Part shown: in pieces, positions 1 through 64,000 of the stretch
Position numbering within the stretch: position 1 is the first letter of the stretch
Layout of the letters: each line of letters opens with the position of its first letter
NCBI GenBank assembly: GCA_965243165.1
Contig: OZ251535.1
Location: forward strand, 1,217,572-1,281,571
Origin: Candidatus Spongiisociaceae bacterium
GTDB lineage: Bacteria > Actinomycetota > Acidimicrobiia > Spongiisociales > Spongiisociaceae
Reading direction: 5' to 3'
DNA length: 64,000 bases
Position numbers and translations under genes: made by a program
Notes under the pieces: model-generated
What the model saw: only the letters and a program-made list of their open reading frames with translations
Databases searched by the model: none
Told to the model about the DNA's origin: nothing

Positions 1-2183
1 GCTCCGACGGCATTCCCAAGGTGGACGGCACCTTCATCTACTCCTCCGACATGTACATGGACCGGATGCTGTGGGGCGCCACGCTGCGCAGCCCCCACCC
101 CAAGGCCCGGATCACCAAGCTCGACATCGGTCCGGCCTTGGCTATGACCGGCGTCCATGCGGTCCTCACCAACGACGACGTCCCGGGCCGCAAGACCTTC
201 GGGCTGGAGCGACCCGACCAGCCGGTGCTGGGCTCCGAGGAGGTGGAGTACTGGGGCCAGCCGGTGGCGGTGTTGGCGGCCGACGACCCCGAGACCGCCC
301 GCCGGGCGGTGGAAGCCGTCGACGTCGAATACGAGGCGCCGGCGCCCCTCACCGACCCCGAAGAGGCCGACCGGATCGACTCGGTGTTCAAGCGGCAGCG
401 GTGCGTGCGCGGCCCTCAGGACCAGCGGGGGATGGTGTCGGTGGAGGGGTACTACGAGGTGGGGATGCAGGACCAGGCGCCCCTCGGCCCGGAGTCCGGT
501 CTGGCGGTTCCCGACGGGGAAGGCGGGGTCGATCTTCATATCGCCACCCAATGGACGCACATCGACCATGAACAGATCGCGGCCAGCCTGGGGCTGGAGG
601 ACGACGCCGTGCGGCTCCACCATTCGGGGGTGGGAGGGGCTTTCGGCGCCCGGGAAGACGTGAGCCTCCAGATACACCTCTGCCTGCTGGCCCTCTACAC
701 CGGCCGCCCCACCAAGATGGTCTACAGCCGGTTGGAGAGCTTCGCCGGCCACGTCCACCGGCACCCGGCCCGCCTCTGGTACCGCCACGAGGCCGACGTG
801 GACGGCGTCCTCCGGCGGGTGGAGGCCAGGATCCTGCTCGACGGCGGCGCCTACATGTCGACCAGCGCCTCGGTGCTGTCCAACGCCGTCTACCACGCGG
901 CGGGGCCCTACCGCTGCGATTCGGTGTCGGTGGAAGGCGCCGCCGTCCGCACCAACAACCCGCCCTGCGGGGCGATGCGGGGGTTCGGGGCGGTGCAGTC
1001 CTGCTTCGGCTACGAGGCGCAGATGGACAAGCTGGCCGACGCCATCGGCATGGACCGGGTGGAGTTCCGGATCAGGAACGCCCTGCGGACGGGCGACCCC
1101 CTGGCCACCACCGGGCAGGTGATCGAGACCTCGTTGCCCGCCGTGGAGCTGCTGGAGCGGGTGCGGGAGATGCCGCTGCCCGCGGACGAGCCGAGCAACG
1201 ACCCCCGCCTGTTGCCGGGCGGCACCGGCCTGACCACCCCCCGCCGGGCTGTGCGCCGGGGGGTCGGCTATGCGCTGGGGCTGAAGAACCTCTGCTTCTC
1301 CGAAGGCTTCGACGACTACTCCGAAGCCCGGGTGTGCATCACCCCCTTCGGGGTGGAGGTGCACACCGCGGCGGTCGAGGTCGGCCAGGGCCTCGGCATG
1401 ATCCTCACCCAGATCGCCCGGACGGTGCTCGGCATCCGCGACGTGGTGGTGTACTACGACGACACCTCCAAGATCGGTTCCGCCGGGGGGACTTCGGCCT
1501 CCCGCCAGACCCAGATGACCGGCGGAGCGGTGCTCGAGGCGGCCAGAATGGCCCGGGAGATCGCCCTCGCCCGGGGGGGCGGCGACGAGCTGGACGACGA
1601 AGGAGTGTGGAAGGGCGGCGAGCTGGTTGCCCCCATGAAGGAGCTGGTGGGGAGCGAACCCATCGAATACCACATCCGCTTCCACCACCCCCCCACCGAG
1701 CAGCCCGACGAGAACGGCCAGGGCAACCTGCACGTGGACTTCGCGGTGGCCGTCCACCGGGCGGCGGTGGACGTGGACCCGGAGCTGGGCCTCATCCGGG
1801 TGGTGCAGATCGACACCGTCCAAGACGTGGGCTTCATGATCAACCCCCGCTCGGTGGTGGGCCAGATCGAAGGCGGCATCATGCAGGGGGTGGGCCTCGC
1901 CGCCCTGGAGGAGATCGTGATCGAGGAGGGGGTGATCAAGAACCCCACCTTCACCGACTACCTGCTGCCCACCTTCCTGGACGCCCCCCACATAGAGGTG
2001 CAGGTGGTGGAGGAACCCAGCGCCTTCGGCCCCTTCGGCGCCAAGGGGGTGGGCGAACCCCCCACCGTGTCGTCCACCGCCGCGGTGGTGGCGGCCGTCA
2101 GGGCGGCCACCGGCCTGGAGCTGAACCGCACCCCGGTGAGGCCCGAACACATAGTCATGGCCCCCGCCGAGCGAAGCGGATAG
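1..2183 (+). CDS. Xanthine dehydrogenase/aldehyde oxidase family molybdopterin-binding large subunit (CoxL/XdhA-like), 5'-partial
   Basis: The reading frame is open from the window edge (GTG at 21 is in-frame with upstream codons). The 720 aa product has typical XDH/CoxL large-subunit sequence (N-term IPKVDG..., long molybdopterin-binding domain). Stop at 2181-2183. Confidence 0.85.
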   Translation, partial: SDGIPKVDGTFIYSSDMYMDRMLWGATLRSPHPKARITKLDIGPALAMTGVHAVLTNDDVPGRKTFGLERPDQPVLGSEEVEYWGQPVAVLAADDPETARRAVEAVDVEYEAPAPLTDPEEADRIDSVFKRQRCVRGPQDQRGMVSVEGYYEVGMQDQAPLGPESGLAVPDGEGGVDLHIATQWTHIDHEQIAASLGLEDDAVRLHHSGVGGAFGAREDVSLQIHLCLLALYTGRPTKMVYSRLESFAGHVHRHPARLWYRHEADVDGVLRRVEARILLDGGAYMSTSASVLSNAVYHAAGPYRCDSVSVEGAAVRTNNPPCGAMRGFGAVQSCFGYEAQMDKLADAIGMDRVEFRIRNALRTGDPLATTGQVIETSLPAVELLERVREMPLPADEPSNDPRLLPGGTGLTTPRRAVRRGVGYALGLKNLCFSEGFDDYSEARVCITPFGVEVHTAAVEVGQGLGMILTQIARTVLGIRDVVVYYDDTSKIGSAGGTSASRQTQMTGGAVLEAARMAREIALARGGGDELDDEGVWKGGELVAPMKELVGSEPIEYHIRFHHPPTEQPDENGQGNLHVDFAVAVHRAAVDVDPELGLIRVVQIDTVQDVGFMINPRSVVGQIEGGIMQGVGLAALEEIVIEEGVIKNPTFTDYLLPTFLDAPHIEVQVVEEPSAFGPFGAKGVGEPPTVSSTAAVVAAVRAATGLELNRTPVRPEHIVMAPAERSG

Positions 2184-2236
2184 ATCGCGGGCCGCTGTGA
2201 TGGATGGAGAACGAACCGGGCGCCGAGGGGGCTGAA

Positions 2237-2440
2237 ATGAGGGTAACCGTCCTGGTACACAAAGAAAAAGACGGCTTCTGGGCCGAAGTCCCCGATCTGC
2301 CGGGATGTTATTCCCAGGGCGACACCCGTGAAGAACTGATTCAGAACATCGAAGAAGCCATCGCCGGGTTTTTGGATGTTCCGGCGCAAGAGGCCGGTTT
2401 CCGGTGCGCAGAAGCAGGAACAGAGGAAGCAGAACTGTAA
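2237..2440 (+). CDS. HicB-like (UPF0150 family) small antitoxin-like protein
   Basis: 68 aa MRVTVLVHKEKDGFWAEVPDLPGCYSQGDTREELIQNIEEAI... matches the HicB/UPF0150 N-terminal domain pattern. The ATG at 2237 is preferred over the upstream ATG at 2204. No adjacent HicA is evident. Confidence 0.6.
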   Translation: MRVTVLVHKEKDGFWAEVPDLPGCYSQGDTREELIQNIEEAIAGFLDVPAQEAGFRCAEAGTEEAEL

Positions 2441-2467
2441 GCGGCGTCTCGATCTATGACGGAGATT

Positions 2468-2683
2468 TCACAGCCAGTCTCGGACCGGGGCGGACAGGAA
2501 GTCTTCGAGGGAGATCCCGCCGCCGCCCACCAGGATTTTGCGCACCGGTCCGTAGGCCGACGAGAAGGCCGCCAGCTCGCTCGGCTTGGGGCCGGATGTG
2601 GGTTCCGGCGGTTTCGCTCGGCATAGACCCCTCTCCGGGCTTCCCGACCCTCTGATTCCCTGTTTGCGCAGGACCTCGAGCAA
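2468..2683 (-). CDS. Hypothetical small protein (71 aa), possible partner of the HicB-like gene
   Basis: ORF with high GC3 in its 3' half, convergent with the HicB-like gene. Its 5' end abuts the AT-rich 13-mer repeat patch (possible promoter/operator). No recognisable family. Confidence 0.25.
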   Translation of the reverse strand: MLEVLRKQGIRGSGSPERGLCRAKPPEPTSGPKPSELAAFSSAYGPVRKILVGGGGISLEDFLSAPVRDWL

Positions 2684-2699
2684 CCTTGCTCGAACACCT

Positions 2700-2760
2700 G
2701 CGTAAAATTACTCAGAGCCTAGCGTAATTTTACTCAATACTATGAGTAAATTGTAGAAGG
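2700..2760. repeat. AT-rich patch with three copies of a 13-mer GTAA(A/T)TTTACTCA (two direct, one inverted)
   Basis: cgtaaaattactca ... cgtaattttactca ... tgagtaaattgta, read directly. The GC drop is striking in a about 70% GC background. Lies between convergent genes and upstream of the minus-strand small ORF. Confidence 0.45.
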
Positions 2761-2819
2761 GCTGGTCAAGGCAGTGATCGAGAGGGCTGGGAAGGCGGGA
2801 GCACGAGGACAAATGTGAT

Positions 2820-4004
2820 TCAGGCGCCCGCGCCCAGCAGCTCTTGGAGGCGGGTGAGTCCGGTCACCAGGTCCTCATCGCCCAAGGCGTAGGAGAAGCG
2901 GGCGTATCCGGGCGCCCCGAAGGCTTCGCCCGGTACGAAGGCGACCTCGGCCTCTTCCAGGCACATCGCGGCCAGCTCCAGGGCGGTGGCCGCCCGCCGA
3001 CCCAAGGCCCCTTCCACGGAGGGGAAGCAGTAGAAAGCCCCCTGGGGTTCTACGCAGCTGAAGCCGTCGATCTCCTCCAGCATGCGGTGCATGGTGCGCC
3101 GCCGCCGGTCGAAGGCCTCGCGCATGCGGTGGGCGTCGTCGAGCGGGCCGGACACCGCCGCCAGCGCCGCCGCCTGCGCAACGTTGGATACGTTGGAGGT
3201 CAGATGGCTCTGCAGCTTGACGGCGCCCTCGACCACTTCCGGCGGGCCGATCATCCAGCCCACCCGCCATCCGGTCATGGCGTAGCTCTTGGCCACCCCG
3301 TTCACCGCCACGCACCGCTCCGCCAGATCCGGCGCCGCAATCGGCAGGGAAGCGAACTCCGCCCCCCCGTAGACGAGGTGTTCGTAGATTTCGTCGGTCA
3401 GCACCCAGACGCCCCGCTCCGCCGCCCAGCGCCCGATCTCCGCCAGTTCCCCGGCGCTGTAGACGGCCCCGGTCGGGTTGGACGGCGAGACGAAGATCAG
3501 CAGCTTGGTGCGGGCCGTGCGGGCCGCCTCCAGCTGTTCGGCGGTGGTCTTGAAGCCGCTCTCCGCTCCGGCCGCGACCGGAACGGGTATCCCGCCCGCC
3601 AGGCTCACCGCCTCCGGGTAGGTGACCCAGTAGGGGGCGGGTATCAGCACCTCGTCCCCCGGATCCACCAGGCACTGGACGCCGGTGTAGACGGCCTGTT
3701 TGCCGCCGTTGGTGATGATCACCTGCGAGGCTTCTACCTCCCAGCCCGAATCCCGCCTGGTCTTGGCGGCCACCGCCTCCCGCAGGGCCGGCAGCCCGGC
3801 CGCCGGGGTGTACTTGTGCATGGCCGGGTCGGCCGCCGCCGCGGCCGCTGCCTCCACGATGGGGGCGGGGGTGGGGAAGTCGGGTTCGCCCGACCCGTAT
3901 CCGATGACCGGGCGCCCGGCGGCGCGCAGGGCGTTCGCCTTGGCGGTGATGGCCATGGTGGCCGATTCAGAAATAGCTTGTATCCGGTGTGATACTCCTA
4001 CCAT
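2820..4004 (-). CDS. aspC: Aspartate/aromatic aminotransferase (PLP-dependent, class I)
   Basis: N-terminus [46 protein letters not shown] is the canonical AspAT start. Carries the [14 protein letters not shown]-lysine motif. Start chosen at ATG 4002-4004 (the longer 705 aa ORF upstream is antisense junk). Confidence 0.85.
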
Positions 4005-4064
4005 GAGACCCTCCGCGAGGCGCTCGGCCGGTGATTCCGAGCAGGAAGGATAGAGGCGGCAGAC

Positions 4065-5189
4065 ATGGCTGACGGCATATCGATTCGGATCCCGGAGGAC
4101 ATGCTCCCGGCGGACGGCCGGTTCGGGTCCGGCCCCTCCCGGGTGCCCCAGCGGTCGCTCGAGCGGCTGGCCGAGGCCGGCCCCTCCTACATGGGGACCT
4201 CCCACCGCCGCGACACCGTGCGAAGGGTGGTGGGCCGGGTGCGGGAAGGGATGGCCGAGCTGTACGGGCTCGCCGACGGGTACGAGGTGGTGCTGGGCAA
4301 CGGCGGCGCCAGCGCCTTCTGGGGAATGGCCGCCTTCAGCCTGATCGAGCGCGCCAGCCAGCACCTGAGCTTCGGGGTGTTCTCCTCCAAGTTCGCCCAG
4401 GCGGTGGAGGGCGCCCCCCACCTCGCCCCCCCCGAGGTGATCGAAGCCGCGCCCGGCGCCCACCCCCTCCCCAGGCCGTCCGACCGGATCGACCTCTACG
4501 CCCTCACCCACAACGAAACCTCGACCGGGGTAACCATGCCGGTGTCCCGGGTGGAGGGGCCGGCCATCACCCTGGTGGACGCCACCTCCGCCGCGGGCGG
4601 GATGCTGATCGACCCCGACCGATACGACGTCTACTACTTCTCGCCCCAGAAGGCGTTCGGGGCCGACGGCGGCCTGTTCGTCGCCCTGTGCTCCCCCAAG
4701 TCGATCGAGCGGATGGAGCGGATCGCCGCCTCCGGGCGCTGGATGCCTCCGTTCTTCTCCCTGGAGAAGGCGGTGTCCAACTCCCGCAAGAACCAGACCT
4801 ACAACACCCCCGCCCTGGCCACCCTCCACCTGCTGGCCCAAAACGCGGAGTGGATGCTGGAGCAGGGCGGCCTGGCCTGGGCGGCGGGCCGCTGCGCCGC
4901 CAACGCCGAGCTCCTCTACGGGTGGGCCGAGGCCCACGCCCTGGCGGCGCCCTTCGTGGCCGACCCGGCGATGCGCTCCCAGGTGAGCGGAACCATCAAC
5001 TTCGACGACCGGGTGGACGCCGGCCGGGTCGCCGCCGTCCTGCGGGCCAACGGCGCGGTCGACACCGAGTCTTATCCGTCGCTGGGCGAGAACCAGCTGC
5101 GCATCGGGATGTGGCCGACCGTCCCCCGCTCGGACCTGGAGGCGCTGCTGGCCTGCATCGATTACGTGATCGAGGCGCTTCTGGACTGA
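4065..5189 (+). CDS. serC: Phosphoserine aminotransferase (actinobacterial SerC type)
   Basis: 374 aa with aminotransferase class V features ([15 protein letters not shown]). Divergent from aspC. Confidence 0.8.
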
Positions 5190-5235
5190 CCGCGCCGGGG
5201 GCGGGCGGGAGATGCCGGGGCCGGCGGGCGCTGTG

Positions 5236-5799
5236 TCAGTCGCGTCCGAACAGCTTCTTCACCCCGGAGGAGAGGTTGGAACCCACGGTGGAGGCCAGCA
5301 GCGACACCCCCTTGACGTCGGCGGCTTCGATCTCGGCGGCTTCTTCCTGGTCCGAGGCTTCCAGCTTGGCCTCCAGGCAGGCCACGAAGTCCATGATCAG
5401 CCGCTGCGACATCTGGTTGATGAGGCCGGTGCGCCCGAACTGGGCGGCCGCCCCGGAGATGGTGATGTCGGCGTCCACCACCACCTGTGAACCCCCTTCG
5501 GCGGCGGTGATGGCGTAGTCCACCTTCACCTGGCCGCGCGACCCTCCCCGCTTGTCGATGCCCTTTCCGGCGATCTGTCCGGTCATCGCCTCGGCGTCGG
5601 AGCTGACCGTGGCCTCCCCTTCGAAGCCGGCGGTCATCGGGCCGAGCTTGACCGACACCACCCCGGTGTAGACGCCGCCGCCCCGGTCTTCGGTCAGCGA
5701 GGCGCCGGGGAGGCACTGGGCCACCGAAGGCACGTCCTGGAAGAACCCGAAAACGGTCTCCGGGCTCTGGCCGACCTGGAACTCTTGGGTGATCTTCAT
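5236..5799 (-). CDS. coxG: CoxG-like SRPBCC protein (carbon monoxide dehydrogenase subunit G family)
   Basis: 187 aa starting [32 protein letters not shown]... with the typical CoxG N-terminus and length. Confidence 0.75.
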
Positions 5800-5896
5800 C
5801 TGGGGGCCTCCTGTCGGGTGCGGCCCTTCGAGCGCGGCGGGGCCGCCGGCGATTGTAGCAGCGGGCTGAGTTCGACCCCTTGCGCGCCGGGGCAGG

Positions 5897-7177
5897 TCAG
5901 GGATCCGACCAAGCGGGCCGGGCGGCGCGGCCCTTGTCCACGTCCACCCGGGTGAGCAGCAGGCCGCCCACCGCGAAGAAGAACACCACGGAGAGGACGG
6001 CGGGGCGCCCGGAGCCGGTGGAGGCGCTGACCACGGCGAACACCAGCGGCCCCAGGATGGTGGAGAACCGGGAGAACACGGTGTAGAAACCGAAGAACTC
6101 GGCGGAGGAGTCTTCTGGGATCATGGTGGCGTAGAGGCTGCGGCTCAGGGCCTGCACGCCTCCCAGCACCAGGCCCACCACCGCCGCTATCCCCAAGAAG
6201 GGAAGGGACTGTCCGGTCGGGAGGAAGTAGGCGAACACGGCTATCGCCGACCAGACCAGCAGCGTCGAAAGGATGGAGTTCTTGGTTCCGAACCGCTGCG
6301 CGATCTTTGCGAACAGCAGCGCCCCGCCGAAGGCGATGAACTGAACCAGCAGAAAGGCGAGGGCGATGATGGTGAGGCTCAGATCCAGGGTCTCCTCGGC
6401 GTAGGAGCCGGACAGGCTGATCACGGTCTGGGTGCCGTCGTTGTAGAAGAAGAAGGCCAAGAGGAACAGCAGCAACTGAGGGAACCGGCGCAGCTTCCGC
6501 AGGGTGGTGAAGCTGCGGCTGAATCCGGCGGCGGCGTAGGCGGGGAAAGGGCGGAGGTTGCGGAAGCGCTCCGGGAGGGGCCTGGCTTCCCCGGTTTCGG
6601 GCAGGCGGCGCAGGGCGAACTGGGAGAAGCCCAGCCACCAGACGGCGGAACCGAAAATAGCAATGCGGGCGGCGGTGGAGGTGGACAGTCCGATCAGGCC
6701 GTTTTCGCTCAGCGCGTACAGCCCCAGTGACAGCGCCAGGTAGAGGCCGCCCCCCACATATCCGAAGGCGTAGCCCTTGGACGAGACCTGATCCACCGTT
6801 TCGTCGTCGGTGAGCTGGGGCAGGAAGGCGTCGTAGAAGACGTTGCCGCCCACGAACCCGAAGTTGGCGGCCACCGCCAGGATCATGAACAGCGGCACCG
6901 CCCCGTCCGGCGCGAAGGGCATGGCCAGCGCGAAGAGGACGCCCACCGCCATGAAGTTGCGAAGGAAGCGGCGCTTGGCGGCGGCGTAGTCGGCCGCCGC
7001 CCCGAGCACCGGCATCATCAGGAAGAGCACCACCGATCCGATCGACACCACCGCCGCCCAGATGGTCTCCCCCGACCACCCGTTCCATCCGCCTTCGGGG
7101 ACGATGGTTCCCGTGAAGAACGGGGCGATGACAGCCCCCTGGGTGGTGATGAAGGCCGAGTTGGACCAGTCGTACAT
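5897..7177 (-). CDS. MFS transporter, UMF1/Atg22-like family
   Basis: Multi-pass membrane protein with the WAMYDWSNSAF motif typical of UMF1. Start placed at the ATG giving MYDWSN. The longer ORF to 7318 overlaps the neighbouring lipoprotein gene, so the start is uncertain. Confidence 0.65.
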   Translation of the reverse strand: MYDWSNSAFITTQGAVIAPFFTGTIVPEGGWNGWSGETIWAAVVSIGSVVLFLMMPVLGAAADYAAAKRRFLRNFMAVGVLFALAMPFAPDGAVPLFMILAVAANFGFVGGNVFYDAFLPQLTDDETVDQVSSKGYAFGYVGGGLYLALSLGLYALSENGLIGLSTSTAARIAIFGSAVWWLGFSQFALRRLPETGEARPLPERFRNLRPFPAYAAAGFSRSFTTLRKLRRFPQLLLFLLAFFFYNDGTQTVISLSGSYAEETLDLSLTIIALAFLLVQFIAFGGALLFAKIAQRFGTKNSILSTLLVWSAIAVFAYFLPTGQSLPFLGIAAVVGLVLGGVQALSRSLYATMIPEDSSAEFFGFYTVFSRFSTILGPLVFAVVSASTGSGRPAVLSVVFFFAVGGLLLTRVDVDKGRAARPAWSDP

Positions 7178-7372
7178 GGCCCAACCGAAGATGGTCCTGC
7201 GGTCGTTGCGCAGCGAGTCGGTCAAGGCAGGCCGCCCCCGGTCGACGGAATCGGTCAGATGCCGGGCTACGGTAGCACCTACGCGGGCGCGTCTTCGACT
7301 CGGCCCGGCCCCCTTCAACCAATCCGGGGGGGCCGGGCCGGGACCCCTCCGGCCGCGTATAGCCTGGCCCTC

Positions 7373-8836
7373 ATGAACCGATGGATGCAGGCAGCCTTTG
7401 CGCTGGGGCTGTTGCTGGCGGCCTGCGGAGGCCGGGCGGAACCGGCGGCCGTAACCGCCCCGCCGACCGCCCCCTCATCGACCGCCCCCGCAGCCGCCCC
7501 CTCAGAAGCCGCCCCCGACCCGGCGGTCCCGGCGGTTGCCGAAACGCCGCCCGCCGACTCGGCGGACGCCTCTTCTGCCGCCGCCCCGTCCTCCCTCCCG
7601 GAGGCGGGCGCCGAAGCGGACGGGGAGGAAGCGGCCGACGGGGGGGCCGAGCCGGGCGGCGCCCCCTCCGATGCGCCGGAACCGGACGCCGCGCCGCCGC
7701 CGGACTACCCGCCGGAACAGACCGAGGGGCCGGAACCGACAGGGGCGCCCGCCCCCCTGCGCTCCCTCGTCTACCGGCAGGCGGCCGAGGTGGACTTCCC
7801 CATCGACCTGGCCTCCCTGCCCGGCGCCGGCCTGCTGGTGATCGCTTCGAAGGAGGGGCGGCTGTGGCTGCACGGCGGAGAAGGCCTGCTCCCCGATCCT
7901 TTCCTCGACATCCGCGACCGGGTGCGCAACCGGGGGGAGCAGGGCCTGCTGGGGATGGCCTTCCCGCCGGACTACCCGGCTTCGGGCCGCCTGTTCCTTC
8001 ATTACACGGCCCTCGACGGGGACACCGTGCTGGCCGAATACAGGGCGGAGGGCGGATCGGCCGACCCTGCCTCCGAGGCGGTGCTGTGGCGGGTCGGCCA
8101 GCCGGCCGGCAACCACAACGGGGGAACGATCGCCTTCGGTCCGGACGGTTACCTGTACATGGGCTTGGGCGACGGAGGAGGGGCCGGCGACCGCTTCGGC
8201 CACGGGCAGAACGACCAGACCCCGCTCGGCGCCCTGCTCCGCTTCGATGTCTCCGCCCCCGGCGCCCTGTCGCCCGCGCCCGGCAACCCCTTTCCGGCCC
8301 CCGAGGTGTGGGCGGTCGGCCTCCGCAACCCCTGGCGCTTCACCATCGATTTCCCCTCCGGTCTGATAGTGACCGCCGACGTCGGGCAGGATCTGTTCGA
8401 GGAGGTCTCGATCGCGCCCGTCGCGGCGGCCGGCCTCAACTACGGCTGGCCTATCACGGAGGGCCGCCATTGTTTCCGGCCCGCTTCGGGATGCACCGCC
8501 GACGGCTTGACCCTGCCCGTCTTGGAGGTGGAGCACGGCGACGCAGGCACCTGTTCCATCACCGGCGGGGTCGTATACAGAGGCGCGGAGATCCCGGAAC
8601 TCTACGGGCACTACCTCTTCTCGGACTACTGCGGCGGCTACCTGCGCAGCTTCCCGGTCGAAGCCTTCACCGGGGCCGCCCCGCCGTACCCTCCCTTGGC
8701 CGAGCCGCCCCTCGACTGGACCGGCCAGGTAGGCGTTCCGGGCCAAGTGTCGGCGTTCGGCGTAGACGCCGCCGGAGAGGTGTACGTCCTCGTCTCCGAA
8801 GGCCGGGTGTTCCGCCTGGAGGCCCTGCGGGGCTGA
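7373..8836 (+). CDS. PQQ-dependent sugar dehydrogenase (soluble glucose/sorbosone dehydrogenase-like beta-propeller), lipoprotein
   Basis: Signal peptide plus lipobox MNRWMQAAFALGLLLAACGG. Ala/Pro-rich linker, then GSDH motifs (NHNGG, GDGGGAGD, GLRNPWRF). Confidence 0.75.
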   Translation: MNRWMQAAFALGLLLAACGGRAEPAAVTAPPTAPSSTAPAAAPSEAAPDPAVPAVAETPPADSADASSAAAPSSLPEAGAEADGEEAADGGAEPGGAPSDAPEPDAAPPPDYPPEQTEGPEPTGAPAPLRSLVYRQAAEVDFPIDLASLPGAGLLVIASKEGRLWLHGGEGLLPDPFLDIRDRVRNRGEQGLLGMAFPPDYPASGRLFLHYTALDGDTVLAEYRAEGGSADPASEAVLWRVGQPAGNHNGGTIAFGPDGYLYMGLGDGGGAGDRFGHGQNDQTPLGALLRFDVSAPGALSPAPGNPFPAPEVWAVGLRNPWRFTIDFPSGLIVTADVGQDLFEEVSIAPVAAAGLNYGWPITEGRHCFRPASGCTADGLTLPVLEVEHGDAGTCSITGGVVYRGAEIPELYGHYLFSDYCGGYLRSFPVEAFTGAAPPYPPLAEPPLDWTGQVGVPGQVSAFGVDAAGEVYVLVSEGRVFRLEALRG

Positions 8837-9050
8837 ACGGCCTTCTCTGGACGCCCGCCTCAGCCGCCGGAATCTGTCACAGGCGGGTTGTACCCTCCAT
8901 ACGCATGTTCGGCCTACACGGAATTGACGGCCCTGCGCTCAACCGCAGAGGCGCGCCGCATGGACCCATTGCCGCGTTCCCCGGCCGGGGTGCATCTACC
9001 GTATCGGGCGAAGACGGAGCGGATGTTCTCCGTTCGACGAGGATCGGCGC
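8837..9050. promoter_or_regulatory. Lower-GC intergenic region, putative promoter for the five-gene cluster starting at 9051
   Basis: 214 bp non-coding gap, lower GC than its surroundings, upstream of five co-directional, tightly spaced genes. No explicit -10/-35 assignment was attempted. Confidence 0.3.
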
Positions 9051-11924
9051 ATGGCAAGAACCGCAGAACCGCATCTGAACCTGTTGTTGGCCCAGGCGTT
9101 GGGCAGACGGCACCCGCGGTGGAAGGTGAGCGCCGAGCAGACCCGGAGGGTGCGCGGCTCGGCCGGACTCCGCCCCGACATCCTGGTCGAGCATCACCGC
9201 GGACAGCCGCTCGTCATCGAGACGGAGGTCGACCCGGCCTCCACTGTCGAACAGGACGCTTCCGCGCGGCTCGGGATGACCCTCGAACCCGGCGGAAAGC
9301 AGGTGGAACAGGCGGCGGCGCTCCGCATCCCGGCTTCACTCACCTACGTCAACCAACCGAACCTGGAAGGAGCGGTGGAGCAGGCCGATTATCAGTACGC
9401 CGCGATTTCCTTGAACGCCGACCGAAGCCTCACCCGCTGGCCCCGGGCCGGATGGCTGACAGGCGGGATCGACGACCTGGCCAATCTGTGCGAGAACATC
9501 GCTCTGTCGGAACAGGCCCTGGCCGCCGGGCTGGCCCGGTTGGAAGAAGCGGTGGGCGACATCTCCTACCACTTGCGGCGGCAGGTTCCCCAGGGTGTGC
9601 TCGACAAGATGGCGGCGGAACTGCGGCAGGAGGACGGAGAACAGACATCCCGCATGGCCGCCGCCGTCATCCTGAACGCCGTTACCTTCTATACCGCCCT
9701 GGCAGGCCGCCAGGACATTTCCACACTCGAAGAAATGCGCGCTCAACGTTATGGAAGGCTCCAACTGTCGACGTTGTTGAAAAATTGGGAGAAGATACTG
9801 CGCGTCAACTATTGGCCGATCTTCCATATTGCCAAACAGCTGTTGATTCCTATCCCGGTCGCCGAAGCCAACCTGGCGCTGGAGCAAGCCGCCGCCGCGG
9901 CAGAAGATCTAACCGGGATCGGTGTAACCACGATGCACGACCTGGCGGGGCGGATGTTCCAGCAGCTGATCACCGATCGGAAATATCTGGCCACCTTCTA
10001 CACATTGCCTCCTTCGGCGGCGATGATCGCCGAGCTGGCCGCCGCCAAACTCGAAATCGATTGGGCCGACGAAGGCTCGGTGGCCGAGCTGCGGATCGCC
10101 GACCTGGCCTGCGGTACGGGGACCCTCCTCTCCGCGGCCTATCAGGCAGTACGCTCCCGCCACCGCCGGGCCGGGGGCGACGACGCCAGAATTCACGCCC
10201 GGATGATCGAGAGCGGCCTGATCGCGGCCGACGTGATGCCCCAGGCCGCTCACCTGACCGCCTCGATGCTCTCCTCCGCGCATCCGAGCATACCGTTCGA
10301 CAACACGAGGGTTCACACCCTGCCTTACGGCGTCGATGCCAAGGGGACGCACATAGGGTCGCTGGAGCTGTTGGGAGTCAATGCTTTGGCTTCTCTCTTC
10401 CCGACCGGCGAACAACAGGCTCACGGCGCCGGAGGGCAGGGCCTGATGAAGCTGCAGCGGGAAAGCCTCGATCTCGTGATCATGAACCCCCCGTTCACCC
10501 GCCCCACCAATCACGAGTCGGCCGAGGTTCCCCGCCCCGATTTTGCGGGCTTGGGCAACGACGACGAGGCGCAGCAGCTCATGGGCGCTCGGCTCAGACA
10601 GATTCACAAGCTCATGGCCTCGGAAAAACTCTTGCTGGATCCGGTAGGAAACGGCAACGCCGGCCTGGCGTCTTATTTTGCCGATCTCGCCCATCTGAAG
10701 TTGAAGGAAGGTGGGGTGATGGCGTTGGTGCTTCCCTTCTCCGCAATAGCAGGAAGGTCTTGGAAGAAACTGAGGGCCATGCTGGCCGGCAATTACACCG
10801 ACGCAACGGTGGTGTCCATCGCCGCCGCCGGTTCGACCGACCGGGCCTTCTCGGCGGACACCGGGATGGCGGACGCGGTGATAACAGCCAAGAAGAAAAC
10901 CAAGAGAGGCAGCAACAAGACGCTGTATGTGAACCTGCATCGCCGCCCGGAGAGTATTCCCGAAGCGGTTGAGCTGGCGCGTTCGGCGTCCCGTACCGAT
11001 CCGGAGGAGGAAGGCGGCTATCTGACGGCGGGCGATGATCTGGCCGGTATGTGGATGCAGGGGTCGCTCGTCGGGGATGGAGGCATGGCCGCCGTCTCCC
11101 GGCCGGGCGCGGCGGTCACCATGTCGCGCCTTCCGGGCGGCAGGCTGGTGCTGCCCCGCCGCGCCCGGCCGCTCCGCCTCCCGATGACCACCCTGGCCCA
11201 GGTAGGCCGGGAGGGGTTGGTTCACCGCGATATAGGCGTCAAGCCCGGCGCGATGGGAGACATACGCGGGCCCTTCGATATCCATCCGATGTCGGGTGTT
11301 CCTGACTATCCGGTGCTTTGGGCCCACTCGGCCGGCCGCGAGCGGCGGCTCGTAGTCGAACCGGACAGTGAGGGCAGGGTCAGGCGGGGTCAGGCGGTGA
11401 AAGCGGCCGAGGTGTGGAAGAGGACCGCCGCCCGGTTGCATTTCAACCTCGATTTTCGGTTGAATTCCCAGAGTCTGGCGGCCTGCTTCACTACCGAGCC
11501 GGTCATCGGCGGGCGCGCCTGGCCCAGCTTCGAACCCCGCGAGGAACGGTGGGCCCTGCCCCTTTTGTTGTGGGCCAACACCACCTTGGGCTTGATGTGC
11601 TTCTGGTGGACCGGTACCCGGCAGCACCAAGGCCGGGTCTGTCTCACTATCACCGCCCTCCCCGACCTGCCGGTGTTGGACCCCCGGCGGCTCGACGGCG
11701 GCCGGCTGGAGGCGGCGGAGGGCATATTCGAAGTCTTCCGGGGCCGCGAGCTGCTCCCTGCCAACGAGGCCTACCGCGACGCGGCCCGCCGGAGCCTCGA
11801 CCGCGCCGTCCTCGTCGATCTGCTGGGCCTGCCCGAAGAGATTCTCGGTTCCTTGGACGTCCTGCGCCGGCAGTGGTGCTCCGAACCGTCCGTCCACGGC
11901 GGCAAATCCACCCGCCCGGACTGA
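9051..11924 (+). CDS. Large nuclease/N6-adenine DNA methyltransferase fusion protein (type IIG/IIL-like restriction-modification enzyme candidate)
   Basis: 957 aa. The N-terminus has a PD-(D/E)xK-like signature (RPDILVEHHRGQPLVIETEVD). The central region has gamma-class MTase motif I (IADLACGTGTLL) and motif IV (LVIMNPPFTRP). An about 400 aa C-terminal region is a possible target-recognition domain. Confidence 0.6.
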   Translation: MARTAEPHLNLLLAQALGRRHPRWKVSAEQTRRVRGSAGLRPDILVEHHRGQPLVIETEVDPASTVEQDASARLGMTLEPGGKQVEQAAALRIPASLTYVNQPNLEGAVEQADYQYAAISLNADRSLTRWPRAGWLTGGIDDLANLCENIALSEQALAAGLARLEEAVGDISYHLRRQVPQGVLDKMAAELRQEDGEQTSRMAAAVILNAVTFYTALAGRQDISTLEEMRAQRYGRLQLSTLLKNWEKILRVNYWPIFHIAKQLLIPIPVAEANLALEQAAAAAEDLTGIGVTTMHDLAGRMFQQLITDRKYLATFYTLPPSAAMIAELAAAKLEIDWADEGSVAELRIADLACGTGTLLSAAYQAVRSRHRRAGGDDARIHARMIESGLIAADVMPQAAHLTASMLSSAHPSIPFDNTRVHTLPYGVDAKGTHIGSLELLGVNALASLFPTGEQQAHGAGGQGLMKLQRESLDLVIMNPPFTRPTNHESAEVPRPDFAGLGNDDEAQQLMGARLRQIHKLMASEKLLLDPVGNGNAGLASYFADLAHLKLKEGGVMALVLPFSAIAGRSWKKLRAMLAGNYTDATVVSIAAAGSTDRAFSADTGMADAVITAKKKTKRGSNKTLYVNLHRRPESIPEAVELARSASRTDPEEEGGYLTAGDDLAGMWMQGSLVGDGGMAAVSRPGAAVTMSRLPGGRLVLPRRARPLRLPMTTLAQVGREGLVHRDIGVKPGAMGDIRGPFDIHPMSGVPDYPVLWAHSAGRERRLVVEPDSEGRVRRGQAVKAAEVWKRTAARLHFNLDFRLNSQSLAACFTTEPVIGGRAWPSFEPREERWALPLLLWANTTLGLMCFWWTGTRQHQGRVCLTITALPDLPVLDPRRLDGGRLEAAEGIFEVFRGRELLPANEAYRDAARRSLDRAVLVDLLGLPEEILGSLDVLRRQWCSEPSVHGGKSTRPD

Positions 11925-11966
11925 CCCCGCCTTGGGGGGAGGTTTGTGTCACACCTCCTCTGTACC

Positions 11967-12971
11967 ATGAACCTCATGACTGTTTCGGATGCATCCGCCG
12001 CCGGTTTCTACGACCGGCTCCATGTCGAGAGCTGGGCGCCCGAATACGGCCCTTCGCTGGAGGCCTCCGACGACGATGCAGGCCCGGTTTCTCCGGTCGA
12101 CCCCACTGTGGAAGCCGAGGACTGGAAGCCCTTCGCGGGCGGCGCCGGGGGCGCGCCCGGCCGGGTGGTGTTCGTGGACGGGGTGCGGCGCATCGAGGCC
12201 CGACTGACCTTGGACCATCCGGTCGAAGGTCCGGTGCCGGGCATCCTGGGGGCGTTCGGGGTGGGGGCGGTGATATGGGACCGGGCAGCCCGGCGTTCCA
12301 GCTTCACCGAGTTGACAGTCGAGCGGCTGGCGGTCATGGCCAAGGGGCTGGCAGTGGACATCGACCGCATCGGCGGCCTTCCCGTTTCCCCCGAATCGAC
12401 GCCGGGCGGCGGCCCGTCCGATTTGACGGCCCACCTCCAGCAGCGGATGCGCAGAGCCGAAGGCAGGCTCGCCGACTCCTTCGCCGGCCCCGATTGCCTG
12501 GTGGTTGCCGACGGCCCTTTCCGCGAGCTGCGCGCCCGGCCGGTGGTCGGTTACATCAAGACGCATCAGACCTCCTACCTGGATGAGGAGCACGGCGCCC
12601 TGATAGGCCGGTTGGGGGCGGGCCAACGCACCCCGCTCTTCCTGATCGACGCCGAACGCCACCCCCGCTACTCCTGGTATCTGCGGCTGGCCGATCTGCC
12701 GGGCGGCCATTCGTGGACCGGGGTGGTGCGCTGCGAGGCGGCCGCCTCCCTCGGGGTCGACCGGGCGGCGGAGATGGCGGGCTGGACGGCCGCCCTCCTG
12801 CCCCGGCTGGCCTCCGAAGGCCACATCGACCGGCGGGCGCCCCAGAACCTGGTGCCGATCGCCGCCCTCGAGCGGGAGCTGCGCAAACACATGGGCGACC
12901 AGAACCTGGCCGAACGCGCCCTGCGCACCGCAGTGCGCCGCCTCCGTCTAGCCGGCGCCGGCGCAGGATAG
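11967..12971 (+). CDS. nurA: NurA-like 5'-3' nuclease (HerA partner)
   Basis: About 335 aa with a VVFVDGVRRIEA segment resembling the NurA catalytic (I/V)DGS region, sitting immediately upstream (10-bp gap) of a HerA-like ATPase. Start uncertain (ATG 11946, 11967 or 11976). Confidence 0.5.
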   Translation: MNLMTVSDASAAGFYDRLHVESWAPEYGPSLEASDDDAGPVSPVDPTVEAEDWKPFAGGAGGAPGRVVFVDGVRRIEARLTLDHPVEGPVPGILGAFGVGAVIWDRAARRSSFTELTVERLAVMAKGLAVDIDRIGGLPVSPESTPGGGPSDLTAHLQQRMRRAEGRLADSFAGPDCLVVADGPFRELRARPVVGYIKTHQTSYLDEEHGALIGRLGAGQRTPLFLIDAERHPRYSWYLRLADLPGGHSWTGVVRCEAAASLGVDRAAEMAGWTAALLPRLASEGHIDRRAPQNLVPIAALERELRKHMGDQNLAERALRTAVRRLRLAGAGAG

Positions 12972-12981
12972 GAGGCCGGCG

Positions 12982-14727
12982 ATGCCAGACCGACGAGACC
13001 GGAGCGGCCCCCGCCCGGTGGGGAGGGTGATCTCCTCGGAGCACACCAACACCCAGGAGTTCCGGGTGGTGCTGAACGACGACAGCTACCTCCAGCTCGA
13101 TGACCTGGTGGTGCTGGAGACCGAGGTGCCGGGGGCGGGGACGGTCCGCACCTACGGTGTGGTTACCGAATCTCAGGCCGTCTACGAGGGGGCGCAGTAC
13201 GAATCCGACACCTTCCGCATCGCCGAGGAGGGCATCCTCCCCGCCGCCAAGATCCGGTCGGCGCAGGCGGCGGTAACCAGGGTCGACCCGGAGCTGTGGG
13301 TGGCGCCCGACCCGGGCGGCGAGGTTCACCGCGCCGCCGGCGAACAGCGCGACAAGGCCCTCTACAAGGACGAAATGGGCCGCCCCCTGCCGGTCGGGAT
13401 CGGGCGCGACATGGAACCCGTGTACGCGGACCTCGACTTCTTCGACGGGCGCAAGGGCGGCCACATGTCGATCTCGGGCATCTCGGGGGTGGCCACCAAG
13501 ACCTCCTACGCCCTGTTCTTCCTGCGCATGCTCACCGCCCGCCCTGCTCTGGTGGGGGAGGGGGCCGCCAACCTGCGGATCCTGGTGTTCAACGTCAAGG
13601 GCGAGGATCTGCTGTGGCTCGACAAGCCCAACCGCTTCCTCGACCAGGATGCAGTGGACGCCTGGAACATCTTGGAGGTGGAACCGGCCCCCTTCCCGCA
13701 GGTGAGCTTCTGGGCGCCGCCCCGCCCCCGGTCCGGGGACGCGGTGCTCCCCGACACGGGCGGGCGGATGGAGGGGATCGAGGCCTTCGCGTGGACGCCC
13801 CGGGAGTTCATCGAGGAGGGCCTGTTGGCCTTCCTGTTCACCGACGCCTCCGACTACAGCAACCAGATCTCCTTCGTGGAGGAACGGGTGCGCGCCCAGT
13901 TGCGGCGGCGGGCGGCGGACGTCGCCGGTGAACCGGGGGCGGTGGTGCTGCGCCCGCCGCCCGACGGGGGCTGGCGCGGCCAACAGGTCCGCCCCGACCA
14001 GGGGGAACGGGTGATCCGCACCCTGGCCGACCTCGTAGAGGCCTTGGACGAATACCTCGACCCCCCCGACGGTTCGGACCCCGACCCGGCCTGGTCGGGC
14101 CGCACCCAGACGGGGACCATCTCGGCTTTCATGCGCCGCCTCCATTCCGCCTCCCACCGGCTCGGCCACCTGGTGCGGGCGGGGCCGAGCCGCCGCATCG
14201 ACCGCCATGCCGCCCAGGTAACCGTGGTCTCCATCCAGACCCTCCACGATCTGGGGCAGCGCTTCGTGGTGGGCGCCCTGCTCAAGGAGGCCTTCGAGGA
14301 GAAGGAGAAGACCGGGCACCGTCTGCCGCTGTCGGTGATCGTGCTCGACGAGCTCAACAAGTACGCCCCGCGGGAGGGCCGCAGTCCGCTCAAGGAGATG
14401 CTGATCGACATCGCTCAACGGGGCCGCTCTCTAGGGGTGCTGCTGGTGGGCGCCCAGCAGACCGCCTCGCGGGTGGCGCCCGAAGTGCTGGAGAACGCCG
14501 CCCTGCGGGTGGCCGGACGCCTCGACGCCGCCGAAGCCGCCCGGTCCGAATACGGATGGATGCTCCCCTCCACCCGCGCCCGGGCCCGCCTCCTGAAACC
14601 GGGCACCATGGTGCTTTCCCAGCCCGCCATCCCGGTGCCCCTGGTGCTCACCTTTCCGTTCCCGGCCTGGGCCACCCGCCGGGAGGAAGCCGAAAACCCG
14701 GGCGAAAACCCCTTCGAGGGCCTTTAG
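12982..14727 (+). CDS. herA: HerA-like FtsK/HerA-superfamily ATPase (DUF87), deviant P-loop
   Basis: 581 aa. N-terminal HAS-barrel-like region, then HMSISGISGVATKTS (aligns to the HerA H-x-A-I-x-G-x-T-G-S-G-K-S block but has T/A where canonical G residues are expected) and a Walker B LSVIVLDELNKYAP. Confidence 0.65.
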   Translation: MPDRRDRSGPRPVGRVISSEHTNTQEFRVVLNDDSYLQLDDLVVLETEVPGAGTVRTYGVVTESQAVYEGAQYESDTFRIAEEGILPAAKIRSAQAAVTRVDPELWVAPDPGGEVHRAAGEQRDKALYKDEMGRPLPVGIGRDMEPVYADLDFFDGRKGGHMSISGISGVATKTSYALFFLRMLTARPALVGEGAANLRILVFNVKGEDLLWLDKPNRFLDQDAVDAWNILEVEPAPFPQVSFWAPPRPRSGDAVLPDTGGRMEGIEAFAWTPREFIEEGLLAFLFTDASDYSNQISFVEERVRAQLRRRAADVAGEPGAVVLRPPPDGGWRGQQVRPDQGERVIRTLADLVEALDEYLDPPDGSDPDPAWSGRTQTGTISAFMRRLHSASHRLGHLVRAGPSRRIDRHAAQVTVVSIQTLHDLGQRFVVGALLKEAFEEKEKTGHRLPLSVIVLDELNKYAPREGRSPLKEMLIDIAQRGRSLGVLLVGAQQTASRVAPEVLENAALRVAGRLDAAEAARSEYGWMLPSTRARARLLKPGTMVLSQPAIPVPLVLTFPFPAWATRREEAENPGENPFEGL

Positions 14728-14742
14728 GCGGAGCGGGGGCAG

Positions 14743-15912
14743 ATGCGCATCCTCCATACCTCCGACTGGCACATCGGCAAGAAGATCGGCCGCTTCGACC
14801 GCCTCGACGAATACCGGGAGGTCATCGACGAGGTAGCGGACGCAGCCGAGCGGGAACAGGTCGACCTGGTGGTCCACAGCGGCGACGTGTTCGACCGGCC
14901 CATCCCTCCGATGGCCTCCCTCGCCCTCGGCCTGGAGGGCCTGGTCCGGCTGACCGGCGGGGGGAAGAGGCCGGCGGCGGTCATCGCCGGCAACCACGAC
15001 TCGCCCGCCCTGTTCGAGATATTGGCGGAGTTCATGGCCGCCCGCAATGTGCATCTGGTGGGGGAGATCAAACCCCCGGACGAGGGCGGGGTGCTCGAGC
15101 TCGACACTCCTGGCGGGCGGGCGGTGGTTTCATGTTTCCCGTTCTTGAGGGAGGGCCGGGCCTTCAACGTGTGGACGCCGCCCGGCGGTCAGTACAAGAA
15201 GTACGCCGACCGGCTGGGGAGCATCGCCAAGGCCTACGCCGAGTCCGCCCACCGGAAGGCGGGCGGCGGTGCGGTTACGGTGCTGGCCGCCCATTTCCTG
15301 GTGGGGGGCGCCAAGGTGCACGGCCACGGCGCTCCCAGGGGGGAGCGGGCCCTCCACATGGGCGAGGTCTACGCCGCCGATCCCCGGGCCATCCCGCCCG
15401 GCCCCCAGTATGTGGCGCTCGGCCATATCCACGCCCCGCAGCGGGCGCCGGGGGCGGCGGCCCCGGCCGAGTACGCCGGCTCGCTCCTGGAGCTCGACTT
15501 CGGCGAGGCGGGGGAGCAGAAGCGGGTGGTGGTGGTGGACGTCGAGCCCGGCCTCCCCGCCCAGGTGCGCTCGGTCCCGCTGGCGGGCGGCCGCCGGCTG
15601 CTGCGCCCGGCCGGAACCTGGGAGGAGATCGAAGATATGGAGGGCCTCGACGAGGCGTTCCTCGACCTCACGGTGCACACCGAAGGCCCTGACCCGGGGC
15701 TGGCCGACCGGGCCCGGGAGCGGTTCCCCTATCTGGTCAAGGTGCGGGCCGAGTATCCGAAGGCCGAGTCGGAGCGGCGCTCGCGGGAGGGGCGGGCCGT
15801 CTCCGACCTGTACGGGGACTACTACCGGCGCATCGAGGGGGTCGAACCTCCGGAGGAGCTCATCGAGGCGCTGCGGAAGCTGATGGAGGAGGAGGCCGGT
15901 GCGCCCGCTTGA
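14743..15912 (+). CDS. sbcD: Exonuclease SbcD / Mre11 family nuclease
   Basis: MRILHTSDWHIG... calcineurin-like phosphoesterase motifs (GDVFD, GNHD, GHIH). 389 aa. Confidence 0.85.
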   Translation: MRILHTSDWHIGKKIGRFDRLDEYREVIDEVADAAEREQVDLVVHSGDVFDRPIPPMASLALGLEGLVRLTGGGKRPAAVIAGNHDSPALFEILAEFMAARNVHLVGEIKPPDEGGVLELDTPGGRAVVSCFPFLREGRAFNVWTPPGGQYKKYADRLGSIAKAYAESAHRKAGGGAVTVLAAHFLVGGAKVHGHGAPRGERALHMGEVYAADPRAIPPGPQYVALGHIHAPQRAPGAAAPAEYAGSLLELDFGEAGEQKRVVVVDVEPGLPAQVRSVPLAGGRRLLRPAGTWEEIEDMEGLDEAFLDLTVHTEGPDPGLADRARERFPYLVKVRAEYPKAESERRSREGRAVSDLYGDYYRRIEGVEPPEELIEALRKLMEEEAGAPA

Positions 15913-18436
15913 ACTTCGTCTTCGGAACTTCCGGTCTTTCCGCGGGGAGGGCCACACCTTCGACTTCCGCGGACGGCGTCTGATCGGGGTGGTGGGTCCG
16001 ATCGGCTCGGGCAAGAGCACCATCCTCGATGCGATCGCCTTCGCCCTCTACGGCTGCACCCCCCGCATCAACAGAGAAACCAGGTCGCTCATCCACCAGC
16101 AGGCCGACCACGCGGCGGCGGCGCTGCGGTTCGAAGTCGATGGGGAAGTATGGGAGGCGGTCCGCAACCTGCGGCGGAGCGGCCAGAGCCAGCACGCCCT
16201 GTACAAGCTGTCGGCCGACGAACCGGACGCCGGCGAGGTCGAGAAGGTGTTGCAGCAGCGGGAGGTGAATGCCCGGGTCCAGGAGCTGCTCGGCCTGGAC
16301 TTTCCGGGGTTCAGCCGGTCGGTGCTGCTGGCTCAGGGCCGATTTGCCGAGTTCCTGAACGCCCGCCCGGCGGAGAGGGACAAGGTGCTCAAGGGGGTGT
16401 TCGGCTACGAACGAATCGGCTTGATCCGCGATCTCGCCCGCCGAGCCGCCGCCGCCGGAAAGCACGAGATCGAAAAGCTGGACATCCGCTTGGAGAACGC
16501 CCGGGCGGCGGAAGAACGCCTGTCGAAGCGCCGGGAAGAGCTGGCCGCCGCCGCCGGCCGTCTGGCGGAGCTGGAGAAAGTGCGGCCCGCGTTCGACGAA
16601 CTGGCCGAGCGCATCCGCGCCGCTTCCGAGAAGAGGGGCAAAGCCGAAGACCAGCTGGCCGAACTCCGCCGCCGGGCAAAGGATCTGCCCAACAAGACCA
16701 AGGCGGAGCGCAGCCTGAAAAAGGCCCGCAAGGTGCGCGCCCTGCGGTCCGAGGCCGAGCGGAAGCTGGCGGCCGCCGAGCAGGGGGCGGCCGAGGCGAA
16801 GGAGGCGGCCGAGGCCGAGCGGGTGGAGGAGCGCGAGCAGAGTTGGAACGAAGCCAACCGCTTGGTGGTGCGGCTGGAGGACCGTCAGAAGGCGGCCGAA
16901 GAAGCGTCCGCAGCTGCGGCCAAAGCAGCCGCCGAGGTCGCGGAGGGTGAGAAGTCGGTCGAGGCCGCCCGGTCGAAGCTGGCCTCCGCCGAGGCGGGCT
17001 TCGCCCGCGCCGAAGCGGCCGCGCAGGAAGCCGACGCCGATCTGAGCCGGGCCGAGAAGCTGCTGCAGGACGCCCGGCGCGCCGACATGGCCGGCTCGCT
17101 GCGGGAACAGCTGGCCGAAGGGGACGACTGCCCGGTGTGCGAACAACCCGTGCTTCGGGTTCCCCCCGTTGCCGCCGCCGGCGCCGCAGCCGCCGAGAAG
17201 GCCGTGAAGCAAGCGCGCTCCGCGCAGAAGGGATCGGCGGACCGCCTCCGCACCGCCGCCGGAGCCCTCGGGGCGGCCAAAGCCGCTCTCGAAGGGAAGG
17301 AGCAGCGCCTCGACGGATTCCGCCGCCGGGTCGAGGCGGCGCGGGAAGCGGAAGCCGAACGAAGCGCCCTTCTCGACCGCAGCCGCCGCGAGATGGACCG
17401 CCTGCTGGGCGAGGGCGACCCCGCCGCCCTGCTGAAGGCGGAACGGGCCGCCCTGAATGCTTTTCACAGCAGGGCGGCCGAGGCCCGGCGGGTACTGGAG
17501 GCCGCACAGAAAAGGTTCAACAAAGCCGGCGCGGAGGAGAAGCAGGCGCAGCGGGCGGTGGCGGATCTGCGCATCCGGATCGCCGCCCTCGCCGCCCGGC
17601 TGCCGGCCGGCCCGGAGGTTTCAGAGGACGACCCCGAGGCGGTCAGGGCGGCGTTGACGGCCCTCCACGCCGACTGGAAACAGGTCACATCTGATCTGCA
17701 GCGGGCGGCGGCGGAGGCGAGAACCGAAGCCGAGGCGGAAGCCGCCCGGCTGGCCGAGCTGCGGGCGGAGCACGGTGTCGAGGGTTCGATAGAGGAGGCC
17801 TCGGCCGCGGCCGGCGCCAAACGCGAACAGCTCGAGGCCTACATCGAACAGGACGAACAGCTGCTGGCCGGCGCGAAGGAGCTGGCGGCGGAGAAAAAGG
17901 CCCATCGCGCCGAGGTCCGTTTGCACGAGCGGCTGGTCAAGGATCTGACCGACGCCCGTTTCGTCCGCTTCCTGTTGGACGAAGAGCGGGCGGCGCTGGC
18001 CGGTCTGGGTTCGGAGCACTTCGAGCGGCTGTCGTCGGGCCGGTACCGCTTCACCGAGGACGGTGAGTTCTCGGTGGTGGACCTCAACGCCGCCGAGGCG
18101 GTGCGGCGGGCGGACAGCCTGTCGGGCGGCGAGACCTTCCTGGCGTCGCTGGGGCTGGCGCTCGGTCTGGCCGAGATGGTGGGGCGCCGGGGCGGCCGCT
18201 TGGACGCCTTCTTCTTGGACGAAGGCTTCGGCGCCCTCGACCCCGAGCACCTGGACCTGGCGATGGAGGGCATCGAGTCCCTGGTGTCCGCCCGCGAGCA
18301 ACGCCTGGTGGTGGTGGTTTCCCACATCCCCGAAGTCCAGAACCGCATCGAAGACCTGATCGTGCTCGGCAACCACCCCATCACCGGCGACTCGAAGGTG
18401 GTGTCCGGCGGAGCCGGCCGGCCGCAGCCTTCTTGA
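15899..18436 (+). CDS. sbcC: Exonuclease SbcC / Rad50-like SMC ATPase
   Basis: N-terminal Walker A GPIGSGKSTILDAIAFALYG, a long coiled-coil with a CPVC zinc-hook, and a C-terminal signature LSGGETF plus D-loop. Overlaps the sbcD stop by 14 nt. Confidence 0.85.
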   Translation: MRPLELRLRNFRSFRGEGHTFDFRGRRLIGVVGPIGSGKSTILDAIAFALYGCTPRINRETRSLIHQQADHAAAALRFEVDGEVWEAVRNLRRSGQSQHALYKLSADEPDAGEVEKVLQQREVNARVQELLGLDFPGFSRSVLLAQGRFAEFLNARPAERDKVLKGVFGYERIGLIRDLARRAAAAGKHEIEKLDIRLENARAAEERLSKRREELAAAAGRLAELEKVRPAFDELAERIRAASEKRGKAEDQLAELRRRAKDLPNKTKAERSLKKARKVRALRSEAERKLAAAEQGAAEAKEAAEAERVEEREQSWNEANRLVVRLEDRQKAAEEASAAAAKAAAEVAEGEKSVEAARSKLASAEAGFARAEAAAQEADADLSRAEKLLQDARRADMAGSLREQLAEGDDCPVCEQPVLRVPPVAAAGAAAAEKAVKQARSAQKGSADRLRTAAGALGAAKAALEGKEQRLDGFRRRVEAAREAEAERSALLDRSRREMDRLLGEGDPAALLKAERAALNAFHSRAAEARRVLEAAQKRFNKAGAEEKQAQRAVADLRIRIAALAARLPAGPEVSEDDPEAVRAALTALHADWKQVTSDLQRAAAEARTEAEAEAARLAELRAEHGVEGSIEEASAAAGAKREQLEAYIEQDEQLLAGAKELAAEKKAHRAEVRLHERLVKDLTDARFVRFLLDEERAALAGLGSEHFERLSSGRYRFTEDGEFSVVDLNAAEAVRRADSLSGGETFLASLGLALGLAEMVGRRGGRLDAFFLDEGFGALDPEHLDLAMEGIESLVSAREQRLVVVVSHIPEVQNRIEDLIVLGNHPITGDSKVVSGGAGRPQPS

Positions 18437-18455
18437 CCTGCGCCGGATCACCGGC

Positions 18456-19385
18456 TCACCGGTGAAGCGGTTCACCCGATTCGATGTCGTATCGTTCCAG
18501 ATAGTCCTCGATGCTGCGGACGTACGCCCGGATCTGGGCCCCGTTGGGATCGTCGGCGGGGAACCAGCCGGCGGCGTATGAAACCGCTCGGCAGGCCGCC
18601 CGCGCCAGGCCGGCCAACATCTCCGAAGAGGCCTCGAGGCCTTGCCCGGTGCTGCGGCAACCGGCTTCGGTGCGCCATGGCGTGATCGCATCGGCGCCGG
18701 GCGGCTCCAACAGAGGGAGGACGGCCCGGCGGTGAGTTTCCGAGAGCTGGGCGCAGAGCCTGCCTATGTTGTGGCCCCGCGCTGCCCGGTCAGGGTCGGC
18801 CTCTAGATGTATCAGCGTCTTGAGCGACAGTTCCACCACCATATGAGCATTCCCGCAACCGCTTTGCAGCCGTTCGTTCATACGCATCCATATATCCACC
18901 ATTTCGCTGCTGCTTCGTTCGATTCGACCGGGGCCGATATGCTCTAGCAACTCACCCAAAGCAACTCTTGCTTCCTCCAATCGGGCAAGGGATTCCGCGT
19001 AGTCGCTGTCGGGCATCACCATCTCCTTGTTCCAATCCACATCGACGCCAACAGGCCGGTTCACGAGAACCCTCCCATGCCGGGCGATCCGCCCTTCGAG
19101 CGATGTGCGCACCTTGGTGGTGCGCATCCTCCACTCCGCTCGGTCGGTCACGCTCACATCCACCGGGAACTCCACGGCCCGCTCCGCCAGTTCCTCCAGC
19201 TCGCACCCCTTTTCCCGGCGTCTTTCGTAGTCCAGATCGTCGAAGACGGCCATCAGGTCGATGTCGCTGTGCTCGTCGGCTTCCCCGCGGGCCACCGAAC
19301 CGAACAGCACCACCCGGCCCGCCCCCGCCTCCGCCAAGGCCGCCGCCGCCCGTTCCGCGGCGGCCCGCACCGGCGCCGCCGCCAT
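18456..19385 (-). CDS. Nucleotidyltransferase (MNT/pol-beta-like) - HEPN domain fusion protein
   Basis: N-terminal GSVARGEADEHSDIDL (GS...DxD NTase motif). C-terminal helical region with an R-x4-H motif (RAARGH), which is HEPN-like. Its start ATG overlaps the stop of the upstream gene (ATGA). Confidence 0.6.
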   Translation of the reverse strand: MAAAPVRAAAERAAAALAEAGAGRVVLFGSVARGEADEHSDIDLMAVFDDLDYERRREKGCELEELAERAVEFPVDVSVTDRAEWRMRTTKVRTSLEGRIARHGRVLVNRPVGVDVDWNKEMVMPDSDYAESLARLEEARVALGELLEHIGPGRIERSSSEMVDIWMRMNERLQSGCGNAHMVVELSLKTLIHLEADPDRAARGHNIGRLCAQLSETHRRAVLPLLEPPGADAITPWRTEAGCRSTGQGLEASSEMLAGLARAACRAVSYAAGWFPADDPNGAQIRAYVRSIEDYLERYDIESGEPLHR

Positions 19386-19684
19386 CAGAACTCCGTGAGC
19401 ATCCGGGCGTCTACATTGGTGATGTAGTCCATGGGGTCGAAGGACATCTCACCGCGGCGGGGGTCGGCGTAGTAGCGCTGCTCGGCCTCCTCGAAGGTAC
19501 CGTCCCCGTCGTAGTGGACGATCCACACGTACTGATAGGCCGCCTCGACCAGCCAGGGGCCCTCCCGCCGGAAGCCGTGGTCGAGGCGGATCGGCAGGAG
19601 CTCCTCGTCCACCTTGGCGGCGAACTCCTCCAGCGTTCCGGGCTTCAGGTCGTAGATGCGGAGTTGAGCGGGCATGGCTCTCAT
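19385..19684 (-). CDS. NIPSNAP-like small protein (99 aa)
   Basis: MRAMPAQLRIYDLKPGTLEEF... resembles the NIPSNAP/Dabb N-terminus. ATGA overlaps with both the upstream and downstream genes. Confidence 0.45.
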   Translation of the reverse strand: MRAMPAQLRIYDLKPGTLEEFAAKVDEELLPIRLDHGFRREGPWLVEAAYQYVWIVHYDGDGTFEEAEQRYYADPRRGEMSFDPMDYITNVDARMLTEF

Positions 19685-21294
19685 GGTACACGGCCTCCTT
19701 CGGGTTTCTTCACCGGGGCCTTCGAACGCCTTCCGGCCCGCTCGAGGTACAGGTCCAGCGTTTTCTCCCTCGCCCACACCAGATCGATCAGGTCTTTTTT
19801 CGGGATCTGGAGCTCCCCGGCGGAGATGATCTCGCGGCGGAACTCGTCCAGCGGGATGCGGCGGTCCTTCTTCCGCTGGTTGTGATACGGGCACAGGGGC
19901 GCCCGGTTGGGCAGCCGGTTGGACCCCTCCGCCGACCTCGGGTCGATGTGGTCCAGATGGAAGTTGATGGGCTTGCGGATGACCTCCCCGTCCGGCCTCC
20001 GGTTGGCGAAGCCGCAGCACCAGGCTTTATAGCCGGACAGCTCCAGCAGCATGACCAGCATCTCCCGAGCCGGTATATCGGACGCCGGAACCTTGTACCT
20101 GCGTTCGCGGGGCTTCATGGCGGGGGCGGGTTTCGGGTCTTGGGTAACCCGTTCGGGGATGCCGTCGGGGCGGATCATCCGGATATCGGCGTCGGCGATC
20201 CAGGCGGTTTGCCTGCCCTCCCTCATCTCCAGCTCGGGGTTCTGGCCGTCCACCGCGTAATGGAACTTGTTGAACTGCCGCCTGACCACGGTCATGGCGC
20301 GCGGGTTTATGTCGCAGGCGATCCACTGCCTGCCCAGCCGTTCCGCGGCCACCGGAACATAGGCGCACCCGGCGAACGGATCCAACACCACGTCGCCGGG
20401 GTTGGAAGCAGACCGGATGATGCGTTCGGCGAGAGCTACGGGTTTCTGGGTGGGATAGCCGGTCCGTTCCGGATCAGTGCTTCCGATATAGGGAATGTTC
20501 CACACATCGCGCATGTTCACTAGGTTGTACACTCCGTGTCTGTCCTGGAAAAATTCGGCCTGTCCTCCTCCGTAGTTGACCACACCTGGTCTACGCGATT
20601 TGGATTTCGTATATGACTTCTCTTTCGGTTTGTTATAGGTCCATTTGCTGGTTTTTGAATAAAAAAAGATAGTGTCGTGTTTCTTGGAGAATCGAGTGCG
20701 CGATGCCCCGCCTGTTCTATACGACCAAACTATTTCGTTGCGGAAGTTCTTCTGTCCCAACACCGCGTCCAGCACAAGACGCAGATAGGAGTTGGCAGTG
20801 GGGTCACAGTGCAAAAAAACCGAACCGGTTTGTTTCAGCACCCGGTGCATTTCAATGATGCGGATCGCCATGTAGGCCAGGTAGGCAGCGTGCCCATCCG
20901 AATGAGAGTAACGGGCGGCGTCTATGACCTTTGCCACCGCCTCGTACCGGCCCTCGATCTTGACCAGCCACTCCTCGTGGATGTCTTTTTCCCAGGCCCA
21001 GACGTCGTGGAACCGGGCGATAGCTTCTCCGTTGTCCGGCCAATCGATGTTCGCTTCGGCGGCGGCGGCGCGGTTGTGGATTCCCCAGCCGGCCAGGGTC
21101 TGTTTCTCCAAGGCCAGCTCTTCGGCGCTCAGAGGAGGCTTCAGCGCGCCGGTGAAGGCGTAGTTCTTGGCGAACGGCGGGTCGGTCACGATCAGATCCA
21201 CCGTTTCGTTGTCCATGGCCCGGAGCATCTCCAGGTTGTCGGCGATCACCATGCGGCGGTTGAGGGGGTGCGGGGAGTCGAACTGGCTGGTCAT
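19681..21294 (-). CDS. Beta-class N6A/N4C DNA methyltransferase fused to a C-terminal HNH endonuclease domain
   Basis: Motif IV DLIVTDPPF comes before motif I VLDPFAGCAY (N6_N4_Mtase order). The C-terminus has CCGF...HLDHIDP...N...CPYHNQ, an HNH signature. 537 aa. Confidence 0.75.
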   Translation of the reverse strand: MTSQFDSPHPLNRRMVIADNLEMLRAMDNETVDLIVTDPPFAKNYAFTGALKPPLSAEELALEKQTLAGWGIHNRAAAAEANIDWPDNGEAIARFHDVWAWEKDIHEEWLVKIEGRYEAVAKVIDAARYSHSDGHAAYLAYMAIRIIEMHRVLKQTGSVFLHCDPTANSYLRLVLDAVLGQKNFRNEIVWSYRTGGASRTRFSKKHDTIFFYSKTSKWTYNKPKEKSYTKSKSRRPGVVNYGGGQAEFFQDRHGVYNLVNMRDVWNIPYIGSTDPERTGYPTQKPVALAERIIRSASNPGDVVLDPFAGCAYVPVAAERLGRQWIACDINPRAMTVVRRQFNKFHYAVDGQNPELEMREGRQTAWIADADIRMIRPDGIPERVTQDPKPAPAMKPRERRYKVPASDIPAREMLVMLLELSGYKAWCCGFANRRPDGEVIRKPINFHLDHIDPRSAEGSNRLPNRAPLCPYHNQRKKDRRIPLDEFRREIISAGELQIPKKDLIDLVWAREKTLDLYLERAGRRSKAPVKKPEGGRVP

Positions 21295-21357
21295 CGCGTC
21301 TCCTTGCCCGGCGAATGTTTCACGTACCGCCTCAATGTAAACCGAGGGTGTGACATT

Positions 21358-22407
21358 CTACGGGCCGGGCTGCGGCCGGGGGGCGATCCCGTGGCCCTCC
21401 GCTTTGGCCGACCGGCCCATCAGCTCGGCCAGCGCCGTCGGCACCGTTTCCCCCTCGTAGAGGATGCGCCCCACCGCCTCGGCGATGGGCATCTCCACGC
21501 CGAGCCGGGAGGCCAGGTCGAGCACCGCTCTGGTCGTTTTCACCCCCTCCGCCACCATGTTGGTCTCCGCCAGGATCTCGTCGATCCGCCCCCCCTCGCC
21601 GAGGCGGCGCCCCACCCGGTTGTTGCGGCTGCGGGGGCTGCCGCAGGTGGCGATCAGGTCGCCCACCCCCGCCAGCCCTCCGAACGTCAGGGCCTGCCCG
21701 CCCATGGCGATGCCCAGGCGGGTGATCTCGGCCAGCCCCCTCGTTATCAGGGCGGCCAGGGTGTTCATCCCGAAACCCAGCCCGGCGGCGGCCCCCGCCG
21801 CGATGGCCATGACGTTCTTGGCGGCGCCCGCCGCCTCCACCCCGATCACGTCCGGGTTGGTGTAGACCCTCAGCCTCGGAGAAGCGAACAGGCGCTGGAT
21901 CCGGCGGGCGGCCTCCCGATCCCCGACGGCTATCACGGCGGCGGCCGGCTGCCCCTCCATGATCTCGACCGCCAGGTTGGGGCCGGACAGCGCGCCCGCC
22001 GCGCCCGGGTCGTGCCCCCCCAGCACCTCCAGGGTCACCTGCGACATGCGCAGGCCGGTGCCCTCCTCGATGCCTTTGGCCAGGCTGATGACCGGCGTCG
22101 ACGGGCTGATCAGCCCCTGCGCCTGCTCCAAGACCGCTCGGTATCCGTGGGAGGGCACGGCCACCATCACCAGGCCCGCGCCCTCCAGCGCCTCCTCCAG
22201 CCGGGATGAGGCCGTAATCCCCTCCGGCAGGGTGAAACCCGGCAGGTAGTCAGGGTTCTCGCGGCCGGCGTTGATCATCCCGGCCAACTCCGCCCGCCGC
22301 GCCCACAGCGACACCTCGGCCCCGGCCGAAGCCAGGCACGCGATGGCCGTACCCCAAGAACCCGCGCCGATCACCGCCGCCCGCATAGGAGGATCGTAGG
22401 ACATCAC
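21358..22407 (-). CDS. gpsA: NAD(P)H-dependent glycerol-3-phosphate dehydrogenase
   Basis: AVIGAGSWGTA Rossmann motif and overall GpsA-like sequence. The start could instead be the internal MRAAVIG. Confidence 0.85.
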   Translation of the reverse strand: MMSYDPPMRAAVIGAGSWGTAIACLASAGAEVSLWARRAELAGMINAGRENPDYLPGFTLPEGITASSRLEEALEGAGLVMVAVPSHGYRAVLEQAQGLISPSTPVISLAKGIEEGTGLRMSQVTLEVLGGHDPGAAGALSGPNLAVEIMEGQPAAAVIAVGDREAARRIQRLFASPRLRVYTNPDVIGVEAAGAAKNVMAIAAGAAAGLGFGMNTLAALITRGLAEITRLGIAMGGQALTFGGLAGVGDLIATCGSPRSRNNRVGRRLGEGGRIDEILAETNMVAEGVKTTRAVLDLASRLGVEMPIAEAVGRILYEGETVPTALAELMGRSAKAEGHGIAPRPQPGP

Positions 22408-22690
22408 GTCCGCCGGCGCTGCGGGACCGCGAAAAGACGCCGGCGGCGTCGGGGGAGGGCAACCCGGCGAAGCCGGGGCGGGGGCGCAGTTTTCGCGATT
22501 TCGGGTGCGGCGGCGGGGAGCCGAAGACCTTCGAACAGGAGGGGTTCAGGGGAGGGGCGGTCAGGCGGCCGGGGCGTTCGGCGGTGTCGGCGGATTGGGC
22601 GCGGCCGGCGGGGTGCTTCATCGGTTGGGGCCTTCCGGCGGCGGCCGGCCGGCGGGGGAAAGGCGCCCTTCGGCTATCCTGGCAGCCCCC

Positions 22691-23761
22691 ATGGTACGAG
22701 TCGGCCTCCACGGTTTCCCAAACTCCGGGAAGACCACCTTTTTCAACGCCCTGACCGGCTTGAACGCCCCCGCCGCCCCCCACCCCTACACCACCGCCTC
22801 CCCCAACCTGGGCGTTCTCGAAGTCCCCGATCCCATGCTCGAGCAGGCGGCGGCGCTGGAACGGTCGCGCAAGGTCACCCCGGCCGCGGTCGAGCTGGTC
22901 GACCATCCGGCGGTCAGGCCCGGATCGGGCCGGGGGGCGGGCTGGGGCAAGGGCATGGATGCGATGGTGATGGTGCTGCGGGGCCACCGCTCCGAGCTGG
23001 CGCCCGCCGCCTCGAACGGCGACCCGGCCGACTTCGCATCCCAGGCCGAGGATCTGCAGATGGAGGCGGCCCTGGCCGACTTCGAGGTGTTCGACCGGCG
23101 GCGGGAGCGGATCGTCAAGGAAGCCTCCGCCGACCCGGCTCTGCGCCCCGCCGCCGAAGCGGTCGCCCGGGCCGCCGGCCTGCTGGCGGAGGGAACCCCC
23201 CTGCGCGCCCGTTCCTGGTCCGAGCCGGAGCTCAGTGTTTTCCGGGACATGGACCCCCTCACCCTGCTGCCCTGCATCTGGGCGGTCAACACCGCCGAGG
23301 ACGAAGCCGGCCCCGCCGCCCCGGCCTCCCGCCTGCGGGAAACGGTCCATCCGGGCGATCCGGTGCTGGCCGCCCCCGCTCTCTTGGAGGAGGAGCTGTC
23401 GCGCCTCGCCCCCGCCGAGCGGGAAGAGATGCGCGAAGGGCTGGGTTTGGGGGGCGGGGCGGCCGCCGCTCTGATCAAGGCCGTCTACCGGTCGTTGGGG
23501 TTGATCACCTTCTACACCCTCAACTCCAAGGAGAGCCGGGCGTGGGCCGTTCCCGGCGGCGCCACCGCCCGCAGAGCCGCCGGCAAGGTTCACTCCGACT
23601 TGGAGAGGGGGTTCATCCGGGCCGAGGCCGCCCCCGTCGGCGAAGTCGTCCGCCTCGGCGGGTGGGCGGCCGCCCGGGCCGCCGGGGGCGCCGTCAGGGT
23701 GGAGGGCAAGGACTATCAGGTGCAGGACGGAGACGTCCTCCTGATCAGGTTCTCGGTGTGA
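22691..23761 (+). CDS. ychF: Redox-regulated ribosome-binding ATPase YchF (Obg family)
   Basis: G1 GFPNSGKTTFFNALTG and a C-terminal TGS domain ...EGKDYQVQDGDVLLIRFSV. Start at ATG 22691 (the ORF upstream of that is low-complexity). Confidence 0.8.
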   Translation: MVRVGLHGFPNSGKTTFFNALTGLNAPAAPHPYTTASPNLGVLEVPDPMLEQAAALERSRKVTPAAVELVDHPAVRPGSGRGAGWGKGMDAMVMVLRGHRSELAPAASNGDPADFASQAEDLQMEAALADFEVFDRRRERIVKEASADPALRPAAEAVARAAGLLAEGTPLRARSWSEPELSVFRDMDPLTLLPCIWAVNTAEDEAGPAAPASRLRETVHPGDPVLAAPALLEEELSRLAPAEREEMREGLGLGGGAAAALIKAVYRSLGLITFYTLNSKESRAWAVPGGATARRAAGKVHSDLERGFIRAEAAPVGEVVRLGGWAAARAAGGAVRVEGKDYQVQDGDVLLIRFSV

Positions 23762-24696
23762 ACGGCGCGGGGGCTCCGCCCGCCGGCGGCCGTCCGGCCC
23801 GGCCCACGCCCGTCGGGCTGTTCCTGACCGCCCTGCGCGGCTTCGCCATCGGCTCCGCCATTCTGATACCGGGGGTGTCGGGCGGCACGGTGGCGCTGGT
23901 GTCCGGCATCTACCTCCGCCTGCTGGCCGCCATCGGGGGCGCTTCGGCGGCGTTTTCCCGGTTGCTCAGGGGCAACTTCCGCGGGTCGGTCGAGGCCGCT
24001 CGGCAGACCGACTGGTGGTTCCTGGCAACGGTGGTGGGTTCGGCGGCGTTGGCGCTGCTGTCCCTGGCCGGGGTGGTGGGGAGCCTGCTGCGCAACTACC
24101 CGATCGGCACCGCCGCCGTGTTCTTCGGCCTGATCGCCGGGTCGGTGGCGGCGGCCTGGCGGATCATGCGCGCCCCCTCCGCCGTCCACGCCGCCTCCGC
24201 CGTTGCGTTGGGCGCGGCGGCCTTCTACCTGTTCGGCTTCCGGTCGACGGCGGTGGTGGACGACCCCGCCTGGTTCGTCTTCCTGGGCGCCGGCGTCATG
24301 GCCGTCTGCGCCTTCATCCTGCCGGGCATCAGCGGGTCGTTCCTGCTGCTGGCGGTCGGCATGTACCAGAACGTACTGGCCGCCATCGACGCGATACACC
24401 TGCCCACCCTGGCCGTCTACTACGGCGGATGGGCGTTCGGGCTGGCGGTGTTCTCGCGTTTCCTCGAATGGCTCCTCGACCGCTGGCACGACGCGGTGGT
24501 GGCGGGGATGGTCGGCCTCATGCTCGGATCGTTCCGCATCCTGTGGCCGTGGCCGGACGGCCTCGGCGGCGACGCCGGCTTGGGCGCTCCCGGCGACGGA
24601 TGGGCGGCGCCCGCCCTCTTGGCGGCCGGCTCGGCGGTGCTGGTGGTGGTGTTGGTCTCTTGGGCCAACCGCACCGACCGCCCGGCGGAGGAATAG
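23758..24696 (+). CDS. DUF368-family membrane protein (putative undecaprenyl-phosphate translocase family)
   Basis: Two G(V/I)SGG/SGS motifs (IPGVSGGT, ILPGISGSF) in a polytopic membrane protein. A GTG start overlapping the ychF stop is proposed; the start is uncertain. Confidence 0.6.
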   Translation: MNGAGAPPAGGRPARPTPVGLFLTALRGFAIGSAILIPGVSGGTVALVSGIYLRLLAAIGGASAAFSRLLRGNFRGSVEAARQTDWWFLATVVGSAALALLSLAGVVGSLLRNYPIGTAAVFFGLIAGSVAAAWRIMRAPSAVHAASAVALGAAAFYLFGFRSTAVVDDPAWFVFLGAGVMAVCAFILPGISGSFLLLAVGMYQNVLAAIDAIHLPTLAVYYGGWAFGLAVFSRFLEWLLDRWHDAVVAGMVGLMLGSFRILWPWPDGLGGDAGLGAPGDGWAAPALLAAGSAVLVVVLVSWANRTDRPAEE

Positions 24697-24730
24697 CCGC
24701 CCCGGCCCCCGGCGGCGGGCAGAGGACGGG

Positions 24731-25690
24731 TCAGCCGGGGGTTTCGGAGTCCGGGCGTCGGCGGCGCAGGGCGCGGCGGACGTCGGCCAGCTCGGCGGCG
24801 GGGGCGGCGATCAGATCTCGGGCCAGGAGGACCAGGCGGTATCCGCCCAGGACCACGGCGGTGCCGGCCGCCTCTTCCGCCGACAGGACGGCGGCCATCG
24901 ACACTTCGAACACGCCTATCCCCTGGGGGGCGAAGGGCGCCAGGAACCCTGCGCCCCAGGTGAGGAGGAAGCCGCCTATCACCAGGACCGTGCGGTAGGG
25001 GTCGGCGGAAGGGAAAGCCCGCAGGTAGAGGAGGAAGGTCAGGGCCGACCACCCCCAGAAGACGGCGTTGACGGCGATCAGCTGCAGGTACCCGCGCCAG
25101 GTGAGGGAGAACTCTACCCCCCGCCGCGCCGCCCACCAGGACGCGAGCCGCCCGGACAGGGCGGGGGAGGCGGCGGCCAGCAGGAGGAGCGCCAAGGCGG
25201 TCATCCAGGCCGCCCCGCCGGGCAGGGCCCCGGACGCGCCCAGCACCGCCAGGCCGCTGATGATCACCACGGTCAGGCTGGTGGCCATCTCCAGCGCGGC
25301 GGTGGCGCTCAGCGGGCCCAGCGGCAGTCCGGCGCGCCGCAGCAGGCCGACCCGCCCCACCGCGAACCACACCGAGCCGGGGATGTACCGGGCGAGCAGG
25401 GAGCGGGAAGCGGCCGACAGCGCCTTGCCGAACACCTCCGGCGAGGCCGCCCGGACGCCCTGGATGCGGAGGCTCACCGTCCAGAACCAGGCGCCGATCC
25501 AGATCATCCCGAAGCTGGACACCAGCGAGGCCGCTATGAGCAGCGGACGGGCGCCGCGCAGCAGCTCGACCACCTCCGTCCACCTGGACTGCACCACCCA
25601 GGCCGCGGCGGCCGCCAACCCCGCCAAATAGGCGATCCGCACCCCTTTCAGCAGCCGTTTCAGACCCGCCCGGCGGTTATTTCCGTCCAT
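24731..25690 (-). CDS. Flippase-like / lysylphosphatidylglycerol-synthase-TM-like (UPF0104) membrane protein
   Basis: 319 aa polytopic membrane protein with UPF0104-like topology. Overlaps the upstream pyruvyl transferase gene by 14 nt. Confidence 0.5.
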   Translation of the reverse strand: MDGNNRRAGLKRLLKGVRIAYLAGLAAAAAWVVQSRWTEVVELLRGARPLLIAASLVSSFGMIWIGAWFWTVSLRIQGVRAASPEVFGKALSAASRSLLARYIPGSVWFAVGRVGLLRRAGLPLGPLSATAALEMATSLTVVIISGLAVLGASGALPGGAAWMTALALLLLAAASPALSGRLASWWAARRGVEFSLTWRGYLQLIAVNAVFWGWSALTFLLYLRAFPSADPYRTVLVIGGFLLTWGAGFLAPFAPQGIGVFEVSMAAVLSAEEAAGTAVVLGGYRLVLLARDLIAAPAAELADVRRALRRRRPDSETPG

Positions 25691-26765
25691 GCCGCTGCTC
25701 CGTCAACCTATCCAACGCCCGGTCGTTCTCGGCCAGGCGTTCCCGCAGTATGCCCCTCGCCTCGGCGGGGCGTCCTCCGCCGGCCAGGGCGCGCTCGGCC
25801 GCTTCCGCCAGGGCGGCGGGTTCGGAGAGGAGGGGGGAGGCCAGCGGCGCCCATCCACCCCCCTCGGCCGCCAGGGACGCCATCTTGGGGGAGTAGTCGA
25901 GCAGCACCGCCGGGCGGCCGTGGAGCAGGGCGGCGACCGCGCCGTGGTAGCGCATGGTGATCACCAGGCGGCTCTTTCCCACCTCTTCCAGCACGTCGTC
26001 CAGGCCGGGGGCGGAGACCGACGCATCGGAGCGGAGCCGGTCGGCCGCCGCCCGCAGCACCGGCAGGTCCCGGCTTTTCTGGAAGGCCACCATTCGGATC
26101 GGCAGTCCGACGGCGCCGGCCGCCGCGTCCAGGGCGGCGGCCAGCCGGCCGGCCCGGAGAGCGGACGGAGGGCCCGCCTTGGCCGCCGCCGACGCGGTGC
26201 GCACCCCGCCCCGGTTGGCCGGCCTCAGGATCACGCACACCGCATCGCAGGGGTCCACCGGGGCCGGTTCCTCCCCGATGACGGGGTCGCTCCCCACCCT
26301 CACGCCCTGCAGCCCCCAACCTTCGAGCAGCTCGGCGGAGGCTTGGTCTCTCACCACTATCGACTGCATCCGGTGCAGGGCGCGGCGGGCGGCCCGGGCC
26401 GGAAGGGCGCCGTCCACCCGCCCCGCCCCCAGGCCGACCGCCGCACACGGAATCTTCCGGGCGGCCCGCCACCGGGCGGCGTGGAAGGGGATGTTCCAAA
26501 CCGAGGTCTCGGTCTGGATCAGCCCCCCCGCGGCGGCCATCCCGTCCATCCGGCGCACCGCCCGCCGCAGGCCGGGGGTGTCGAGGGGGGACCGGTGGCG
26601 CAGCGCTTCGACGCCGTGGAGGCGGCGGGTGCCCGCCGGGTCGATCGAGACCGCCGCCGGTTCCGCCCCGCGGGCCCGCAGCGACCGGATGAGCGAACGC
26701 AGGATCAGCTCGTCGCCCAGGTTGTCCGAACCTATCCAGCCGGCGACGGCGATGCGGAGGGTCAT
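25677..26765 (-). CDS. Polysaccharide pyruvyl transferase family protein (CsaB-like)
   Basis: MTLRIAVAGWIGSDNLGDELIL... is the typical pyruvyl-transferase N-terminus. Start at ATG 26763-26765 (the longer ORF to 27998 is artefactual). Confidence 0.7.
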   Translation of the reverse strand: MTLRIAVAGWIGSDNLGDELILRSLIRSLRARGAEPAAVSIDPAGTRRLHGVEALRHRSPLDTPGLRRAVRRMDGMAAAGGLIQTETSVWNIPFHAARWRAARKIPCAAVGLGAGRVDGALPARAARRALHRMQSIVVRDQASAELLEGWGLQGVRVGSDPVIGEEPAPVDPCDAVCVILRPANRGGVRTASAAAKAGPPSALRAGRLAAALDAAAGAVGLPIRMVAFQKSRDLPVLRAAADRLRSDASVSAPGLDDVLEEVGKSRLVITMRYHGAVAALLHGRPAVLLDYSPKMASLAAEGGGWAPLASPLLSEPAALAEAAERALAGGGRPAEARGILRERLAENDRALDRLTEQRHGRK

Positions 26766-26815
26766 CGGCCCTTGCCCTGCCTTCCTGCGCCCGGTCCTGC
26801 GCCCCGCCCGCCGGA

Positions 26816-27808
26816 TCAGCCGGACGGACGGCCTGCGGAGGCCGGTTCCGGCGGTTCCGGCGGATCCAGAGGCGAGGAGGCCGGGAGCGCCATGTCCCGG
26901 GGGCGGTTGATCTGCACCAGCATGTCGGCCACCAGGGCCACCAGGATCACCGCCGCCGCCGACATGAGCAGCACCACGGTGTTGGTCGCCACCCGCAGGT
27001 CCTTGGTGGCCAGGTCGTACACCAGCTTGATCAGCCCGGCGCCCGTCAGCACCCCTCCGATGGGGGCGAAGAAGCGCAGGGGGTTCCACAGGAGCACCAT
27101 CCTGATCACCTGTTTGATGTAGAGGGCGGTGTCCTTCCACCAGTGGAACTTGGATTCCCCGGCCCTGGGGGCGTAGTCGATGGGGGTGTAGCGCACCGAG
27201 TATCCGTTGGAGAGGAAGCTCATGGTGAGGGTGGTGACGCAGCTGAATCCGGAGGGCAGCAGGTGCAGGAACTGGCCGGCGACCGTCCGGCGGAAGGCCC
27301 GGTAGCCGGAGTTGAGGTCGGGGATCCTGGTCATGGTCAGGAAGGAAGCCAGCATGCGGATCGCCCATTTGGCGGGGACGCGGAACAGCTTGCGCCTGCC
27401 GCCTTCGCTCCGCCGGGCGCCCACCACCATGTCCCATCCGGCCAGGCGGTCCACCAGCTGGGGTATCCGGTCGTTGGGGTAGGTCATGTCGGCGTCGGTC
27501 CAGACCACCGTTTCTCCCCGCGCCAGAGATGTTCCGGCTCGGCGGGCGGCCCCCGACCCCCGGTTCTGCTCGAATCGGACGCAGCGCACCTTCCCTGCGT
27601 CCGCCTCGCCCGCCAGCCCGGACACCCCGCCGTCGGTGGAGCCGTCGTCCACCACCACGATCTCGTAGCGGTAGGGCGAGGCTTCCATCGCCTCGCCGAT
27701 CCGCCGGATTTCCTCGGCCAGGTGGCCGGCCTCGTTGAAGACCGGCAGCACGATGCTCACGTCCACCGGCGGAGCCGCCGGCGCCTCGGTTGGTTCGCAG
27801 TGCGCCAC
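26816..27808 (-). CDS. GT2 glycosyltransferase (polyprenol-phosphate sugar synthase, DPM1/GtrB-like) with C-terminal TM helices
   Basis: VSIVLPVFNEAGHL..., VVDDGSTDGG, DADM DXD-type motifs and C-terminal hydrophobic helices. A GTG start at 27808 is proposed. Confidence 0.7.
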   Translation of the reverse strand: MAHCEPTEAPAAPPVDVSIVLPVFNEAGHLAEEIRRIGEAMEASPYRYEIVVVDDGSTDGGVSGLAGEADAGKVRCVRFEQNRGSGAARRAGTSLARGETVVWTDADMTYPNDRIPQLVDRLAGWDMVVGARRSEGGRRKLFRVPAKWAIRMLASFLTMTRIPDLNSGYRAFRRTVAGQFLHLLPSGFSCVTTLTMSFLSNGYSVRYTPIDYAPRAGESKFHWWKDTALYIKQVIRMVLLWNPLRFFAPIGGVLTGAGLIKLVYDLATKDLRVATNTVVLLMSAAAVILVALVADMLVQINRPRDMALPASSPLDPPEPPEPASAGRPSG

Positions 27809-27914
27809 ACCGCAAGTTTGATAGCTGGAGCGCCCGGCGGCAAGTGCGGCGCCGCCCGGCCCTGTCCAGTACCCGCCCGGAGGCCCGCCGGGGCCTGCCT
27901 TTCCAGCCCTGAGC

Positions 27915-28002
27915 GGGTCGGGGCTTGTCGGGGAAGAGCCTGCGTATGCAGCTCGAACAGGGATGCGCACAACCCTCGATCCCTTGGGAACTACTCATCT
28001 AG
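27915..28002 (+). repeat. Copy A of a conserved about 60-90 nt 5'-region element (GAAGAGCCTGCGTATGC(A/G)GCTCGAACAGGGATGNGCACAACCCTCGATCCCTTGG(G)AACTACTCATCTAG)
   Basis: Near-identical to 49931-50019. Shares its 3' core with 55459-55512 and its 5' part with 54311-54345. Sits on the + strand upstream of a + strand gene. Confidence 0.6.
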
Positions 28003-28090
28003 GCTCAGGCCGGTGAGAGGCGGCGGAATCCCAGCCCCGGAGGGCCGGGGCCTTCCGGTCAGGGCGGCGGGCGGGGCGGCGGTCGGGGCG

Positions 28091-29443
28091 GTGCTGGCGG
28101 CCGGCTGGTGGGAGATGCTGTTCCTTCCGCTCGGCGCCAGCCACGACGGGCGCATCAACGGGCGCTTCGGCCTGCATGTGCGCAACTTCCTCGAGCACGG
28201 GTGGTCGGGTTCAGACTGGCTGTCTTCCCTGGCGCCCTACTCCGCCGGAACCTACAACCATCACCCCCCGCTTCTGAACTCCCTGCAGGCGGCGGTCGGC
28301 TGGGTCTTCGGCCAGGGGGAGTGGCAGCTCCACCTGACGGGTTATCTGGCCGGGCTGGCCACTGCCGCGGGGATGCTGTGGCTGGCGCGGGAGCTCGGCC
28401 TGGGGGCGGGGGCCTCCGTCCTGTCGCTGGCCCTGACGGCTTCCACGCCGATGTTCTGGATATACGCCCGGCTGGGGCTGGGAGTGTCGATCATGTTGGC
28501 GCTGGCGGCGCTCTGGGCCCGTTGGGAACGGACCGGAAAGGGGGGCGGGCTGCTGCCGGCCGCGGCCGCGGCGGCCGCTTTTTCGTCCTGGATGGGGGCG
28601 GCGCTGGCGGTGCTGGCGGCGGGGCTGGGGATGCGGGCCGCCGGCGGCCGGAGGGCGGCTGCCTTGGCGGGGGCGGCCGGCCTGGCGGGTGCGGCCGCCG
28701 CCCTGGCCTGGGCGTTGGCGGCGGGAGAGTCGTCCGAACTGGCCGCCCACGCCGCCTCCCGGCTGCAGTGGCCGGAATGGTCCGCCCTGGCGGAGAACTA
28801 CCGGTGGTTCTACGGTTCTCTGTTTCCCTGGTGGTTCCGGTGGCTGTTCGCCCCGGCTTTGGCGGCTGCGCTGGCCGACCGCCGCACCAGAAGGCCGGCC
28901 GCCGCCTTCCTGGCCGCTCTGGGGATCTGGACCCTGGCCGCCCCCGCCGCCGCCCTCATCCACGACTATTGGACCTATCCGCTGCTGGTTCCGGTGTTCC
29001 TGGGCTGGACGGCGGCGCTGGGCAGGGCGGCGGAGCGCCTGGCGGGGCGGAGGGCGGCGGTCTTGGCGGGTGCGGCCTTCCTGGTGCTGGCCTCGGTGTT
29101 CGGCTTCGCCCGCCTGCCGGACTACCGAGACGCCTATTTCCGGGCCCCCTCCGAGGCCGGGGCCCTCCTCCGGGATGCGGGCGGCCCGGCCGCCGGCCAG
29201 CTGACCGCCTGGGTGGCGGAGGGGGTGGATCCGGTGCCCCGATGGGTCAGCTACTACTGGGACCTCCCCGTGTCGGAGGCCTCCGCCGCTGCGGTCGAAG
29301 CCGGATCCGTGGGGGCGGGCGACCTGGTGCTGGTCCGCCTCGACCGGCTGCCCCGCTGGATGCATCCGGTTCCCGAGCCCTTCGCCCAGAGGGGCCGTTA
29401 CGCCTTGGTGACCGGCGGCGCCCTCCGAGCGGGGGCCGGTTGA
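28091..29443 (+). CDS. GT-C-like polytopic membrane glycosyltransferase (paralog 1)
   Basis: Shares WLPxLGLPLG(D/A)S(D/H)DGRI(L/N)xRFGLxxRNF... and overall architecture with the downstream paralog. Proposed GTG start 28091 (ATG 28115 is an alternative). Confidence 0.5.
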   Translation: MLAAGWWEMLFLPLGASHDGRINGRFGLHVRNFLEHGWSGSDWLSSLAPYSAGTYNHHPPLLNSLQAAVGWVFGQGEWQLHLTGYLAGLATAAGMLWLARELGLGAGASVLSLALTASTPMFWIYARLGLGVSIMLALAALWARWERTGKGGGLLPAAAAAAAFSSWMGAALAVLAAGLGMRAAGGRRAAALAGAAGLAGAAAALAWALAAGESSELAAHAASRLQWPEWSALAENYRWFYGSLFPWWFRWLFAPALAAALADRRTRRPAAAFLAALGIWTLAAPAAALIHDYWTYPLLVPVFLGWTAALGRAAERLAGRRAAVLAGAAFLVLASVFGFARLPDYRDAYFRAPSEAGALLRDAGGPAAGQLTAWVAEGVDPVPRWVSYYWDLPVSEASAAAVEAGSVGAGDLVLVRLDRLPRWMHPVPEPFAQRGRYALVTGGALRAGAG

Positions 29444-29619
29444 CCCCGATGATTCACGAGAGCAGGGGGCAGATGAGCTGACCCGACCCCCGGCCTTCGC
29501 GGCAATCATGGGTCGAGGTTTCTCGCAATATGAAACACGGAGGTCCGAGGCCCTCGGTTGGAACGGCCCCGGCGCGGGGCAGGCCGGGAGGCCGCCCGCC
29601 GTACATACAATGCCGCCCC

Positions 29620-31095
29620 ATGAAACTTCTACGCTCCGGGGGGGCGGGGCGCCTCTGGTCGGGTTGGACCGCCGCGGTGCTGATCGCGCTGGCGGTGCTG
29701 GCGGTGTGGTTGCCCGATCTCGGCCTTCCGCTGGGTGACAGCGACGACGGCCGCATCCTGGCCCGCTTCGGCCTCCAGGCCCGCAATTTCTGGGAGCTGG
29801 GGGCGGCGGAGTCGGGTTACGGAGCGTTGATCGATCCGTACATCAGGGCCGAGTACGGGGTTCCGCCGGGGGAGGCGCCCCCGCGGGCGGCGGTCACCTA
29901 CGCCCATCATCCGCCCCTCCAGACCTTCGCCACCATCCTCTCGGTCGGGCTGTTCGGCGACAACCTGTTGGGGCTGCGGGCGGCGGGGTTCCTGACGGGG
30001 GCGGCCGCGGTGCTCTTCATGACCGCCCTGCTGCGCATCAGGGGGATCGGATGGGGGCCGGTCCTCTTGGCGGTGGGCTCTATGGCCGCCACCGGTTTCT
30101 ACTTCGTGTACGGGAGGATCGGGGTGGGGTTCTCGCTGATCGTTGCTTTGGCGGCGGCGGTCGCCTATCTGCGGGAGGCCGCCGATCCGACCCCCGCCGC
30201 CTCCGCAGCCGCCGCGGTGCTGGCCGGGCTGACCGCCATGCAGTCGTGGATCGCCATGGCGGCCGCCGGGCTGCTGATCCTGTGGCTGGCGGCCGCCAAG
30301 CGCTGGGCGCCGATCACCCGGTGGACGGCGGCGGGGGCGCTGGCCGGGGCGCTGGTCACCGCCGCCTGGCTGCTCAACTCCACCGACCTGGGCGAGCTGG
30401 GCCAAAGGGCGGCCTTCCGGATCGACACCACCCGGGGGACGTTCGGGGAGTTCCTGGCCCGCCAGTGGCGGTTCGCCTCCATGTTCACGCCGGTTTGGTT
30501 CCGGGCGATGGCGCCCTTCGCCCTGCTGGCCGGACTGGCCGACCGCCGCACCAGGGTTCCCGTCGCCGTCACCCTGGGGGTGGCGGCCGCCTGGACCTTC
30601 GGCCTGCAGCAGGGCGCCTGGATCCATCTGCTCTGGAACTTTCCCTGGCTGGCGCCGGTAACCATCGGGGCGGCGGCGCTGATCGAAGCGGTGCGGCGGG
30701 TGCTGGTCGACAGCTGGGCGGTCTGGGCGGCGGGGGTGTTGTGGGCCGGCGCCCTGGTCTTCTCGCTGTACGGGGCGGCGGCCGGGCCGGCGCGCGAGCT
30801 CTACCTGGCCGCCCCGGCCGACGCCGGGCTGGTGATGGAACAGGCGGCGCAGGCGCGGACGCCGGGGCTGATGTGGGTGACGCCCGGCATCGGCACCCCC
30901 CGGTGGGTCTCCTACTACCTGGACGAGCCGGTCTGGACGCTGGACGCCGGCTCGCTCGGCGGGCTGGAGGCCGAAGACATGGTGCTGGTGCGCACCGACC
31001 GCATCCCCGCCTTCATCCCCGAAGAATCCATGGACGAGGCGCTGATCTCCGAAGGCCGCTACCGCCTGATACCCGGTGGGGCGCTGGTCCGATGA
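29620..31095 (+). CDS. GT-C-like polytopic membrane glycosyltransferase (paralog 2)
   Basis: Paralog of the preceding gene. Start at MKLLRSGG (ATG 29620). Its stop overlaps the start of the giant GT gene (ATGA). Confidence 0.55.
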   Translation: MKLLRSGGAGRLWSGWTAAVLIALAVLAVWLPDLGLPLGDSDDGRILARFGLQARNFWELGAAESGYGALIDPYIRAEYGVPPGEAPPRAAVTYAHHPPLQTFATILSVGLFGDNLLGLRAAGFLTGAAAVLFMTALLRIRGIGWGPVLLAVGSMAATGFYFVYGRIGVGFSLIVALAAAVAYLREAADPTPAASAAAAVLAGLTAMQSWIAMAAAGLLILWLAAAKRWAPITRWTAAGALAGALVTAAWLLNSTDLGELGQRAAFRIDTTRGTFGEFLARQWRFASMFTPVWFRAMAPFALLAGLADRRTRVPVAVTLGVAAAWTFGLQQGAWIHLLWNFPWLAPVTIGAAALIEAVRRVLVDSWAVWAAGVLWAGALVFSLYGAAAGPARELYLAAPADAGLVMEQAAQARTPGLMWVTPGIGTPRWVSYYLDEPVWTLDAGSLGGLEAEDMVLVRTDRIPAFIPEESMDEALISEGRYRLIPGGALVR

Positions 31096-34000
31096 AGCGC
31101 GCCGAAGCCCCCGATCCGAGCGGCCCGGCGGCGGAAGGCCCGCAGCCGGCGGCGGTGCGGGGCAACGACTGGCGCCGGGTCGAGGTCGCTCCGCTCGACG
31201 GGTTCACCCCCTCCCTGAGGGCGTCGGTGGTGATCCCCTTCTACGAGGCCCCGGAGGCGCTGGCCCTCACCTTGGCGGCCCTGGCCGGCCAGACCTATCC
31301 GCGCCGCCTGTTCGAGGTGATCGCGGTGGACGACGGGTCGAAGACCCCCCTCCGCAAACCCGAAGGGACCGGCCTGGACCTGAGGATACTGCACCAGGAA
31401 CACCGGGGGTTCGGGGCGCCCAGAGCCCGCAACAAGGGCGCCGGGGCCGCTTCCGGCGATTTCCTGGTGTTCCTCGACTGCGACATGATGCCGGAGGCGG
31501 GGTGGCTGGCCGCCCACGCCCGGTGGCACCACGTCCTGTCCGACGTGCTGACGCTGGGGTTCCGGGCGCATGTGGAAGTGGACGGGGTGGACGCGGCGGC
31601 GGTGGCGGGCCGGGCGGGTTCCCTGGCGGAGCTGTTCTCGGACCGCCCGGCGCAGCGGCCCGAGTGGATCGAGTTCCACATGGCCCGCACCAACGAGCTC
31701 ACCTCCACCGCCGACGACATCTTCCGGGTGGTTACCTCCGGCAACCTGGGGGTGGGCCGGAGCTTCTTCGAGGCCGCCGGAGGGTTCGACGAATCGTTCA
31801 CCCAATGGGGGGCCGAGGACACCGAGTTCGGATACCGGGCTTTCACGAAGGGAGCGCTGCTGGCGCCCGAGCGGGCCGCCTTCTGTTGGCACCAGGGGCC
31901 CGGCGCCTCCCCCAGCGAGGCCGAGATGCGGAGCCTCGACCTCCAGCGGGCCAAGTCGGCCCACCTGATCGCCCACAACGGGTTCCGCCGCGCCTCGCCC
32001 GGACGCACCTTCACCGTCCCCCAGCATGCGGTGACCCTCGAAAGCGGGGAAACCCCGGCCGAGGACGTCTTCGCCGCCGCGGTGCGCATCCTCGGAGACC
32101 GGATGCACGACTTGGCGGTGCTGATCGAGGACCGGACGGACGACCCCGGCTGGGAGTGGCTGCGGCGCCAGCTGGGGCCCGACCCGCGCGTCCGGTTCGG
32201 CCCGCCCGGCGCCGCCTTGGACGAATTTCCGGCTTCCCCGTTCCACATCACCTGTCCGCCGGGGGCGGCGCCGCCGGAGAACATGATCTACACGCTCCGC
32301 AGCGAGCTGGGCGGCGCGGTGTCGGCGGCGCTGGTGTTGGAGGACGGCGCCCGGGTGACGATCAGCCGTTCCTGGGCGTTGCACCGGTCGCGCCGTTCCG
32401 GCAGGCCCCTCGCCGAGCTGGGCGCGGCGGTCTCGGTGAAGGCCGAGAAGATGGTGCTCGACATGAAACCCTGGCGGCCCCCCCTCACCGTCAAAGGGGT
32501 GCTGCGGCGGCTCCGGCGCATGACGCTGCGGGTGTGGGGGCCGATCTGGACGCAGCGATGGGCGGTGCGGCGGCTGTACCGGGCCCTGATAGGGATCCGC
32601 AGCCCCCGGCAGGCCTGGCAGGTCGCCCAATGGGCGGCGGAGGCGGTGCGGGGCCGGGCGCAGGCGGTGTTCCGGTTCGCGCTGCGGCGCACACCCGATT
32701 CGCCCGCCGCCGATTACCCCCTCGGAATGGAGATAGCGGTGAGGGGAGAGCGGTCGGCGGCGGTGCTGGCGGCCTCCGCCCGGGTCTGGCGGGCGCCGCG
32801 CATCCGGCGCCGGGCCAAGCGCCGCATCGACCTGGTGCTGGCCGACCGCCCGGAGGCGGCGGCCCGGCCGCCGACCGCCGGAATCCCGGCGGCGGTGCTC
32901 ACCGAAGCCCCCCCGCAGGTTTCGGTTCCCGCCTTCGACCCGCAGGCCGTCAACCCGATCGGATGGGCGCGGGCGCCGAAGTACGGGGCCGGGGCGTTGG
33001 GTCCCGTCGAGTTGCTTCCGTCCGGGGCCGCCGAGCGCACCGTGGAAGGCTCGGACCGGGAAACACTCCGCCTGCTCCACCATCTGGAAGACACCGCCGC
33101 CTTCCACTCCGGCCCCGTCGAGCGGGCCGCCGCCCTGGCCGCTCTGGCCGCCCGGGGGGTGGTGGTCCATCTGGCCGACCGGGACCGGGGGCTGGAACCC
33201 CTGTTGGGCCCGGAACTCTACGGGTCGATGGCCTCCCCCCGCATCCGGGGCGCCGATCCGGGGGAGCGGGAGCTGATCAGCGCCGCCATGCGCCGCGCCG
33301 CTCTGAGAGGCCATTCCCTCCGCAGCCGCGTCCGTCAGATCGCGGCGGCGGCCTCCTTGGAACCGCCGCCGCTCACGAAGGTGTCGGTGCTGGCGCCCGC
33401 CCGCCGCCCCGGCCTGCTTCCCGGCCTGCTGGCGGCGGTCTCCTCCCAGACCTACCCGAGGTTGGAGCTGGTGCTGACCCTCTACGGCGGGGGGTTCGGT
33501 CCGGAGGCGGAGCAGGCGGCCGAGGAAATGCCCTGTCCGGTCAGGGTGGTCAGGGCTGGTGACGACCTTCCGCTCGGCGCCGTTCTGAACCAGGCGGCGC
33601 GGGCCTCGCGCGGCGTCCTGATCACCGTGATGGACGACCGTCACCTCTACGGCCCCGAGCACATCTGGGATCTGGTGCTGGCCCGCGAGTACTCGGCGGC
33701 CGAGCTGGTGGTCAAAGAGACCGAGTTCGTGTACCTGGCCGCGACCGACCGGACGCTGCGCCGTTCGACCGGCCCCGGCGAGGACTATCTGGACGCCGCC
33801 GCCCTGGCGGACGGAGCGCTGCTCCTCTCCCACCGCCGCCTGGAAGAGGCCGGAGGATGGAAGAGGACAGAAGACGGTTTAGAGGAAAGCCTCGCCCACG
33901 ACGTCGTTTCGGCGGGCGGGCGGGTCTACCGGACCCACGGGGCCGGAATGGCGTTGGCGGCCGCCGGGCGGGACCGGCCGGCCCGGCTGGACGACGGCTA

Positions 34001-37000
34001 CCTGCTGGCCCAAGCCGAGGAAGTGCGGGGCGGATGGGACCCGGCTTTCTGCGGGCTGCCGCCCTCCGCCGTTCCGCGGCCGTACGGCGAAGGCGCCGCC
34101 GCCTCCGAACCCCTGCTCCGAGGGGCGGCGGACGGCCCGCGGCCGGCGGCGGTGCGGGGCAACGACTGGCGCGAGGTCGAAATCCCGCCGATCGAGGAGT
34201 TCACGCCCGTCCTGGGGGTGTCGGTGGTGGTCCCCTACTACGAGGCGCCGGAGGCCTTGGAGCTGACCTTGGCGGCGCTGGCGGGGCAGACCTATCCGCG
34301 TGATCTGTTCGAGGTGATCGTGGTGGACGACGGCTCGAAGACCCCGCTGCCGCGCCCCGAAGGCACGGGCCTGGACCTGAAGGTGGTCCGCCAGGAGGAT
34401 CTGGGGTTCGGCCTGGCCAGGGCGCGCAACACCGGAGCGGGGGCCGCCCGGCGCGGCATCCTGGTGTTCCTCGACTGCGACATGATGCCCGAGGCGGGGT
34501 GGCTGGCCGCCCACGCCCGGTGGCACCACGTCCTGTCCGACGTGCTGACGCTGGGGTTCCGGGCGCATGTGGAGGTGGACGGGGTGAACGCCGCGGCGGT
34601 GTCGGGCCGGGCGGGTTCCCTGGCGGAGCTGTTCGCGGGCCGGCCGACGGAGCGCCCGGAGTGGATCGAGTTCCACATGGAGAGGACCGACGGCCTCACC
34701 TCCGCCGCTGACGATATCTTCCGGGTGGTGACCGGAGGGAACCTGGGTGTCTCCAAGGAGTTCTTCGAGGCCGTCGGCGGCTTCGACGAGTCGTTCACCC
34801 AGTGGGGGGCGGAGGACACCGAGTTCGGATACCGGGCCTATACCCGGGGCGGCCTGCTGGCGCCCGAGCGGGCGGCCTTCTGTTGGCACCAGGGGACGGG
34901 CGCCTCCCCCAGCGAGGCCGAGATGAAGAGCCGCGAGCTGCAGCGGGCCAAGATCGCCCACCTGATCGCCCATTACGGATTTCGCGGCGACGCCCGCGGG
35001 CGGAGCTTCACGGTTCCGCAGTATGCGGTCACCCTGGAGTCCGGCAACGCGTCGGCGGAGGACGTCTTCTTGGCGGCCGAGCGGATCCTGAGCGGGGCGG
35101 TGCATGATCTGGTGGTGCGGATCGAGGACCGGCCCGACGACCCCGACTTCGAATGGCTGCGCCGCCAGCTGGACCCCGATCCTAGGGTCGGCTTCGGTTC
35201 CCCTGCCTCCGCCTTGGACGACTTCCCCGTCTCCGCCTTCCACGTGTACGCCCCGGCCGGAGTGGAGCTGGTGGAGAACCTGGTTCTCGAGCTTCGCACC
35301 GAGCTGGGGGAGGCGGCGTCGGCGGTGTTGGTGCTGGAAGACGGGGCCCGGGCGTCGATCACCAGGACGTGGGCGCTGCATCGGTCGCGGCGTTCGGCGG
35401 GGAGCATAGACCGCTGGGGCACCCGGAAAACAGCCCCGGCGGGGGAGGCCCGGTCTACCGCCAGGGCGGTGCTCCGCTCCAAGCGGGCGTCCCGCCGGGT
35501 GCGGAAGGTCAGGTCGAAGGCCGCCCGGGTGCTGTACGAGCTGCGGCGGGTGCGCAGCTTCCGCCAGGTCTGGGGGTTTCTGAGGTGGTTCGCGGCGGCG
35601 GCGGGGCGGCGGCTGGAAGGGGCGCGCCGCTACCGGATGATGCAGCTCCGCCGCGGATTCCGCCCCGGCGGCTTCCTGCCGGCGAGGCGGGCCGGACGGT
35701 TGGGCGGTTCGGGGGCGGCCTACCCCTTGGGCGCCGAGATGATCGCCCTGGGGCCGAAAGCCGGGCGGGTCTTCGCCGCTTCTACCAGGGTGCGCCGCTT
35801 CTTCGACGGGCGGCACGTCGATCTGGTGTTGGCCGACGACCCCGGGGCGGCCGAGGAGGCCGGGGAGGCTGCGGTCCCCTCCGTGGTGCTTTCGGAGTCG
35901 CCCCCCTCGTTTTCGGTCCCCGCCTTCGATCTGTTGACGGTCAACCCGATCAGATGGGTGCGGGAACCGAAGCACGGGGCGGCGGCGCTGGGTTCGCCCG
36001 CAATGCTTCCGCCCTCCTCCTCCGCCCGGCGGAGGGTGGACCGCAGCGACCGCCGCGCCCTGAGCCAGATCCACCATCTCGAGGACGCGGCCGGCTTCCA
36101 TTCCGGCCCCGTCGAGCGGGCGGGCGCGCTGGCGGCTCTGGCCGGTATGGGGGTGGTGGTGCATCTGGCCGACCAGAATCCGGATCCGGAGCTGGAATCC
36201 CTGCTCGGCGCCGAACTGTACGGGGCGATGGCTGATTCCGCGATCCTGGACGCCGGCCTCGACCGCCGGGAGGCCCTCAGCATCGCTATGCGCCGGGAGG
36301 CGCTCCGCAGCCATTCCCTCCCCGCCCGCGCCCGGCAGATCATCTCGGCCGGACTCCCCGGCCTGCCGCTCTTGGCGGATGTCTCGATCCTGGCCCCCAC
36401 CAAACGCCCCCGCATGGTCCCCCAGGTGCTGGCCGCCGCCGCCTCCCAGACCTACCCGCGGCTGGAGCTGGTGCTGGCGCTGCATGGGGCCGGCTTCGAC
36501 CGCGGGGCGCGGGCCGACATCGAGGCCCGGGCGGGGGACCTGCCGTTTCCGGTCCGCATCCTTGCGGCGGGGGAGGAGCTGAACCTCGGCGAGGTGCTCG
36601 AACTGGCGTCGGAGGCGGCGGAGGGAACCCTGCTCACCAAGCTGGACGACGACGACCTGTACAGTCCCGAGCACGTCTGGGACCTCGTTCTGGCCCGCCA
36701 GTATTCGAAGGCCGAGCTGGCGGCCAAGGGGGCCGAGTTCGTGTATCTGGCCGGCTCGGACCTGACCCTCCACCGTTTCTGCGGGAAGGGAGAAGCGGCG
36801 CCGAAGGTGGTTTCGGTCGCCGGGGGGACGCTGCTGATATCCCGCCGCGATCTGGAGGCGGCCGGAGGATGGAGAAGGGCGCCGAGGGGGGTGGATACGG
36901 CGCTGATCGAGGACGTGAGGCGGGCGGGCGGGTCGGTCTACCGCACCCACGGTTTCGGCTATGTGCTGGTGCGGCACGGCTCCGGCCACACGTGGGAGTC

Positions 37001-37121
37001 GGAAGACGGCTATTTCCTCCGGCAGGCCGAGTCGGTGAGCGAAGGCTGGGATCCCGGCTTCGCCGGACTCGACCCGGGGGCGGTGTTCCCCGAGGCGCTG
37101 CGGAGGCCGGATCCGGTTTGA
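31092..37121 (+). CDS. Giant multidomain glycosyltransferase (about 2009 aa), internal tandem duplication of an about 1000 aa dual-GT module (four GT2-like domains)
   Basis: No stop codon between the two halves. Each half has an N-terminal GT2 domain (VVIPFYEAPEAL..., DDGS, FLDCDMMPEAGW, GAEDTEFGYR) and a C-terminal second GT-like domain (SQTYPRLELVL..., DDxxLY..H). Both copies share stretches of >100 nt that are essentially identical (31470-31580 vs 34470-34580). Confidence 0.7.
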   Translation: MKRAEAPDPSGPAAEGPQPAAVRGNDWRRVEVAPLDGFTPSLRASVVIPFYEAPEALALTLAALAGQTYPRRLFEVIAVDDGSKTPLRKPEGTGLDLRILHQEHRGFGAPRARNKGAGAASGDFLVFLDCDMMPEAGWLAAHARWHHVLSDVLTLGFRAHVEVDGVDAAAVAGRAGSLAELFSDRPAQRPEWIEFHMARTNELTSTADDIFRVVTSGNLGVGRSFFEAAGGFDESFTQWGAEDTEFGYRAFTKGALLAPERAAFCWHQGPGASPSEAEMRSLDLQRAKSAHLIAHNGFRRASPGRTFTVPQHAVTLESGETPAEDVFAAAVRILGDRMHDLAVLIEDRTDDPGWEWLRRQLGPDPRVRFGPPGAALDEFPASPFHITCPPGAAPPENMIYTLRSELGGAVSAALVLEDGARVTISRSWALHRSRRSGRPLAELGAAVSVKAEKMVLDMKPWRPPLTVKGVLRRLRRMTLRVWGPIWTQRWAVRRLYRALIGIRSPRQAWQVAQWAAEAVRGRAQAVFRFALRRTPDSPAADYPLGMEIAVRGERSAAVLAASARVWRAPRIRRRAKRRIDLVLADRPEAAARPPTAGIPAAVLTEAPPQVSVPAFDPQAVNPIGWARAPKYGAGALGPVELLPSGAAERTVEGSDRETLRLLHHLEDTAAFHSGPVERAAALAALAARGVVVHLADRDRGLEPLLGPELYGSMASPRIRGADPGERELISAAMRRAALRGHSLRSRVRQIAAAASLEPPPLTKVSVLAPARRPGLLPGLLAAVSSQTYPRLELVLTLYGGGFGPEAEQAAEEMPCPVRVVRAGDDLPLGAVLNQAARASRGVLITVMDDRHLYGPEHIWDLVLAREYSAAELVVKETEFVYLAATDRTLRRSTGPGEDYLDAAALADGALLLSHRRLEEAGGWKRTEDGLEESLAHDVVSAGGRVYRTHGAGMALAAAGRDRPARLDDGYLLAQAEEVRGGWDPAFCGLPPSAVPRPYGEGAAASEPLLRGAADGPRPAAVRGNDWREVEIPPIEEFTPVLGVSVVVPYYEAPEALELTLAALAGQTYPRDLFEVIVVDDGSKTPLPRPEGTGLDLKVVRQEDLGFGLARARNTGAGAARRGILVFLDCDMMPEAGWLAAHARWHHVLSDVLTLGFRAHVEVDGVNAAAVSGRAGSLAELFAGRPTERPEWIEFHMERTDGLTSAADDIFRVVTGGNLGVSKEFFEAVGGFDESFTQWGAEDTEFGYRAYTRGGLLAPERAAFCWHQGTGASPSEAEMKSRELQRAKIAHLIAHYGFRGDARGRSFTVPQYAVTLESGNASAEDVFLAAERILSGAVHDLVVRIEDRPDDPDFEWLRRQLDPDPRVGFGSPASALDDFPVSAFHVYAPAGVELVENLVLELRTELGEAASAVLVLEDGARASITRTWALHRSRRSAGSIDRWGTRKTAPAGEARSTARAVLRSKRASRRVRKVRSKAARVLYELRRVRSFRQVWGFLRWFAAAAGRRLEGARRYRMMQLRRGFRPGGFLPARRAGRLGGSGAAYPLGAEMIALGPKAGRVFAASTRVRRFFDGRHVDLVLADDPGAAEEAGEAAVPSVVLSESPPSFSVPAFDLLTVNPIRWVREPKHGAAALGSPAMLPPSSSARRRVDRSDRRALSQIHHLEDAAGFHSGPVERAGALAALAGMGVVVHLADQNPDPELESLLGAELYGAMADSAILDAGLDRREALSIAMRREALRSHSLPARARQIISAGLPGLPLLADVSILAPTKRPRMVPQVLAAAASQTYPRLELVLALHGAGFDRGARADIEARAGDLPFPVRILAAGEELNLGEVLELASEAAEGTLLTKLDDDDLYSPEHVWDLVLARQYSKAELAAKGAEFVYLAGSDLTLHRFCGKGEAAPKVVSVAGGTLLISRRDLEAAGGWRRAPRGVDTALIEDVRRAGGSVYRTHGFGYVLVRHGSGHTWESEDGYFLRQAESVSEGWDPGFAGLDPGAVFPEALRRPDPV

Positions 37122-37423
37122 CAGCGCCCTCCGCGGGAGAGCGCGCCGCCGTCCGCCCCGCAGCTGCTCGGATGACCCTGATTGTTCACATCCCCGCGGG
37201 CGGGCCGCCGCCCGCGCCGGTCATGAGCCGATGCATCCGGATTTCTGAACCGGCAGCGCTTGCCCAATGGTGAACTCGCGTTTCTGATCAGACAGTCATC
37301 TCCCGTTGTTGTCCCAGGTCAGATGGGATGACAGAGGGTATTTCAGCTGCCCTGCCCCATCTCTCGTGAGCAATTCAGGGTCAAGGCGCGGGAGATCGGG
37401 CGGCGGTTTATAGACTGCCCTGG

Positions 37424-39592
37424 ATGTTCAGGAAGGTCAGGAGTGTTTGGCCGGCGGCGGCCGCGGCCCTGGCTGCGGCGGCGCTCGCCGCGCCGGCGGC
37501 CTTGCCGGCCTCGGCCGACGACGGCCCCTCTTTCACCTTCGAAGGCGCCGGGTGGGGCCACGGCGTGGGCATGAGCCAGTGGGGGGCCTACAACCAGGCC
37601 CGGGAAGACCCCTCTAAGAAGGGGGAGGACATCGCCGCCCACTATTACCCCGGCTCGCAGCCGGCCTCCCTGTCTGATCTGAGACTTCCCAACGATCTGT
37701 TGGACGAGCTGGAGGCGCCCCTGTGGATCAACATCGCTTCCCAGATCAGCATCTTGGAGTTCACTCCGGTGGGGGGTCCGGTCGACCTGTGCCTGGCGGG
37801 GGACGGCGAGGGCGATTGCCCCAAATCCGTGCAGCCGCAGGCAGGGGAGCGGTGGGAGTTCCGCCGCATCGACGTCGGCGAATGCGGTTTCTTCTTGGGC
37901 GGAGAGCTGCAGGGAACGCCGGGGGATTGCCGGGCTTCGATCTCGTGGCCGGAGGCGGACGGGGTGCGGCTCCGCTACGGACCGGATCGGCTCAGGCCGT
38001 GTTCCTTGTCCTCCTCGGAATGCGAATACCGGCACGGCGAGCTGAAGCTGCGCGACGATCCGGTGGAGGTGGGTTTCCACGTGGTGCTGACCATCGGATT
38101 GGAGGACTACGTGCGGGGCATCGGCGAGATATCCGCCGCCTGGAGTCTGCCCGGCGTCAACGAGGCCCAGGCGGTGGCGTCCCGCACCTACGCCGTCTAC
38201 AAGTTCCTGGCCCACGAGGTGGGGCCGCGTTCGGAAGACGACCCGAACCTGGATCCGGGCATCACCCCTTCCCGGATGGACGCCTGCTGGTGCCACCTGT
38301 ACGACAACACCCGCGATCAGGTGTACCTGGGCAATTGGAGGAAGACCGAGCCCACCCATTCGGTCTGGGTGAAGGCGGTGGCGGACACCGAAGGCCGGGT
38401 GCTCGCCTACCAAGGGCCGGATTGGGAGCGTTACACCAAGGGCGGGGTGATCCAGGCCTTCTTCTCCGCCTCCTCGGGCGGCATCACCACCAGCAACCAG
38501 TTCGGCTTCTTCACCGGCTGGGACGGCGCCACCCCCCGCAACAAACTCTGGCCCTACCTGGCTCCGACCCCGGACCCGTGGGCCGTCGATCCGGAGTGGA
38601 ACAACCCCCACGCCTCGTGGAGCAGGTCGATCCCGGCCTCCCGCATAGCCGGGCTGTTGGGATGGGACGAGGTGACCTCCGCCTCGCTCGACGTCAGCCC
38701 CTCCCTCACTTCGGTGGCCAGGGTGCGTTTCGAAGGTTCGGACGAAGGCCAACCGGCCTCCACCTCGGCCGGCGGGGCCTGGCTGCGGTACCGGCTGGGG
38801 CTCAAGTCGTCTCATGTAACCGCCGTCGACGGGCAGGAGGCGCCGCCCACCGAGGAGACCGTTCCGCCGGAAGAACCGGAAGAATCCGAGGAGCCTGAAG
38901 AGCCTGAAGAGCCCCCCTCGGCGGAAGAGCCCGAGGAGCCTGAGGAGGCCGAGGATGACGGCGCCGCGACGCCGGGCCAGACCCCGGACGACGAAGACAT
39001 CTACGACGAGCTGCCCGGGTTCGACGACATCGCAGGTTCGGTCCATGAAGAGGGGATCGAGGCGATCTACGACCGGGGGTACACCCACGGATGCAGCAAC
39101 GACAGCATCTCCTACTGCCCCGACGACGACGTCGACCGGGCCACCATGGCCGCCTACCTGTCCAGGGCGCTGTGGCCGAGGGGGCCGCCCCTCCCCAGAG
39201 AGATGGACAGGTTCGGGGACGTACCGGAGCAGCATCCGTACGCCTTGGCCATCTATGCGCTGGCCGGGTCGGAGATCACCATGGGATGCGGCGACGGCTC
39301 GAACTTCTGCCCCCGCGGCACCTTGACCAGAGGGCAGATGGCTTCCTTCCTGATGAGGTCGATGGGCCTCGAACCCCTGCAGTCGCTGGACGGGATGACC
39401 TTCGAGGACGTGCCCCCGGGCCATGCCCATGAAGGCGCCGTCTACGCCATCGCCGCCGAAGGCGTAACCGTCGGCTGCGGGGACGGAACCCTGTTCTGCC
39501 CGGACGCGACGCTGACCAGGGGGCACATCGCCACCTTCCTGGCCCGGGCTTTCATCTGGAGAGGGCCCTCACCTCCCTCGGACGGGGCCTAG
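37424..39592 (+). CDS. SpoIID/LytB-domain secreted protein with acidic Pro/Glu-rich linker and C-terminal Cys-containing repeats
   Basis: Signal peptide, then the GHGVGMSQWGA SpoIID signature, an EEPEESEEPEEPEEP linker, and repeated C-terminal ...GCGDG..FCP... motifs. Confidence 0.7.
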   Translation: MFRKVRSVWPAAAAALAAAALAAPAALPASADDGPSFTFEGAGWGHGVGMSQWGAYNQAREDPSKKGEDIAAHYYPGSQPASLSDLRLPNDLLDELEAPLWINIASQISILEFTPVGGPVDLCLAGDGEGDCPKSVQPQAGERWEFRRIDVGECGFFLGGELQGTPGDCRASISWPEADGVRLRYGPDRLRPCSLSSSECEYRHGELKLRDDPVEVGFHVVLTIGLEDYVRGIGEISAAWSLPGVNEAQAVASRTYAVYKFLAHEVGPRSEDDPNLDPGITPSRMDACWCHLYDNTRDQVYLGNWRKTEPTHSVWVKAVADTEGRVLAYQGPDWERYTKGGVIQAFFSASSGGITTSNQFGFFTGWDGATPRNKLWPYLAPTPDPWAVDPEWNNPHASWSRSIPASRIAGLLGWDEVTSASLDVSPSLTSVARVRFEGSDEGQPASTSAGGAWLRYRLGLKSSHVTAVDGQEAPPTEETVPPEEPEESEEPEEPEEPPSAEEPEEPEEAEDDGAATPGQTPDDEDIYDELPGFDDIAGSVHEEGIEAIYDRGYTHGCSNDSISYCPDDDVDRATMAAYLSRALWPRGPPLPREMDRFGDVPEQHPYALAIYALAGSEITMGCGDGSNFCPRGTLTRGQMASFLMRSMGLEPLQSLDGMTFEDVPPGHAHEGAVYAIAAEGVTVGCGDGTLFCPDATLTRGHIATFLARAFIWRGPSPPSDGA

Positions 39593-40582
39593 CAGGAAGC
39601 CGGTTCCCCAGGCCAGATGCATGACCGCCAGCGCGGCGGGCAGCAGCCAGGCCGCCCTTCCCCCGCGGCGCGTCAGCTCGACCGCCGTTCCCGCCGCCAG
39701 GAAAGCCAGGTAGCAGAGCGGGATCACCCACCAGAACGACAGGCGGGCCGCCCCGGCCGCCGCCGAGAAAGCCAGGCCGAGCACCAGCAGCGGCGGGGCG
39801 GTCTGCCGCCAGACCAGCGACCGGGGGCGGCGCATCAGCATGTACCGCTTCCAGCGCCCGTAGTCGAAGAACTGCCGCCAGAGGAGGCGGAGCGACGACC
39901 GGGGCCGGTAGACCACCTCCAGGCGGGGGTCGTACCAGACCACCTTGCCCGCCCTCCGCAGGCGGTAGTTCAGCTCGTAGTCCTGGTTGCGCCGCAGGGA
40001 CGGATCGAACCCCCCCGCCTCCACCAGCGCCTCCCTGGTGAAGGCCCCCAGATACACGGTGTCGGCCGGCCCGGCGGCGGAGGAATAGCGGAAGCGGGAG
40101 TTCCCCATCCCGAAAGGCGAGGTCATGGCGGCGGCGGCCGCCCGCTGGACCGGGGTGGTTCCCACCGCTTTCTGGCGGCCGCCCACGTTGGCGGCGCCGG
40201 TTTCCCGGAGGATGTCCACCGCCGTCCGCACGTAGCCGGGGGCTGGCTCGGAGTGGCCGTCGCAGCGGACCAACACCTCGCCGCGGGAGGCCTCGACCGC
40301 CCGGTTCAACCCGGGCGCCGCTTCCCGGTCGGGGTTCTCCACCACCCGCAGGCGCGGCTCGGCCGCCCGGCGCTCCCGCAGGATGGCCGGCGTCCGGTCG
40401 GTGCTGCCGCCTTCTGCCACCACCACCTCCAGCGGCCCGGGGTAGTCTTGGGCGAAGACGGCGTCGAGGGCGGCGTCGAGGTGGGCGGCCTCGTTGCGCA
40501 CCGCCATCACCACCGACACGGCGGGGTATTTGGACAGGGGGCGCCTCGCTTCTTTTCCGGGGTTGTTCGAATGGCTGCGCAA
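39569..40582 (-). CDS. GT2 glycosyltransferase (ExoA-like) with C-terminal membrane helices
   Basis: VSVVMAVRNEAAHL, VVAEGGSTDRT, DGH... motifs. 337 aa. Confidence 0.75.
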   Translation of the reverse strand: MRSHSNNPGKEARRPLSKYPAVSVVMAVRNEAAHLDAALDAVFAQDYPGPLEVVVAEGGSTDRTPAILRERRAAEPRLRVVENPDREAAPGLNRAVEASRGEVLVRCDGHSEPAPGYVRTAVDILRETGAANVGGRQKAVGTTPVQRAAAAAMTSPFGMGNSRFRYSSAAGPADTVYLGAFTREALVEAGGFDPSLRRNQDYELNYRLRRAGKVVWYDPRLEVVYRPRSSLRLLWRQFFDYGRWKRYMLMRRPRSLVWRQTAPPLLVLGLAFSAAAGAARLSFWWVIPLCYLAFLAAGTAVELTRRGGRAAWLLPAALAVMHLAWGTGFLLGPVRGR

Positions 40583-40913
40583 GGCTCTGCTATGTTAAAA
40601 CGGGATGATCGAACGCGCTTGCTATGAAGACAGCTCGTATATTGGAGAAGTCCGCGGCCAGGCGCTGGCCGTGATGTTGCCCAAGTTGGCGGAGATGCTG
40701 CCGGAGGGCTGCACACCGGGGCCGGACGCCCGGTTGCGGCGGTTGGACTCGAATCTGCCTGATTTCGTCGATCTCCGGGCCGAATCTGGGGAGATCGTGC
40801 GCGTTCCCGCCGTCGGGGCGGCGCCCGTGCGGCTTCCAGCTGACAGACGGCGCCGCCGTTAGGGCAGCACCCGCCGGATCTTCTCGGCGCGTCTCTTCCC
40901 TTGGAGGTCACCC

Positions 40914-41609
40914 TTGGACATTTTCTCCCAGGAGACAGCGTTCGACCCGGCGGTGCTGATGGCGATGTGGGCGGCGGGAACGGCCGGCGCGGGCGCGGCG
41001 GCGGCCCGCTGGCGCATCGTCGGCCCCGGATTCATCTGGCTGGTTTCGGGGACGGTGGTCCTGCTGGGGGGGGCGGCCTGGTTCTTCGATTCCGGTCCGG
41101 TGTCGGCCTTGGGCGTACTGGCGGCGGCGGGCGGGGGGCTGGCCGCCCGCAGTCCGTCGGCGGCCGCCGGGCTGTTGGGGGCTTCAGGGCTGATTTTCCT
41201 CTTGGGGGACTCTGGTCCTGGGTTCACCCTGGCGGCGGTCACCGGCGCCGCCGCGCTGGGCGGGATCACCGGGGAGATGCTGCTGGGCCACTGGTACCTG
41301 GTGAGTCCTCAGATGCCCCGCTGGGCTCTCCGGCGGCTGGCGGCGGCGGGCGGGATCGGGGCGGCGCTGGACACCGCCGCCGCTTTCACGATCGGCGCCT
41401 CTCCGGAGGGGGCGGCCGCTCTGGCGCTGCTGGCGCTGGGCGGGATGAGCGTGCTGCTGATGACCGGGGTGTGGTTCTCGCTGGGCCATCCCTCCTATTC
41501 GGGGGTGATGGCGGCCACCGGCCTGAGTTATCTGGCGGTTCTGACCTCACTGGGGTCGGCGGCCTTGGGCCGGGCCGCCGCCGCCGGCGGGTGGGCGCCC
41601 CTCGGTTGA
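40914..41609 (+). CDS. Hypothetical Gly/Ala-rich polytopic membrane protein
   Basis: 231 aa, multiple hydrophobic segments, no recognisable family. Confidence 0.4.
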   Translation: MDIFSQETAFDPAVLMAMWAAGTAGAGAAAARWRIVGPGFIWLVSGTVVLLGGAAWFFDSGPVSALGVLAAAGGGLAARSPSAAAGLLGASGLIFLLGDSGPGFTLAAVTGAAALGGITGEMLLGHWYLVSPQMPRWALRRLAAAGGIGAALDTAAAFTIGASPEGAAALALLALGGMSVLLMTGVWFSLGHPSYSGVMAATGLSYLAVLTSLGSAALGRAAAAGGWAPLG

Positions 41610-41737
41610 CCCCGAGTTCGAAGCCCCGGCTGCCGCCTTCGCCTTCGTGAACGGATGGGGGTCGGATTAGGCTTCGGCTTCCTCAGGCCGCTTCCGGCCG
41701 GTGCGCAACCGGAAGATACAGCTAGCTAGGAGACCCC

Positions 41738-43207
41738 GTGGATATATCGTTCGTTCCGTCTCTTTCTTTCGCCGCCCCCTCGGCCGGGGTGGTGGGGCTG
41801 GCCGCCCTGCCCGGCCCCGAATGGCTGGGAGGCGCCGGCGAATATGCCGACTCCCTCGGCGAAGGGTTCCAGAAAGCCCTGGAGAGGGCCAAGTTCGAAG
41901 GCAAGCCCGGCCAGAGCGTCGTCTTCGGGACCGGAAAGGCCCGTCCGCACACTGCGGCCGCCCTGGGGTTGGGGGACGAGCCGTCCGCCGATGCGGTCCG
42001 GCAGGCGGCCGGGGTGCTGGGGCGGATCGCGCGCAAGGACGAGGCGGCGGCCACCACCCTGGCGTGGAGCGGCCGCACCCGGGCGGCGGTGGAGGGGTTC
42101 CTGATGGCCCAGTACTCCTTCGACCGGTACTTGAGCGAACCCGACCCCCCCCGCACCGAGTCCTTGATCTTGGTGGGGGAGGACGATCCTGTCGAGTGCG
42201 AAGCCGGGCGCATCACGGCCGAGGCGGTGCTCTGGGCCCGCGATCTGGTCAACACGCCTGCCTGCGACAAGCCGCCCGCCGCCGTCGCCCGCGAGATGGA
42301 AGAACGGGGGGCCGCCCTCGGCCTGCGGGTGATGGTCCACGGCCGCGAGGCGCTGGCCGAGGGAGGCTTCGGCGGGGTGCTGGGCGTGGCGGCGGGGTCT
42401 GACCGGCCCCCCCGCCTGCTGGAGGTCTGGTACGAGCCGGCGGCGGAGGCGCCGCGCGCCTTCGCGGTGTTCGTCGGCAAGGGGATCACCTTCGATTCGG
42501 GCGGGTTGAGCATCAAACCGGCTTCCGCCATGGAGACCATGAAGACCGACATGGCGGGGGCGGCGGCGGTGTTGGGCGCCTGTCAGGCCGCCGCCCGGAT
42601 GCGCCTGCCGGTGAAGGTGTTGGGGCTGGCCCCTCTCACCGACAACATGCTGGGGCCGCTGGCCGTCAAGCCGGGGGACGTGCTGAAGACCCGCAACGGC
42701 AAGACCATCGAGGTGTTGAACACCGACGCCGAGGGCCGGCTGGTGCTGGCCGACGCCTTGGCCTACGGGGCCGAGCACCGGCCCGATCTGATGGTGGACC
42801 TGGCCACGCTCACCGGGGCCTGCAAGGTGGCCCTGGGGGAGAAGATCGCCGGAATCATGGGCAGCGACGAGGATCTGGTCCGCCGGATCACAGAGCTGGG
42901 GCGCGGGGCGGGGGAGCGGATGTGGCCCCTTCCGCTCCCCGACGATTACCGCTCCATGGTGGATTCCCCCGTGGCCGACATGAAGAACATCGGCGGGCGG
43001 TGGGCCGGGGCTCTGACCGCAGCCCTGATCTTGAAGGAGTTCACCGGCGGGGTTCCCTGGGCGCATCTGGACATAGCCGGCCCGGCCCGCTGGCCCAAAG
43101 ACGAGCACTACCACACGAAGGGGGGGTCGGGCTACGGAGTGCGCACCCTGTTGGCGCTGGCCGAAGACCTGGCCGAACACGGAGCTCACCCCGGCCGGGT
43201 GGCGTAG
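41738..43207 (+). CDS. pepA: Leucyl aminopeptidase (M17 family)
   Basis: NTDAEGRL signature, VGKGITFDSGG and the C-terminal catalytic domain. GTG start. Confidence 0.85.
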   Translation: MDISFVPSLSFAAPSAGVVGLAALPGPEWLGGAGEYADSLGEGFQKALERAKFEGKPGQSVVFGTGKARPHTAAALGLGDEPSADAVRQAAGVLGRIARKDEAAATTLAWSGRTRAAVEGFLMAQYSFDRYLSEPDPPRTESLILVGEDDPVECEAGRITAEAVLWARDLVNTPACDKPPAAVAREMEERGAALGLRVMVHGREALAEGGFGGVLGVAAGSDRPPRLLEVWYEPAAEAPRAFAVFVGKGITFDSGGLSIKPASAMETMKTDMAGAAAVLGACQAAARMRLPVKVLGLAPLTDNMLGPLAVKPGDVLKTRNGKTIEVLNTDAEGRLVLADALAYGAEHRPDLMVDLATLTGACKVALGEKIAGIMGSDEDLVRRITELGRGAGERMWPLPLPDDYRSMVDSPVADMKNIGGRWAGALTAALILKEFTGGVPWAHLDIAGPARWPKDEHYHTKGGSGYGVRTLLALAEDLAEHGAHPGRVA

Positions 43208-43239
43208 AGCTGCTCCGGCGGCGTTCGATGGGGTGATTC

Positions 43240-44514
43240 ATGCGGCGCAGGTTCTTGTGGACCCAGTTCTTTCTCGATGCGGCCGCCTTGTCGGCGTCGG
43301 TCGGCTTGGCGTCCGCGGTCAACTTCGGCACCCCGTTTCCGTGGCGGTTCGAGCCGCAGGTGCTGCCGCTGTTGGCCATCATGTTCGGAAGCCTCGCCCT
43401 GGCCGAGTGGACAGGCGCCCGGCTGTCGGCGGGAGGCGCCCCCCGCCCCAGCTACGGGCGGGCGGTGGCGGTGGTCCTGATGACCTTGGGAACCACCTCG
43501 CTGGCGCTGACGGCCAGCAGGGTCTACTTCTCGCGTTCGCTGATCGGATGGTCGATGATCCTGTTCCTGGCGGGGGCGCTGGCGCATCGGGCGGTGCGCA
43601 GGCGGCGGCCCTGGGTGGAGCCGATGGTGCTGGTTACCGAGGAGAAGGGTCTGGTGGACGACTTGCGCAACGCCCCCCACGCCGATGTGGTCTCGGTGAT
43701 GGATCCTTCGACCGAGGGCCGCATCGAGCCGCTGGGGGAGGGGGTGGTGCTGGGCGTCGACCTGAAGTCGGTGCTGTCCGACCGGATGGCGCAGTACGTC
43801 TCGTCATGCACGCTGGCCGGTTACGACGTGCGGCCCATGTCCGAGGTCTACGAGATGCACACCGGGCGGATGCCGGTGGTGTCCTTGGCGGAAGGGTGGG
43901 AGCTGTCGGCCCCCGTGCTGCGCACCGCCCCCTATCTGCCCGGCAAGCGGCTGTTCGACGCGGCGGCGGTGCTGGTGACCGCGCCCCTGACCCTGCTGCT
44001 GACGGCGGCGCTGGCGGCGGTGATTCGGCTCAGCTCGCCGGGGCCGGTCATCTTCCGCCAGATCCGGGTGGGCCGGGGAGGGGAGGTCTTCACCCAGTAC
44101 AAGTTCCGGTCCATGCGGGAGGGGTCGGAGCGGCAGGGCCCGTCCTTCACCCGGGAGCGGGACGAGCGGGTGGTGCCGTTCGGACGGCTGATGCGGCGCT
44201 TCCGCCTCGACGAACTCCCGCAGCTGTGGAACGTGCTGAAAGGCGACCTGAGCCTGGTGGGCCCCCGCCCCGAGCAGGTGGACTTCGTGCGCCGCTTCGA
44301 CCGCCGGATCCCCTTCTACCCGAACCGCCACCTGATCCGCCCCGGCATCACGGGCTGGGCGCAGGTCAACTACGGATACGCCGACGGCGACGCCGACACC
44401 ATCGAGAAGCTCACCTACGACCTCTACTACCTCAAGCACATGAGCCCCTGGCTCGACCTGGAGATACTCGGGCGGAGCTGCTGGACCGTGCTCAGCGGTT
44501 TCGGCGCCCGCTAG
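43240..44514 (+). CDS. Polyprenyl-phosphate glycosyl-1-phosphate transferase (bacterial sugar transferase, WbaP/CpsE-like initiating enzyme)
   Basis: N-terminal TM helices, then a C-terminal Bac_transf domain (PGITGWAQVNYGY, KLTYDLYYLKHMSPWLDLEIL). Confidence 0.8.
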   Translation: MRRRFLWTQFFLDAAALSASVGLASAVNFGTPFPWRFEPQVLPLLAIMFGSLALAEWTGARLSAGGAPRPSYGRAVAVVLMTLGTTSLALTASRVYFSRSLIGWSMILFLAGALAHRAVRRRRPWVEPMVLVTEEKGLVDDLRNAPHADVVSVMDPSTEGRIEPLGEGVVLGVDLKSVLSDRMAQYVSSCTLAGYDVRPMSEVYEMHTGRMPVVSLAEGWELSAPVLRTAPYLPGKRLFDAAAVLVTAPLTLLLTAALAAVIRLSSPGPVIFRQIRVGRGGEVFTQYKFRSMREGSERQGPSFTRERDERVVPFGRLMRRFRLDELPQLWNVLKGDLSLVGPRPEQVDFVRRFDRRIPFYPNRHLIRPGITGWAQVNYGYADGDADTIEKLTYDLYYLKHMSPWLDLEILGRSCWTVLSGFGAR

Positions 44515-44815
44515 GTGTACTTCCCATGGACGTTGTTGACAGTTGGGCGGCGGGGGCATGAGCCGCACCCCGCCTGCTCTCACTGCTCCGCTGCCTCGGG
44601 GCGGCCTTCCCCCGGCGCGCCTCGAATGTGAGGTTACAGCGAACGGATATGTCACAGCCGGGGTGTACTCTCATAGTATGATACGAACATGGGTTCGGAC
44701 CAGCAGCACCCACAGGCAATACTCGGAAGATGAATCGCCTGCTGAAAATGGTTTGCCGGGGTGCCTTGTAAGCAGGTCGCGGCAGGCGCTCGGAGGATGA
44801 AGGAGGCGGCGAGCT

Positions 44816-45550
44816 GTGACGAACGACGCCGGGCTCTTTGAGCCGACAGAACTAATCTCCGCACGCAGAAGGCGGGGTTCGCCCAACGGCTTGCCCACGA
44901 ACGACCTGGTTCTGAGCGTTTTCACAGAAGGGAACGACCGCGCCTTCCCGCAGATACTCGGTCTCTACGTCGAGCCGGGGAGCGTCGTGGCGGATGTCAC
45001 CTACGGCAAGGGCGTGTTCTGGCGCCGCGTTCCTCCGGGCAGTTACGACCTGCGGGCTACGGACATTCAGGACGGCGTCGACTGCCGGGATCTGCCCTAC
45101 CGAGACGGTGAGATCGACTGCGTGGTGCTGGATCCGCCTTACATGCACTCTCCGGGCGGCACCGCCCATCAGACCCATACGCCCTTCGAGGACTACTACC
45201 GGAACAACGGTTCGGGCAACCGGACCAAGAGCAAATACCACGAGGCGGTGCTCGAGCTGTACCGGGATGCCGGCAAAGAGGCTCACCGAGTTCTCCGCGA
45301 GCGCGGGGTTCTCATCGTGAAGTGTCAGGATGAAGTGTGCTCGAACCGGCAGCGCTTCACACACGTGGAGATCATGTCGGACTACGAGGACATGGGGTTC
45401 ACTGCAGAGGACCTTTTCGTGGTCGTAAGGAACAACCGCCCCGGCGTCAGCCGCGCGGTGCGGCAGGTCCACGCCCGCAAGAACCACTCCTACTTTCTCG
45501 TCTTCTGGAAGCGGGGGGATCACGGAACAGTTTGGAAACCCCCGCTATGA
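44816..45550 (+). CDS. Small N6A/N4C DNA methyltransferase (type II RM MTase), low-GC gene
   Basis: Motif I-like VADVTYGKGVFW and motif IV VVLDPPY. 244 aa. GTG start. The region has clearly lower GC. Confidence 0.7.
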   Translation: MTNDAGLFEPTELISARRRRGSPNGLPTNDLVLSVFTEGNDRAFPQILGLYVEPGSVVADVTYGKGVFWRRVPPGSYDLRATDIQDGVDCRDLPYRDGEIDCVVLDPPYMHSPGGTAHQTHTPFEDYYRNNGSGNRTKSKYHEAVLELYRDAGKEAHRVLRERGVLIVKCQDEVCSNRQRFTHVEIMSDYEDMGFTAEDLFVVVRNNRPGVSRAVRQVHARKNHSYFLVFWKRGDHGTVWKPPL

Positions 45551-46044
45551 ACCCCATTCAGTTGCTCATTGAAGTCATCAGTGATCATTCACAAGCGTCG
45601 AAGTGGACTGGTGCCCCGCTGGAGAGCTTTCGCTCTGTAGCCAATACTAACCGAGGCCAGATAGGTGAGGGTTTTATTCGTCGATATCTGGCCGCTAATG
45701 GAATTACCGTAGGAAATGGTTCACGTGTCACCCTGACCGATCTTATGATCTCGGGTCAAAGATTCGAAGTAAAGACAGCGTCGGAAGATGTAAACGGGAG
45801 CTTTCAGTTCAATCACGTTCGACTTGACCGCCAGTATGATTATCTACTATGTTTAGGTATCGCCCCATCAAGCATATGGTTCGGTATTTGGCGCAAGGGA
45901 GTGGTGGCCGAAGGCGGCGCGGGGAGTCTGGTACGGATGGCGGAAGGACAGAGCGTCACGTTCAAGCTGACTAAGAAGCAGGACGGTCTACAACCTATTG
46001 AGCAATTACCTGACTTTATTGAGAGTATTATCAAGGCCCGTTAG
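45547..46044 (+). CDS. Putative type II restriction endonuclease (PD-(D/E)xK)
   Basis: 166 aa. ...TLTDLMISGQRFEVKTAS fits a D-x(n)-E-V-K catalytic core. Its start overlaps the MTase stop (ATGA). Low GC. Confidence 0.5.
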   Translation: MNPIQLLIEVISDHSQASKWTGAPLESFRSVANTNRGQIGEGFIRRYLAANGITVGNGSRVTLTDLMISGQRFEVKTASEDVNGSFQFNHVRLDRQYDYLLCLGIAPSSIWFGIWRKGVVAEGGAGSLVRMAEGQSVTFKLTKKQDGLQPIEQLPDFIESIIKAR

Positions 46045-46137
46045 TGGGCAACTCAGTAGAATGAACACAGCTCACCACGATGGATAACGGTAAGATATCA
46101 ATGAGTATTCGTGGGATTTATTGCATAGACAAAGTTG

Positions 46138-64000: not shown

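Follow-up and report, generated by a model that had tools for sequence, protein, structure and literature searches.

NurA and HerA of Deinococcus radiodurans (PDB 7F6D/7WRW) provide the closest biochemical reference for the genes described here: Mutating the Walker A or Walker B residues of HerA abolishes its ATPase activity as well as resection (PMC9960219). Whether SbcCD is connected to HerA-NurA in D. radiodurans was stated to be unresolved (PMC4663267). For Oceanithermus profundus, a nurA-hepA-sbcD-sbcC arrangement is already on record (PMC5448004), and the consensus of the RecA-NDp promoters has been given as tTGTCRgtg-8 nt-TAnnnT (PMC5656591). Here, we compare these systems with a 9.4-kb stretch of five genes located in the window, by which we mean the whole 64,000-nt stretch of DNA that was analyzed (Table 1). 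In it, a type IIG-like nuclease-methyltransferase fusion, referred to as gene 1, is followed by nurA, herA, sbcD, and sbcC. We are fairly confident that the stretch consists of two units, namely a repair operon and a recently inserted, solitary gene of the restriction-modification (RM) type. It is, in our judgment, likely that gene 1 stands beside the operon by a young insertion accident and not by conserved functional coupling.

Table 1. Features of the five-gene stretch; positions are those of the window.
Feature	Coordinates	Strand	Length	Description
Hybrid promoter-like motif	8875-8896	+		TGTCACAG-N8-TACCCT, 154 nt before gene 1; first 7 nt are the left repeat copy
Insert	8882-11946		3,065 bp	gene 1 as sole gene; 169 nt before gene 1, 22 nt after
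Gene 1	9051-11924	+	957 aa	type IIG-like nuclease and methyltransferase fusion
Repair operon	11947-18436			nurA-herA-sbcD-sbcC
Ancestral nurA promoter-like motif	11947-11968	+		TGTCACAC-N8-TACCAT (TGTCACA-N9-TACCAT); first 7 nt are the right repeat copy
Gene 2, nurA	11946-12971 (longest ORF, from GTG 11946); 11976-12971 (likely start ATG 11976)	+	341 aa (longest ORF)
Gene 3, herA	12982-14727	+	581 aa	bacterial clade
Gene 4, sbcD	14743-15912	+	389 aa	Mre11-type phosphoesterase nuclease
Gene 5, sbcC	15899-18436	+	845 aa	Rad50-type ATPase

Identities of the five genes

A preliminary description of this DNA had placed five open reading frames (ORFs) on one strand and had assigned them to a type IIG-like fusion, NurA, HerA, SbcD, and SbcC. 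The ORF list bears out their coordinates, on the plus strand, and profiles, a sequence search of the PDB, motifs, and fold agree that all five identities are correct. The spacers between genes 1 to 5 measure, in order, 21, 10, 15, and -14 nt. According to Pfam, the true gene upstream of gene 1 encodes a GSDH-family dehydrogenase and ends at 8836, leaving a 214-nt gap to the start of gene 1; an overlapping 565-aa ORF (7381-9078) was rejected as an artefact of reading an alternative frame in DNA of high G+C content.

Neither gene 1 nor HerA reaches a Pfam cut-off, and their identities were therefore taken from a search against solved structures, from family motifs, and from fold comparison. For NurA, support comes from Pfam itself (NurA PF09376, 22.7 bits, cut-off 21) as well as from matches to D. 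radiodurans NurA (7f6d_H, E = 1.3e-24) and to TM1739 (1zup, E = 6e-11). HerA, for which no match to the Pfam DUF87/HerA models was found, is instead identified by its match to the solved structure of D. radiodurans HerA (7f6d_B, E = 1.5e-118), which spans query residues 12-574 and chain residues 14-605, takes in the HAS barrel, the RecA-like ATPase, and the helical insert, and places the protein in the FtsK-HerA superfamily; the PADLOC HerA profile also matches (E = 1.4e-5), and sources name its homologues 'DNA helicase HerA-like ATPase'. Its Walker A motif reads GISGVATKT and its Walker B motif VLDE: GVATKT aligns with K175/T176 of the D. radiodurans protein and VLDE with D487/E488. The P-loop GVATKTS had earlier been called deviant, with the suggestion that this HerA may behave unusually. 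The P-loop is indeed present, but it is not deviant for its clade: The biochemically characterized D. radiodurans HerA works with the identical Walker A segment (ISGISGVATKTSYALF; PMC9960219), and unusual behavior on this ground is not supported.

SbcD scores well above the cut-off of TIGR00619 (155.8 versus 77.65 bits, E = 1.7e-45), matches the Pfam families Metallophos and SbcD_C, and contains the calcineurin-like phosphoesterase motifs DWHIG, GDVFD, GNHD, and GHIH. SbcC exceeds the cut-offs of AAA_23 (E = 2.2e-22) and SbcC_Walker_B; its score against TIGR00618 (222.8 bits, E = 7.7e-66) falls below the cut-off of 478.5 because the coiled coil is short. This short coiled-coil version of SbcC carries the Walker A, signature, and Walker B motifs of a split ABC-type ATPase head (GSGKST, LSGGE, and FLDEGFG), with a CPVC zinc hook (CxxC) in the middle of the protein. 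By analogy with characterized homologues, SbcCD would recognize and open DNA ends, and a HerA hexamer would then feed duplex DNA to a NurA dimer, resulting in resection of the 5' strand before RecA loading.

Gene 1 unites a nuclease and a methyltransferase within one polypeptide. Residues 1-150 form a PD-(D/E)xK nuclease domain (D43, E57, E59), which is joined by a helical connector (~150-335) to a gamma-class N6-adenine methyltransferase (~336-650; DLACGTG, NPPF); the conserved C-terminal region (~651-957) is presumably the DNA-recognition part. Both catalytic centers are preserved in the family: D43 and E57 are each found in 94/95 sequences, position 59 is E in 76 and K in 16, the methyltransferase residues D351, G355, and G357 as well as NPP are invariant (95/95), and NPP is followed by F in 80 and by Y in 15. 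Profile matches are weak (PADLOC MTase_II, E = 4e-11), nothing in Pfam or NCBIfam exceeds its cut-off, and the sequence search against the PDB returned marginal BrxX matches only (E = 0.66). The closest fold is that of the type IIG enzyme BpuSI; the full-length structure model is of only moderate confidence (pLDDT 67). The family-invariant motifs and the fold support the assignment as a nuclease and N6A-methyltransferase fusion. The product is most likely a solitary type IIG/IIL-like RM enzyme that would methylate its own target and cut unmodified DNA.

In many type IIG families the target-recognition domains are hypervariable. The C-terminal third of the gene 1 family has a mean identity of 0.40, compared with 0.43 for the methyltransferase domain, and residues ~631-750 alone are more variable (0.22-0.32); unlike a hypervariable target-recognition domain, such a conserved C-terminus may leave room for a different role.

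Gene 1 as an insert upstream of nurA

The resection genes nurA, herA, sbcD, and sbcC lie next to one another on the same strand, and they occur in the same order in 12 related loci, mostly from Acidimicrobiia (L008-L016, L074, L075, and L076), and in the further contig L005. The operon ranges across the Acidimicrobiia and at least one member of the Dehalococcoidia. Its genes are vertically inherited, highly conserved genes of the housekeeping type: HerA is at least 74% identical over more than 100 clusters. A linkage of NurA-HerA to SbcCD in the archaeal style is the rule in Acidimicrobiia, which supports a functional link.

None of the 12 related loci contains gene 1. In all nine of L008-L016 the operon is present and a gene 1 homologue is absent; synteny with the window extends to both flanks in L008 and L009, and the GSDH gene directly adjoins nurA in these two loci and in L076. 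L074 lies on a 4,140,741-bp contig, and no gene 1 was found within 8 kb on either side of its nurA-herA-sbcDC genes; a contig of the same length, and probably the same contig, is recorded as carrying a P0006-cluster homologue of gene 1. Beyond the window, the five-gene layout was encountered only in L005, where gene 1 is 93% identical.

The collinear near-relative L076 (HerA 96% and SbcD 90% identical; 86-92% nucleotide identity on both sides) provides the empty site: Here, the GSDH gene is followed by a 62-nt spacer and then by nurA. The blastn blocks between the two sequences break at window positions 8881 and 11948, which correspond to L076 positions 3551 and 3546, respectively. The resulting 6-nt overlap in L076 reflects a 7-bp direct repeat, TGTCACA, that flanks the insert on both sides (left copy 8875-8881, right copy from 11947) and is present once in L076; the whole window holds only four copies of this heptamer on both strands. 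The insert has a G+C content of 65.6%, compared with 70.5-73.4% for the flanking genes, and GC3 is 0.80 for gene 1 versus 0.85-0.91 for its neighbors. A search for terminal inverted repeats at the insert ends and for a mobility gene among its ORFs found neither. The point of insertion is the TGTCACA element of the nurA promoter, and this promoter was thereby split. These locus comparisons match, down to the insertion boundaries, the earlier proposal that an RM gene had invaded a repair operon. The locus is a clean, datable case in which a solitary restriction-type gene has entered a core repair operon at its promoter, and the site is available in its occupied as well as in its empty form.

Elsewhere, gene 1 homologues have other surroundings. 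At 61 loci encoding homologues with 35-71% identity, NurA, HerA, SbcD, or SbcC was nearby in no case (0/61; at least 3 kb of downstream sequence in 30 loci and of upstream sequence in 35), and no recurrent neighbor family was found beyond near-identical lineages. At 50% identity, the family falls into more than 1,000 clusters, and to our knowledge it has never been characterized; where the sources checked label it at all, the label is unspecific and reads 'hypothetical protein' or 'N-6 DNA methylase'. No homologue was found in phage records, IMG/VR contains one distant match (28% identity), and the seven plasmid matches are weak or partial, one of them being an IS-flanked C-terminal remnant. 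Gene 1 is thus not obviously phage- or plasmid-borne.

Promoter-like motifs and alternative readings

The single promoter-like gap that had been assumed to precede all five genes does not stand up, as a conserved promoter-like motif also lies inside the short spacer that separates gene 1 from nurA. The pattern [T/G]GTC....-N8-TACCAT-N4-9-ATG precedes nurA in the window, L005, L008-L011, L013, L015, L016, and L076, the strict pattern also matches just before nurA in L012, and the motif is kept throughout the Acidimicrobiia loci, also where gene 1 is lacking. A comparison of start spacing across the loci shows that ATG 11976 stands 7-8 nt past the -10 hexamer; nurA probably starts at this codon, on a leaderless mRNA. 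Since the motif and the ATG remain after the insertion, the operon retains its own promoter. Judged by its sequence, this promoter is built like the PafBC-type damage promoters of actinobacteria, which are independent of RecA, and may be damage-inducible. With a RecA-NDp-like and probably leaderless operon promoter in the window, this promoter class would reach into a deep branch of the actinobacteria.

Scans of positions 8700-18800 for sigma-70 and terminator consensus sequences remained at background level, and Rfam found nothing on the window. The gene 1/nurA spacer folds no better than shuffled sequence and contains no significant hairpin (z = 0.48), so transcription may continue from gene 1 into nurA. 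Moreover, the hybrid motif upstream of gene 1, which is found in L005 as well, could place gene 1 under the regulation of the repair operon, a weak coupling in this lineage. We also considered the two promoter-like copies as a long recent duplication and rejected this, as a hand count finds them only ~58% alike once the 7-bp repeat and the TGTACC block are set aside.

In a motif search of the window, TGTCR-N11-TAnnnT occurs at five sites, compared with 0.31 expected. Among the genes preceded by a site are gene 1, nurA, an N6_N4 methylase-HNH fusion (21294-19681), and another N6_N4 methylase ORF (44816-45550); three of the five sites stand before DNA methylase genes. The window's only perfect LexA-box-like palindrome, CGAACATGGGTTCG, comes directly after the site at position 44650. 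These sites, together with a C-terminal region that is not hypervariable, favor a reading in which gene 1, instead of being a classical restriction enzyme, modifies or processes DNA as a damage-inducible factor and shares a RecA-NDp-like regulon with nurA-herA-sbcDC and the two methylase genes, its position being a consequence of shared regulation and not purely of accident. We regard this as improbable: The motif before gene 1 is a junction product that owes its TGTCACA half to the ancestral nurA promoter, and it is absent before gene 1 orthologues at other loci; the only element common to these is another one, CTCTACCGTAT, located 55-70 nt before the start. Furthermore, the sporadic and solitary distribution of this low-GC family fits a mobile accessory gene, and both catalytic motif sets, nuclease and methyltransferase, are kept, as expected of an RM enzyme.

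Doubtful, too, is the broader idea that in sponge-associated Acidimicrobiia the element TGTCACA-N7-TGTAC drives nurA-herA-sbcDC as part of a RecA-independent damage regulon, recurs before restriction-type methylase genes, and serves as a crossover or target site for single-gene cassettes without a mobility gene of their own. If it were true, restriction-type genes would be damage-inducible and would spread through recombination mediated by a promoter element; no TGTCACA repeats were found flanking the other motif-bearing methylase genes.

The integrated defense module suggested in the preliminary description, in which a type IIG-like enzyme cuts invader DNA and the co-transcribed NurA-HerA and SbcCD degrade the fragments in a RecBCD-like manner so that all five genes constitute one system, is very unlikely. 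It would agree with the co-directional genes, the spacers of at most 21 nt, the lack of a significant terminator between gene 1 and nurA, the five-gene layout retained in one further contig, and weak PADLOC similarities to three components of the methylation-associated defense system MADS (mad2 for gene 1, E = 7e-8; mad3 for SbcC, E = 1.8e-23; mad8 for HerA, E = 4e-6). These similarities, however, are generic to ATPases and methyltransferases, nurA has a conserved promoter motif of its own, and the resection genes are of the vertically inherited housekeeping type. The linkage is limited to the window and its closest relative and is missing from both the 12 operon loci and the 61 loci of gene 1 homologues. 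A tempting candidate for a new defense system is thereby removed as unsupported. That the five-gene state is ancestral, with the relatives having lost gene 1 by recombination between the short direct repeats, would likewise leave one repeat copy as in L076, but we give it next to no credence: Loci without gene 1 cover the whole sampled diversity (HerA 64% to 96% identical), L008, L009, and L076 included, which would require many independent precise deletions, gene 1 has a lower G+C content than its neighbors, and its nearest homologues reside at unrelated loci.

Comparison with described systems

Gene 1 looks like a type IIG enzyme with a mostly ExE nuclease motif, a variant also found in BamHI. 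It shares only 9-14% sequence identity with the type IIG/IIL enzymes BpuSI (PDB 3S1S) and DrdV (PDB 7LO5), matches none of the known type IIG Pfam families (MmeI, Eco57I, and others), and differs from these enzymes in that the third catalytic position of its family is mostly E instead of K and in that its C-terminal region is not hypervariable.

In the multi-gene, methylation-based systems MADS and BREX, a methyltransferase is accompanied by ATPases, SMC-like ones among them, and weak PADLOC matches to mad2, mad3, mad8, and PglX recall this composition. By profile scores, gene 1 reaches 15.8 bits against NCBIfam MADS2 (cut-off 720) and 13.9 bits against PglX of BREX (cut-off 500), and no NCBIfam MADS models are listed for genes 2-5 (for SbcC, among the best 25 families). 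Membership in MADS was rejected: The scores are far below the family cut-offs, the PADLOC matches are weak and partial, and the five genes of the window, unlike those of such systems, are not co-inherited.

With the mycobacterial RecA-NDp/PafBC promoters, the sites in the window share the TGTCR core, the 8-nt spacing, and TAnnnT, and one site is also paired with a LexA-box-like palindrome, as has been reported for some mycobacterial genes (PMC5656591, PMC8223512). In contrast to the gtg of the consensus, the upstream element of the window sites ends in CAC, CAG, or TAC; the consensus is mycobacterial, whereas the host belongs to the Acidimicrobiia. A PafBC-type regulator was not identified within the window.

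In D. radiodurans, nurA likewise precedes herA in an operon, from which the operon of the window differs in that sbcD and sbcC directly follow herA. The archaeal herA-mre11-rad50-nurA cluster, in which the same four functions are encoded together, has its bacterial counterpart in the nurA-herA-sbcD-sbcC operon, whose gene order is the same as that of the O. profundus nurA-hepA-sbcD-sbcC cluster (PMC5448004). From these two the operon of the window is distinguished by its hosts, by its RecA-NDp-like promoter, and by the foreign gene that lies in this promoter.

Identity of the five gene products

The five plus-strand open reading frames of the cluster were all recovered where the preliminary description had placed them, separated by spacers of about 21 (21-22), 10, 15 and -14 nt in a window of ~69% G+C. 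Its assignment of their products to a type IIG-like nuclease/methyltransferase fusion (gene 1), NurA, HerA, SbcD and SbcC is correct by profile, structure-sequence and motif evidence. Upstream of gene 1, a gene for a GSDH-family dehydrogenase (Pfam, 1.5e-30) ends at 8836, which leaves a gap of 214 nt. A 565-aa ORF (7381-9078, +) that runs into the start of gene 1 was rejected as a high-GC artefact: It is another frame of the GSDH gene and has no family match. Its tblastn identities in relatives are nevertheless high, which illustrates how conserved alternative-frame ORFs in DNA of 70% G+C look.

Features of the window discussed in the text
Feature	Position	Strand	Remarks
Direct repeat TGTCACA	8875-8881, 11947-11953		either side of the insert
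Insert	8882-11946		3,065 bp
Gene 1	9051-11924	+	ORF
nurA	11946-12971	+	longest ORF
herA	12982-14727	+	ORF
sbcD	14743-15912	+	ORF
sbcC	15899-18436	+	ORF
NTP_transf_2/Polbeta gene	18456-19385	-	convergent with sbcC
Methylase-HNH gene	21294-19681	-	537 aa, N6_N4 DNA methylase-HNH endonuclease fusion
RecA-NDp-like motif, TGTCAYAS-N8-TAnnnT	8875-8896, 11947-11968, 44650-44671, 53506-53527	+
RecA-NDp-like motif, TGTCAYAS-N8-TAnnnT	21355-21334	-
LexA-box-like palindrome CGAACATGGGTTCG	44684-44697		CGAAC-N4-GTTCG
Partial methylase ORF	44816-45550	+	244 aa, partial N6_N4 methylase domain
DUF1156 protein gene	46138-48879	-	913 aa
Repeat-rich ORF	54485-55033	-	182 aa

Profile matches of gene 1 are weak (PADLOC MTase_II, 4e-11; mad2, 7e-8), and PF05175 stays under its cut-off. 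The family itself is large and very uniform in length (~960-1000 aa), with 4,234 matches among 90%-identity clusters and, among 50%-identity representatives, 3,556 at E<=1e-3 and 1,066 at E<=1e-30; where the sources name its members at all, they do so only as 'hypothetical protein' or 'N-6 DNA methylase'. We aligned the window protein with 94 diverse full-length representatives. Across these 95 sequences the nuclease-type residues P42-D43 (D in 94/95) and E57 (94/95) are retained and position 59 is E in 76 and K in 16, corresponding to PD...ExE/K, the ExE variant of which is known from BamHI; methyltransferase motifs I (DLACGTG) and IV (NPP[FY], 95/95) are invariant. Fold and motifs thus back the reading as a putative type IIG-like nuclease/methyltransferase fusion. 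The alignment shows no clear hypervariable domain for target recognition: The C-terminal third is conserved to a similar degree as the methyltransferase domain (mean identity 0.40 vs 0.43), and higher variability is confined to residues ~631-750. On the Dinoroseobacter shibae plasmid pDSHI04 (locus L018, 6001-6663), IS elements flank an isolated remnant of the C-terminal region, which covers residues 720-932 at 41% identity.

HerA aligns over residues 12-574 with Deinococcus radiodurans HerA (PDB 7f6d_B, 1.5e-118), while no model of a Pfam profile search reached threshold. Its P-loop ISGISGVATKTSYALF, previously called deviant, has the same sequence in the D. radiodurans enzyme, where its K175 and T176 contact the β-phosphate and Mg2+ and mutation of K175 weakens ATPase activity and resection (PMC9960219). 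As a Walker A motif it is ordinary for the bacterial HerA clade. NurA matches D. radiodurans NurA (7f6d_H, 1.3e-24) as well as TM1739 and passes the Pfam NurA cut-off (22.7 vs 21 bits). At the sequence level, the identities of SbcD, with a full set of phosphoesterase motifs, and of SbcC, with Walker A, CPVC zinc hook, signature motif and Walker B, are unambiguous. The gene convergent with sbcC encodes a nucleotidyltransferase-domain protein; at another locus, L074, a related NTP_transf_2 + HEPN gene (6090-6845) is instead divergent from nurA.

Gene linkage and the insert upstream of nurA

Nine loci emerged from a HerA-based scan with one genome per species; eight belong to Acidimicrobiia, Spongiisociaceae or unclassified MAGs, the ninth to Dehalococcoidia. 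All nine have nurA-herA-sbcD-sbcC in the same order, and tblastn detected a gene 1 homologue in none of them. In L008 and L009, synteny with the window extends to both flanks (GSDH upstream, methylase-HNH and gpsA downstream). L074, on a contig of 4,140,741 bp, likewise has nurA-herA-sbcDC without gene 1 within 8 kb on either side; a P0006-cluster homologue of gene 1 is listed for a contig of identical length, probably this one, so that both would occur in one genome. Conversely, gene 1 homologues of 52-71% identity stand alone amid unrelated metabolic genes at six loci, a picture repeated at 55 further metagenome loci: NurA, HerA, SbcD and SbcC occur in the flanks of 0/61 loci (at least 3 kb downstream in 30, at least 3 kb upstream in 35), and, near-identical lineages excepted, no flanking ORF family recurs among them. 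Outside the window, the five-gene layout was found only at L005, where gene 1 is 93% identical. Judged by gene order, the five-gene cluster is thus not one unit.

The locus of a near relative, L076, aligns collinearly with the window (86-92% nucleotide identity; HerA 96%, SbcD 90%, SbcC 84%) and has the GSDH gene, a 62-nt spacer and nurA in this order, without gene 1. The blastn blocks stop at window 8881 (L076 3551) and restart at window 11948 (L076 3546), so that the insert is extra in the window relative to L076. It is flanked by a direct TGTCACA repeat, a heptamer with only four copies on both strands of the entire window; the corresponding site of L076 shows one CGTCACA. Besides gene 1, the insert contains 169 nt ahead of the gene and 22 nt behind it; no mobility gene or evident terminal inverted repeats were found within it. 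It differs in composition from the neighbouring genes (G+C 65.6% vs 70.5-73.4%; GC3 of gene 1 0.80 vs 0.85-0.91). Both insertion boundaries and an empty site being available, the comparison supports one of the two possibilities raised in the preliminary description, the invasion of a repair operon by a restriction-modification gene. Loss of a five-gene state elsewhere by repeated precise deletion is less parsimonious than insertion, since insert-free loci cover all sampled diversity (HerA identity 64% to 96%).

SbcC diverges unevenly and far more quickly than the adjacent gene products: Its identity to the counterpart in L005 (9528-12065) is only 63%, where HerA reaches 97%, and it lags behind HerA also in L076 (7493-10030). 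Either rapid coiled-coil evolution or recombination within the operon would account for this.

Orthologues of gene 1 at other, unrelated loci have in common a short element, CTCTACCGTAT, which precedes the start codon by 55-70 nt. Its fuller form, CTCTACCGTAT(C/G)CGGC, is present in the window (~8990-9005) and in L005, L006 (as CTCTAGCGTAT), L007 and L019, and the element probably serves gene 1 as a promoter or operator of its own. In one lineage, CTCACTTT(CT) units form a long tandem array (L007 9670-9790; L019 upstream of 4311) ~200-300 nt upstream of the orthologue.

The nurA motif and its copies in the window

A related motif arrangement lies directly 5' of nurA in all Acidimicrobiia loci compared: TGTCACAC-N8-TACCAT-N7-ATG in the window and L005, TGTCGCAC in L008, TGTCATAC in L009, TGTCACAC in L013, TGTCTTAG in L015, TGTCCCAC in L016, CGTCACAC in L076, GGTCA... 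in L010 and L011, and strict pattern matches just upstream of nurA in L012. In core, spacing and -10 element it resembles the actinobacterial RecA-independent promoter, tTGTCRgtg-8 nt-TAnnnT (PMC5656591), which is the target of PafBC in mycobacteria (PMC8223512). The Dehalococcoidia locus L014 has a LexA-like box, GAAC-N4-GTTC, in its place. The ATG follows the -10 hexamer by 6-9 nt in most loci and by 4 nt in L016, which suggests a leaderless nurA mRNA with a start at 11976 in the window.

As a consequence of insertion at the TGTCACA element, nurA retains a complete motif (11947-11968), and a hybrid copy (8875-8896) came to lie 154 nt upstream of gene 1. With a separate motif ahead of nurA, the five genes do not depend on one promoter gap, contrary to what had been proposed. 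Transcriptional read-through from gene 1 into nurA is possible: Structure in the spacer between them is not significant (z = 0.48), and a terminator scan, this spacer included, remained at background level.

Five matches to TGTCR-N11-TAnnnT were counted in the window, where 0.31 would be expected. Three of them stand ahead of DNA methylase genes and another ahead of nurA, and all four exact TGTCACA heptamers lie within such sites. The methylase-HNH gene, preceded by the motif, falls within the stretch of lowest G+C in its neighbourhood (60.5%). Its position is conserved in L008 and in L009, the latter with two paralogues, at least one of them (15546-17225) with the motif. The copy at 44650 is followed 12 nt on by the window's only perfect LexA-box-like palindrome and then by the partial methylase ORF, which is overlapped in another frame by a 235-aa ORF; the two may represent a frameshifted gene. 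The DUF1156 protein gene adjoins this region (44650-46044) on the opposite strand. The copy at 53506, TGTCATAC-N8-TACCTT, opens a stretch of ~1 kb (to 54480) in which neither a convincing ORF nor an Rfam match was found; an unannotated RNA is one possibility, a decayed gene another. Beyond it, the 182-aa ORF consists mostly of tandem AIEKQNA(T)IEKQ repeats with a hydrophobic C-terminal end.

Predicted functions of the two units

Within the repair operon, SbcCD (Mre11-Rad50 type) would, by homology, process DNA ends, and a HerA hexamer would move duplex DNA into a NurA dimer that resects the 5' strand (PMC9960219); the motif indicates that expression is probably damage-inducible. Judged by its architecture, intact catalytic motifs and solitary, patchy, low-GC distribution, gene 1 most likely encodes a self-contained type IIG/IIL-like restriction-modification enzyme. 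Damage inducibility of gene 1 and of the other motif-preceded methylase genes (21294-19681; 44816-45550) is a residual possibility, but for gene 1 the upstream copy is a junction product and the motif is missing upstream of orthologues elsewhere; the element might also serve as a recombination target for methylase cassettes. An integrated five-gene defence module, the other possibility originally raised, is not supported. Multi-gene systems based on methylation offer a superficial precedent for it, and PADLOC gave weak matches to mad2, mad3 and mad8, but the family cut-offs are missed by far and the five genes are not co-inherited; nothing in the comparative data would require the two units to interact. 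Both are of known kinds. The repair operon has a counterpart in the archaeal herA-mre11-rad50-nurA operon, and its four-gene arrangement has already been recorded in the bacterium Oceanithermus profundus (PMC5448004).

What the first reader, a model, noticed from the sequence alone, without database searches (positions are those of the whole stretch)
9051..11924. Single-polypeptide nuclease + gamma-class adenine MTase with no separate partner MTase
Motifs I (DLACGTGTLL) and IV (NPPF) are clear. The N-terminus has a PD...ExE arrangement rather than the classical ExK, and there is a long C-terminal region. This architecture could be a type IIG/IIL RM enzyme, a BREX PglX-like or MmeI-like protein, or a nuclease-dead modification enzyme. 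Which one it is determines how the whole cluster should be read.
Basis: partly seen in the sequence, partly recalled or inferred. Interest (0 to 1): 0.6.

Follow-up and report, generated by a model that had tools for sequence, protein, structure and literature searches.

The report
Unannotated single-chain restriction-modification enzyme family
The gene most likely encodes a one-protein restriction-modification enzyme (DNA cutter, adenine methylase and DNA reader in one chain) from a large family that databases label "hypothetical"; it is a later insertion next to a DNA-repair operon, not a partner of it.

Summary
It belongs to a large family conserved over its full length: more than 4,200 hits, and about 1,100 clusters at 50% identity. 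No Pfam, NCBIfam or PADLOC model reaches threshold, and the only source name found is "hypothetical protein".

The domain order is an N-terminal PD-(D/E)xK-type nuclease, a helical connector, a gamma-class N6-adenine methyltransferase, a variable region and a conserved C-terminus.

[quoted passage not shown] E6, E29, D43, E57 and E59 are at least 97% conserved. A profile comparison places E59 on the lysine of a canonical PD-ExK motif in a distant relative with the same architecture.
- **ExE motif.** It has active precedents in BamHI and in the bifunctional enzymes TspDTI, Tth111II and TsoI.
- **Whole-protein fold.** The best matches are DrdV (type IIL) and BpuSI (type IIG).
- **Context.** Homologues are solitary, with no conserved neighbour and no companion methylase.
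- **Neighbouring operon.** NurA-HerA-SbcD-SbcC occurs in related contigs without this gene, so it is an ancestral repair operon.

Verdict: probably a type IIG/IIL-like restriction-modification enzyme, a new family of a known kind. Cleavage and methylation activity are untested.

The parts
9039..9043 (+). Shine-Dalgarno-like GAGGA, 7 nt upstream of the ATG
   Evidence: Read directly from the sequence.
9051..11924 (+). Complete gene, 957 aa plus stop: predicted single-chain restriction-modification enzyme
   Evidence: ORF list and translation. Coding GC pattern. More than 4,200 full-length homologues. dN/dS of 0.21 against the 93%-identical orthologue in L056.
9051..9470 (+). N-terminal PD-(D/E)xK-type nuclease domain, aa 1 to about 140. 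Candidate metal-binding and catalytic residues: E6 (9066-9068), E29 (9135-9137), D43 (9177-9179), E57 (9219-9221), E59 (9225-9227).
   Evidence: AF2 domain model with pLDDT 87.7 and pTM 0.84. Its topology is H6-20, E24-28, E44-48, E54-60, H66-73, E87-93. The five residues are at least 97% conserved. hhalign against the canonical PD-ExK N-terminus of Aminobacter WP_108610813.1 gives Prob 95.3% and E 2.1e-8, with E59 aligned to the K. Weak Foldseek hits are dominated by PD-(D/E)xK nucleases.
9471..9950 (+). All-helical connector, aa about 141-300
   Evidence: The AF2 full-length model shows helices H140-150 to H292-307, with pLDDT mostly 60-88. This is the same position as the helical region in MmeI and DrdV (PMC2731913; 10.1101/2021.01.06.425610).
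9951..10970 (+). Gamma-class N6-adenine DNA methyltransferase core, aa about 301-640. Motif X ATFYTLP is at 9990-10010, motif I DLACGTGTLL at 10101-10130 and motif IV NPPF at 10485-10496.
   Evidence: Motifs are invariant in the family. Pfam gives weak hits across 44 members: Eco57I in 14 (best 8.9e-7), N6_Mtase in 12, MmeI_Mtase in 5. The distant relative with 27% identity over 808 aa (E 2e-65) passes the Pfam N6_Mtase threshold. Foldseek on the whole model returns DrdV, BpuSI, BsaXI, HsdM and BrxX.
10971..11540 (+). Most variable segment, aa about 641-830: candidate target-recognition region
   Evidence: Family conservation is lowest here (0.41-0.49). Among seven paralogues in one MAG, identity is 37-46% at aa 651-800 against 64-88% in the nuclease and methylase core. 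The model is low-confidence in this region, so the assignment is an inference.
11541..11921 (+). Conserved C-terminal module, aa about 831-957. Motifs: NTTLGLMCFWW (11577-11609), LPANEAYRD (11754-11780), WCSEPSVHGGK (11874-11906).
   Evidence: These positions are invariant or nearly invariant. The module is also alignable with the Aminobacter relative. No family model covers it. Its function is not established.

Best explanation
The gene encodes an autonomous, single-polypeptide restriction-modification enzyme of the type IIG/IIL kind.

Proposed mechanism, by analogy with MmeI and DrdV:
1. The C-terminal variable region reads a short DNA sequence, probably an asymmetric one.
2. The central SAM-dependent methylase (DLACGTG / NPPF) flips out and N6-methylates an adenine in that site. 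This marks host DNA without any second methylase.
3. On unmodified foreign DNA, several site-bound molecules associate through the helical connectors.
4. [quoted passage not shown] Their acidic, BamHI/TspDTI-like E...E...D...ExE metal site does the chemistry.

What is shown: the gene is real; the domain order; the nuclease-type fold; strict conservation of the active-site residues; the gamma-class methylase motifs; solitary genomic contexts; and faster divergence of the putative recognition region.

What is inferred: DNA cleavage, one-strand methylation, oligomer-dependent cutting and a defence role.

In this genome the gene was inserted between a glucose/sorbosone-dehydrogenase gene and a pre-existing NurA-HerA-SbcD-SbcC repair operon. 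It may be co-transcribed with that operon but is not functionally tied to it.
For: **Nuclease domain**
[quoted passage not shown] E6 lies on alpha1, E29 at the end of beta1, D43 at the start of beta2, and E57/E59 on beta3.
- This mirrors the MmeI pattern of E25/E51/D70/E80/K82 (PMC2731913).
- The residues are at least 97% conserved over 79 sequences. ExE is seen in all inspected N-domains among the 149 of the best 150 representative hits that were retrieved.
- hhalign to a canonical RPD..IEGK domain in a 947-aa relative with the same architecture gives Prob 95.3% and E 2.1e-8.
- Named Foldseek hits are almost all PD-(D/E)xK nucleases.

**ExE has active precedents**
- BamHI uses PD94-E111xE113.
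- The active bifunctional enzymes TspDTI, Tth111II and TsoI use D66, E75 and E77.

**Whole protein**
- The best PDB fold matches are DrdV (6.5e-11) and BpuSI (1.8e-10).

**Solitary gene**
- None of 55 genome loci has the window's neighbours, and no other protein family flanks the gene in more than 18 of the 55 loci, none of those at a fixed position.
- Relatives at 68-74% identity sit among housekeeping genes.

**Recognition region**
- Within-genome paralogues differ most at aa 651-800.

**Selection**
- dN/dS is 0.23 for the nuclease domain and 0.12 for the methylase.
Against: - No activity data exist for any member of the family.
- No single structural match to the N-domain is strong. The best PDB E-value is 0.11, the best BFVD E-value is 9e-4, and TM-scores are 0.3-0.47.
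- The full-length model is poor in the methylase and C-terminal parts (mean pLDDT 60.6, below 50 for aa 683-881). The fold matches to DrdV and BpuSI have TM of only about 0.3.
- No known TRD model hits the C-terminal part.
- In BamHI, E113K abolishes activity. E-type and K-type sites are therefore not interchangeable, and activity cannot simply be transferred from ExK relatives.
- The ~12 Dehalococcoidia loci share a syntenic position between E1-alpha and E1-beta, and their copies are 62-92% identical to one another depending on the region. That looks like long vertical retention and would also fit a housekeeping or epigenetic methylase role.
Confidence: 0.68

Rival explanations
1. It is a modification-only enzyme. 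In this view it is a solitary DNA adenine methylase whose N-terminal nuclease-like domain no longer cuts DNA. The domain would instead serve DNA binding, oligomerisation or regulation, making the protein an epigenetic or 'orphan' methylase.
For: The canonical lysine is replaced by glutamate. The ~12 Dehalococcoidia loci share a syntenic position between E1-alpha and E1-beta genes, which suggests long vertical retention. No cleavage data exist.
Against: Five acidic or polar residues at the canonical catalytic positions are conserved in representatives of about 1,100 clusters. That is hard to explain for a dead site. The same ExE site is active in BamHI and TspDTI. The nuclease domain has dN/dS of 0.23. 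Up to seven paralogues per genome with divergent recognition regions fits defence better than regulation.
Confidence: 0.17
2. It is the methylase or recognition subunit of a multi-gene system together with the downstream NurA-HerA-SbcD-SbcC genes. Such a system would be MADS-like or a new methylation-guided degradation system.
For: The genes share a strand and have very short spacers: 21 nt to NurA, then 10 nt, 15 nt and a 14-nt overlap. No terminator-like site lies between the gene and NurA. There are weak PADLOC hits to mad2, mad3 and mad8. The 93%-identical relative has the same layout.
Against: None of 55 homologue loci, nor the relatives at 68-74% identity, has NurA, HerA, SbcD or SbcC nearby. 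Related operons are found as GSDH-NurA-HerA (L063) and NurA-HerA-SbcD-SbcC-gpsA (L060) without this gene. The NCBIfam MAD2 score is 15.8 bits against a cut-off of 720. The lower GC of the gene marks it as an insertion.
Confidence: 0.06
3. It is a BREX-type PglX or another non-cleaving methylase that needs unlinked partners. Alternatively it is a methylase of RNA or protein rather than DNA.
For: By sequence, the nearest solved structures are PglX/BrxX, but only over the SAM-binding segment aa 346-407 (E 1.5e-5). PADLOC gives a PglX hit at 2.5e-4. There are weak METTL5 and MTS-type hits at NPPF.
Against: No PglZ, BrxC or BrxL is present here or in homologue loci. NCBIfam BREX models score 10-14 bits against cut-offs of 500-900. 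PglX has no N-terminal nuclease. The whole-protein fold matches are all DNA restriction-modification enzymes. The distant relative passes the N-6 DNA methylase threshold.
Confidence: 0.05

Closest known systems
Type IIL enzymes MmeI and DrdV (single-chain, one-strand modification)
   Same: The domain order is the same: N-terminal PD-(D/E)xK nuclease, helical connector of about 150 aa, gamma-class N6A methylase, C-terminal recognition part. The size is similar (957 aa against 919-1029). Conserved acidic residues sit at equivalent positions: E on helix 1, E at the end of beta1, D at the start of beta2 and E-x-(K/E) on beta3. There is no flanking methylase and no conserved neighbours. The recognition region diverges fastest. 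DrdV is the top fold match.
   Different: There is no significant sequence similarity to MmeI models: MmeI_Mtase hits only 5 of 44 members, at E >= 0.035, and none of the other MmeI domain models hits. The third catalytic position is E rather than K. Motif IV is NPPF. A strongly conserved C-terminal module of about 125 aa has no described counterpart. The family is unnamed in the sources checked.
Thermus TspDTI / Tth111II / TsoI subfamily (type IIS/IIC/IIG bifunctional enzymes)
   Same: These are bifunctional enzymes with the organisation nuclease - helical - methylase - specificity. They carry the 'atypical D-EXE' nuclease motif (D66, E75, E77) and are biochemically active. Their homologues carry D-EXK, just as the Aminobacter relative does here.
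   Different: TspDTI is 1112 aa with DPACGSG and NPPW motifs, against DLACGTG and NPPF here.
BpuSI / Eco57I-type type IIG enzymes
   Same: BpuSI (3s1s) is the second-best fold match, with 790 aligned columns and E 1.8e-10. There are weak Pfam Eco57I methylase hits in 14 of 44 family members.
   Different: Eco57I and BpuSI systems include separate companion methylase(s). None is linked here. The window protein scores 14.9 bits against the Eco57I cut-off of 25.3.
Unnamed ExK sister group: Aminobacter sp. MSH1 pUSP4 WP_108610813.1 ('N-6 DNA methylase', 947 aa) and haloarchaeal virus HSTV-4 gp087 ('type IIG restriction modification enzyme', 975 aa)
   Same: The Aminobacter protein is 27% identical over 808 aa (E 2e-65), covering connector, methylase, variable region and C-terminus. 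Its N-domain is homologous by profile comparison. Lengths and architecture match.
   Different: These relatives have the canonical PD-X12-ExK motif and pass the Pfam N6_Mtase threshold. The window family has ExE and falls below every curated threshold.
BREX PglX (BrxX)
   Same: Both are large gamma-class N6A methylases. PglX gives the closest PDB sequence hit over the SAM-binding segment.
   Different: PglX has no nuclease domain and works only within a BREX operon. No BREX genes are present here.

Membership tests
Type IIG/IIL single-chain restriction-modification enzymes (architecture class) | N-terminal PD-(D/E)xK endonuclease domain with conserved catalytic residues | tested here: met
   [quoted passage not shown] E6, E29, D43, E57 and E59 are at least 97% conserved. 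hhalign to a canonical PD-ExK domain gives Prob 95.3%. Weak fold hits are dominated by PD-(D/E)xK nucleases. K is replaced by E, as in BamHI and TspDTI.
Type IIG/IIL single-chain restriction-modification enzymes (architecture class) | Helical connector between the nuclease and methylase domains | tested here: met
   The model is all-helical over aa 140-307. Fold matches include the HsdM N-terminal helical domain plus methylase, and DrdV.
Type IIG/IIL single-chain restriction-modification enzymes (architecture class) | Gamma-class N6-adenine methylase with motif order X - I - IV, (D/N)PP(Y/F/W) | tested here: met
   ATFYTLP at 314-320, DLACGTG at 351-357 and NPPF at 479-482 are invariant. The link to Pfam N6_Mtase is transitive, through the Aminobacter relative.
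Type IIG/IIL single-chain restriction-modification enzymes (architecture class) | Target-recognition domain in the same polypeptide | tested here: inconclusive
   The region aa 651-800 is the most divergent, especially between paralogues in one genome. However, the model there has pLDDT below 50 and no TRD family model hits.
Type IIL (MmeI/DrdV logic) | No second methylase; the gene stands alone | tested here: met
   There is no conserved neighbour in 55 genome loci or in 3 metagenome contexts.
Type IIL (MmeI/DrdV logic) | Methylation of one strand of an asymmetric site; cleavage at a fixed distance; need for several sites | not testable with these tools
   This requires a methylome and in vitro cleavage assays.
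MmeI family in the strict sense | Full-length sequence similarity to MmeI (E < 1e-20) with D70/E80/K82 aligned (PMC2731913) | tested here: not met
   Pfam MmeI_Mtase hits only 5 of 44 members, best E 0.035. No other MmeI domain model hits. The K position is E.
Eco57I family | Match to the Eco57I methylase model above threshold, and a companion methylase gene | tested here: not met
   The score is 14.9 bits against a cut-off of 25.3. There is no adjacent methylase.
BREX PglX | Membership of a BREX operon (PglZ, BrxC, BrxL and others) and a match to the PglX models | tested here: not met
   NCBIfam BREX_1_MTaseX scores 13.9 bits against 500, and BREX_6 scores 10.7 against 900. No BREX genes are in the window neighbourhood or in homologue loci.
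MADS (Mad2 methylase) | Match to the MAD2 model and the presence of the other mad genes | tested here: not met
   NCBIfam MAD2 scores 15.8 bits against a cut-off of 720. The mad3 and mad8 hits of the neighbours are generic SMC/P-loop similarity. The neighbours are not linked to the gene elsewhere.
Thermus TspDTI subfamily | Sequence relatedness to TspDTI, with the D-EXE, DPACGSG and NPPW motifs | not tested
   Only the motif types could be compared, from PMC3384240. D-EXE is shared. Motifs I and IV differ. No TspDTI sequence was available for alignment.

The most novel reading that the evidence does not exclude
The family may be a large, so far invisible reservoir of type IIL-like enzymes that some lineages keep as a standing multi-specificity restriction repertoire. 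One Dehalococcoidia MAG has seven paralogues with diverged recognition regions. In this window's lineage, placing the gene at the head of the NurA-HerA-SbcD-SbcC operon might couple restriction breaks directly to an archaeal-type end-resection machine. That would resemble the way RecBCD finishes off restricted DNA.
Probability: 0.1. Interest if true: 0.6.

Novelty: new member of a known kind. Interest (0 to 1): 0.35.

Why it matters
Single-chain type IIG/IIL enzymes change their recognition sequence easily, so they are a preferred source of new and engineerable restriction specificities. This family has about 1,100 clusters at 50% identity and spans many phyla. It still escapes Pfam, NCBIfam and PADLOC thresholds and is labelled "hypothetical". 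Defence-system censuses therefore miss it, especially in uncultured Chloroflexota, Acidimicrobiia, Gemmatimonadota and similar MAGs. For this window, the practical consequence is that the NurA-HerA-SbcD-SbcC genes should be annotated as a chromosomal repair operon, not as part of a defence system built around this methylase.

Tried and rejected
- **Family models on the whole protein and on its N- and C-terminal pieces (Pfam, NCBIfam, PADLOC).** Only sub-threshold methylase-core hits appeared, and nothing covered the end domains.
- **Sequence and profile searches of the PDB.** They returned only the PglX SAM-binding segment or spurious coiled-coil and designed-protein hits.
- **Linkage to NurA/HerA/SbcCD.** Tested and rejected.
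- **MADS and BREX membership.** Rejected.
- **Flanking direct or inverted repeats and terminators that would mark the insertion boundaries.** Nothing convincing was found.
- **A conserved partner gene of at least 100 aa in 55 loci.** None was found. The recurrent neighbours in Dehalococcoidia are housekeeping genes (E1-alpha, E1-beta, GatB, SDR) or antisense ORF artefacts.
- **Literature search for a NurA-HerA plus methylase defence system.** Nothing relevant was found.
- **Exact-sequence look-up of the window protein.** It is not on record.
Full report
**1. Observation**

The window is about 70% GC. The ORF 9051-11924 (+) starts with ATG, is preceded by GAGGA at 9039-9043, and encodes 957 aa. 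Its codon-position GC (0.68/0.49/0.80) is that of a real gene. Its overall GC (about 0.64-0.66) is below the flanks at 0.70-0.72.

All the quoted motifs are present:
- RPD43 ... E57-T-E59
- motif X, ATFYTLP (aa 314-320)
- motif I, DLACGTGTLL (aa 351-360)
- motif IV, NPPF (aa 479-482)
- a long C-terminal part

**2. Family**

A search of 5.8 billion proteins gave more than 4,200 hits. The listed ones are full-length (about 950-1,000 aa), 50-93% identical, carry almost no precomputed Pfam domain, and the only name given is "hypothetical protein".

A scan of one genome per species returned 55 loci. They come from MAGs of Acidimicrobiia (68% identity), Chloroflexota/Dehalococcoidia (33-40%), Gemmatimonadota, Acidobacteriota, Latescibacterota, Gammaproteobacteria and others. 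Several genomes carry more than one copy: seven in one Dehalococcoidia MAG, three in another.

A profile of the N-terminal 148 residues, run against 1.84 billion cluster representatives, found 1,106 proteins (727 at E <= 1e-10). In the best 150 the domain lies at or near the N-terminus in nearly all (three short proteins carry it further in). Full-length proteins are 902-1,137 aa, and shorter ones look like contig-end fragments.

Curated models do not recognise the window protein. Pfam, NCBIfam and PADLOC give only sub-threshold methylase-core hits. Across 44 diverse members the recurrent weak hits are Eco57I, N6_Mtase, MmeI_Mtase and MTS.

**3. N-terminal domain**

Across 79 sequences reaching down to about 33% identity, E6, N10, E29, P42, D43, E57 and E59 are at least 97% conserved.

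A domain-only AlphaFold model (pLDDT 87.7, pTM 0.84) has the topology helix 6-20, strands 24-28, 44-48 and 54-60, helix 66-73, strand 87-93. This is the PD-(D/E)xK core. The conserved residues sit where that fold places its metal ligands. The layout matches the one described for MmeI: E25, E51 at the end of beta1, D70 at the start of beta2, and E80/K82 on beta3 (PMC2731913).

Foldseek found no strong individual match: best E 0.11 in the PDB and 9e-4 in BFVD. Even so, the lists are dominated by PD-(D/E)xK enzymes. These include RecU, EcoT38I, BstEII, Cas4, McrC, EndoMS, Exo5, HincII, LmuA, an Mrr-domain protein, VRR-NUC proteins, MmcB and a haloviral "PD-(D/E)XK nuclease".

The clearest evidence came from distant relatives found by tblastn in plasmids and phages:
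- A 947-aa "N-6 DNA methylase" on Aminobacter plasmid pUSP4 is 27% identical over 808 residues (E 2e-65). The match runs from the connector to the C-terminus.
- Its N-terminus reads ...EEAVN...AET...RPD...IEGK, a canonical PD-ExK motif.
- hhalign of the family N-domain profile against it gives Prob 95.3% and E 2.1e-8 over 127 columns. E6, N10, E29, PD43 and E57 fall on identical residues, and E59 falls on the lysine.
- A haloarchaeal virus protein annotated "type IIG restriction modification enzyme" has the same layout with QPD...GEAK. Its profile match is not significant.

The window family is therefore an ExE branch of a wider ExK group. All inspected N-domains among the 149 retrieved representative hits have ExE.

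ExE is not a sign of inactivity. BamHI uses PD94-E111xE113 (PMC8845596). The active bifunctional enzymes TspDTI, Tth111II and TsoI have an "atypical D-EXE" site, while their homologues have D-EXK (PMC3384240).

**4. Rest of the protein**

The full-length model is only moderately confident (mean pLDDT 60.6). It is good for aa 1-300 and poor for parts of the methylase and for aa 683-881.

Its best PDB matches are:
- DrdV, type IIL (E 6.5e-11, 694 columns)
- BpuSI, type IIG (E 1.8e-10, 790 columns)
- BsaXI, then HsdM subunits, BrxX/PglX and type ISP enzymes

TM-scores are about 0.3, so this supports the architecture class rather than a close relationship.

Residues 140-307 are helical, like the connector of MmeI and DrdV.

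The least conserved stretch is aa 651-750. Among the seven paralogues of one MAG, identity falls to 37-46% at aa 651-800, against 64-88% in the nuclease and methylase core. This is the pattern expected of a recognition region, but it is an inference.

The last 125 residues or so are strongly conserved (NTTLG..FWW, LPANEAYRD, WCxEPSVHGGK), and no model explains them.

A comparison with the 93%-identical orthologue gives dN/dS of 0.21 overall, 0.23 for the nuclease domain and 0.12 for the methylase.

**5. Context**

Downstream on the same strand, with spacers of 21, 10 and 15 nt and a 14-nt overlap, lie four genes:
- NurA (Pfam 22.7 bits, above the cut-off)
- a HerA-like ATPase
- SbcD (TIGR00619, 155.8 bits)
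- SbcC

Only the 93% relative shares this layout. None of the 55 genome loci has any of these four genes within 10 kb. Relatives at 68-74% identity are single genes among enolase, RraA, dehydrogenase and similar genes.

Conversely, contigs that carry close relatives of the HerA gene lack this gene:
- L063 shows GSDH followed directly by NurA-HerA.
- L060 shows GSDH ... NurA-HerA-SbcD-SbcC followed by gpsA, without this gene and without the nucleotidyltransferase and MTase-HNH genes found at 18456-21294 in the window.

The repair operon is therefore ancestral. The methylase gene is a later insertion at its head, and the other two genes are an insertion at its tail.

In about 12 Dehalococcoidia loci the family gene sits between the E1-alpha and E1-beta genes of a 2-oxoacid dehydrogenase, with spacers of about 25 nt. 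There too it has no partner.

A full-length member on a Nitrosospira plasmid, and an IS-flanked C-terminal fragment on a Dinoroseobacter plasmid, show that the family moves.

**6. Interpretation**

The combination found here is the signature of type IIG/IIL enzymes:
- a conserved nuclease site
- a helical connector
- a gamma-class N6A methylase
- a fast-evolving region
- solitary genes with no companion methylase

MmeI homologues were described in the same terms: "no additional DNA methyltransferase genes", "no particular genes consistently flanked".

I therefore favour an autonomous enzyme that protects host DNA by methylating its own site and cuts unmodified DNA, at confidence of about 0.68. 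The rival readings are:
- a non-cutting methylase (0.17)
- a component of a system with the repair operon (0.06)
- PglX-like, or not a DNA enzyme (0.05)

The protein is not a member of the MmeI, Eco57I, PglX or MAD2 families by their own criteria. It works like the first two but forms a separate sequence family.

**7. Novelty and limits**

Noticed in passing
window 11946-18436 (+): A tight four-gene operon, NurA - HerA-like ATPase - SbcD - SbcC. This is the archaeal-style end-resection gene set, found here in a 70% GC bacterium. It is conserved between a GSDH gene and gpsA in related metagenome contigs (L060, L063) that lack the methylase.
   Followed up: partly
window 18456-19385 (-) and 19681-21294 (-): A 309-aa MntA-like nucleotidyltransferase, and a 537-aa beta-class N6_N4 DNA methylase fused to an HNH nuclease. 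Both lie in a lower-GC stretch (about 0.62-0.64). Both are absent from L060, so they are a second insertion at the other end of the repair operon. Homologues of the MTase-HNH lie within 10 kb of family members in 5 of 55 loci (L004, L026, L031, L032, L039).
   Followed up: partly
window 46138-48915 (-), within the low-GC stretch about 44-51 kb: A 925-aa protein with an N-terminal DUF1156 domain sits in a region of 0.60-0.62 GC. It may belong to another horizontally acquired, defence-type island.
   Followed up: no
window 29739-37121 (+): A very long reading frame (2,460 aa when translated from the open-frame start at 29739) with several family-2 glycosyltransferase domains. It is followed by an SLH/SpoIID protein (37370-39592) and a sugar transferase (43237-44514), so this is a cell-envelope polysaccharide locus.
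   Followed up: no
L023, L024, L028, L036, L041, L043, L044, L046, L047, L052 (around 10001-13040 in each): In these Dehalococcoidia MAG loci the family gene is wedged between the E1-alpha and E1-beta genes of a 2-oxoacid dehydrogenase. It is on the same strand, with spacers of about 25 nt upstream and about 25 nt to several hundred nt downstream. This is an unusual, apparently long-retained insertion inside an operon.
   Followed up: partly
L026, L027, L032, L033, L038, L040, L048 (one MAG, CBDATG01 contigs 2 and 3); L018, L029, L030 (OZ242043.1): There are seven and three paralogues of the family in single genomes. They differ most at aa 651-800. One copy (L018) has lost the second glutamate (IEGRQ instead of IExE).
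   Followed up: partly
L066 6001-6663 (Dinoroseobacter shibae pDSHI04); NZ_AP024517.1 38455-41388 (Nitrosospira plasmid): There is a C-terminal fragment of a family member (aa 720-932, 40.6% identity) between IS elements on one plasmid. There is a full-length member (36% identity) on another. This is evidence of mobility and decay.
   Followed up: no
L065 5443-8286 and neighbours (Aminobacter pUSP4): The ExK sister-group gene sits on a mobilizable plasmid. Its neighbours are a zincin-like metallopeptidase-domain gene (anti-restriction ArdC proteins are often annotated this way) and DUF5710 and DUF3560 genes.
   Followed up: no

Follow-up and report, generated by a model that had tools for sequence, protein, structure and literature searches.

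The three adjacent minus-strand genes at 18456..21294 of the 64,000-nucleotide stretch of DNA analysed here (the window) are best read as a composite locus, in which two unrelated accessory genes were independently added beside a conserved backbone gene; we put the probability of this reading at about three in four. The accessory genes code for a fusion of a beta-class N6_N4 DNA methyltransferase with a C-terminal HNH domain of H-N-N type (MTase-HNH; 537 amino acids, 19681..21294) and for a fused nucleotidyltransferase-HEPN protein (NT-HEPN; 309 amino acids, 18456..19385). Between them lies the backbone gene, coding for a NIPSNAP-family protein of 99 amino acids (19385..19684). All three open reading frames are real, and all five domain calls that had been made from the raw sequence hold in a profile search.

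The original prediction had also joined these genes into one defence or addiction module, a view that the co-occurrence data contradict from either side. Not one of 80 NT-HEPN loci from reference genomes has MTase-HNH or NIPSNAP within 10 kb, and none of 11 non-syntenic MTase-HNH loci (L004, L091, L092, L096-L103) contains NIPSNAP or NT-HEPN. When the same triad was looked for in other genomes, it proved to be confined to immediate syntenic relatives, and even among these it is breaking up. The slot between NIPSNAP and sbcC is variable: the window and the orthologous locus L001 have NT-HEPN there, L003 has a decayed NT-HEPN, L005-L008 have a second MTase-HNH together with a duplicate of about 70 nt of the gpsA 3' end, and L093-L095 carry genes for an arginase and an aldo-keto reductase. 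A translationally coupled module of three mutually dependent genes would agree with their common strand, with the overlapping junctions in the window, with the lack of a terminator-like site between the genes, with the presence of the triad in L001 and with purifying selection on all three genes (dN/dS against L001 of 0.157 for MTase-HNH, 0.163 for NIPSNAP and 0.275 for NT-HEPN). Against these points stand the 0/80 and 0/11 co-occurrence, the pseudogene in L003 and the replacement in L005-L008, the four genomes in which NIPSNAP lies beside gpsA with neither partner, and junctions whose overlaps are not conserved. Such a module is thus very improbable, and the proposal is already largely refuted. 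A functional link peculiar to this lineage is conceivable, given that purifying selection acts on each of the three genes and that they have stayed side by side since the common ancestor of the window and L001. The dS values of the three genes are similar to those of the flanks, so the block has been vertically inherited since the split from L001.

Both junctions had been described as ATGA overlaps and taken as a sign of coupling. The description is correct for MTase-HNH/NIPSNAP (ATGA, 4-nt overlap, 19684-19681), provided that NIPSNAP starts at the first of two in-frame ATGs; this ATG has GGAGG 9 nt upstream, and the alternative ATG lies 9 nt downstream. It is not correct for NIPSNAP/NT-HEPN, where the junction is TGATG with an overlap of 1 nt at 19385. 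Where prokaryotic genes adjoin on the same strand, overlaps of 4 nt and 1 nt are more frequent than any other kind of junction, and by themselves they are therefore weak evidence. They are also not conserved across orthologous loci: MTase-HNH/NIPSNAP is a gap of 36 nt in L001 and 35 nt in L003, NIPSNAP/NT-HEPN one of 239 nt in L001 and 241 nt in L003, and in L006 a gap of 7 nt separates MTase-HNH from NIPSNAP, with the second MTase-HNH 144 nt downstream of NIPSNAP. The tight junctions are probably products of recent local events, in which the MTase acquired a C-terminal extension running into the NIPSNAP start, and the window lost by deletion a spacer, rich in AT and about 240 nt long, that L001 and L003 have kept. 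No terminator-like site was found on the minus strand of the block, the only such site being on the plus strand. Given the common strand, the short or overlapping junctions and the lack of a terminator-like site on that strand, one transcript probably covers gpsA, MTase-HNH, NIPSNAP and NT-HEPN. The block and sbcC converge, with a 19-nt spacer between the end of NT-HEPN and the sbcC stop codon at 18436. Tight ATGA/TGATG junctions combined with suggestive domains can arise when unrelated accessory genes pile into a permissive site beside a housekeeping gene.

Directly upstream of the block lies the backbone gene gpsA (glycerol-3-phosphate dehydrogenase; 21358..22407, minus strand), which matches the Pfam families NAD_Gly3P_dh_N/C at 1e-46 and 3.5e-52 and adjoins ychF in every related locus. 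The NIPSNAP protein scores 28.8 bits with PF07978 over residues 7-97 (gathering cut-off 22.3, E 1.4e-6), and its homologues, 66-92% identical, are annotated as NIPSNAP. In L009, L010 and L093-L095 the gene is found with neither an MTase-HNH nor an NT-HEPN partner; in L009 and L093-L095 it directly follows gpsA. NIPSNAP is therefore a conserved backbone gene, the ancestral downstream neighbour of gpsA, and the middle gene of the supposed module is an old housekeeping gene. The predicted conflict-type character of the block applies to MTase-HNH and NT-HEPN, both accessory, but not to NIPSNAP. The backbone of this lineage of sponge-symbiont Acidimicrobiia has the order ychF / gpsA-NIPSNAP ... sbcC-sbcD-herA-nurA.

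The first of the accessory genes carries both catalytic halves in one chain, with MTase motifs present and HNH nuclease residues intact. The MTase domain matches PF01555 (E 1.4e-44), and its motif IV DPPF (residues 38-41) and SAM-binding FAGCAY (residues 307-312) are both invariant in protein alignment A2. The closest PDB structures are those of M.RsrI and M.MboIIA (~5e-18), which together with the DPPF motif point to a methyltransferase probably of N6-adenine type. The HNH nuclease core (19861..20022, minus strand; residues ~425-478, WCCGFAN...NFHLDHIDP...NRAPLCPYHNQRK) reaches 21.7 bits with PF01844 on the window sequence (cut-off 21.4). The same model matches 25 of the 26 MTase-HNH homologues, at best with 2.9e-10, so that the assignment is solid at the family level. 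The C-terminal profile resembles HNH domains of Cas9 and IscB (3.7e-4), and residues D448-H449, N463 and N472 are invariant and align with the Cas9 HNH motif DH...N...N.

A variable block in alignment A2 (20470..20754, minus strand; residues ~181-275) represents the target-recognition region (TRD), with a GC content of 0.35-0.54 against ~0.70-0.75 in the flanks in the composition profile. Within the MTase, GC drops to 0.50-0.52, compared to 0.70-0.75 in the flanks, a foreign signature. Sliding identity with the second copy in L006 is 78-91% over the 5' 540 nt, and the TRD segment is unalignable (46-54% nucleotide identity). The family is under purifying selection and forms a mosaic, in which a conserved catalytic core is combined with TRD and HNH modules that are low in GC and can be exchanged. 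MTase-HNH is most likely a solitary, single-chain cassette resembling restriction-modification (RM) systems, with swappable TRD and HNH modules. By the logic of its domains, it would act as a single-polypeptide RM enzyme: the shared TRD would guide the enzyme in methylating sites of the host, and its HNH domain would cut DNA at or near unmethylated sites. Such action would make the gene self-sufficient and somewhat selfish.

The cassette is preceded by a leader (21295..21360, minus strand) with the conserved box GTAGAATGTCACACC and a ribosome-binding site (AAGGAG, 21305..21300). The box contains the hexamer TAGAAT (21360..21355), overlapped by the TAG stop codon of gpsA. It precedes all MTase-HNH copies in L001, L003 and L005-L008 (both copies), and a near-identical box, GTAAAATGTCACATCC, lies upstream of the copy in L004, where the genomic surroundings are unrelated; this indicates that the leader moves with the gene. 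From its conservation we infer that TAGAAT is a -10-like promoter element; a sigma-70 promoter scan of the region found nothing. A riboswitch or another RNA regulator upstream of the MTase was considered and rejected, as there was no Rfam match at E <= 1 and no conserved fold.

The intergenic site between gpsA and NIPSNAP is polymorphic. It is filled by MTase-HNH in the window, L001, L003 and L005-L008, and empty in L009 and L093-L095, where NIPSNAP follows gpsA after 47-53 nt. GC composition, leader and distribution suggest insertion of the cassette between the two genes, bringing its own leader or promoter, rather than its loss in more distant genomes. MTase-HNH is widespread, with thousands of database matches; in the 11 non-syntenic loci it stands alone among unrelated neighbours, with no shared partner, and is itself the only gene they have in common. 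A repeat search for marks of transposition or integration found no terminal inverted or direct repeats around the block. Viral contigs and phage and plasmid records gave matches to the MTase domain, none of which covered >=80% of the fusion; a phage or plasmid origin of the cassette could not be shown.

The same distribution brings to mind a mobile homing gene, whose HNH nuclease would cut the empty intergenic target and whose repair would copy the gene in, with the MTase protecting the resident genome or acting as an orphan epigenetic methylase and with no restriction activity. Presence/absence polymorphism at a precise site, the single gene placed between housekeeping genes in several phyla, multiple copies in some genomes, the piece of gpsA 3' flank carried by the second copy and the travelling leader would all suit such an element. 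They have to be weighed against the missing terminal repeats and target duplications, insertion contexts without a shared flanking gene, the lack of copies in phage, plasmid and viral collections, and the exchangeable TRD, which better suits RM enzymes diversifying their specificity. We regard a homing gene devoid of restriction activity as unlikely, although homing and RM action are not mutually exclusive.

Read as an RM-like cassette, MTase-HNH has its closest known counterparts in Type IIC/IIG enzymes (MmeI, BpuSI and the Thermus TspGWI/TaqII family). Like these, it combines nuclease and methyltransferase in one chain, shares an exchangeable specificity region between them, has paralogues with different TRDs and lacks a separate cognate endonuclease gene, no neighbour being shared by the 11 independent loci. 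Characterised Type IIC/IIG enzymes consist of an N-terminal PD-(D/E)XK nuclease and a gamma-class MTase and measure ~900-1100 amino acids (PMC3384240, PMC3817140). In contrast, MTase-HNH has 537 amino acids and places a beta-class MTase similar to M.RsrI and M.MboIIA first, followed by the C-terminal Cas9/IscB-like HNH. With free-standing HNH homing endonuclease genes it shares the position of an HNH gene precisely between conserved genes and the presence/absence polymorphism among relatives; it differs from them by its full DNA methyltransferase, by having no known empty-site cleavage and in that no copy was found in phage genomes. In literature searches for MTase-HNH fusions no characterised beta-class enzyme of this kind came up, nor did any account of a beta-class methylase joined to a Cas9-like HNH. 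If these proteins are compact RM enzymes of 520-600 amino acids with swappable specificity, their architecture would be new among Type IIC enzymes, and they might supply new specificities for restriction or nicking.

The second accessory gene, NT-HEPN, occupies the variable slot between NIPSNAP and sbcC and is a member of a lineage-specific, expanded family. Its nucleotidyltransferase domain (19319..19095, minus strand; residues 23-97) matches PF01909 (E 3.5e-11). The polymerase-beta-type nucleotidyltransferase site is intact, with G29, S30, D41, D43 and D81 (GS...DxD...D) invariant or nearly so among 98 family members. The HEPN domain (19004..18492, minus strand; residues ~128-298) is of the PF05168 ("HEPN-T") type and does not match the HepT-type model. 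It retains the four-helix fold with the Ex3[KR] motif (Ex3K in NT-HEPN), a near-invariant histidine in the insert between helices 2 and 3, and a W-[R/H]-x4-Y motif. We read these motifs according to Anantharaman et al. 2013 (PMC3710099). The window copy has R200-x4-H205; across the 98 members, H205 is kept in 91 and R200 in 25, so the Rx4-6H RNase motif is not conserved in the family. Lack of conservation of this arginine is what HEPN domains typically show when they are NT-fused, non-toxic and substrate-binding (PMC3710099), which renders a toxin reading of the family uncertain. Tyr243, within W-[R/H]-x4-Y, is kept in 93/98 members and replaced by cysteine in the window and by histidine in L001, and the L003 gene is a pseudogene, represented by a 111-aa fragment and frameshifted pieces. 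Because of these losses, the window copy may be decaying or changing function.

The subfamily is restricted to sponge-symbiont Acidimicrobiia and hugely expanded there, where reference genomes contain at least 201 copies. Up to five of these stand in one tandem array, and a genome has several unlinked loci; of the 80 loci kept, five come from one chromosome. Across these 80 loci the neighbours are heterogeneous and no recurrent partner was found; the most frequent one, a P-loop ATPase judged from its sequence to be AAA_14/DUF4143-like, occurs in 16 and only in a distant subgroup. Exact-sequence look-ups of the window protein (P0001) and of a paralogue (P0009) returned no record, so that genomic context was taken from relatives, and no earlier description of the expansion in sponge-symbiont Acidimicrobiia was found. 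Sponge symbionts are known for their enrichment in defence and toxin-antitoxin genes, to which the NT-HEPN expansion adds a lineage-specific family of paralogues.

By analogy with MntA/HepT and FhepTA, the family may represent a self-regulated HEPN toxin, held off by auto-nucleotidylylation of the conserved tyrosine. FhepTA is a fused MNT-HEPN toxin-antitoxin of 276 amino acids in one chain, with a HepT-like HEPN domain bearing the R-phi-xxxH RNase motif and an adjacent tyrosine (PMC13000451). Shared with FhepTA and the type VII HepT/MntA system are the N-terminal minimal nucleotidyltransferase with intact GS...DxD joined to a C-terminal HEPN domain (a fusion as in FhepTA), a tyrosine, conserved in the family, close to the region of the HEPN motif, and the accessory kind of gene. 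NT-HEPN differs from FhepTA by the PF05168-type HEPN domain, the unconserved motif arginine and the histidine in the helix-2/3 insert, as well as by its length of ~310 amino acids, a conserved VDWxKEMVMP linker and the lack of the tyrosine in the window copy. The score with the NCBIfam MntA_antitoxin model (41 bits) stays below the cut-off of 60. Other HEPN-T domains, either standalone or MNT-fused, include TT1696, AF0298 and the sacsin HEPN domain (Anantharaman et al. 2013, PMC3710099); unlike them, NT-HEPN is confined to sponge-symbiont Acidimicrobiia, with several unlinked loci per genome and tandem arrays. Auto-AMPylation was recently shown for fused MNT-HEPN proteins (PMC13000451), and the natural variants with Tyr243 present or lost offer a test of this model.

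The unconserved arginine would also fit nucleotidyltransferases of the KNTase/ANT/Lnu type, which are non-toxic and modify a substrate bound by the HEPN domain; the paralogues would then be directed at different substrates, small molecules or proteins, that the sponge environment offers. We consider this possible but doubtful. With the NCBIfam ANT (ANT(4')) and Lnu models the scores lie far under the respective cut-offs, and the heterogeneous neighbourhoods often contain conflict-type genes (Fic, PLD-SNF2 helicase, DUF4143-type ATPase). Tandem arrays of diverging paralogues likewise speak against it, as do the conserved His205 and Tyr243, which resemble active sites of HEPN-T/AbiV type and the AMPylation tyrosine of HepT. 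Taking both accessory genes together, we tentatively suggest, at a likelihood well short of even, that beta-class MTase-HNH proteins present an uncharacterised class of autonomous single-gene RM/homing elements, which bring their own promoter, have TRD and HNH as exchangeable modules and colonise intergenic sites of housekeeping operons in sponge symbionts, and that NT-HEPN(T) may form a new family of HEPN toxins or defence proteins, self-AMPylating and peculiar to sponge-associated Acidimicrobiia.

On its other side the block faces four plus-strand genes: nurA-like (11946-12971; Pfam NurA 7.6e-5), herA-like ATPase (12982-14727; HerA model match 1.4e-5), sbcD (14743-15912; Pfam Metallophos/SbcD_C) and sbcC (15899-18436; Pfam SMC_N/SbcC_Walker_B). 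The idea of a defence island extending from sbcCD is weakened by the conserved position of this cluster in all related genomes: nurA-herA-sbcD-sbcC occupies the same place in L001, L003 and L005-L008, and sbcC-sbcD also in L093-L095. Operons of herA-nurA-mre11-rad50 are well known, and by analogy with them the cluster is read as a double-strand-break repair operon rather than a defence island. PADLOC matches to LmuB and mad3, which would make sbcCD a defence system, were rejected as generic SMC/Rad50 ATPase similarity in a cluster that keeps its position in all relatives. The window also contains another accessory gene, MTase-like, on the other side of the nurA-herA-sbcD-sbcC operon.

The block consists of three open reading frames on the minus strand: gene A (21294..19681, 537 aa), a methyltransferase (MTase)-HNH fusion, gene B (19684..19385, 99 aa), a NIPSNAP protein, and gene C (19385..18456, 309 aa), a nucleotidyltransferase-HEPN fusion (NT-HEPN). 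Both junctions had been described as 4-nt ATGA overlaps. This holds for A/B, provided that gene B starts at the first of its two in-frame ATG codons (GGAGG lies 9 nt upstream of it, the second ATG 9 nt further downstream), but the B/C junction is TGATG with a 1-nt overlap. The gpsA gene is located on the same strand 63 nt upstream of gene A, gene C and sbcC are convergent with a 19-nt spacer between them, and a scan of the block found no terminator-like site on the minus strand. The three genes are probably co-transcribed. In contrast to the overlaps in the window, the A/B and B/C gaps in L001, a related locus at the same chromosomal site, are 36 and 239 nt. An AT-rich spacer of ~240 nt separates NIPSNAP from NT-HEPN in L001 (7762-8000) and in a second such locus, L003 (9908-10148), and is missing in the window; it may have been left behind when NT-HEPN was acquired. 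The overlaps in the window are later local changes, namely C-terminal extension of the MTase and loss of the AT-rich spacer by deletion.

The domain assignments of the original prediction proved correct for all three genes, as judged by Pfam, family-level profiles and structure matches. Gene A matches PF01555 (N6_N4_Mtase) at 1.4e-44. Its PF01844 (HNH) match is barely over the cut-off on the window sequence, but 25 of 26 homologues match the same model (best 2.9e-10), and the predicted HNH domain is thus solid at the family level. A profile built from the C-terminal 143 residues of gene A matches Cas9 and IscB HNH domains at 3.7e-4, and D448-H449, N463 and N472 are invariant in the family alignment. 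The MTase is of the beta-class, because motif IV (DPPF) comes first and precedes FAGCAY, which comes last; its closest solved structures are M.RsrI and M.MboIIA. Gene B matches PF07978 (NIPSNAP) over its cut-off. Gene C matches the nucleotidyltransferase models PF01909/PF18765; its HEPN half has no Pfam match on the window sequence, but PF05168 matches 13 of 50 proteins in the family, and a profile of the family finds the HEPN structures 1ufb and 1o3u.

Comparison of related loci at the same chromosomal site separates the three genes from each other. L001 has the window order, ychF / gpsA - MTase - NIPSNAP - NT-HEPN / sbcC-sbcD-herA-nurA, which L003 shares with its NT-HEPN gene broken into fragments. 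Four loci (L005-L008) read gpsA - MTase-HNH - NIPSNAP - second MTase-HNH / sbcC. Three others (L093-L095) carry NIPSNAP 53 nt from gpsA, then arginase and aldo-keto reductase genes on the opposite strand, then sbcC-sbcD, and L009 has ychF / gpsA followed after 47 nt by NIPSNAP and by unrelated genes. This adjacency shows that NIPSNAP is a conserved backbone gene beside gpsA. MTase-HNH stands between the two in one sub-lineage only, and the gene content between NIPSNAP and sbcC varies among the loci. Neither MTase-HNH nor NIPSNAP was found within 10 kb of NT-HEPN in any of 80 loci (the best 80 of at least 201 confirmed in GTDB species representatives). Likewise, neither NIPSNAP nor NT-HEPN occurs near MTase-HNH in any of 11 non-syntenic loci (L004, L091, L092, L096-L103), whose sole common protein family is MTase-HNH itself. 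The proposal that the triad forms one defence or addiction module therefore fails, as it is not co-conserved elsewhere and its middle gene belongs to the backbone; what stands of it is a set of conflict-type genes, probably transcribed together. Relative to L001, dS of the three genes (0.40-0.46) is near that of flanking genes (0.46-0.78), so the arrangement seen today has passed down vertically from an ancestor shared with L001. The novelty sits in the components, MTase-HNH and NT-HEPN, not in the triad.

The block had also been thought to extend a defence island from the sbcCD cluster. Genes for a NurA-domain protein and a HerA-like ATPase precede sbcD and sbcC, and this nurA-herA-sbcD-sbcC cluster keeps its position in L001, L003 and L005-L008, as sbcC-sbcD does in L093-L095. 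Clusters of herA, nurA, mre11 and rad50 are double-strand-break resection operons, so the cluster is part of the backbone, read here as a positionally conserved repair unit. Its matches to the PADLOC models LmuB and mad3 were ascribed to generic Rad50/SMC similarity. A third accessory gene in the window, with an ORF of 957 aa (9051-11924, plus strand), is inserted between the GSDH gene (end ~8833) and nurA. It carries gamma-class N6-MTase motifs (DLACGTGTL, and NPPF at residue 479) and weak matches to Alw26I-type MTase, MAD2 and PglX models, and GC falls to ~0.60 at 10400-11000 within it. L001 and L005-L008 lack it and have GSDH directly beside nurA. Its product may be a Type IIG/IIL-like restriction-modification (RM) enzyme. 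The neighbourhood is a permissive site for RM-type insertions without a coherent island. Elsewhere in the window, a short match to the SAM-binding region of MTase-HNH (48415-48588, minus strand; 58 aa, 40% identity, E 2.5e-4) may mark a further N6_N4-type methylase gene.

The MTase-HNH gene has the features of a mosaic cassette. Its GC content is 0.50-0.65 as against 0.70-0.75 in the flanks, and is lowest across residues ~181-275, the variable block of the protein alignment, which we take to be the target-recognition domain (TRD). The window copy and the second copy of L006 agree at 78-91% over their first 540 nt but cannot be aligned across the TRD, and the L006 HNH module is of a different (CxxC) type, found also in L004. 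A leader of ~65 nt, which starts with GTAGAATGTCACACC and ends in an AAGGAG ribosome-binding site, lies upstream of all copies, also that of L004, where the surroundings are unrelated and include an adjacent GmrSD gene; its TAGAAT shares bases with the stop codon of gpsA. Neither an Rfam match nor a conserved fold was found for the leader, and we infer that it supplies the cassette with a promoter and 5' UTR of its own. In L006 (7857-8000), and likewise in L005, L007 and L008, the second MTase-HNH copy is preceded by a ~70-nt duplicate of the 3' coding end of gpsA and by the TAGAAT leader; this copy therefore originated by segmental duplication followed by exchange of TRD and HNH module.

Full-length homologues of ~50% identity are numerous and include proteins from Chloroflexi MAGs, and one 3.48-Mb contig encodes five paralogues; none was found in phage, plasmid and viral collections. 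The specific HNH module forms only ~100 clusters at 50% identity and is C-terminal in proteins of 500-640 aa. Relative to L001, dN/dS of the gene is 0.157. The protein would act as a single-chain RM enzyme that follows Type IIC logic, with one TRD serving both activities. A homing-type selfish element is an alternative, and one compatible with RM function; the single-chain RM enzyme is the most economical mechanism. Literature searches found no characterised example of the beta-class MTase-HNH architecture, and we class the protein as an uncharacterised variant within the single-chain RM enzymes. In the unrelated context of L004 (9606-11759), a GmrSD (DUF262/DUF1524) type IV restriction gene lies 22 nt downstream of a 73% identical MTase-HNH, and the two possibly form a small defence cluster.

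Homologues of NT-HEPN come almost all from Acidimicrobiia MAGs. The organisms that carry them in a reference-genome scan bear such names as Ca. Spongiisociaceae, Ca. Poriferisodalis and Ca. Aldehydirespirator, which, with literature on sponge-associated Acidimicrobiia, points to sponge symbionts, and by extension to one as the probable source of the window. A contig scan of GTDB species representatives yielded at least 201 relatives, and of the best 80 (L011-L090) almost every one belongs to an Acidimicrobiia MAG named as a sponge symbiont. Genomes contain several unlinked loci each; a single 3.0-Mb chromosome (OZ241842.1) accounts for five of the 80. The 3.19-Mb contig encoding the exact window protein encodes three paralogues as well. 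NT-HEPN thus represents a striking lineage-specific expansion of a known fusion architecture. L002 (6108-10936) contains five tandem paralogues of 311-318 aa, 11-12 nt apart, adjoining a ResIII helicase and a DUF4011/AAA_11/AAA_12/MTES_1575 helicase; three-gene arrays are present in L011 (8000-10870) and L067. Neighbours are heterogeneous among the best 80 of at least 201 loci and include, as we read their representative sequences, Fic, a PLD-SNF2 helicase and an ATPase of DUF4143 type. Beside a more distant subgroup a P-loop ATPase, judged by its sequence to be AAA_14/DUF4143-like, recurs at 16 loci within L040-L087 (e.g. L068 11107-12795).

Across 98 NT-HEPN members, G29, S30, D41, D43, D81, W85, W118 and K120 are invariant or nearly so, and R172, E185, K189, H205, W237 and Y243 are each kept in 91-95; R200 of the seeming R200-x4-H205 motif is kept in just 25. 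By the criteria of Anantharaman et al. 2013 (PMC3710099), the HEPN domain belongs to the PF05168 "HEPN-T" group, whose listed architectures include fusions to MNT: it has the Ex3K motif, its helix-2/3 insert contains a conserved His, and helix 3 ends in a basic residue. The same work observes that the RNase motif is usually missing from NT-fused HEPN domains, which may serve to bind substrates. FhepTA, a fused MNT-HEPN toxin-antitoxin described in 2026 (PMC13000451), has a HepT-like HEPN with R-phi-xxxH and Tyr, and is silenced by auto-oligoAMPylation. By analogy, W-[R/H]-x4-Y243 could, speculatively, be the counterpart of its modified Tyr site. Tyr243 is present in 93 of the 98 members. Codon 243 of the window gene (18657-18659) encodes Cys, which none of the other 97 members has at this position; the orthologous gene of L001 encodes His there, and that of L003 is a pseudogene. 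From this the copy in the window seems relaxed or altered, despite a dN/dS of 0.275 relative to L001, and the key residue Tyr243 has been lost independently at this single locus.

Follow-up and report, generated by a model that had tools for sequence, protein, structure and literature searches.

An approximately 88-nt intergenic repeat in a sponge-associated member of the Acidimicrobiia is probably the conserved right end of a MITE family

We analysed a stretch of 64,000 nt from a Candidatus Spongiisociaceae bacterium (hereafter the window), which has a G+C content of 69% and in which a short sequence recurs upstream of a GT-C gene, a membrane protein gene and a solA-like gene. The 40-nt core of this sequence, allowing up to 3 mismatches, was found three times in the 64-kb window and always on the + strand, at 27952-27991 (copy A), 49970-50009 (copy B) and 55465-55504 (copy C, at the solA locus), and 0 times in 100 dinucleotide-preserving shuffles. 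Over 80-90 nt, A shares 91% identity with B, and the solA copies are ~87% identical to B. The repeat which had been picked out from the sequence alone is therefore present at all three places, with copies 87-91% alike that chance does not produce. An nhmmer profile built from these same three copies recovered them at E values of 3e-31 to 6e-27, scored a 5′ fragment at 54314-54358 more weakly (E 0.12) and also gave a short match on the minus strand, 49812-49834, which is the left inverted repeat of copy B described below. Repeat-finding in the window recovered two families, D8 and D20, which are these copies.

The copies lie in intergenic spacers: copy A between GT2 and GT-C genes, copy B between a gene encoding a PspC-domain protein and the membrane protein gene, and the third copy in the spacer between EamA and solA. 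The gap from the copy to the downstream start codon is 10 nt for A, 177 nt for B and 69 nt for C. The sequence-only reading was right that the repeat precedes three + strand genes, but its distance to the GT-C gene was wrong (~90 nt claimed, 10 nt found). It should be noted that the neighbours of A and of B are divergent, so that either orientation of the repeat would face a gene; a 5′-UTR orientation bias cannot be claimed for this reason, and only the solA copy is informative on orientation.

Exact and degenerate patterns of the core gave 0 matches in genome contigs, 0 in metagenome contigs and 0 in viral contigs. A hairpin-anchored pattern matched 4 times in metagenomes, all by chance (contigs of 52% G+C, with no likeness outside the pattern). 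Complete copy B had no match in plasmid and phage collections, and six-frame translations of the three copies had none at E ≤ 10 in a collection of 5.8 billion proteins, a search which has low power with segments of 30 residues. Readings of the arm by eye as an ECF-type (GGAAC-N16-17-CGTT), sigma-54 or sigma-70 promoter were discarded, as their downstream half-sites lie in the non-conserved flanks.

Relatives were reached via protein homologues and their contigs and are 85-96% identical to the window. L011 and L016 belong to one metagenome scaffold with ~95-97% nucleotide identity to the window, and L018 and L020 are additional close strains; L014 and L019 are each ~91% identical to the window, L012 and L013 ~83-89% and L015 ~85%. 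With one genome counted per species, the best match of the solA-like protein was L001, a “Candidatus Spongiisociaceae” MAG (85% amino acid identity), and the second-best an uncultured Acidimicrobiia MAG. The repeat family is restricted to one lineage of sponge-associated Acidimicrobiia, and all three of its loci in the 64 kb are polymorphic for the insertion among relatives L011-L020.

Copy B is a complete unit. Its last 16-20 nt recur in inverted orientation 165 nt upstream, a feature absent from the earlier description, and the two ends (ATGGGYAGCTCCRAGG ... CCTTGGAACTNNYCAT) give an inverted match of 14/16, attained by 1 of 2000 shuffled versions of the upstream 600 nt. The unit so bounded is a 197-nt MITE at 49819..50015 on the + strand, with a left terminal inverted repeat, ATGGGTAGCTCCAAGG, at 49819..49834 (+), a right inverted end, CCTTGGAACTACTCAT, at 50000-50015 (+) and the conserved right arm of 84 nt at 49932-50015. 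CTAG is found on the outer side of both ends, at 49815..49818 and 50016..50019 (both +), as left and right target-site duplications. There is no coding capacity within the unit, which holds just short ORFs that are inconsistent in frame. When the unit and one CTAG are taken out, the joined flanks are collinear with the spacer of L012 (68 vs 70 nt), a relative with both flanking genes and without the element. In L011 the entire 1.2-kb stretch corresponding to 48968-50175 is missing.

The insertion at the solA locus occupies 53205..55510 (+) and is 2306 nt long in the window, against 721 nt in L011. It begins with a degenerate left inverted repeat, ATGGGCAGCTTCGAGA, at 53205..53220 (+), preceded at 53201..53204 (+) by a left target-site duplication which is CGGA (decayed) in the window and CGAG in L011 and L018. 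It ends with the right arm in two parts, a 5′ part at about 54313-54346 (+) and a 3′ part at 55459..55510 (+), which is copy C and ends in the right inverted repeat CCTTGGAACTGTTCAT; the right target-site duplication, CGAG, follows at 55511..55514 (+). The 5′ part had been listed as a further, partial copy of the repeat. The sequence is indeed there, but it is no separate copy: the arm is unsplit in L011 and L020 (CGCGGGCCGGGGGTTGCCGGCGAAGAGCCTGCTTATGCGGCTCGAA...CATCGAG) and is broken in the window by 1112 nt between GCCTGCTT (to 54346) and ATGCGG (from 55459), so that a single copy provides both the fragment at 54.3 kb (its 5′ half) and copy C (its 3′ half). L018 has lost the 5′ part of the arm and retains the 3′ half.

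The copy is absent from the solA locus of L019, L012, L013, L001 and L002, and the EamA-solA spacer is just 58-90 nt long in L019 and L012. The empty site of L012 (GGCGGTTCGAAGCCCGG) is laid out as ...AAGCCCGGCGGTT-CGAA-GCCCGGCCCC..., with a single CGAA, and the filled site of L011 reads GGCGGGT-CGAG-[unit]-CGAG-GTCCGGG, or with longer flanks ...AAGCCCGGCGGGT-CGAG-[ATGGGCAGC ... GTTCAT]-CGAG-GTCCGGGCCC... The joined flanks align with L012 here as they do at the B locus. Since CGAG is non-palindromic and its two occurrences, one at each end, read alike along a single strand, they are a direct target duplication which lies outside the inverted repeat. This decided the limits of the unit: a 208-nt version with CTAG inside the inverted repeat was considered, and 197 nt with a 4-bp duplication was preferred.

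The left end of the solA unit is preserved to differing extents. In L018 (ATGGGCAGCTCCGAGGTTGCC) it is identical to the left end of B at 18/21 positions, exactly at the insertion junction, and matches its own right end at 12/16 (equalled in 10/500 shuffles). In the window and L011 the likeness to the left end of B is 16/21, and at most 11/16 positions match their own right end, no better than chance, which we counted against a MITE. The solA unit is of the same type as copy B and is larger only through nested repeats. The public protein P0203 corresponds exactly to 55476-56750, and this solA product begins at an ATG within the element.

The nested insertion of 1112 nt (54347..55458) interrupts the arm within a hairpin loop (GAGCCTGC-TTAT-GCGGCTC) and has CTT on both sides. 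It contains a gene for a coiled-coil protein on the − strand (54485-55033), is absent in L011 and L020 and is partly deleted in L018. Its edges are the ends of a second MITE family, Y, of ~125 nt with 19-nt inverted repeats (inverted ends AGAAGACGAGCGGATAGG / CCATATCCGCTCGTCCTCT). More Y copies are found at 53337-53460 and 53784-53909, and comparison with L011 and L018 identified 53337-53909 as another nested insertion with a 3-bp TTC duplication. A third repeat family, Z, of ~210 nt, lies at 53957-54170 and was also found at unrelated loci in L012, L014 and L015. Insertions of this kind, nested one after another and belonging to several families of small mobile repeats, have lengthened the EamA-solA spacer from ~58-90 nt to 2.4 kb within ~5% sequence divergence. 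The possibility that the direct repeats are att sites of integrated islands was rejected, as the window contains no integrase and the units have inverted ends and 4-bp duplications of their own.

Copy A, in front of the GT-C gene, consists of the right arm only, 85 nt (CGGGTCGGGG...ACTACTCAT) at 27914..27998 (+). Its left junction comes directly after a native CCCTGAG, which is also found in L015, and its right junction is precise (CTCAT-CTAG-GCTCAGGCCGGTG), with the CTAG at 27999..28002 (+). L014 and L015 are without the element at this locus, and L016 and L017 have a diverged 42-nt 3′ part only, at the same junction. Weak likenesses in L014 (CCCCGAT...TGTTCACGA) and L015 (CTATGGGGAGG...CGCTCAT) were examined as relics and are too weak to call. 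Several features of this copy count against a MITE. It is without a left inverted repeat; its 5′ boundary falls no more than 2 nt from the point at which the likeness of B and the solA copy ends, a coincidence which is unexplained; and the window and L016 differ by ~25% plus a 46-nt gap inside the element, against ~10% in the flanks. This excess hints at conversion from another copy, re-insertion or secondary deletion. The left part of copy A may have been deleted or may never have been inserted.

The start of the GT-C gene had been placed at 28091 and is corrected here to the GTG at 28013, based on the match to the public protein P0207 (476 aa), which equals 28013-29443 exactly with the exception of the initiator residue, and on the conserved N-terminus: at the protein level, the window, L014 and L015 show conservation of the first 26 codons, and GT-C homologues are 470-490 aa long. 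Within the CTAG that adjoins copy A on its right, TAG opens a conserved −10-like hexamer (TANNNT), TAGGCT, at 28000-28005, 7 nt before the GTG and with a putative promoter role. The surrounding (T/A)TAGGCTCA(G/A)GCCGGTGA is kept in L014, L015 and L016 irrespective of whether the element is present. The GTG is not preceded by a Shine-Dalgarno sequence, and from what is understood of actinobacterial promoters we take this to be the arrangement of a leaderless gene. The GT-C gene is probably leaderless; if so, copy A would lie upstream of the transcription start and could not be a leader RNA.

We consider it likely, with a probability of roughly 0.8, that the ~88-nt repeat is the conserved right end of a non-coding MITE family which is recently inserted and lineage-restricted. 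One of the options put forward on first inspection, a small mobile repeat, was borne out by the empty sites in relatives, the terminal inverted repeats, the 4-bp duplications and the nested insertions, and these were observed directly, as were the identity of the repeats and their decay. It should be noted that three loci were examined in the 64-kb window and that inverted ends together with a 4-bp duplication were seen at two of them (B and solA). The G+C-rich composition of the unit also counts against this reading, as MITEs are usually described as AT-rich. No transposase was found in the window or in the loci retrieved from relatives. The family itself is previously undescribed, and the kind of element is already known.

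If the repeat is such a MITE, a transposase encoded elsewhere would bind both ends and mobilise the unit in trans. A staggered cut of 4 nt at a C(T/G)AG-like target, insertion of the unit and repair of the gaps would then give rise to the duplication. Sites of this type would be rare at 69% G+C and gathered in promoter-proximal spacers which tolerate insertion; promoter-proximal targets would explain why all copies are found just upstream of genes. The right arm common to the copies may be the part of the parent element which all derivatives have kept. After insertion, copies would decay or be remodelled, as with A, which is without the left part, and the solA copy, which is enlarged and split.

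Movement by another route was considered. The arm could be a palindrome derived from REP/RAYT or IS200/IS605 elements and mobilised in single-stranded form by a Y1 (HUH) transposase, given that there are hairpins near both ends of the 85-nt arm, that all copies are on one strand, that copy A has no inverted partner and that the loop of a hairpin is exactly where a second element has inserted. At two of the three loci, however, the ends are inverted and a direct duplication of 4 bp is present, neither of which a Y1 mechanism makes; the left flanks (TGAG, TGCG, CTCG) are without a fixed tetra- or pentanucleotide; and three copies would be found in one orientation by chance with a probability of 1 in 4. 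This route is very unlikely in our judgement.

A second option raised from the sequence alone was that the repeat is a structured cis-regulatory RNA resembling a riboswitch, which would form the transcribed 5′ UTR of the genes that follow. The shared orientation upstream of + strand genes fits with this, as do two short hairpins, GAGCCTGC-GTAT-GCGGCTC and AGGGAT-N14-ATCCCT, and the latter was found in A and B as claimed. A search of Rfam 15, however, returned no hit for the window at the gathering threshold and none of relevance around copy A at E ≤ 10. Predicted folds were no better than those of shuffled sequences, with z-scores of −1.27, +1.01 and +0.52 on the + strand and from −1.3 to +1.5 when either strand was considered. 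Aligning five related versions with RNAalifold, a comparison of low power, gave −15 kcal/mol with an unfavourable covariation term (+0.56), and 0 of the 21 predicted pairs had compensatory changes. The AGGGAT arm of the hairpin is AGAGAT in L011, without compensation, and is intact in L020.

Comparison with relatives bears on the same point. The element is missing from orthologous leaders in relatives at 85-92% identity: it was found neither upstream of solA in L001, L002, L012, L013 and L019, nor upstream of GT-C in L014 and L015, nor upstream of the membrane protein gene in L011 and L012. Absence at orthologous positions speaks against a riboswitch or any conserved leader, and a mobile repeat is not expected there. 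Furthermore, the end of copy A is 10 nt short of the start codon and precedes the −10 box, and the three downstream genes (GT-C, membrane protein and solA) have no pathway in common. We regard a regulatory RNA as extremely unlikely.

The third option was a leader-peptide attenuator, in which a small ORF, M(Q/R)LEQGCAQPSIPW, would be translated and would control the downstream genes. A and B do have the first 14 codons in common, with two synonymous differences and one non-synonymous difference, and to this extent the shared peptide was found as described. Not all of the differences are synonymous, however, and the common frame ends with Trp14, whose codon is followed by an additional G in A; the ORF is 18 codons long in A, and in B it continues as far as about 50245. 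Three non-synonymous changes (C->W, Q->R and S->P) are found in the solA copies, and the ORF of L011 has an in-frame stop at codon 7 (MRLEER*). A consensus scan detected no terminator-like site downstream, and the element is missing in relatives. The frameshift, the non-synonymous changes and the stop leave this option with next to no credibility.

It could also be the case that the arm arrived by transposition and is now kept as an exapted regulatory cassette, acting as a promoter element, an operator or an outward promoter. Conservation between copies is higher in the right arm (87-91%) than in the remainder of the units, each of the three copies precedes a + strand start codon by 10-177 nt, and the terminal CTAG with its flank makes a TANNNT hexamer at two loci, TAGGCT at A and TAGCTT at B, the former being the conserved −10-like box of a gene which is probably leaderless. 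However, TAGGCT is already present in relatives without the element and is therefore part of the target, not supplied by the element, and the solA copies end in CGAG without such a hexamer. A consensus promoter scan found nothing inside the element, which is weak evidence given that a sigma-70 consensus is ill-suited to Actinobacteria. An insertion of 1.1 kb splits one copy, another is cut to 42 nt and another again is without its 5′ third in near-identical strains, all of which argues against constraint. We think exaptation, a role which some Correia elements play in Neisseria, unlikely.

A bolder form of the idea is that the MITE prefers the TAG of −10 boxes (TAGNNT), including those of leaderless genes, and that its arm replaces the upstream part of the promoter, giving a portable regulatory module which is kept by selection and not only through the recency of the insertions. 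In a sponge symbiont, such a module would rewire how cell-envelope and metabolic genes are expressed; we consider this form of the idea quite unlikely. More modestly, copies which sit next to promoters, one of them on the −10 box of the probably leaderless GT-C gene, could alter expression.

The relevance of the MITE family is mainly for the annotation and comparative genomics of sponge symbionts. A repeat of this type is open to being mistaken for a regulatory RNA, and gene calling has already been misled by it at solA. Its insertions are usable as markers for the discrimination of strains.

Prokaryotic MITEs are described as being shorter than 500 bp and intergenic, with inverted repeats of ~4-30 bp and with flanking direct repeats when young, and shortened copies without ends are common (PMC10969869). 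The repeat described here resembles Chunjie of Geobacter and QMITE1 and QMITE2 of Coxiella (PMC10969869) in being short, non-coding and intergenic. Also as in prokaryotic MITEs, the 197-nt unit has 16-nt terminal inverted repeats and a short target duplication, and the copies in the window vary in length, are nested with other elements and are polymorphic among close strains. Unlike the known prokaryotic MITEs, with which it had no sequence similarity in the plasmid and phage searches and the pattern scans of genome, metagenome and viral contigs, it is G+C-rich and is strongly conserved in the right arm only.

Correia elements, the MITEs of Neisseria, are similar in that they are ~200 nt long and are found immediately upstream of genes, and the terminal and target bases of our element likewise contribute to −10-like hexamers at the junction. 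Correia elements duplicate TA and carry promoters and IHF sites which have been tested (PMC10969869). The element in the window, in contrast, duplicates 4 bp, and no promoter was predicted in it by the consensus scan.

Insertion sequences of the IS5 type, together with MITEs derived from them, also come close, with a 4-bp duplication and, at one or two of the loci here, a CTAG target. IS5-type elements produce their 4-bp duplication at YTAR/CTAG targets, and the second target found here, CGAG, does not fit YTAR. The inverted repeat of the element is presumably also unlike IS5 ends, and IS5 kinship of the MITE can be offered as a lead only. Other intergenic repeats of actinobacteria, among them the mycobacterial interspersed repetitive units, share with our element a length of 40-100 nt, an intergenic position, a host of high G+C content and, in some cases, small ORFs. 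Such repeats are tandem or operon-internal and are not known to have inverted ends or target duplications. The copies described here are, unlike these, single and dispersed, and have the hallmarks of a transposon.

The arm of the small non-coding mobile element (MITE) at the solA locus, that is, its conserved right end, is split by a 1.1-kb insertion (54347-55458) whose ends are of the type of a second small repeat family, Y, and whose insertion point lies exactly in the loop of one of the arm's hairpins. The insertion carries a gene on the − strand (54485-55033) for a 182-aa protein with three tandem repeats of 36 aa (108 nt) each and a hydrophobic C-terminus. It was found neither in L011 nor in L020, two homologous loci from close relatives, and is partially deleted in a third, L018. 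The whole looks like a MITE-like element with a passenger gene.

Family Y has a unit of ~125 nt with terminal inverted repeats of 19 nt, AGAAGACGAGCGGATAGG ... CCATATCCGCTCGTCCTCT. Copies were found in the window at 53337-53460 (+), 53784-53909 (+) and 54363-54490 (−), and in L011 at 18891-19032. The first two belong to a single insertion, 53337-53909, in the order Y, 323-nt middle piece, Y, which is accompanied by a duplication of TTC and is missing from L011 and L018, where the empty site reads AAGTTC|GATTCC. Positions 53461-53751 (~290 nt) match a tandem pair of copies in L011 (18279-18564 and 18619-18878) at 87-88% identity; both copies lie within a 1.6-kb insertion specific to L011, between an HSDR_N-like gene and an alcohol dehydrogenase gene; its empty site corresponds to window positions 62948-63021.

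A third dispersed repeat, of ~210 nt and 71-73% identity, occupies unrelated intergenic sites across several relatives. It was found at 53957-54170 in the window, at 5200-5412 and 8151-8365 in L012, at 2527-2637 in L014 and at 4119-4333 in L015. The GPDH-YchF spacer is one of these sites in a relative, and the window sequence differs there. Two window sites also have in common a motif of ~50 nt, CTGATCAGACAGTYATCTC(A)CYGTTRTTRYCCCAGGTYAGA, which includes an ACAG...CTGT inverted repeat: 55216-55262, inside the 1.1-kb insertion and upstream of solA, and 37284-37330, upstream of a gene starting near 37424. The motif is shared with L016 (16355-16401) and L018 (1737-1783) and might serve as a promoter region or as a binding site for a protein.

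Where the window has the stretch 48968-50175, which includes a gene for a PspC-domain membrane protein (49059-49787, −) and MITE copy B, L011 has 125 nt instead. The PspC-domain gene is present, without the MITE, in the more distant L012, so its absence from L011 is probably due to deletion.

The sequence-only reading had placed the start of the GT-C-type glycosyltransferase gene at 28091; we assign it instead to a GTG at 28013. This GTG is preceded, at a distance of 7 nt, by a conserved TAGGCT and has no Shine-Dalgarno sequence, so the gene is probably leaderless; the arrangement (28000-28015) is kept in L014, L015 and L016. A very large ORF at 30051-37121 encodes a multi-domain glycosyltransferase of 2356 aa (2008 aa in the L016 orthologue) and contains an internal tandem duplication of ~3 kb, comprising repeat families D1, D3, D7, D9, D10 and D18 at 70-81% identity.

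The public solA protein of the source genome, P0203 (424 aa), corresponds to 55476-56750 and begins at an ATG within the MITE arm. Since orthologues in other strains have 380-392 aa, the MITE insertion has probably misled the annotation, making the N-terminal 36 residues an artefact. The upstream solA ATG of L011-type strains (MTGRMAGGS...) is abolished in the window by a 1-nt difference. Two EamA-family transporter paralogues (52220-53173 and ~56790-57738; 75-79% nucleotide identity) flank solA, and genes for a glycine/sarcosine/betaine reductase follow downstream. Gene calls in relatives divide the GrdA of this set into two parts (42 and 108 aa), a pattern that usually points to an in-frame selenocysteine codon.
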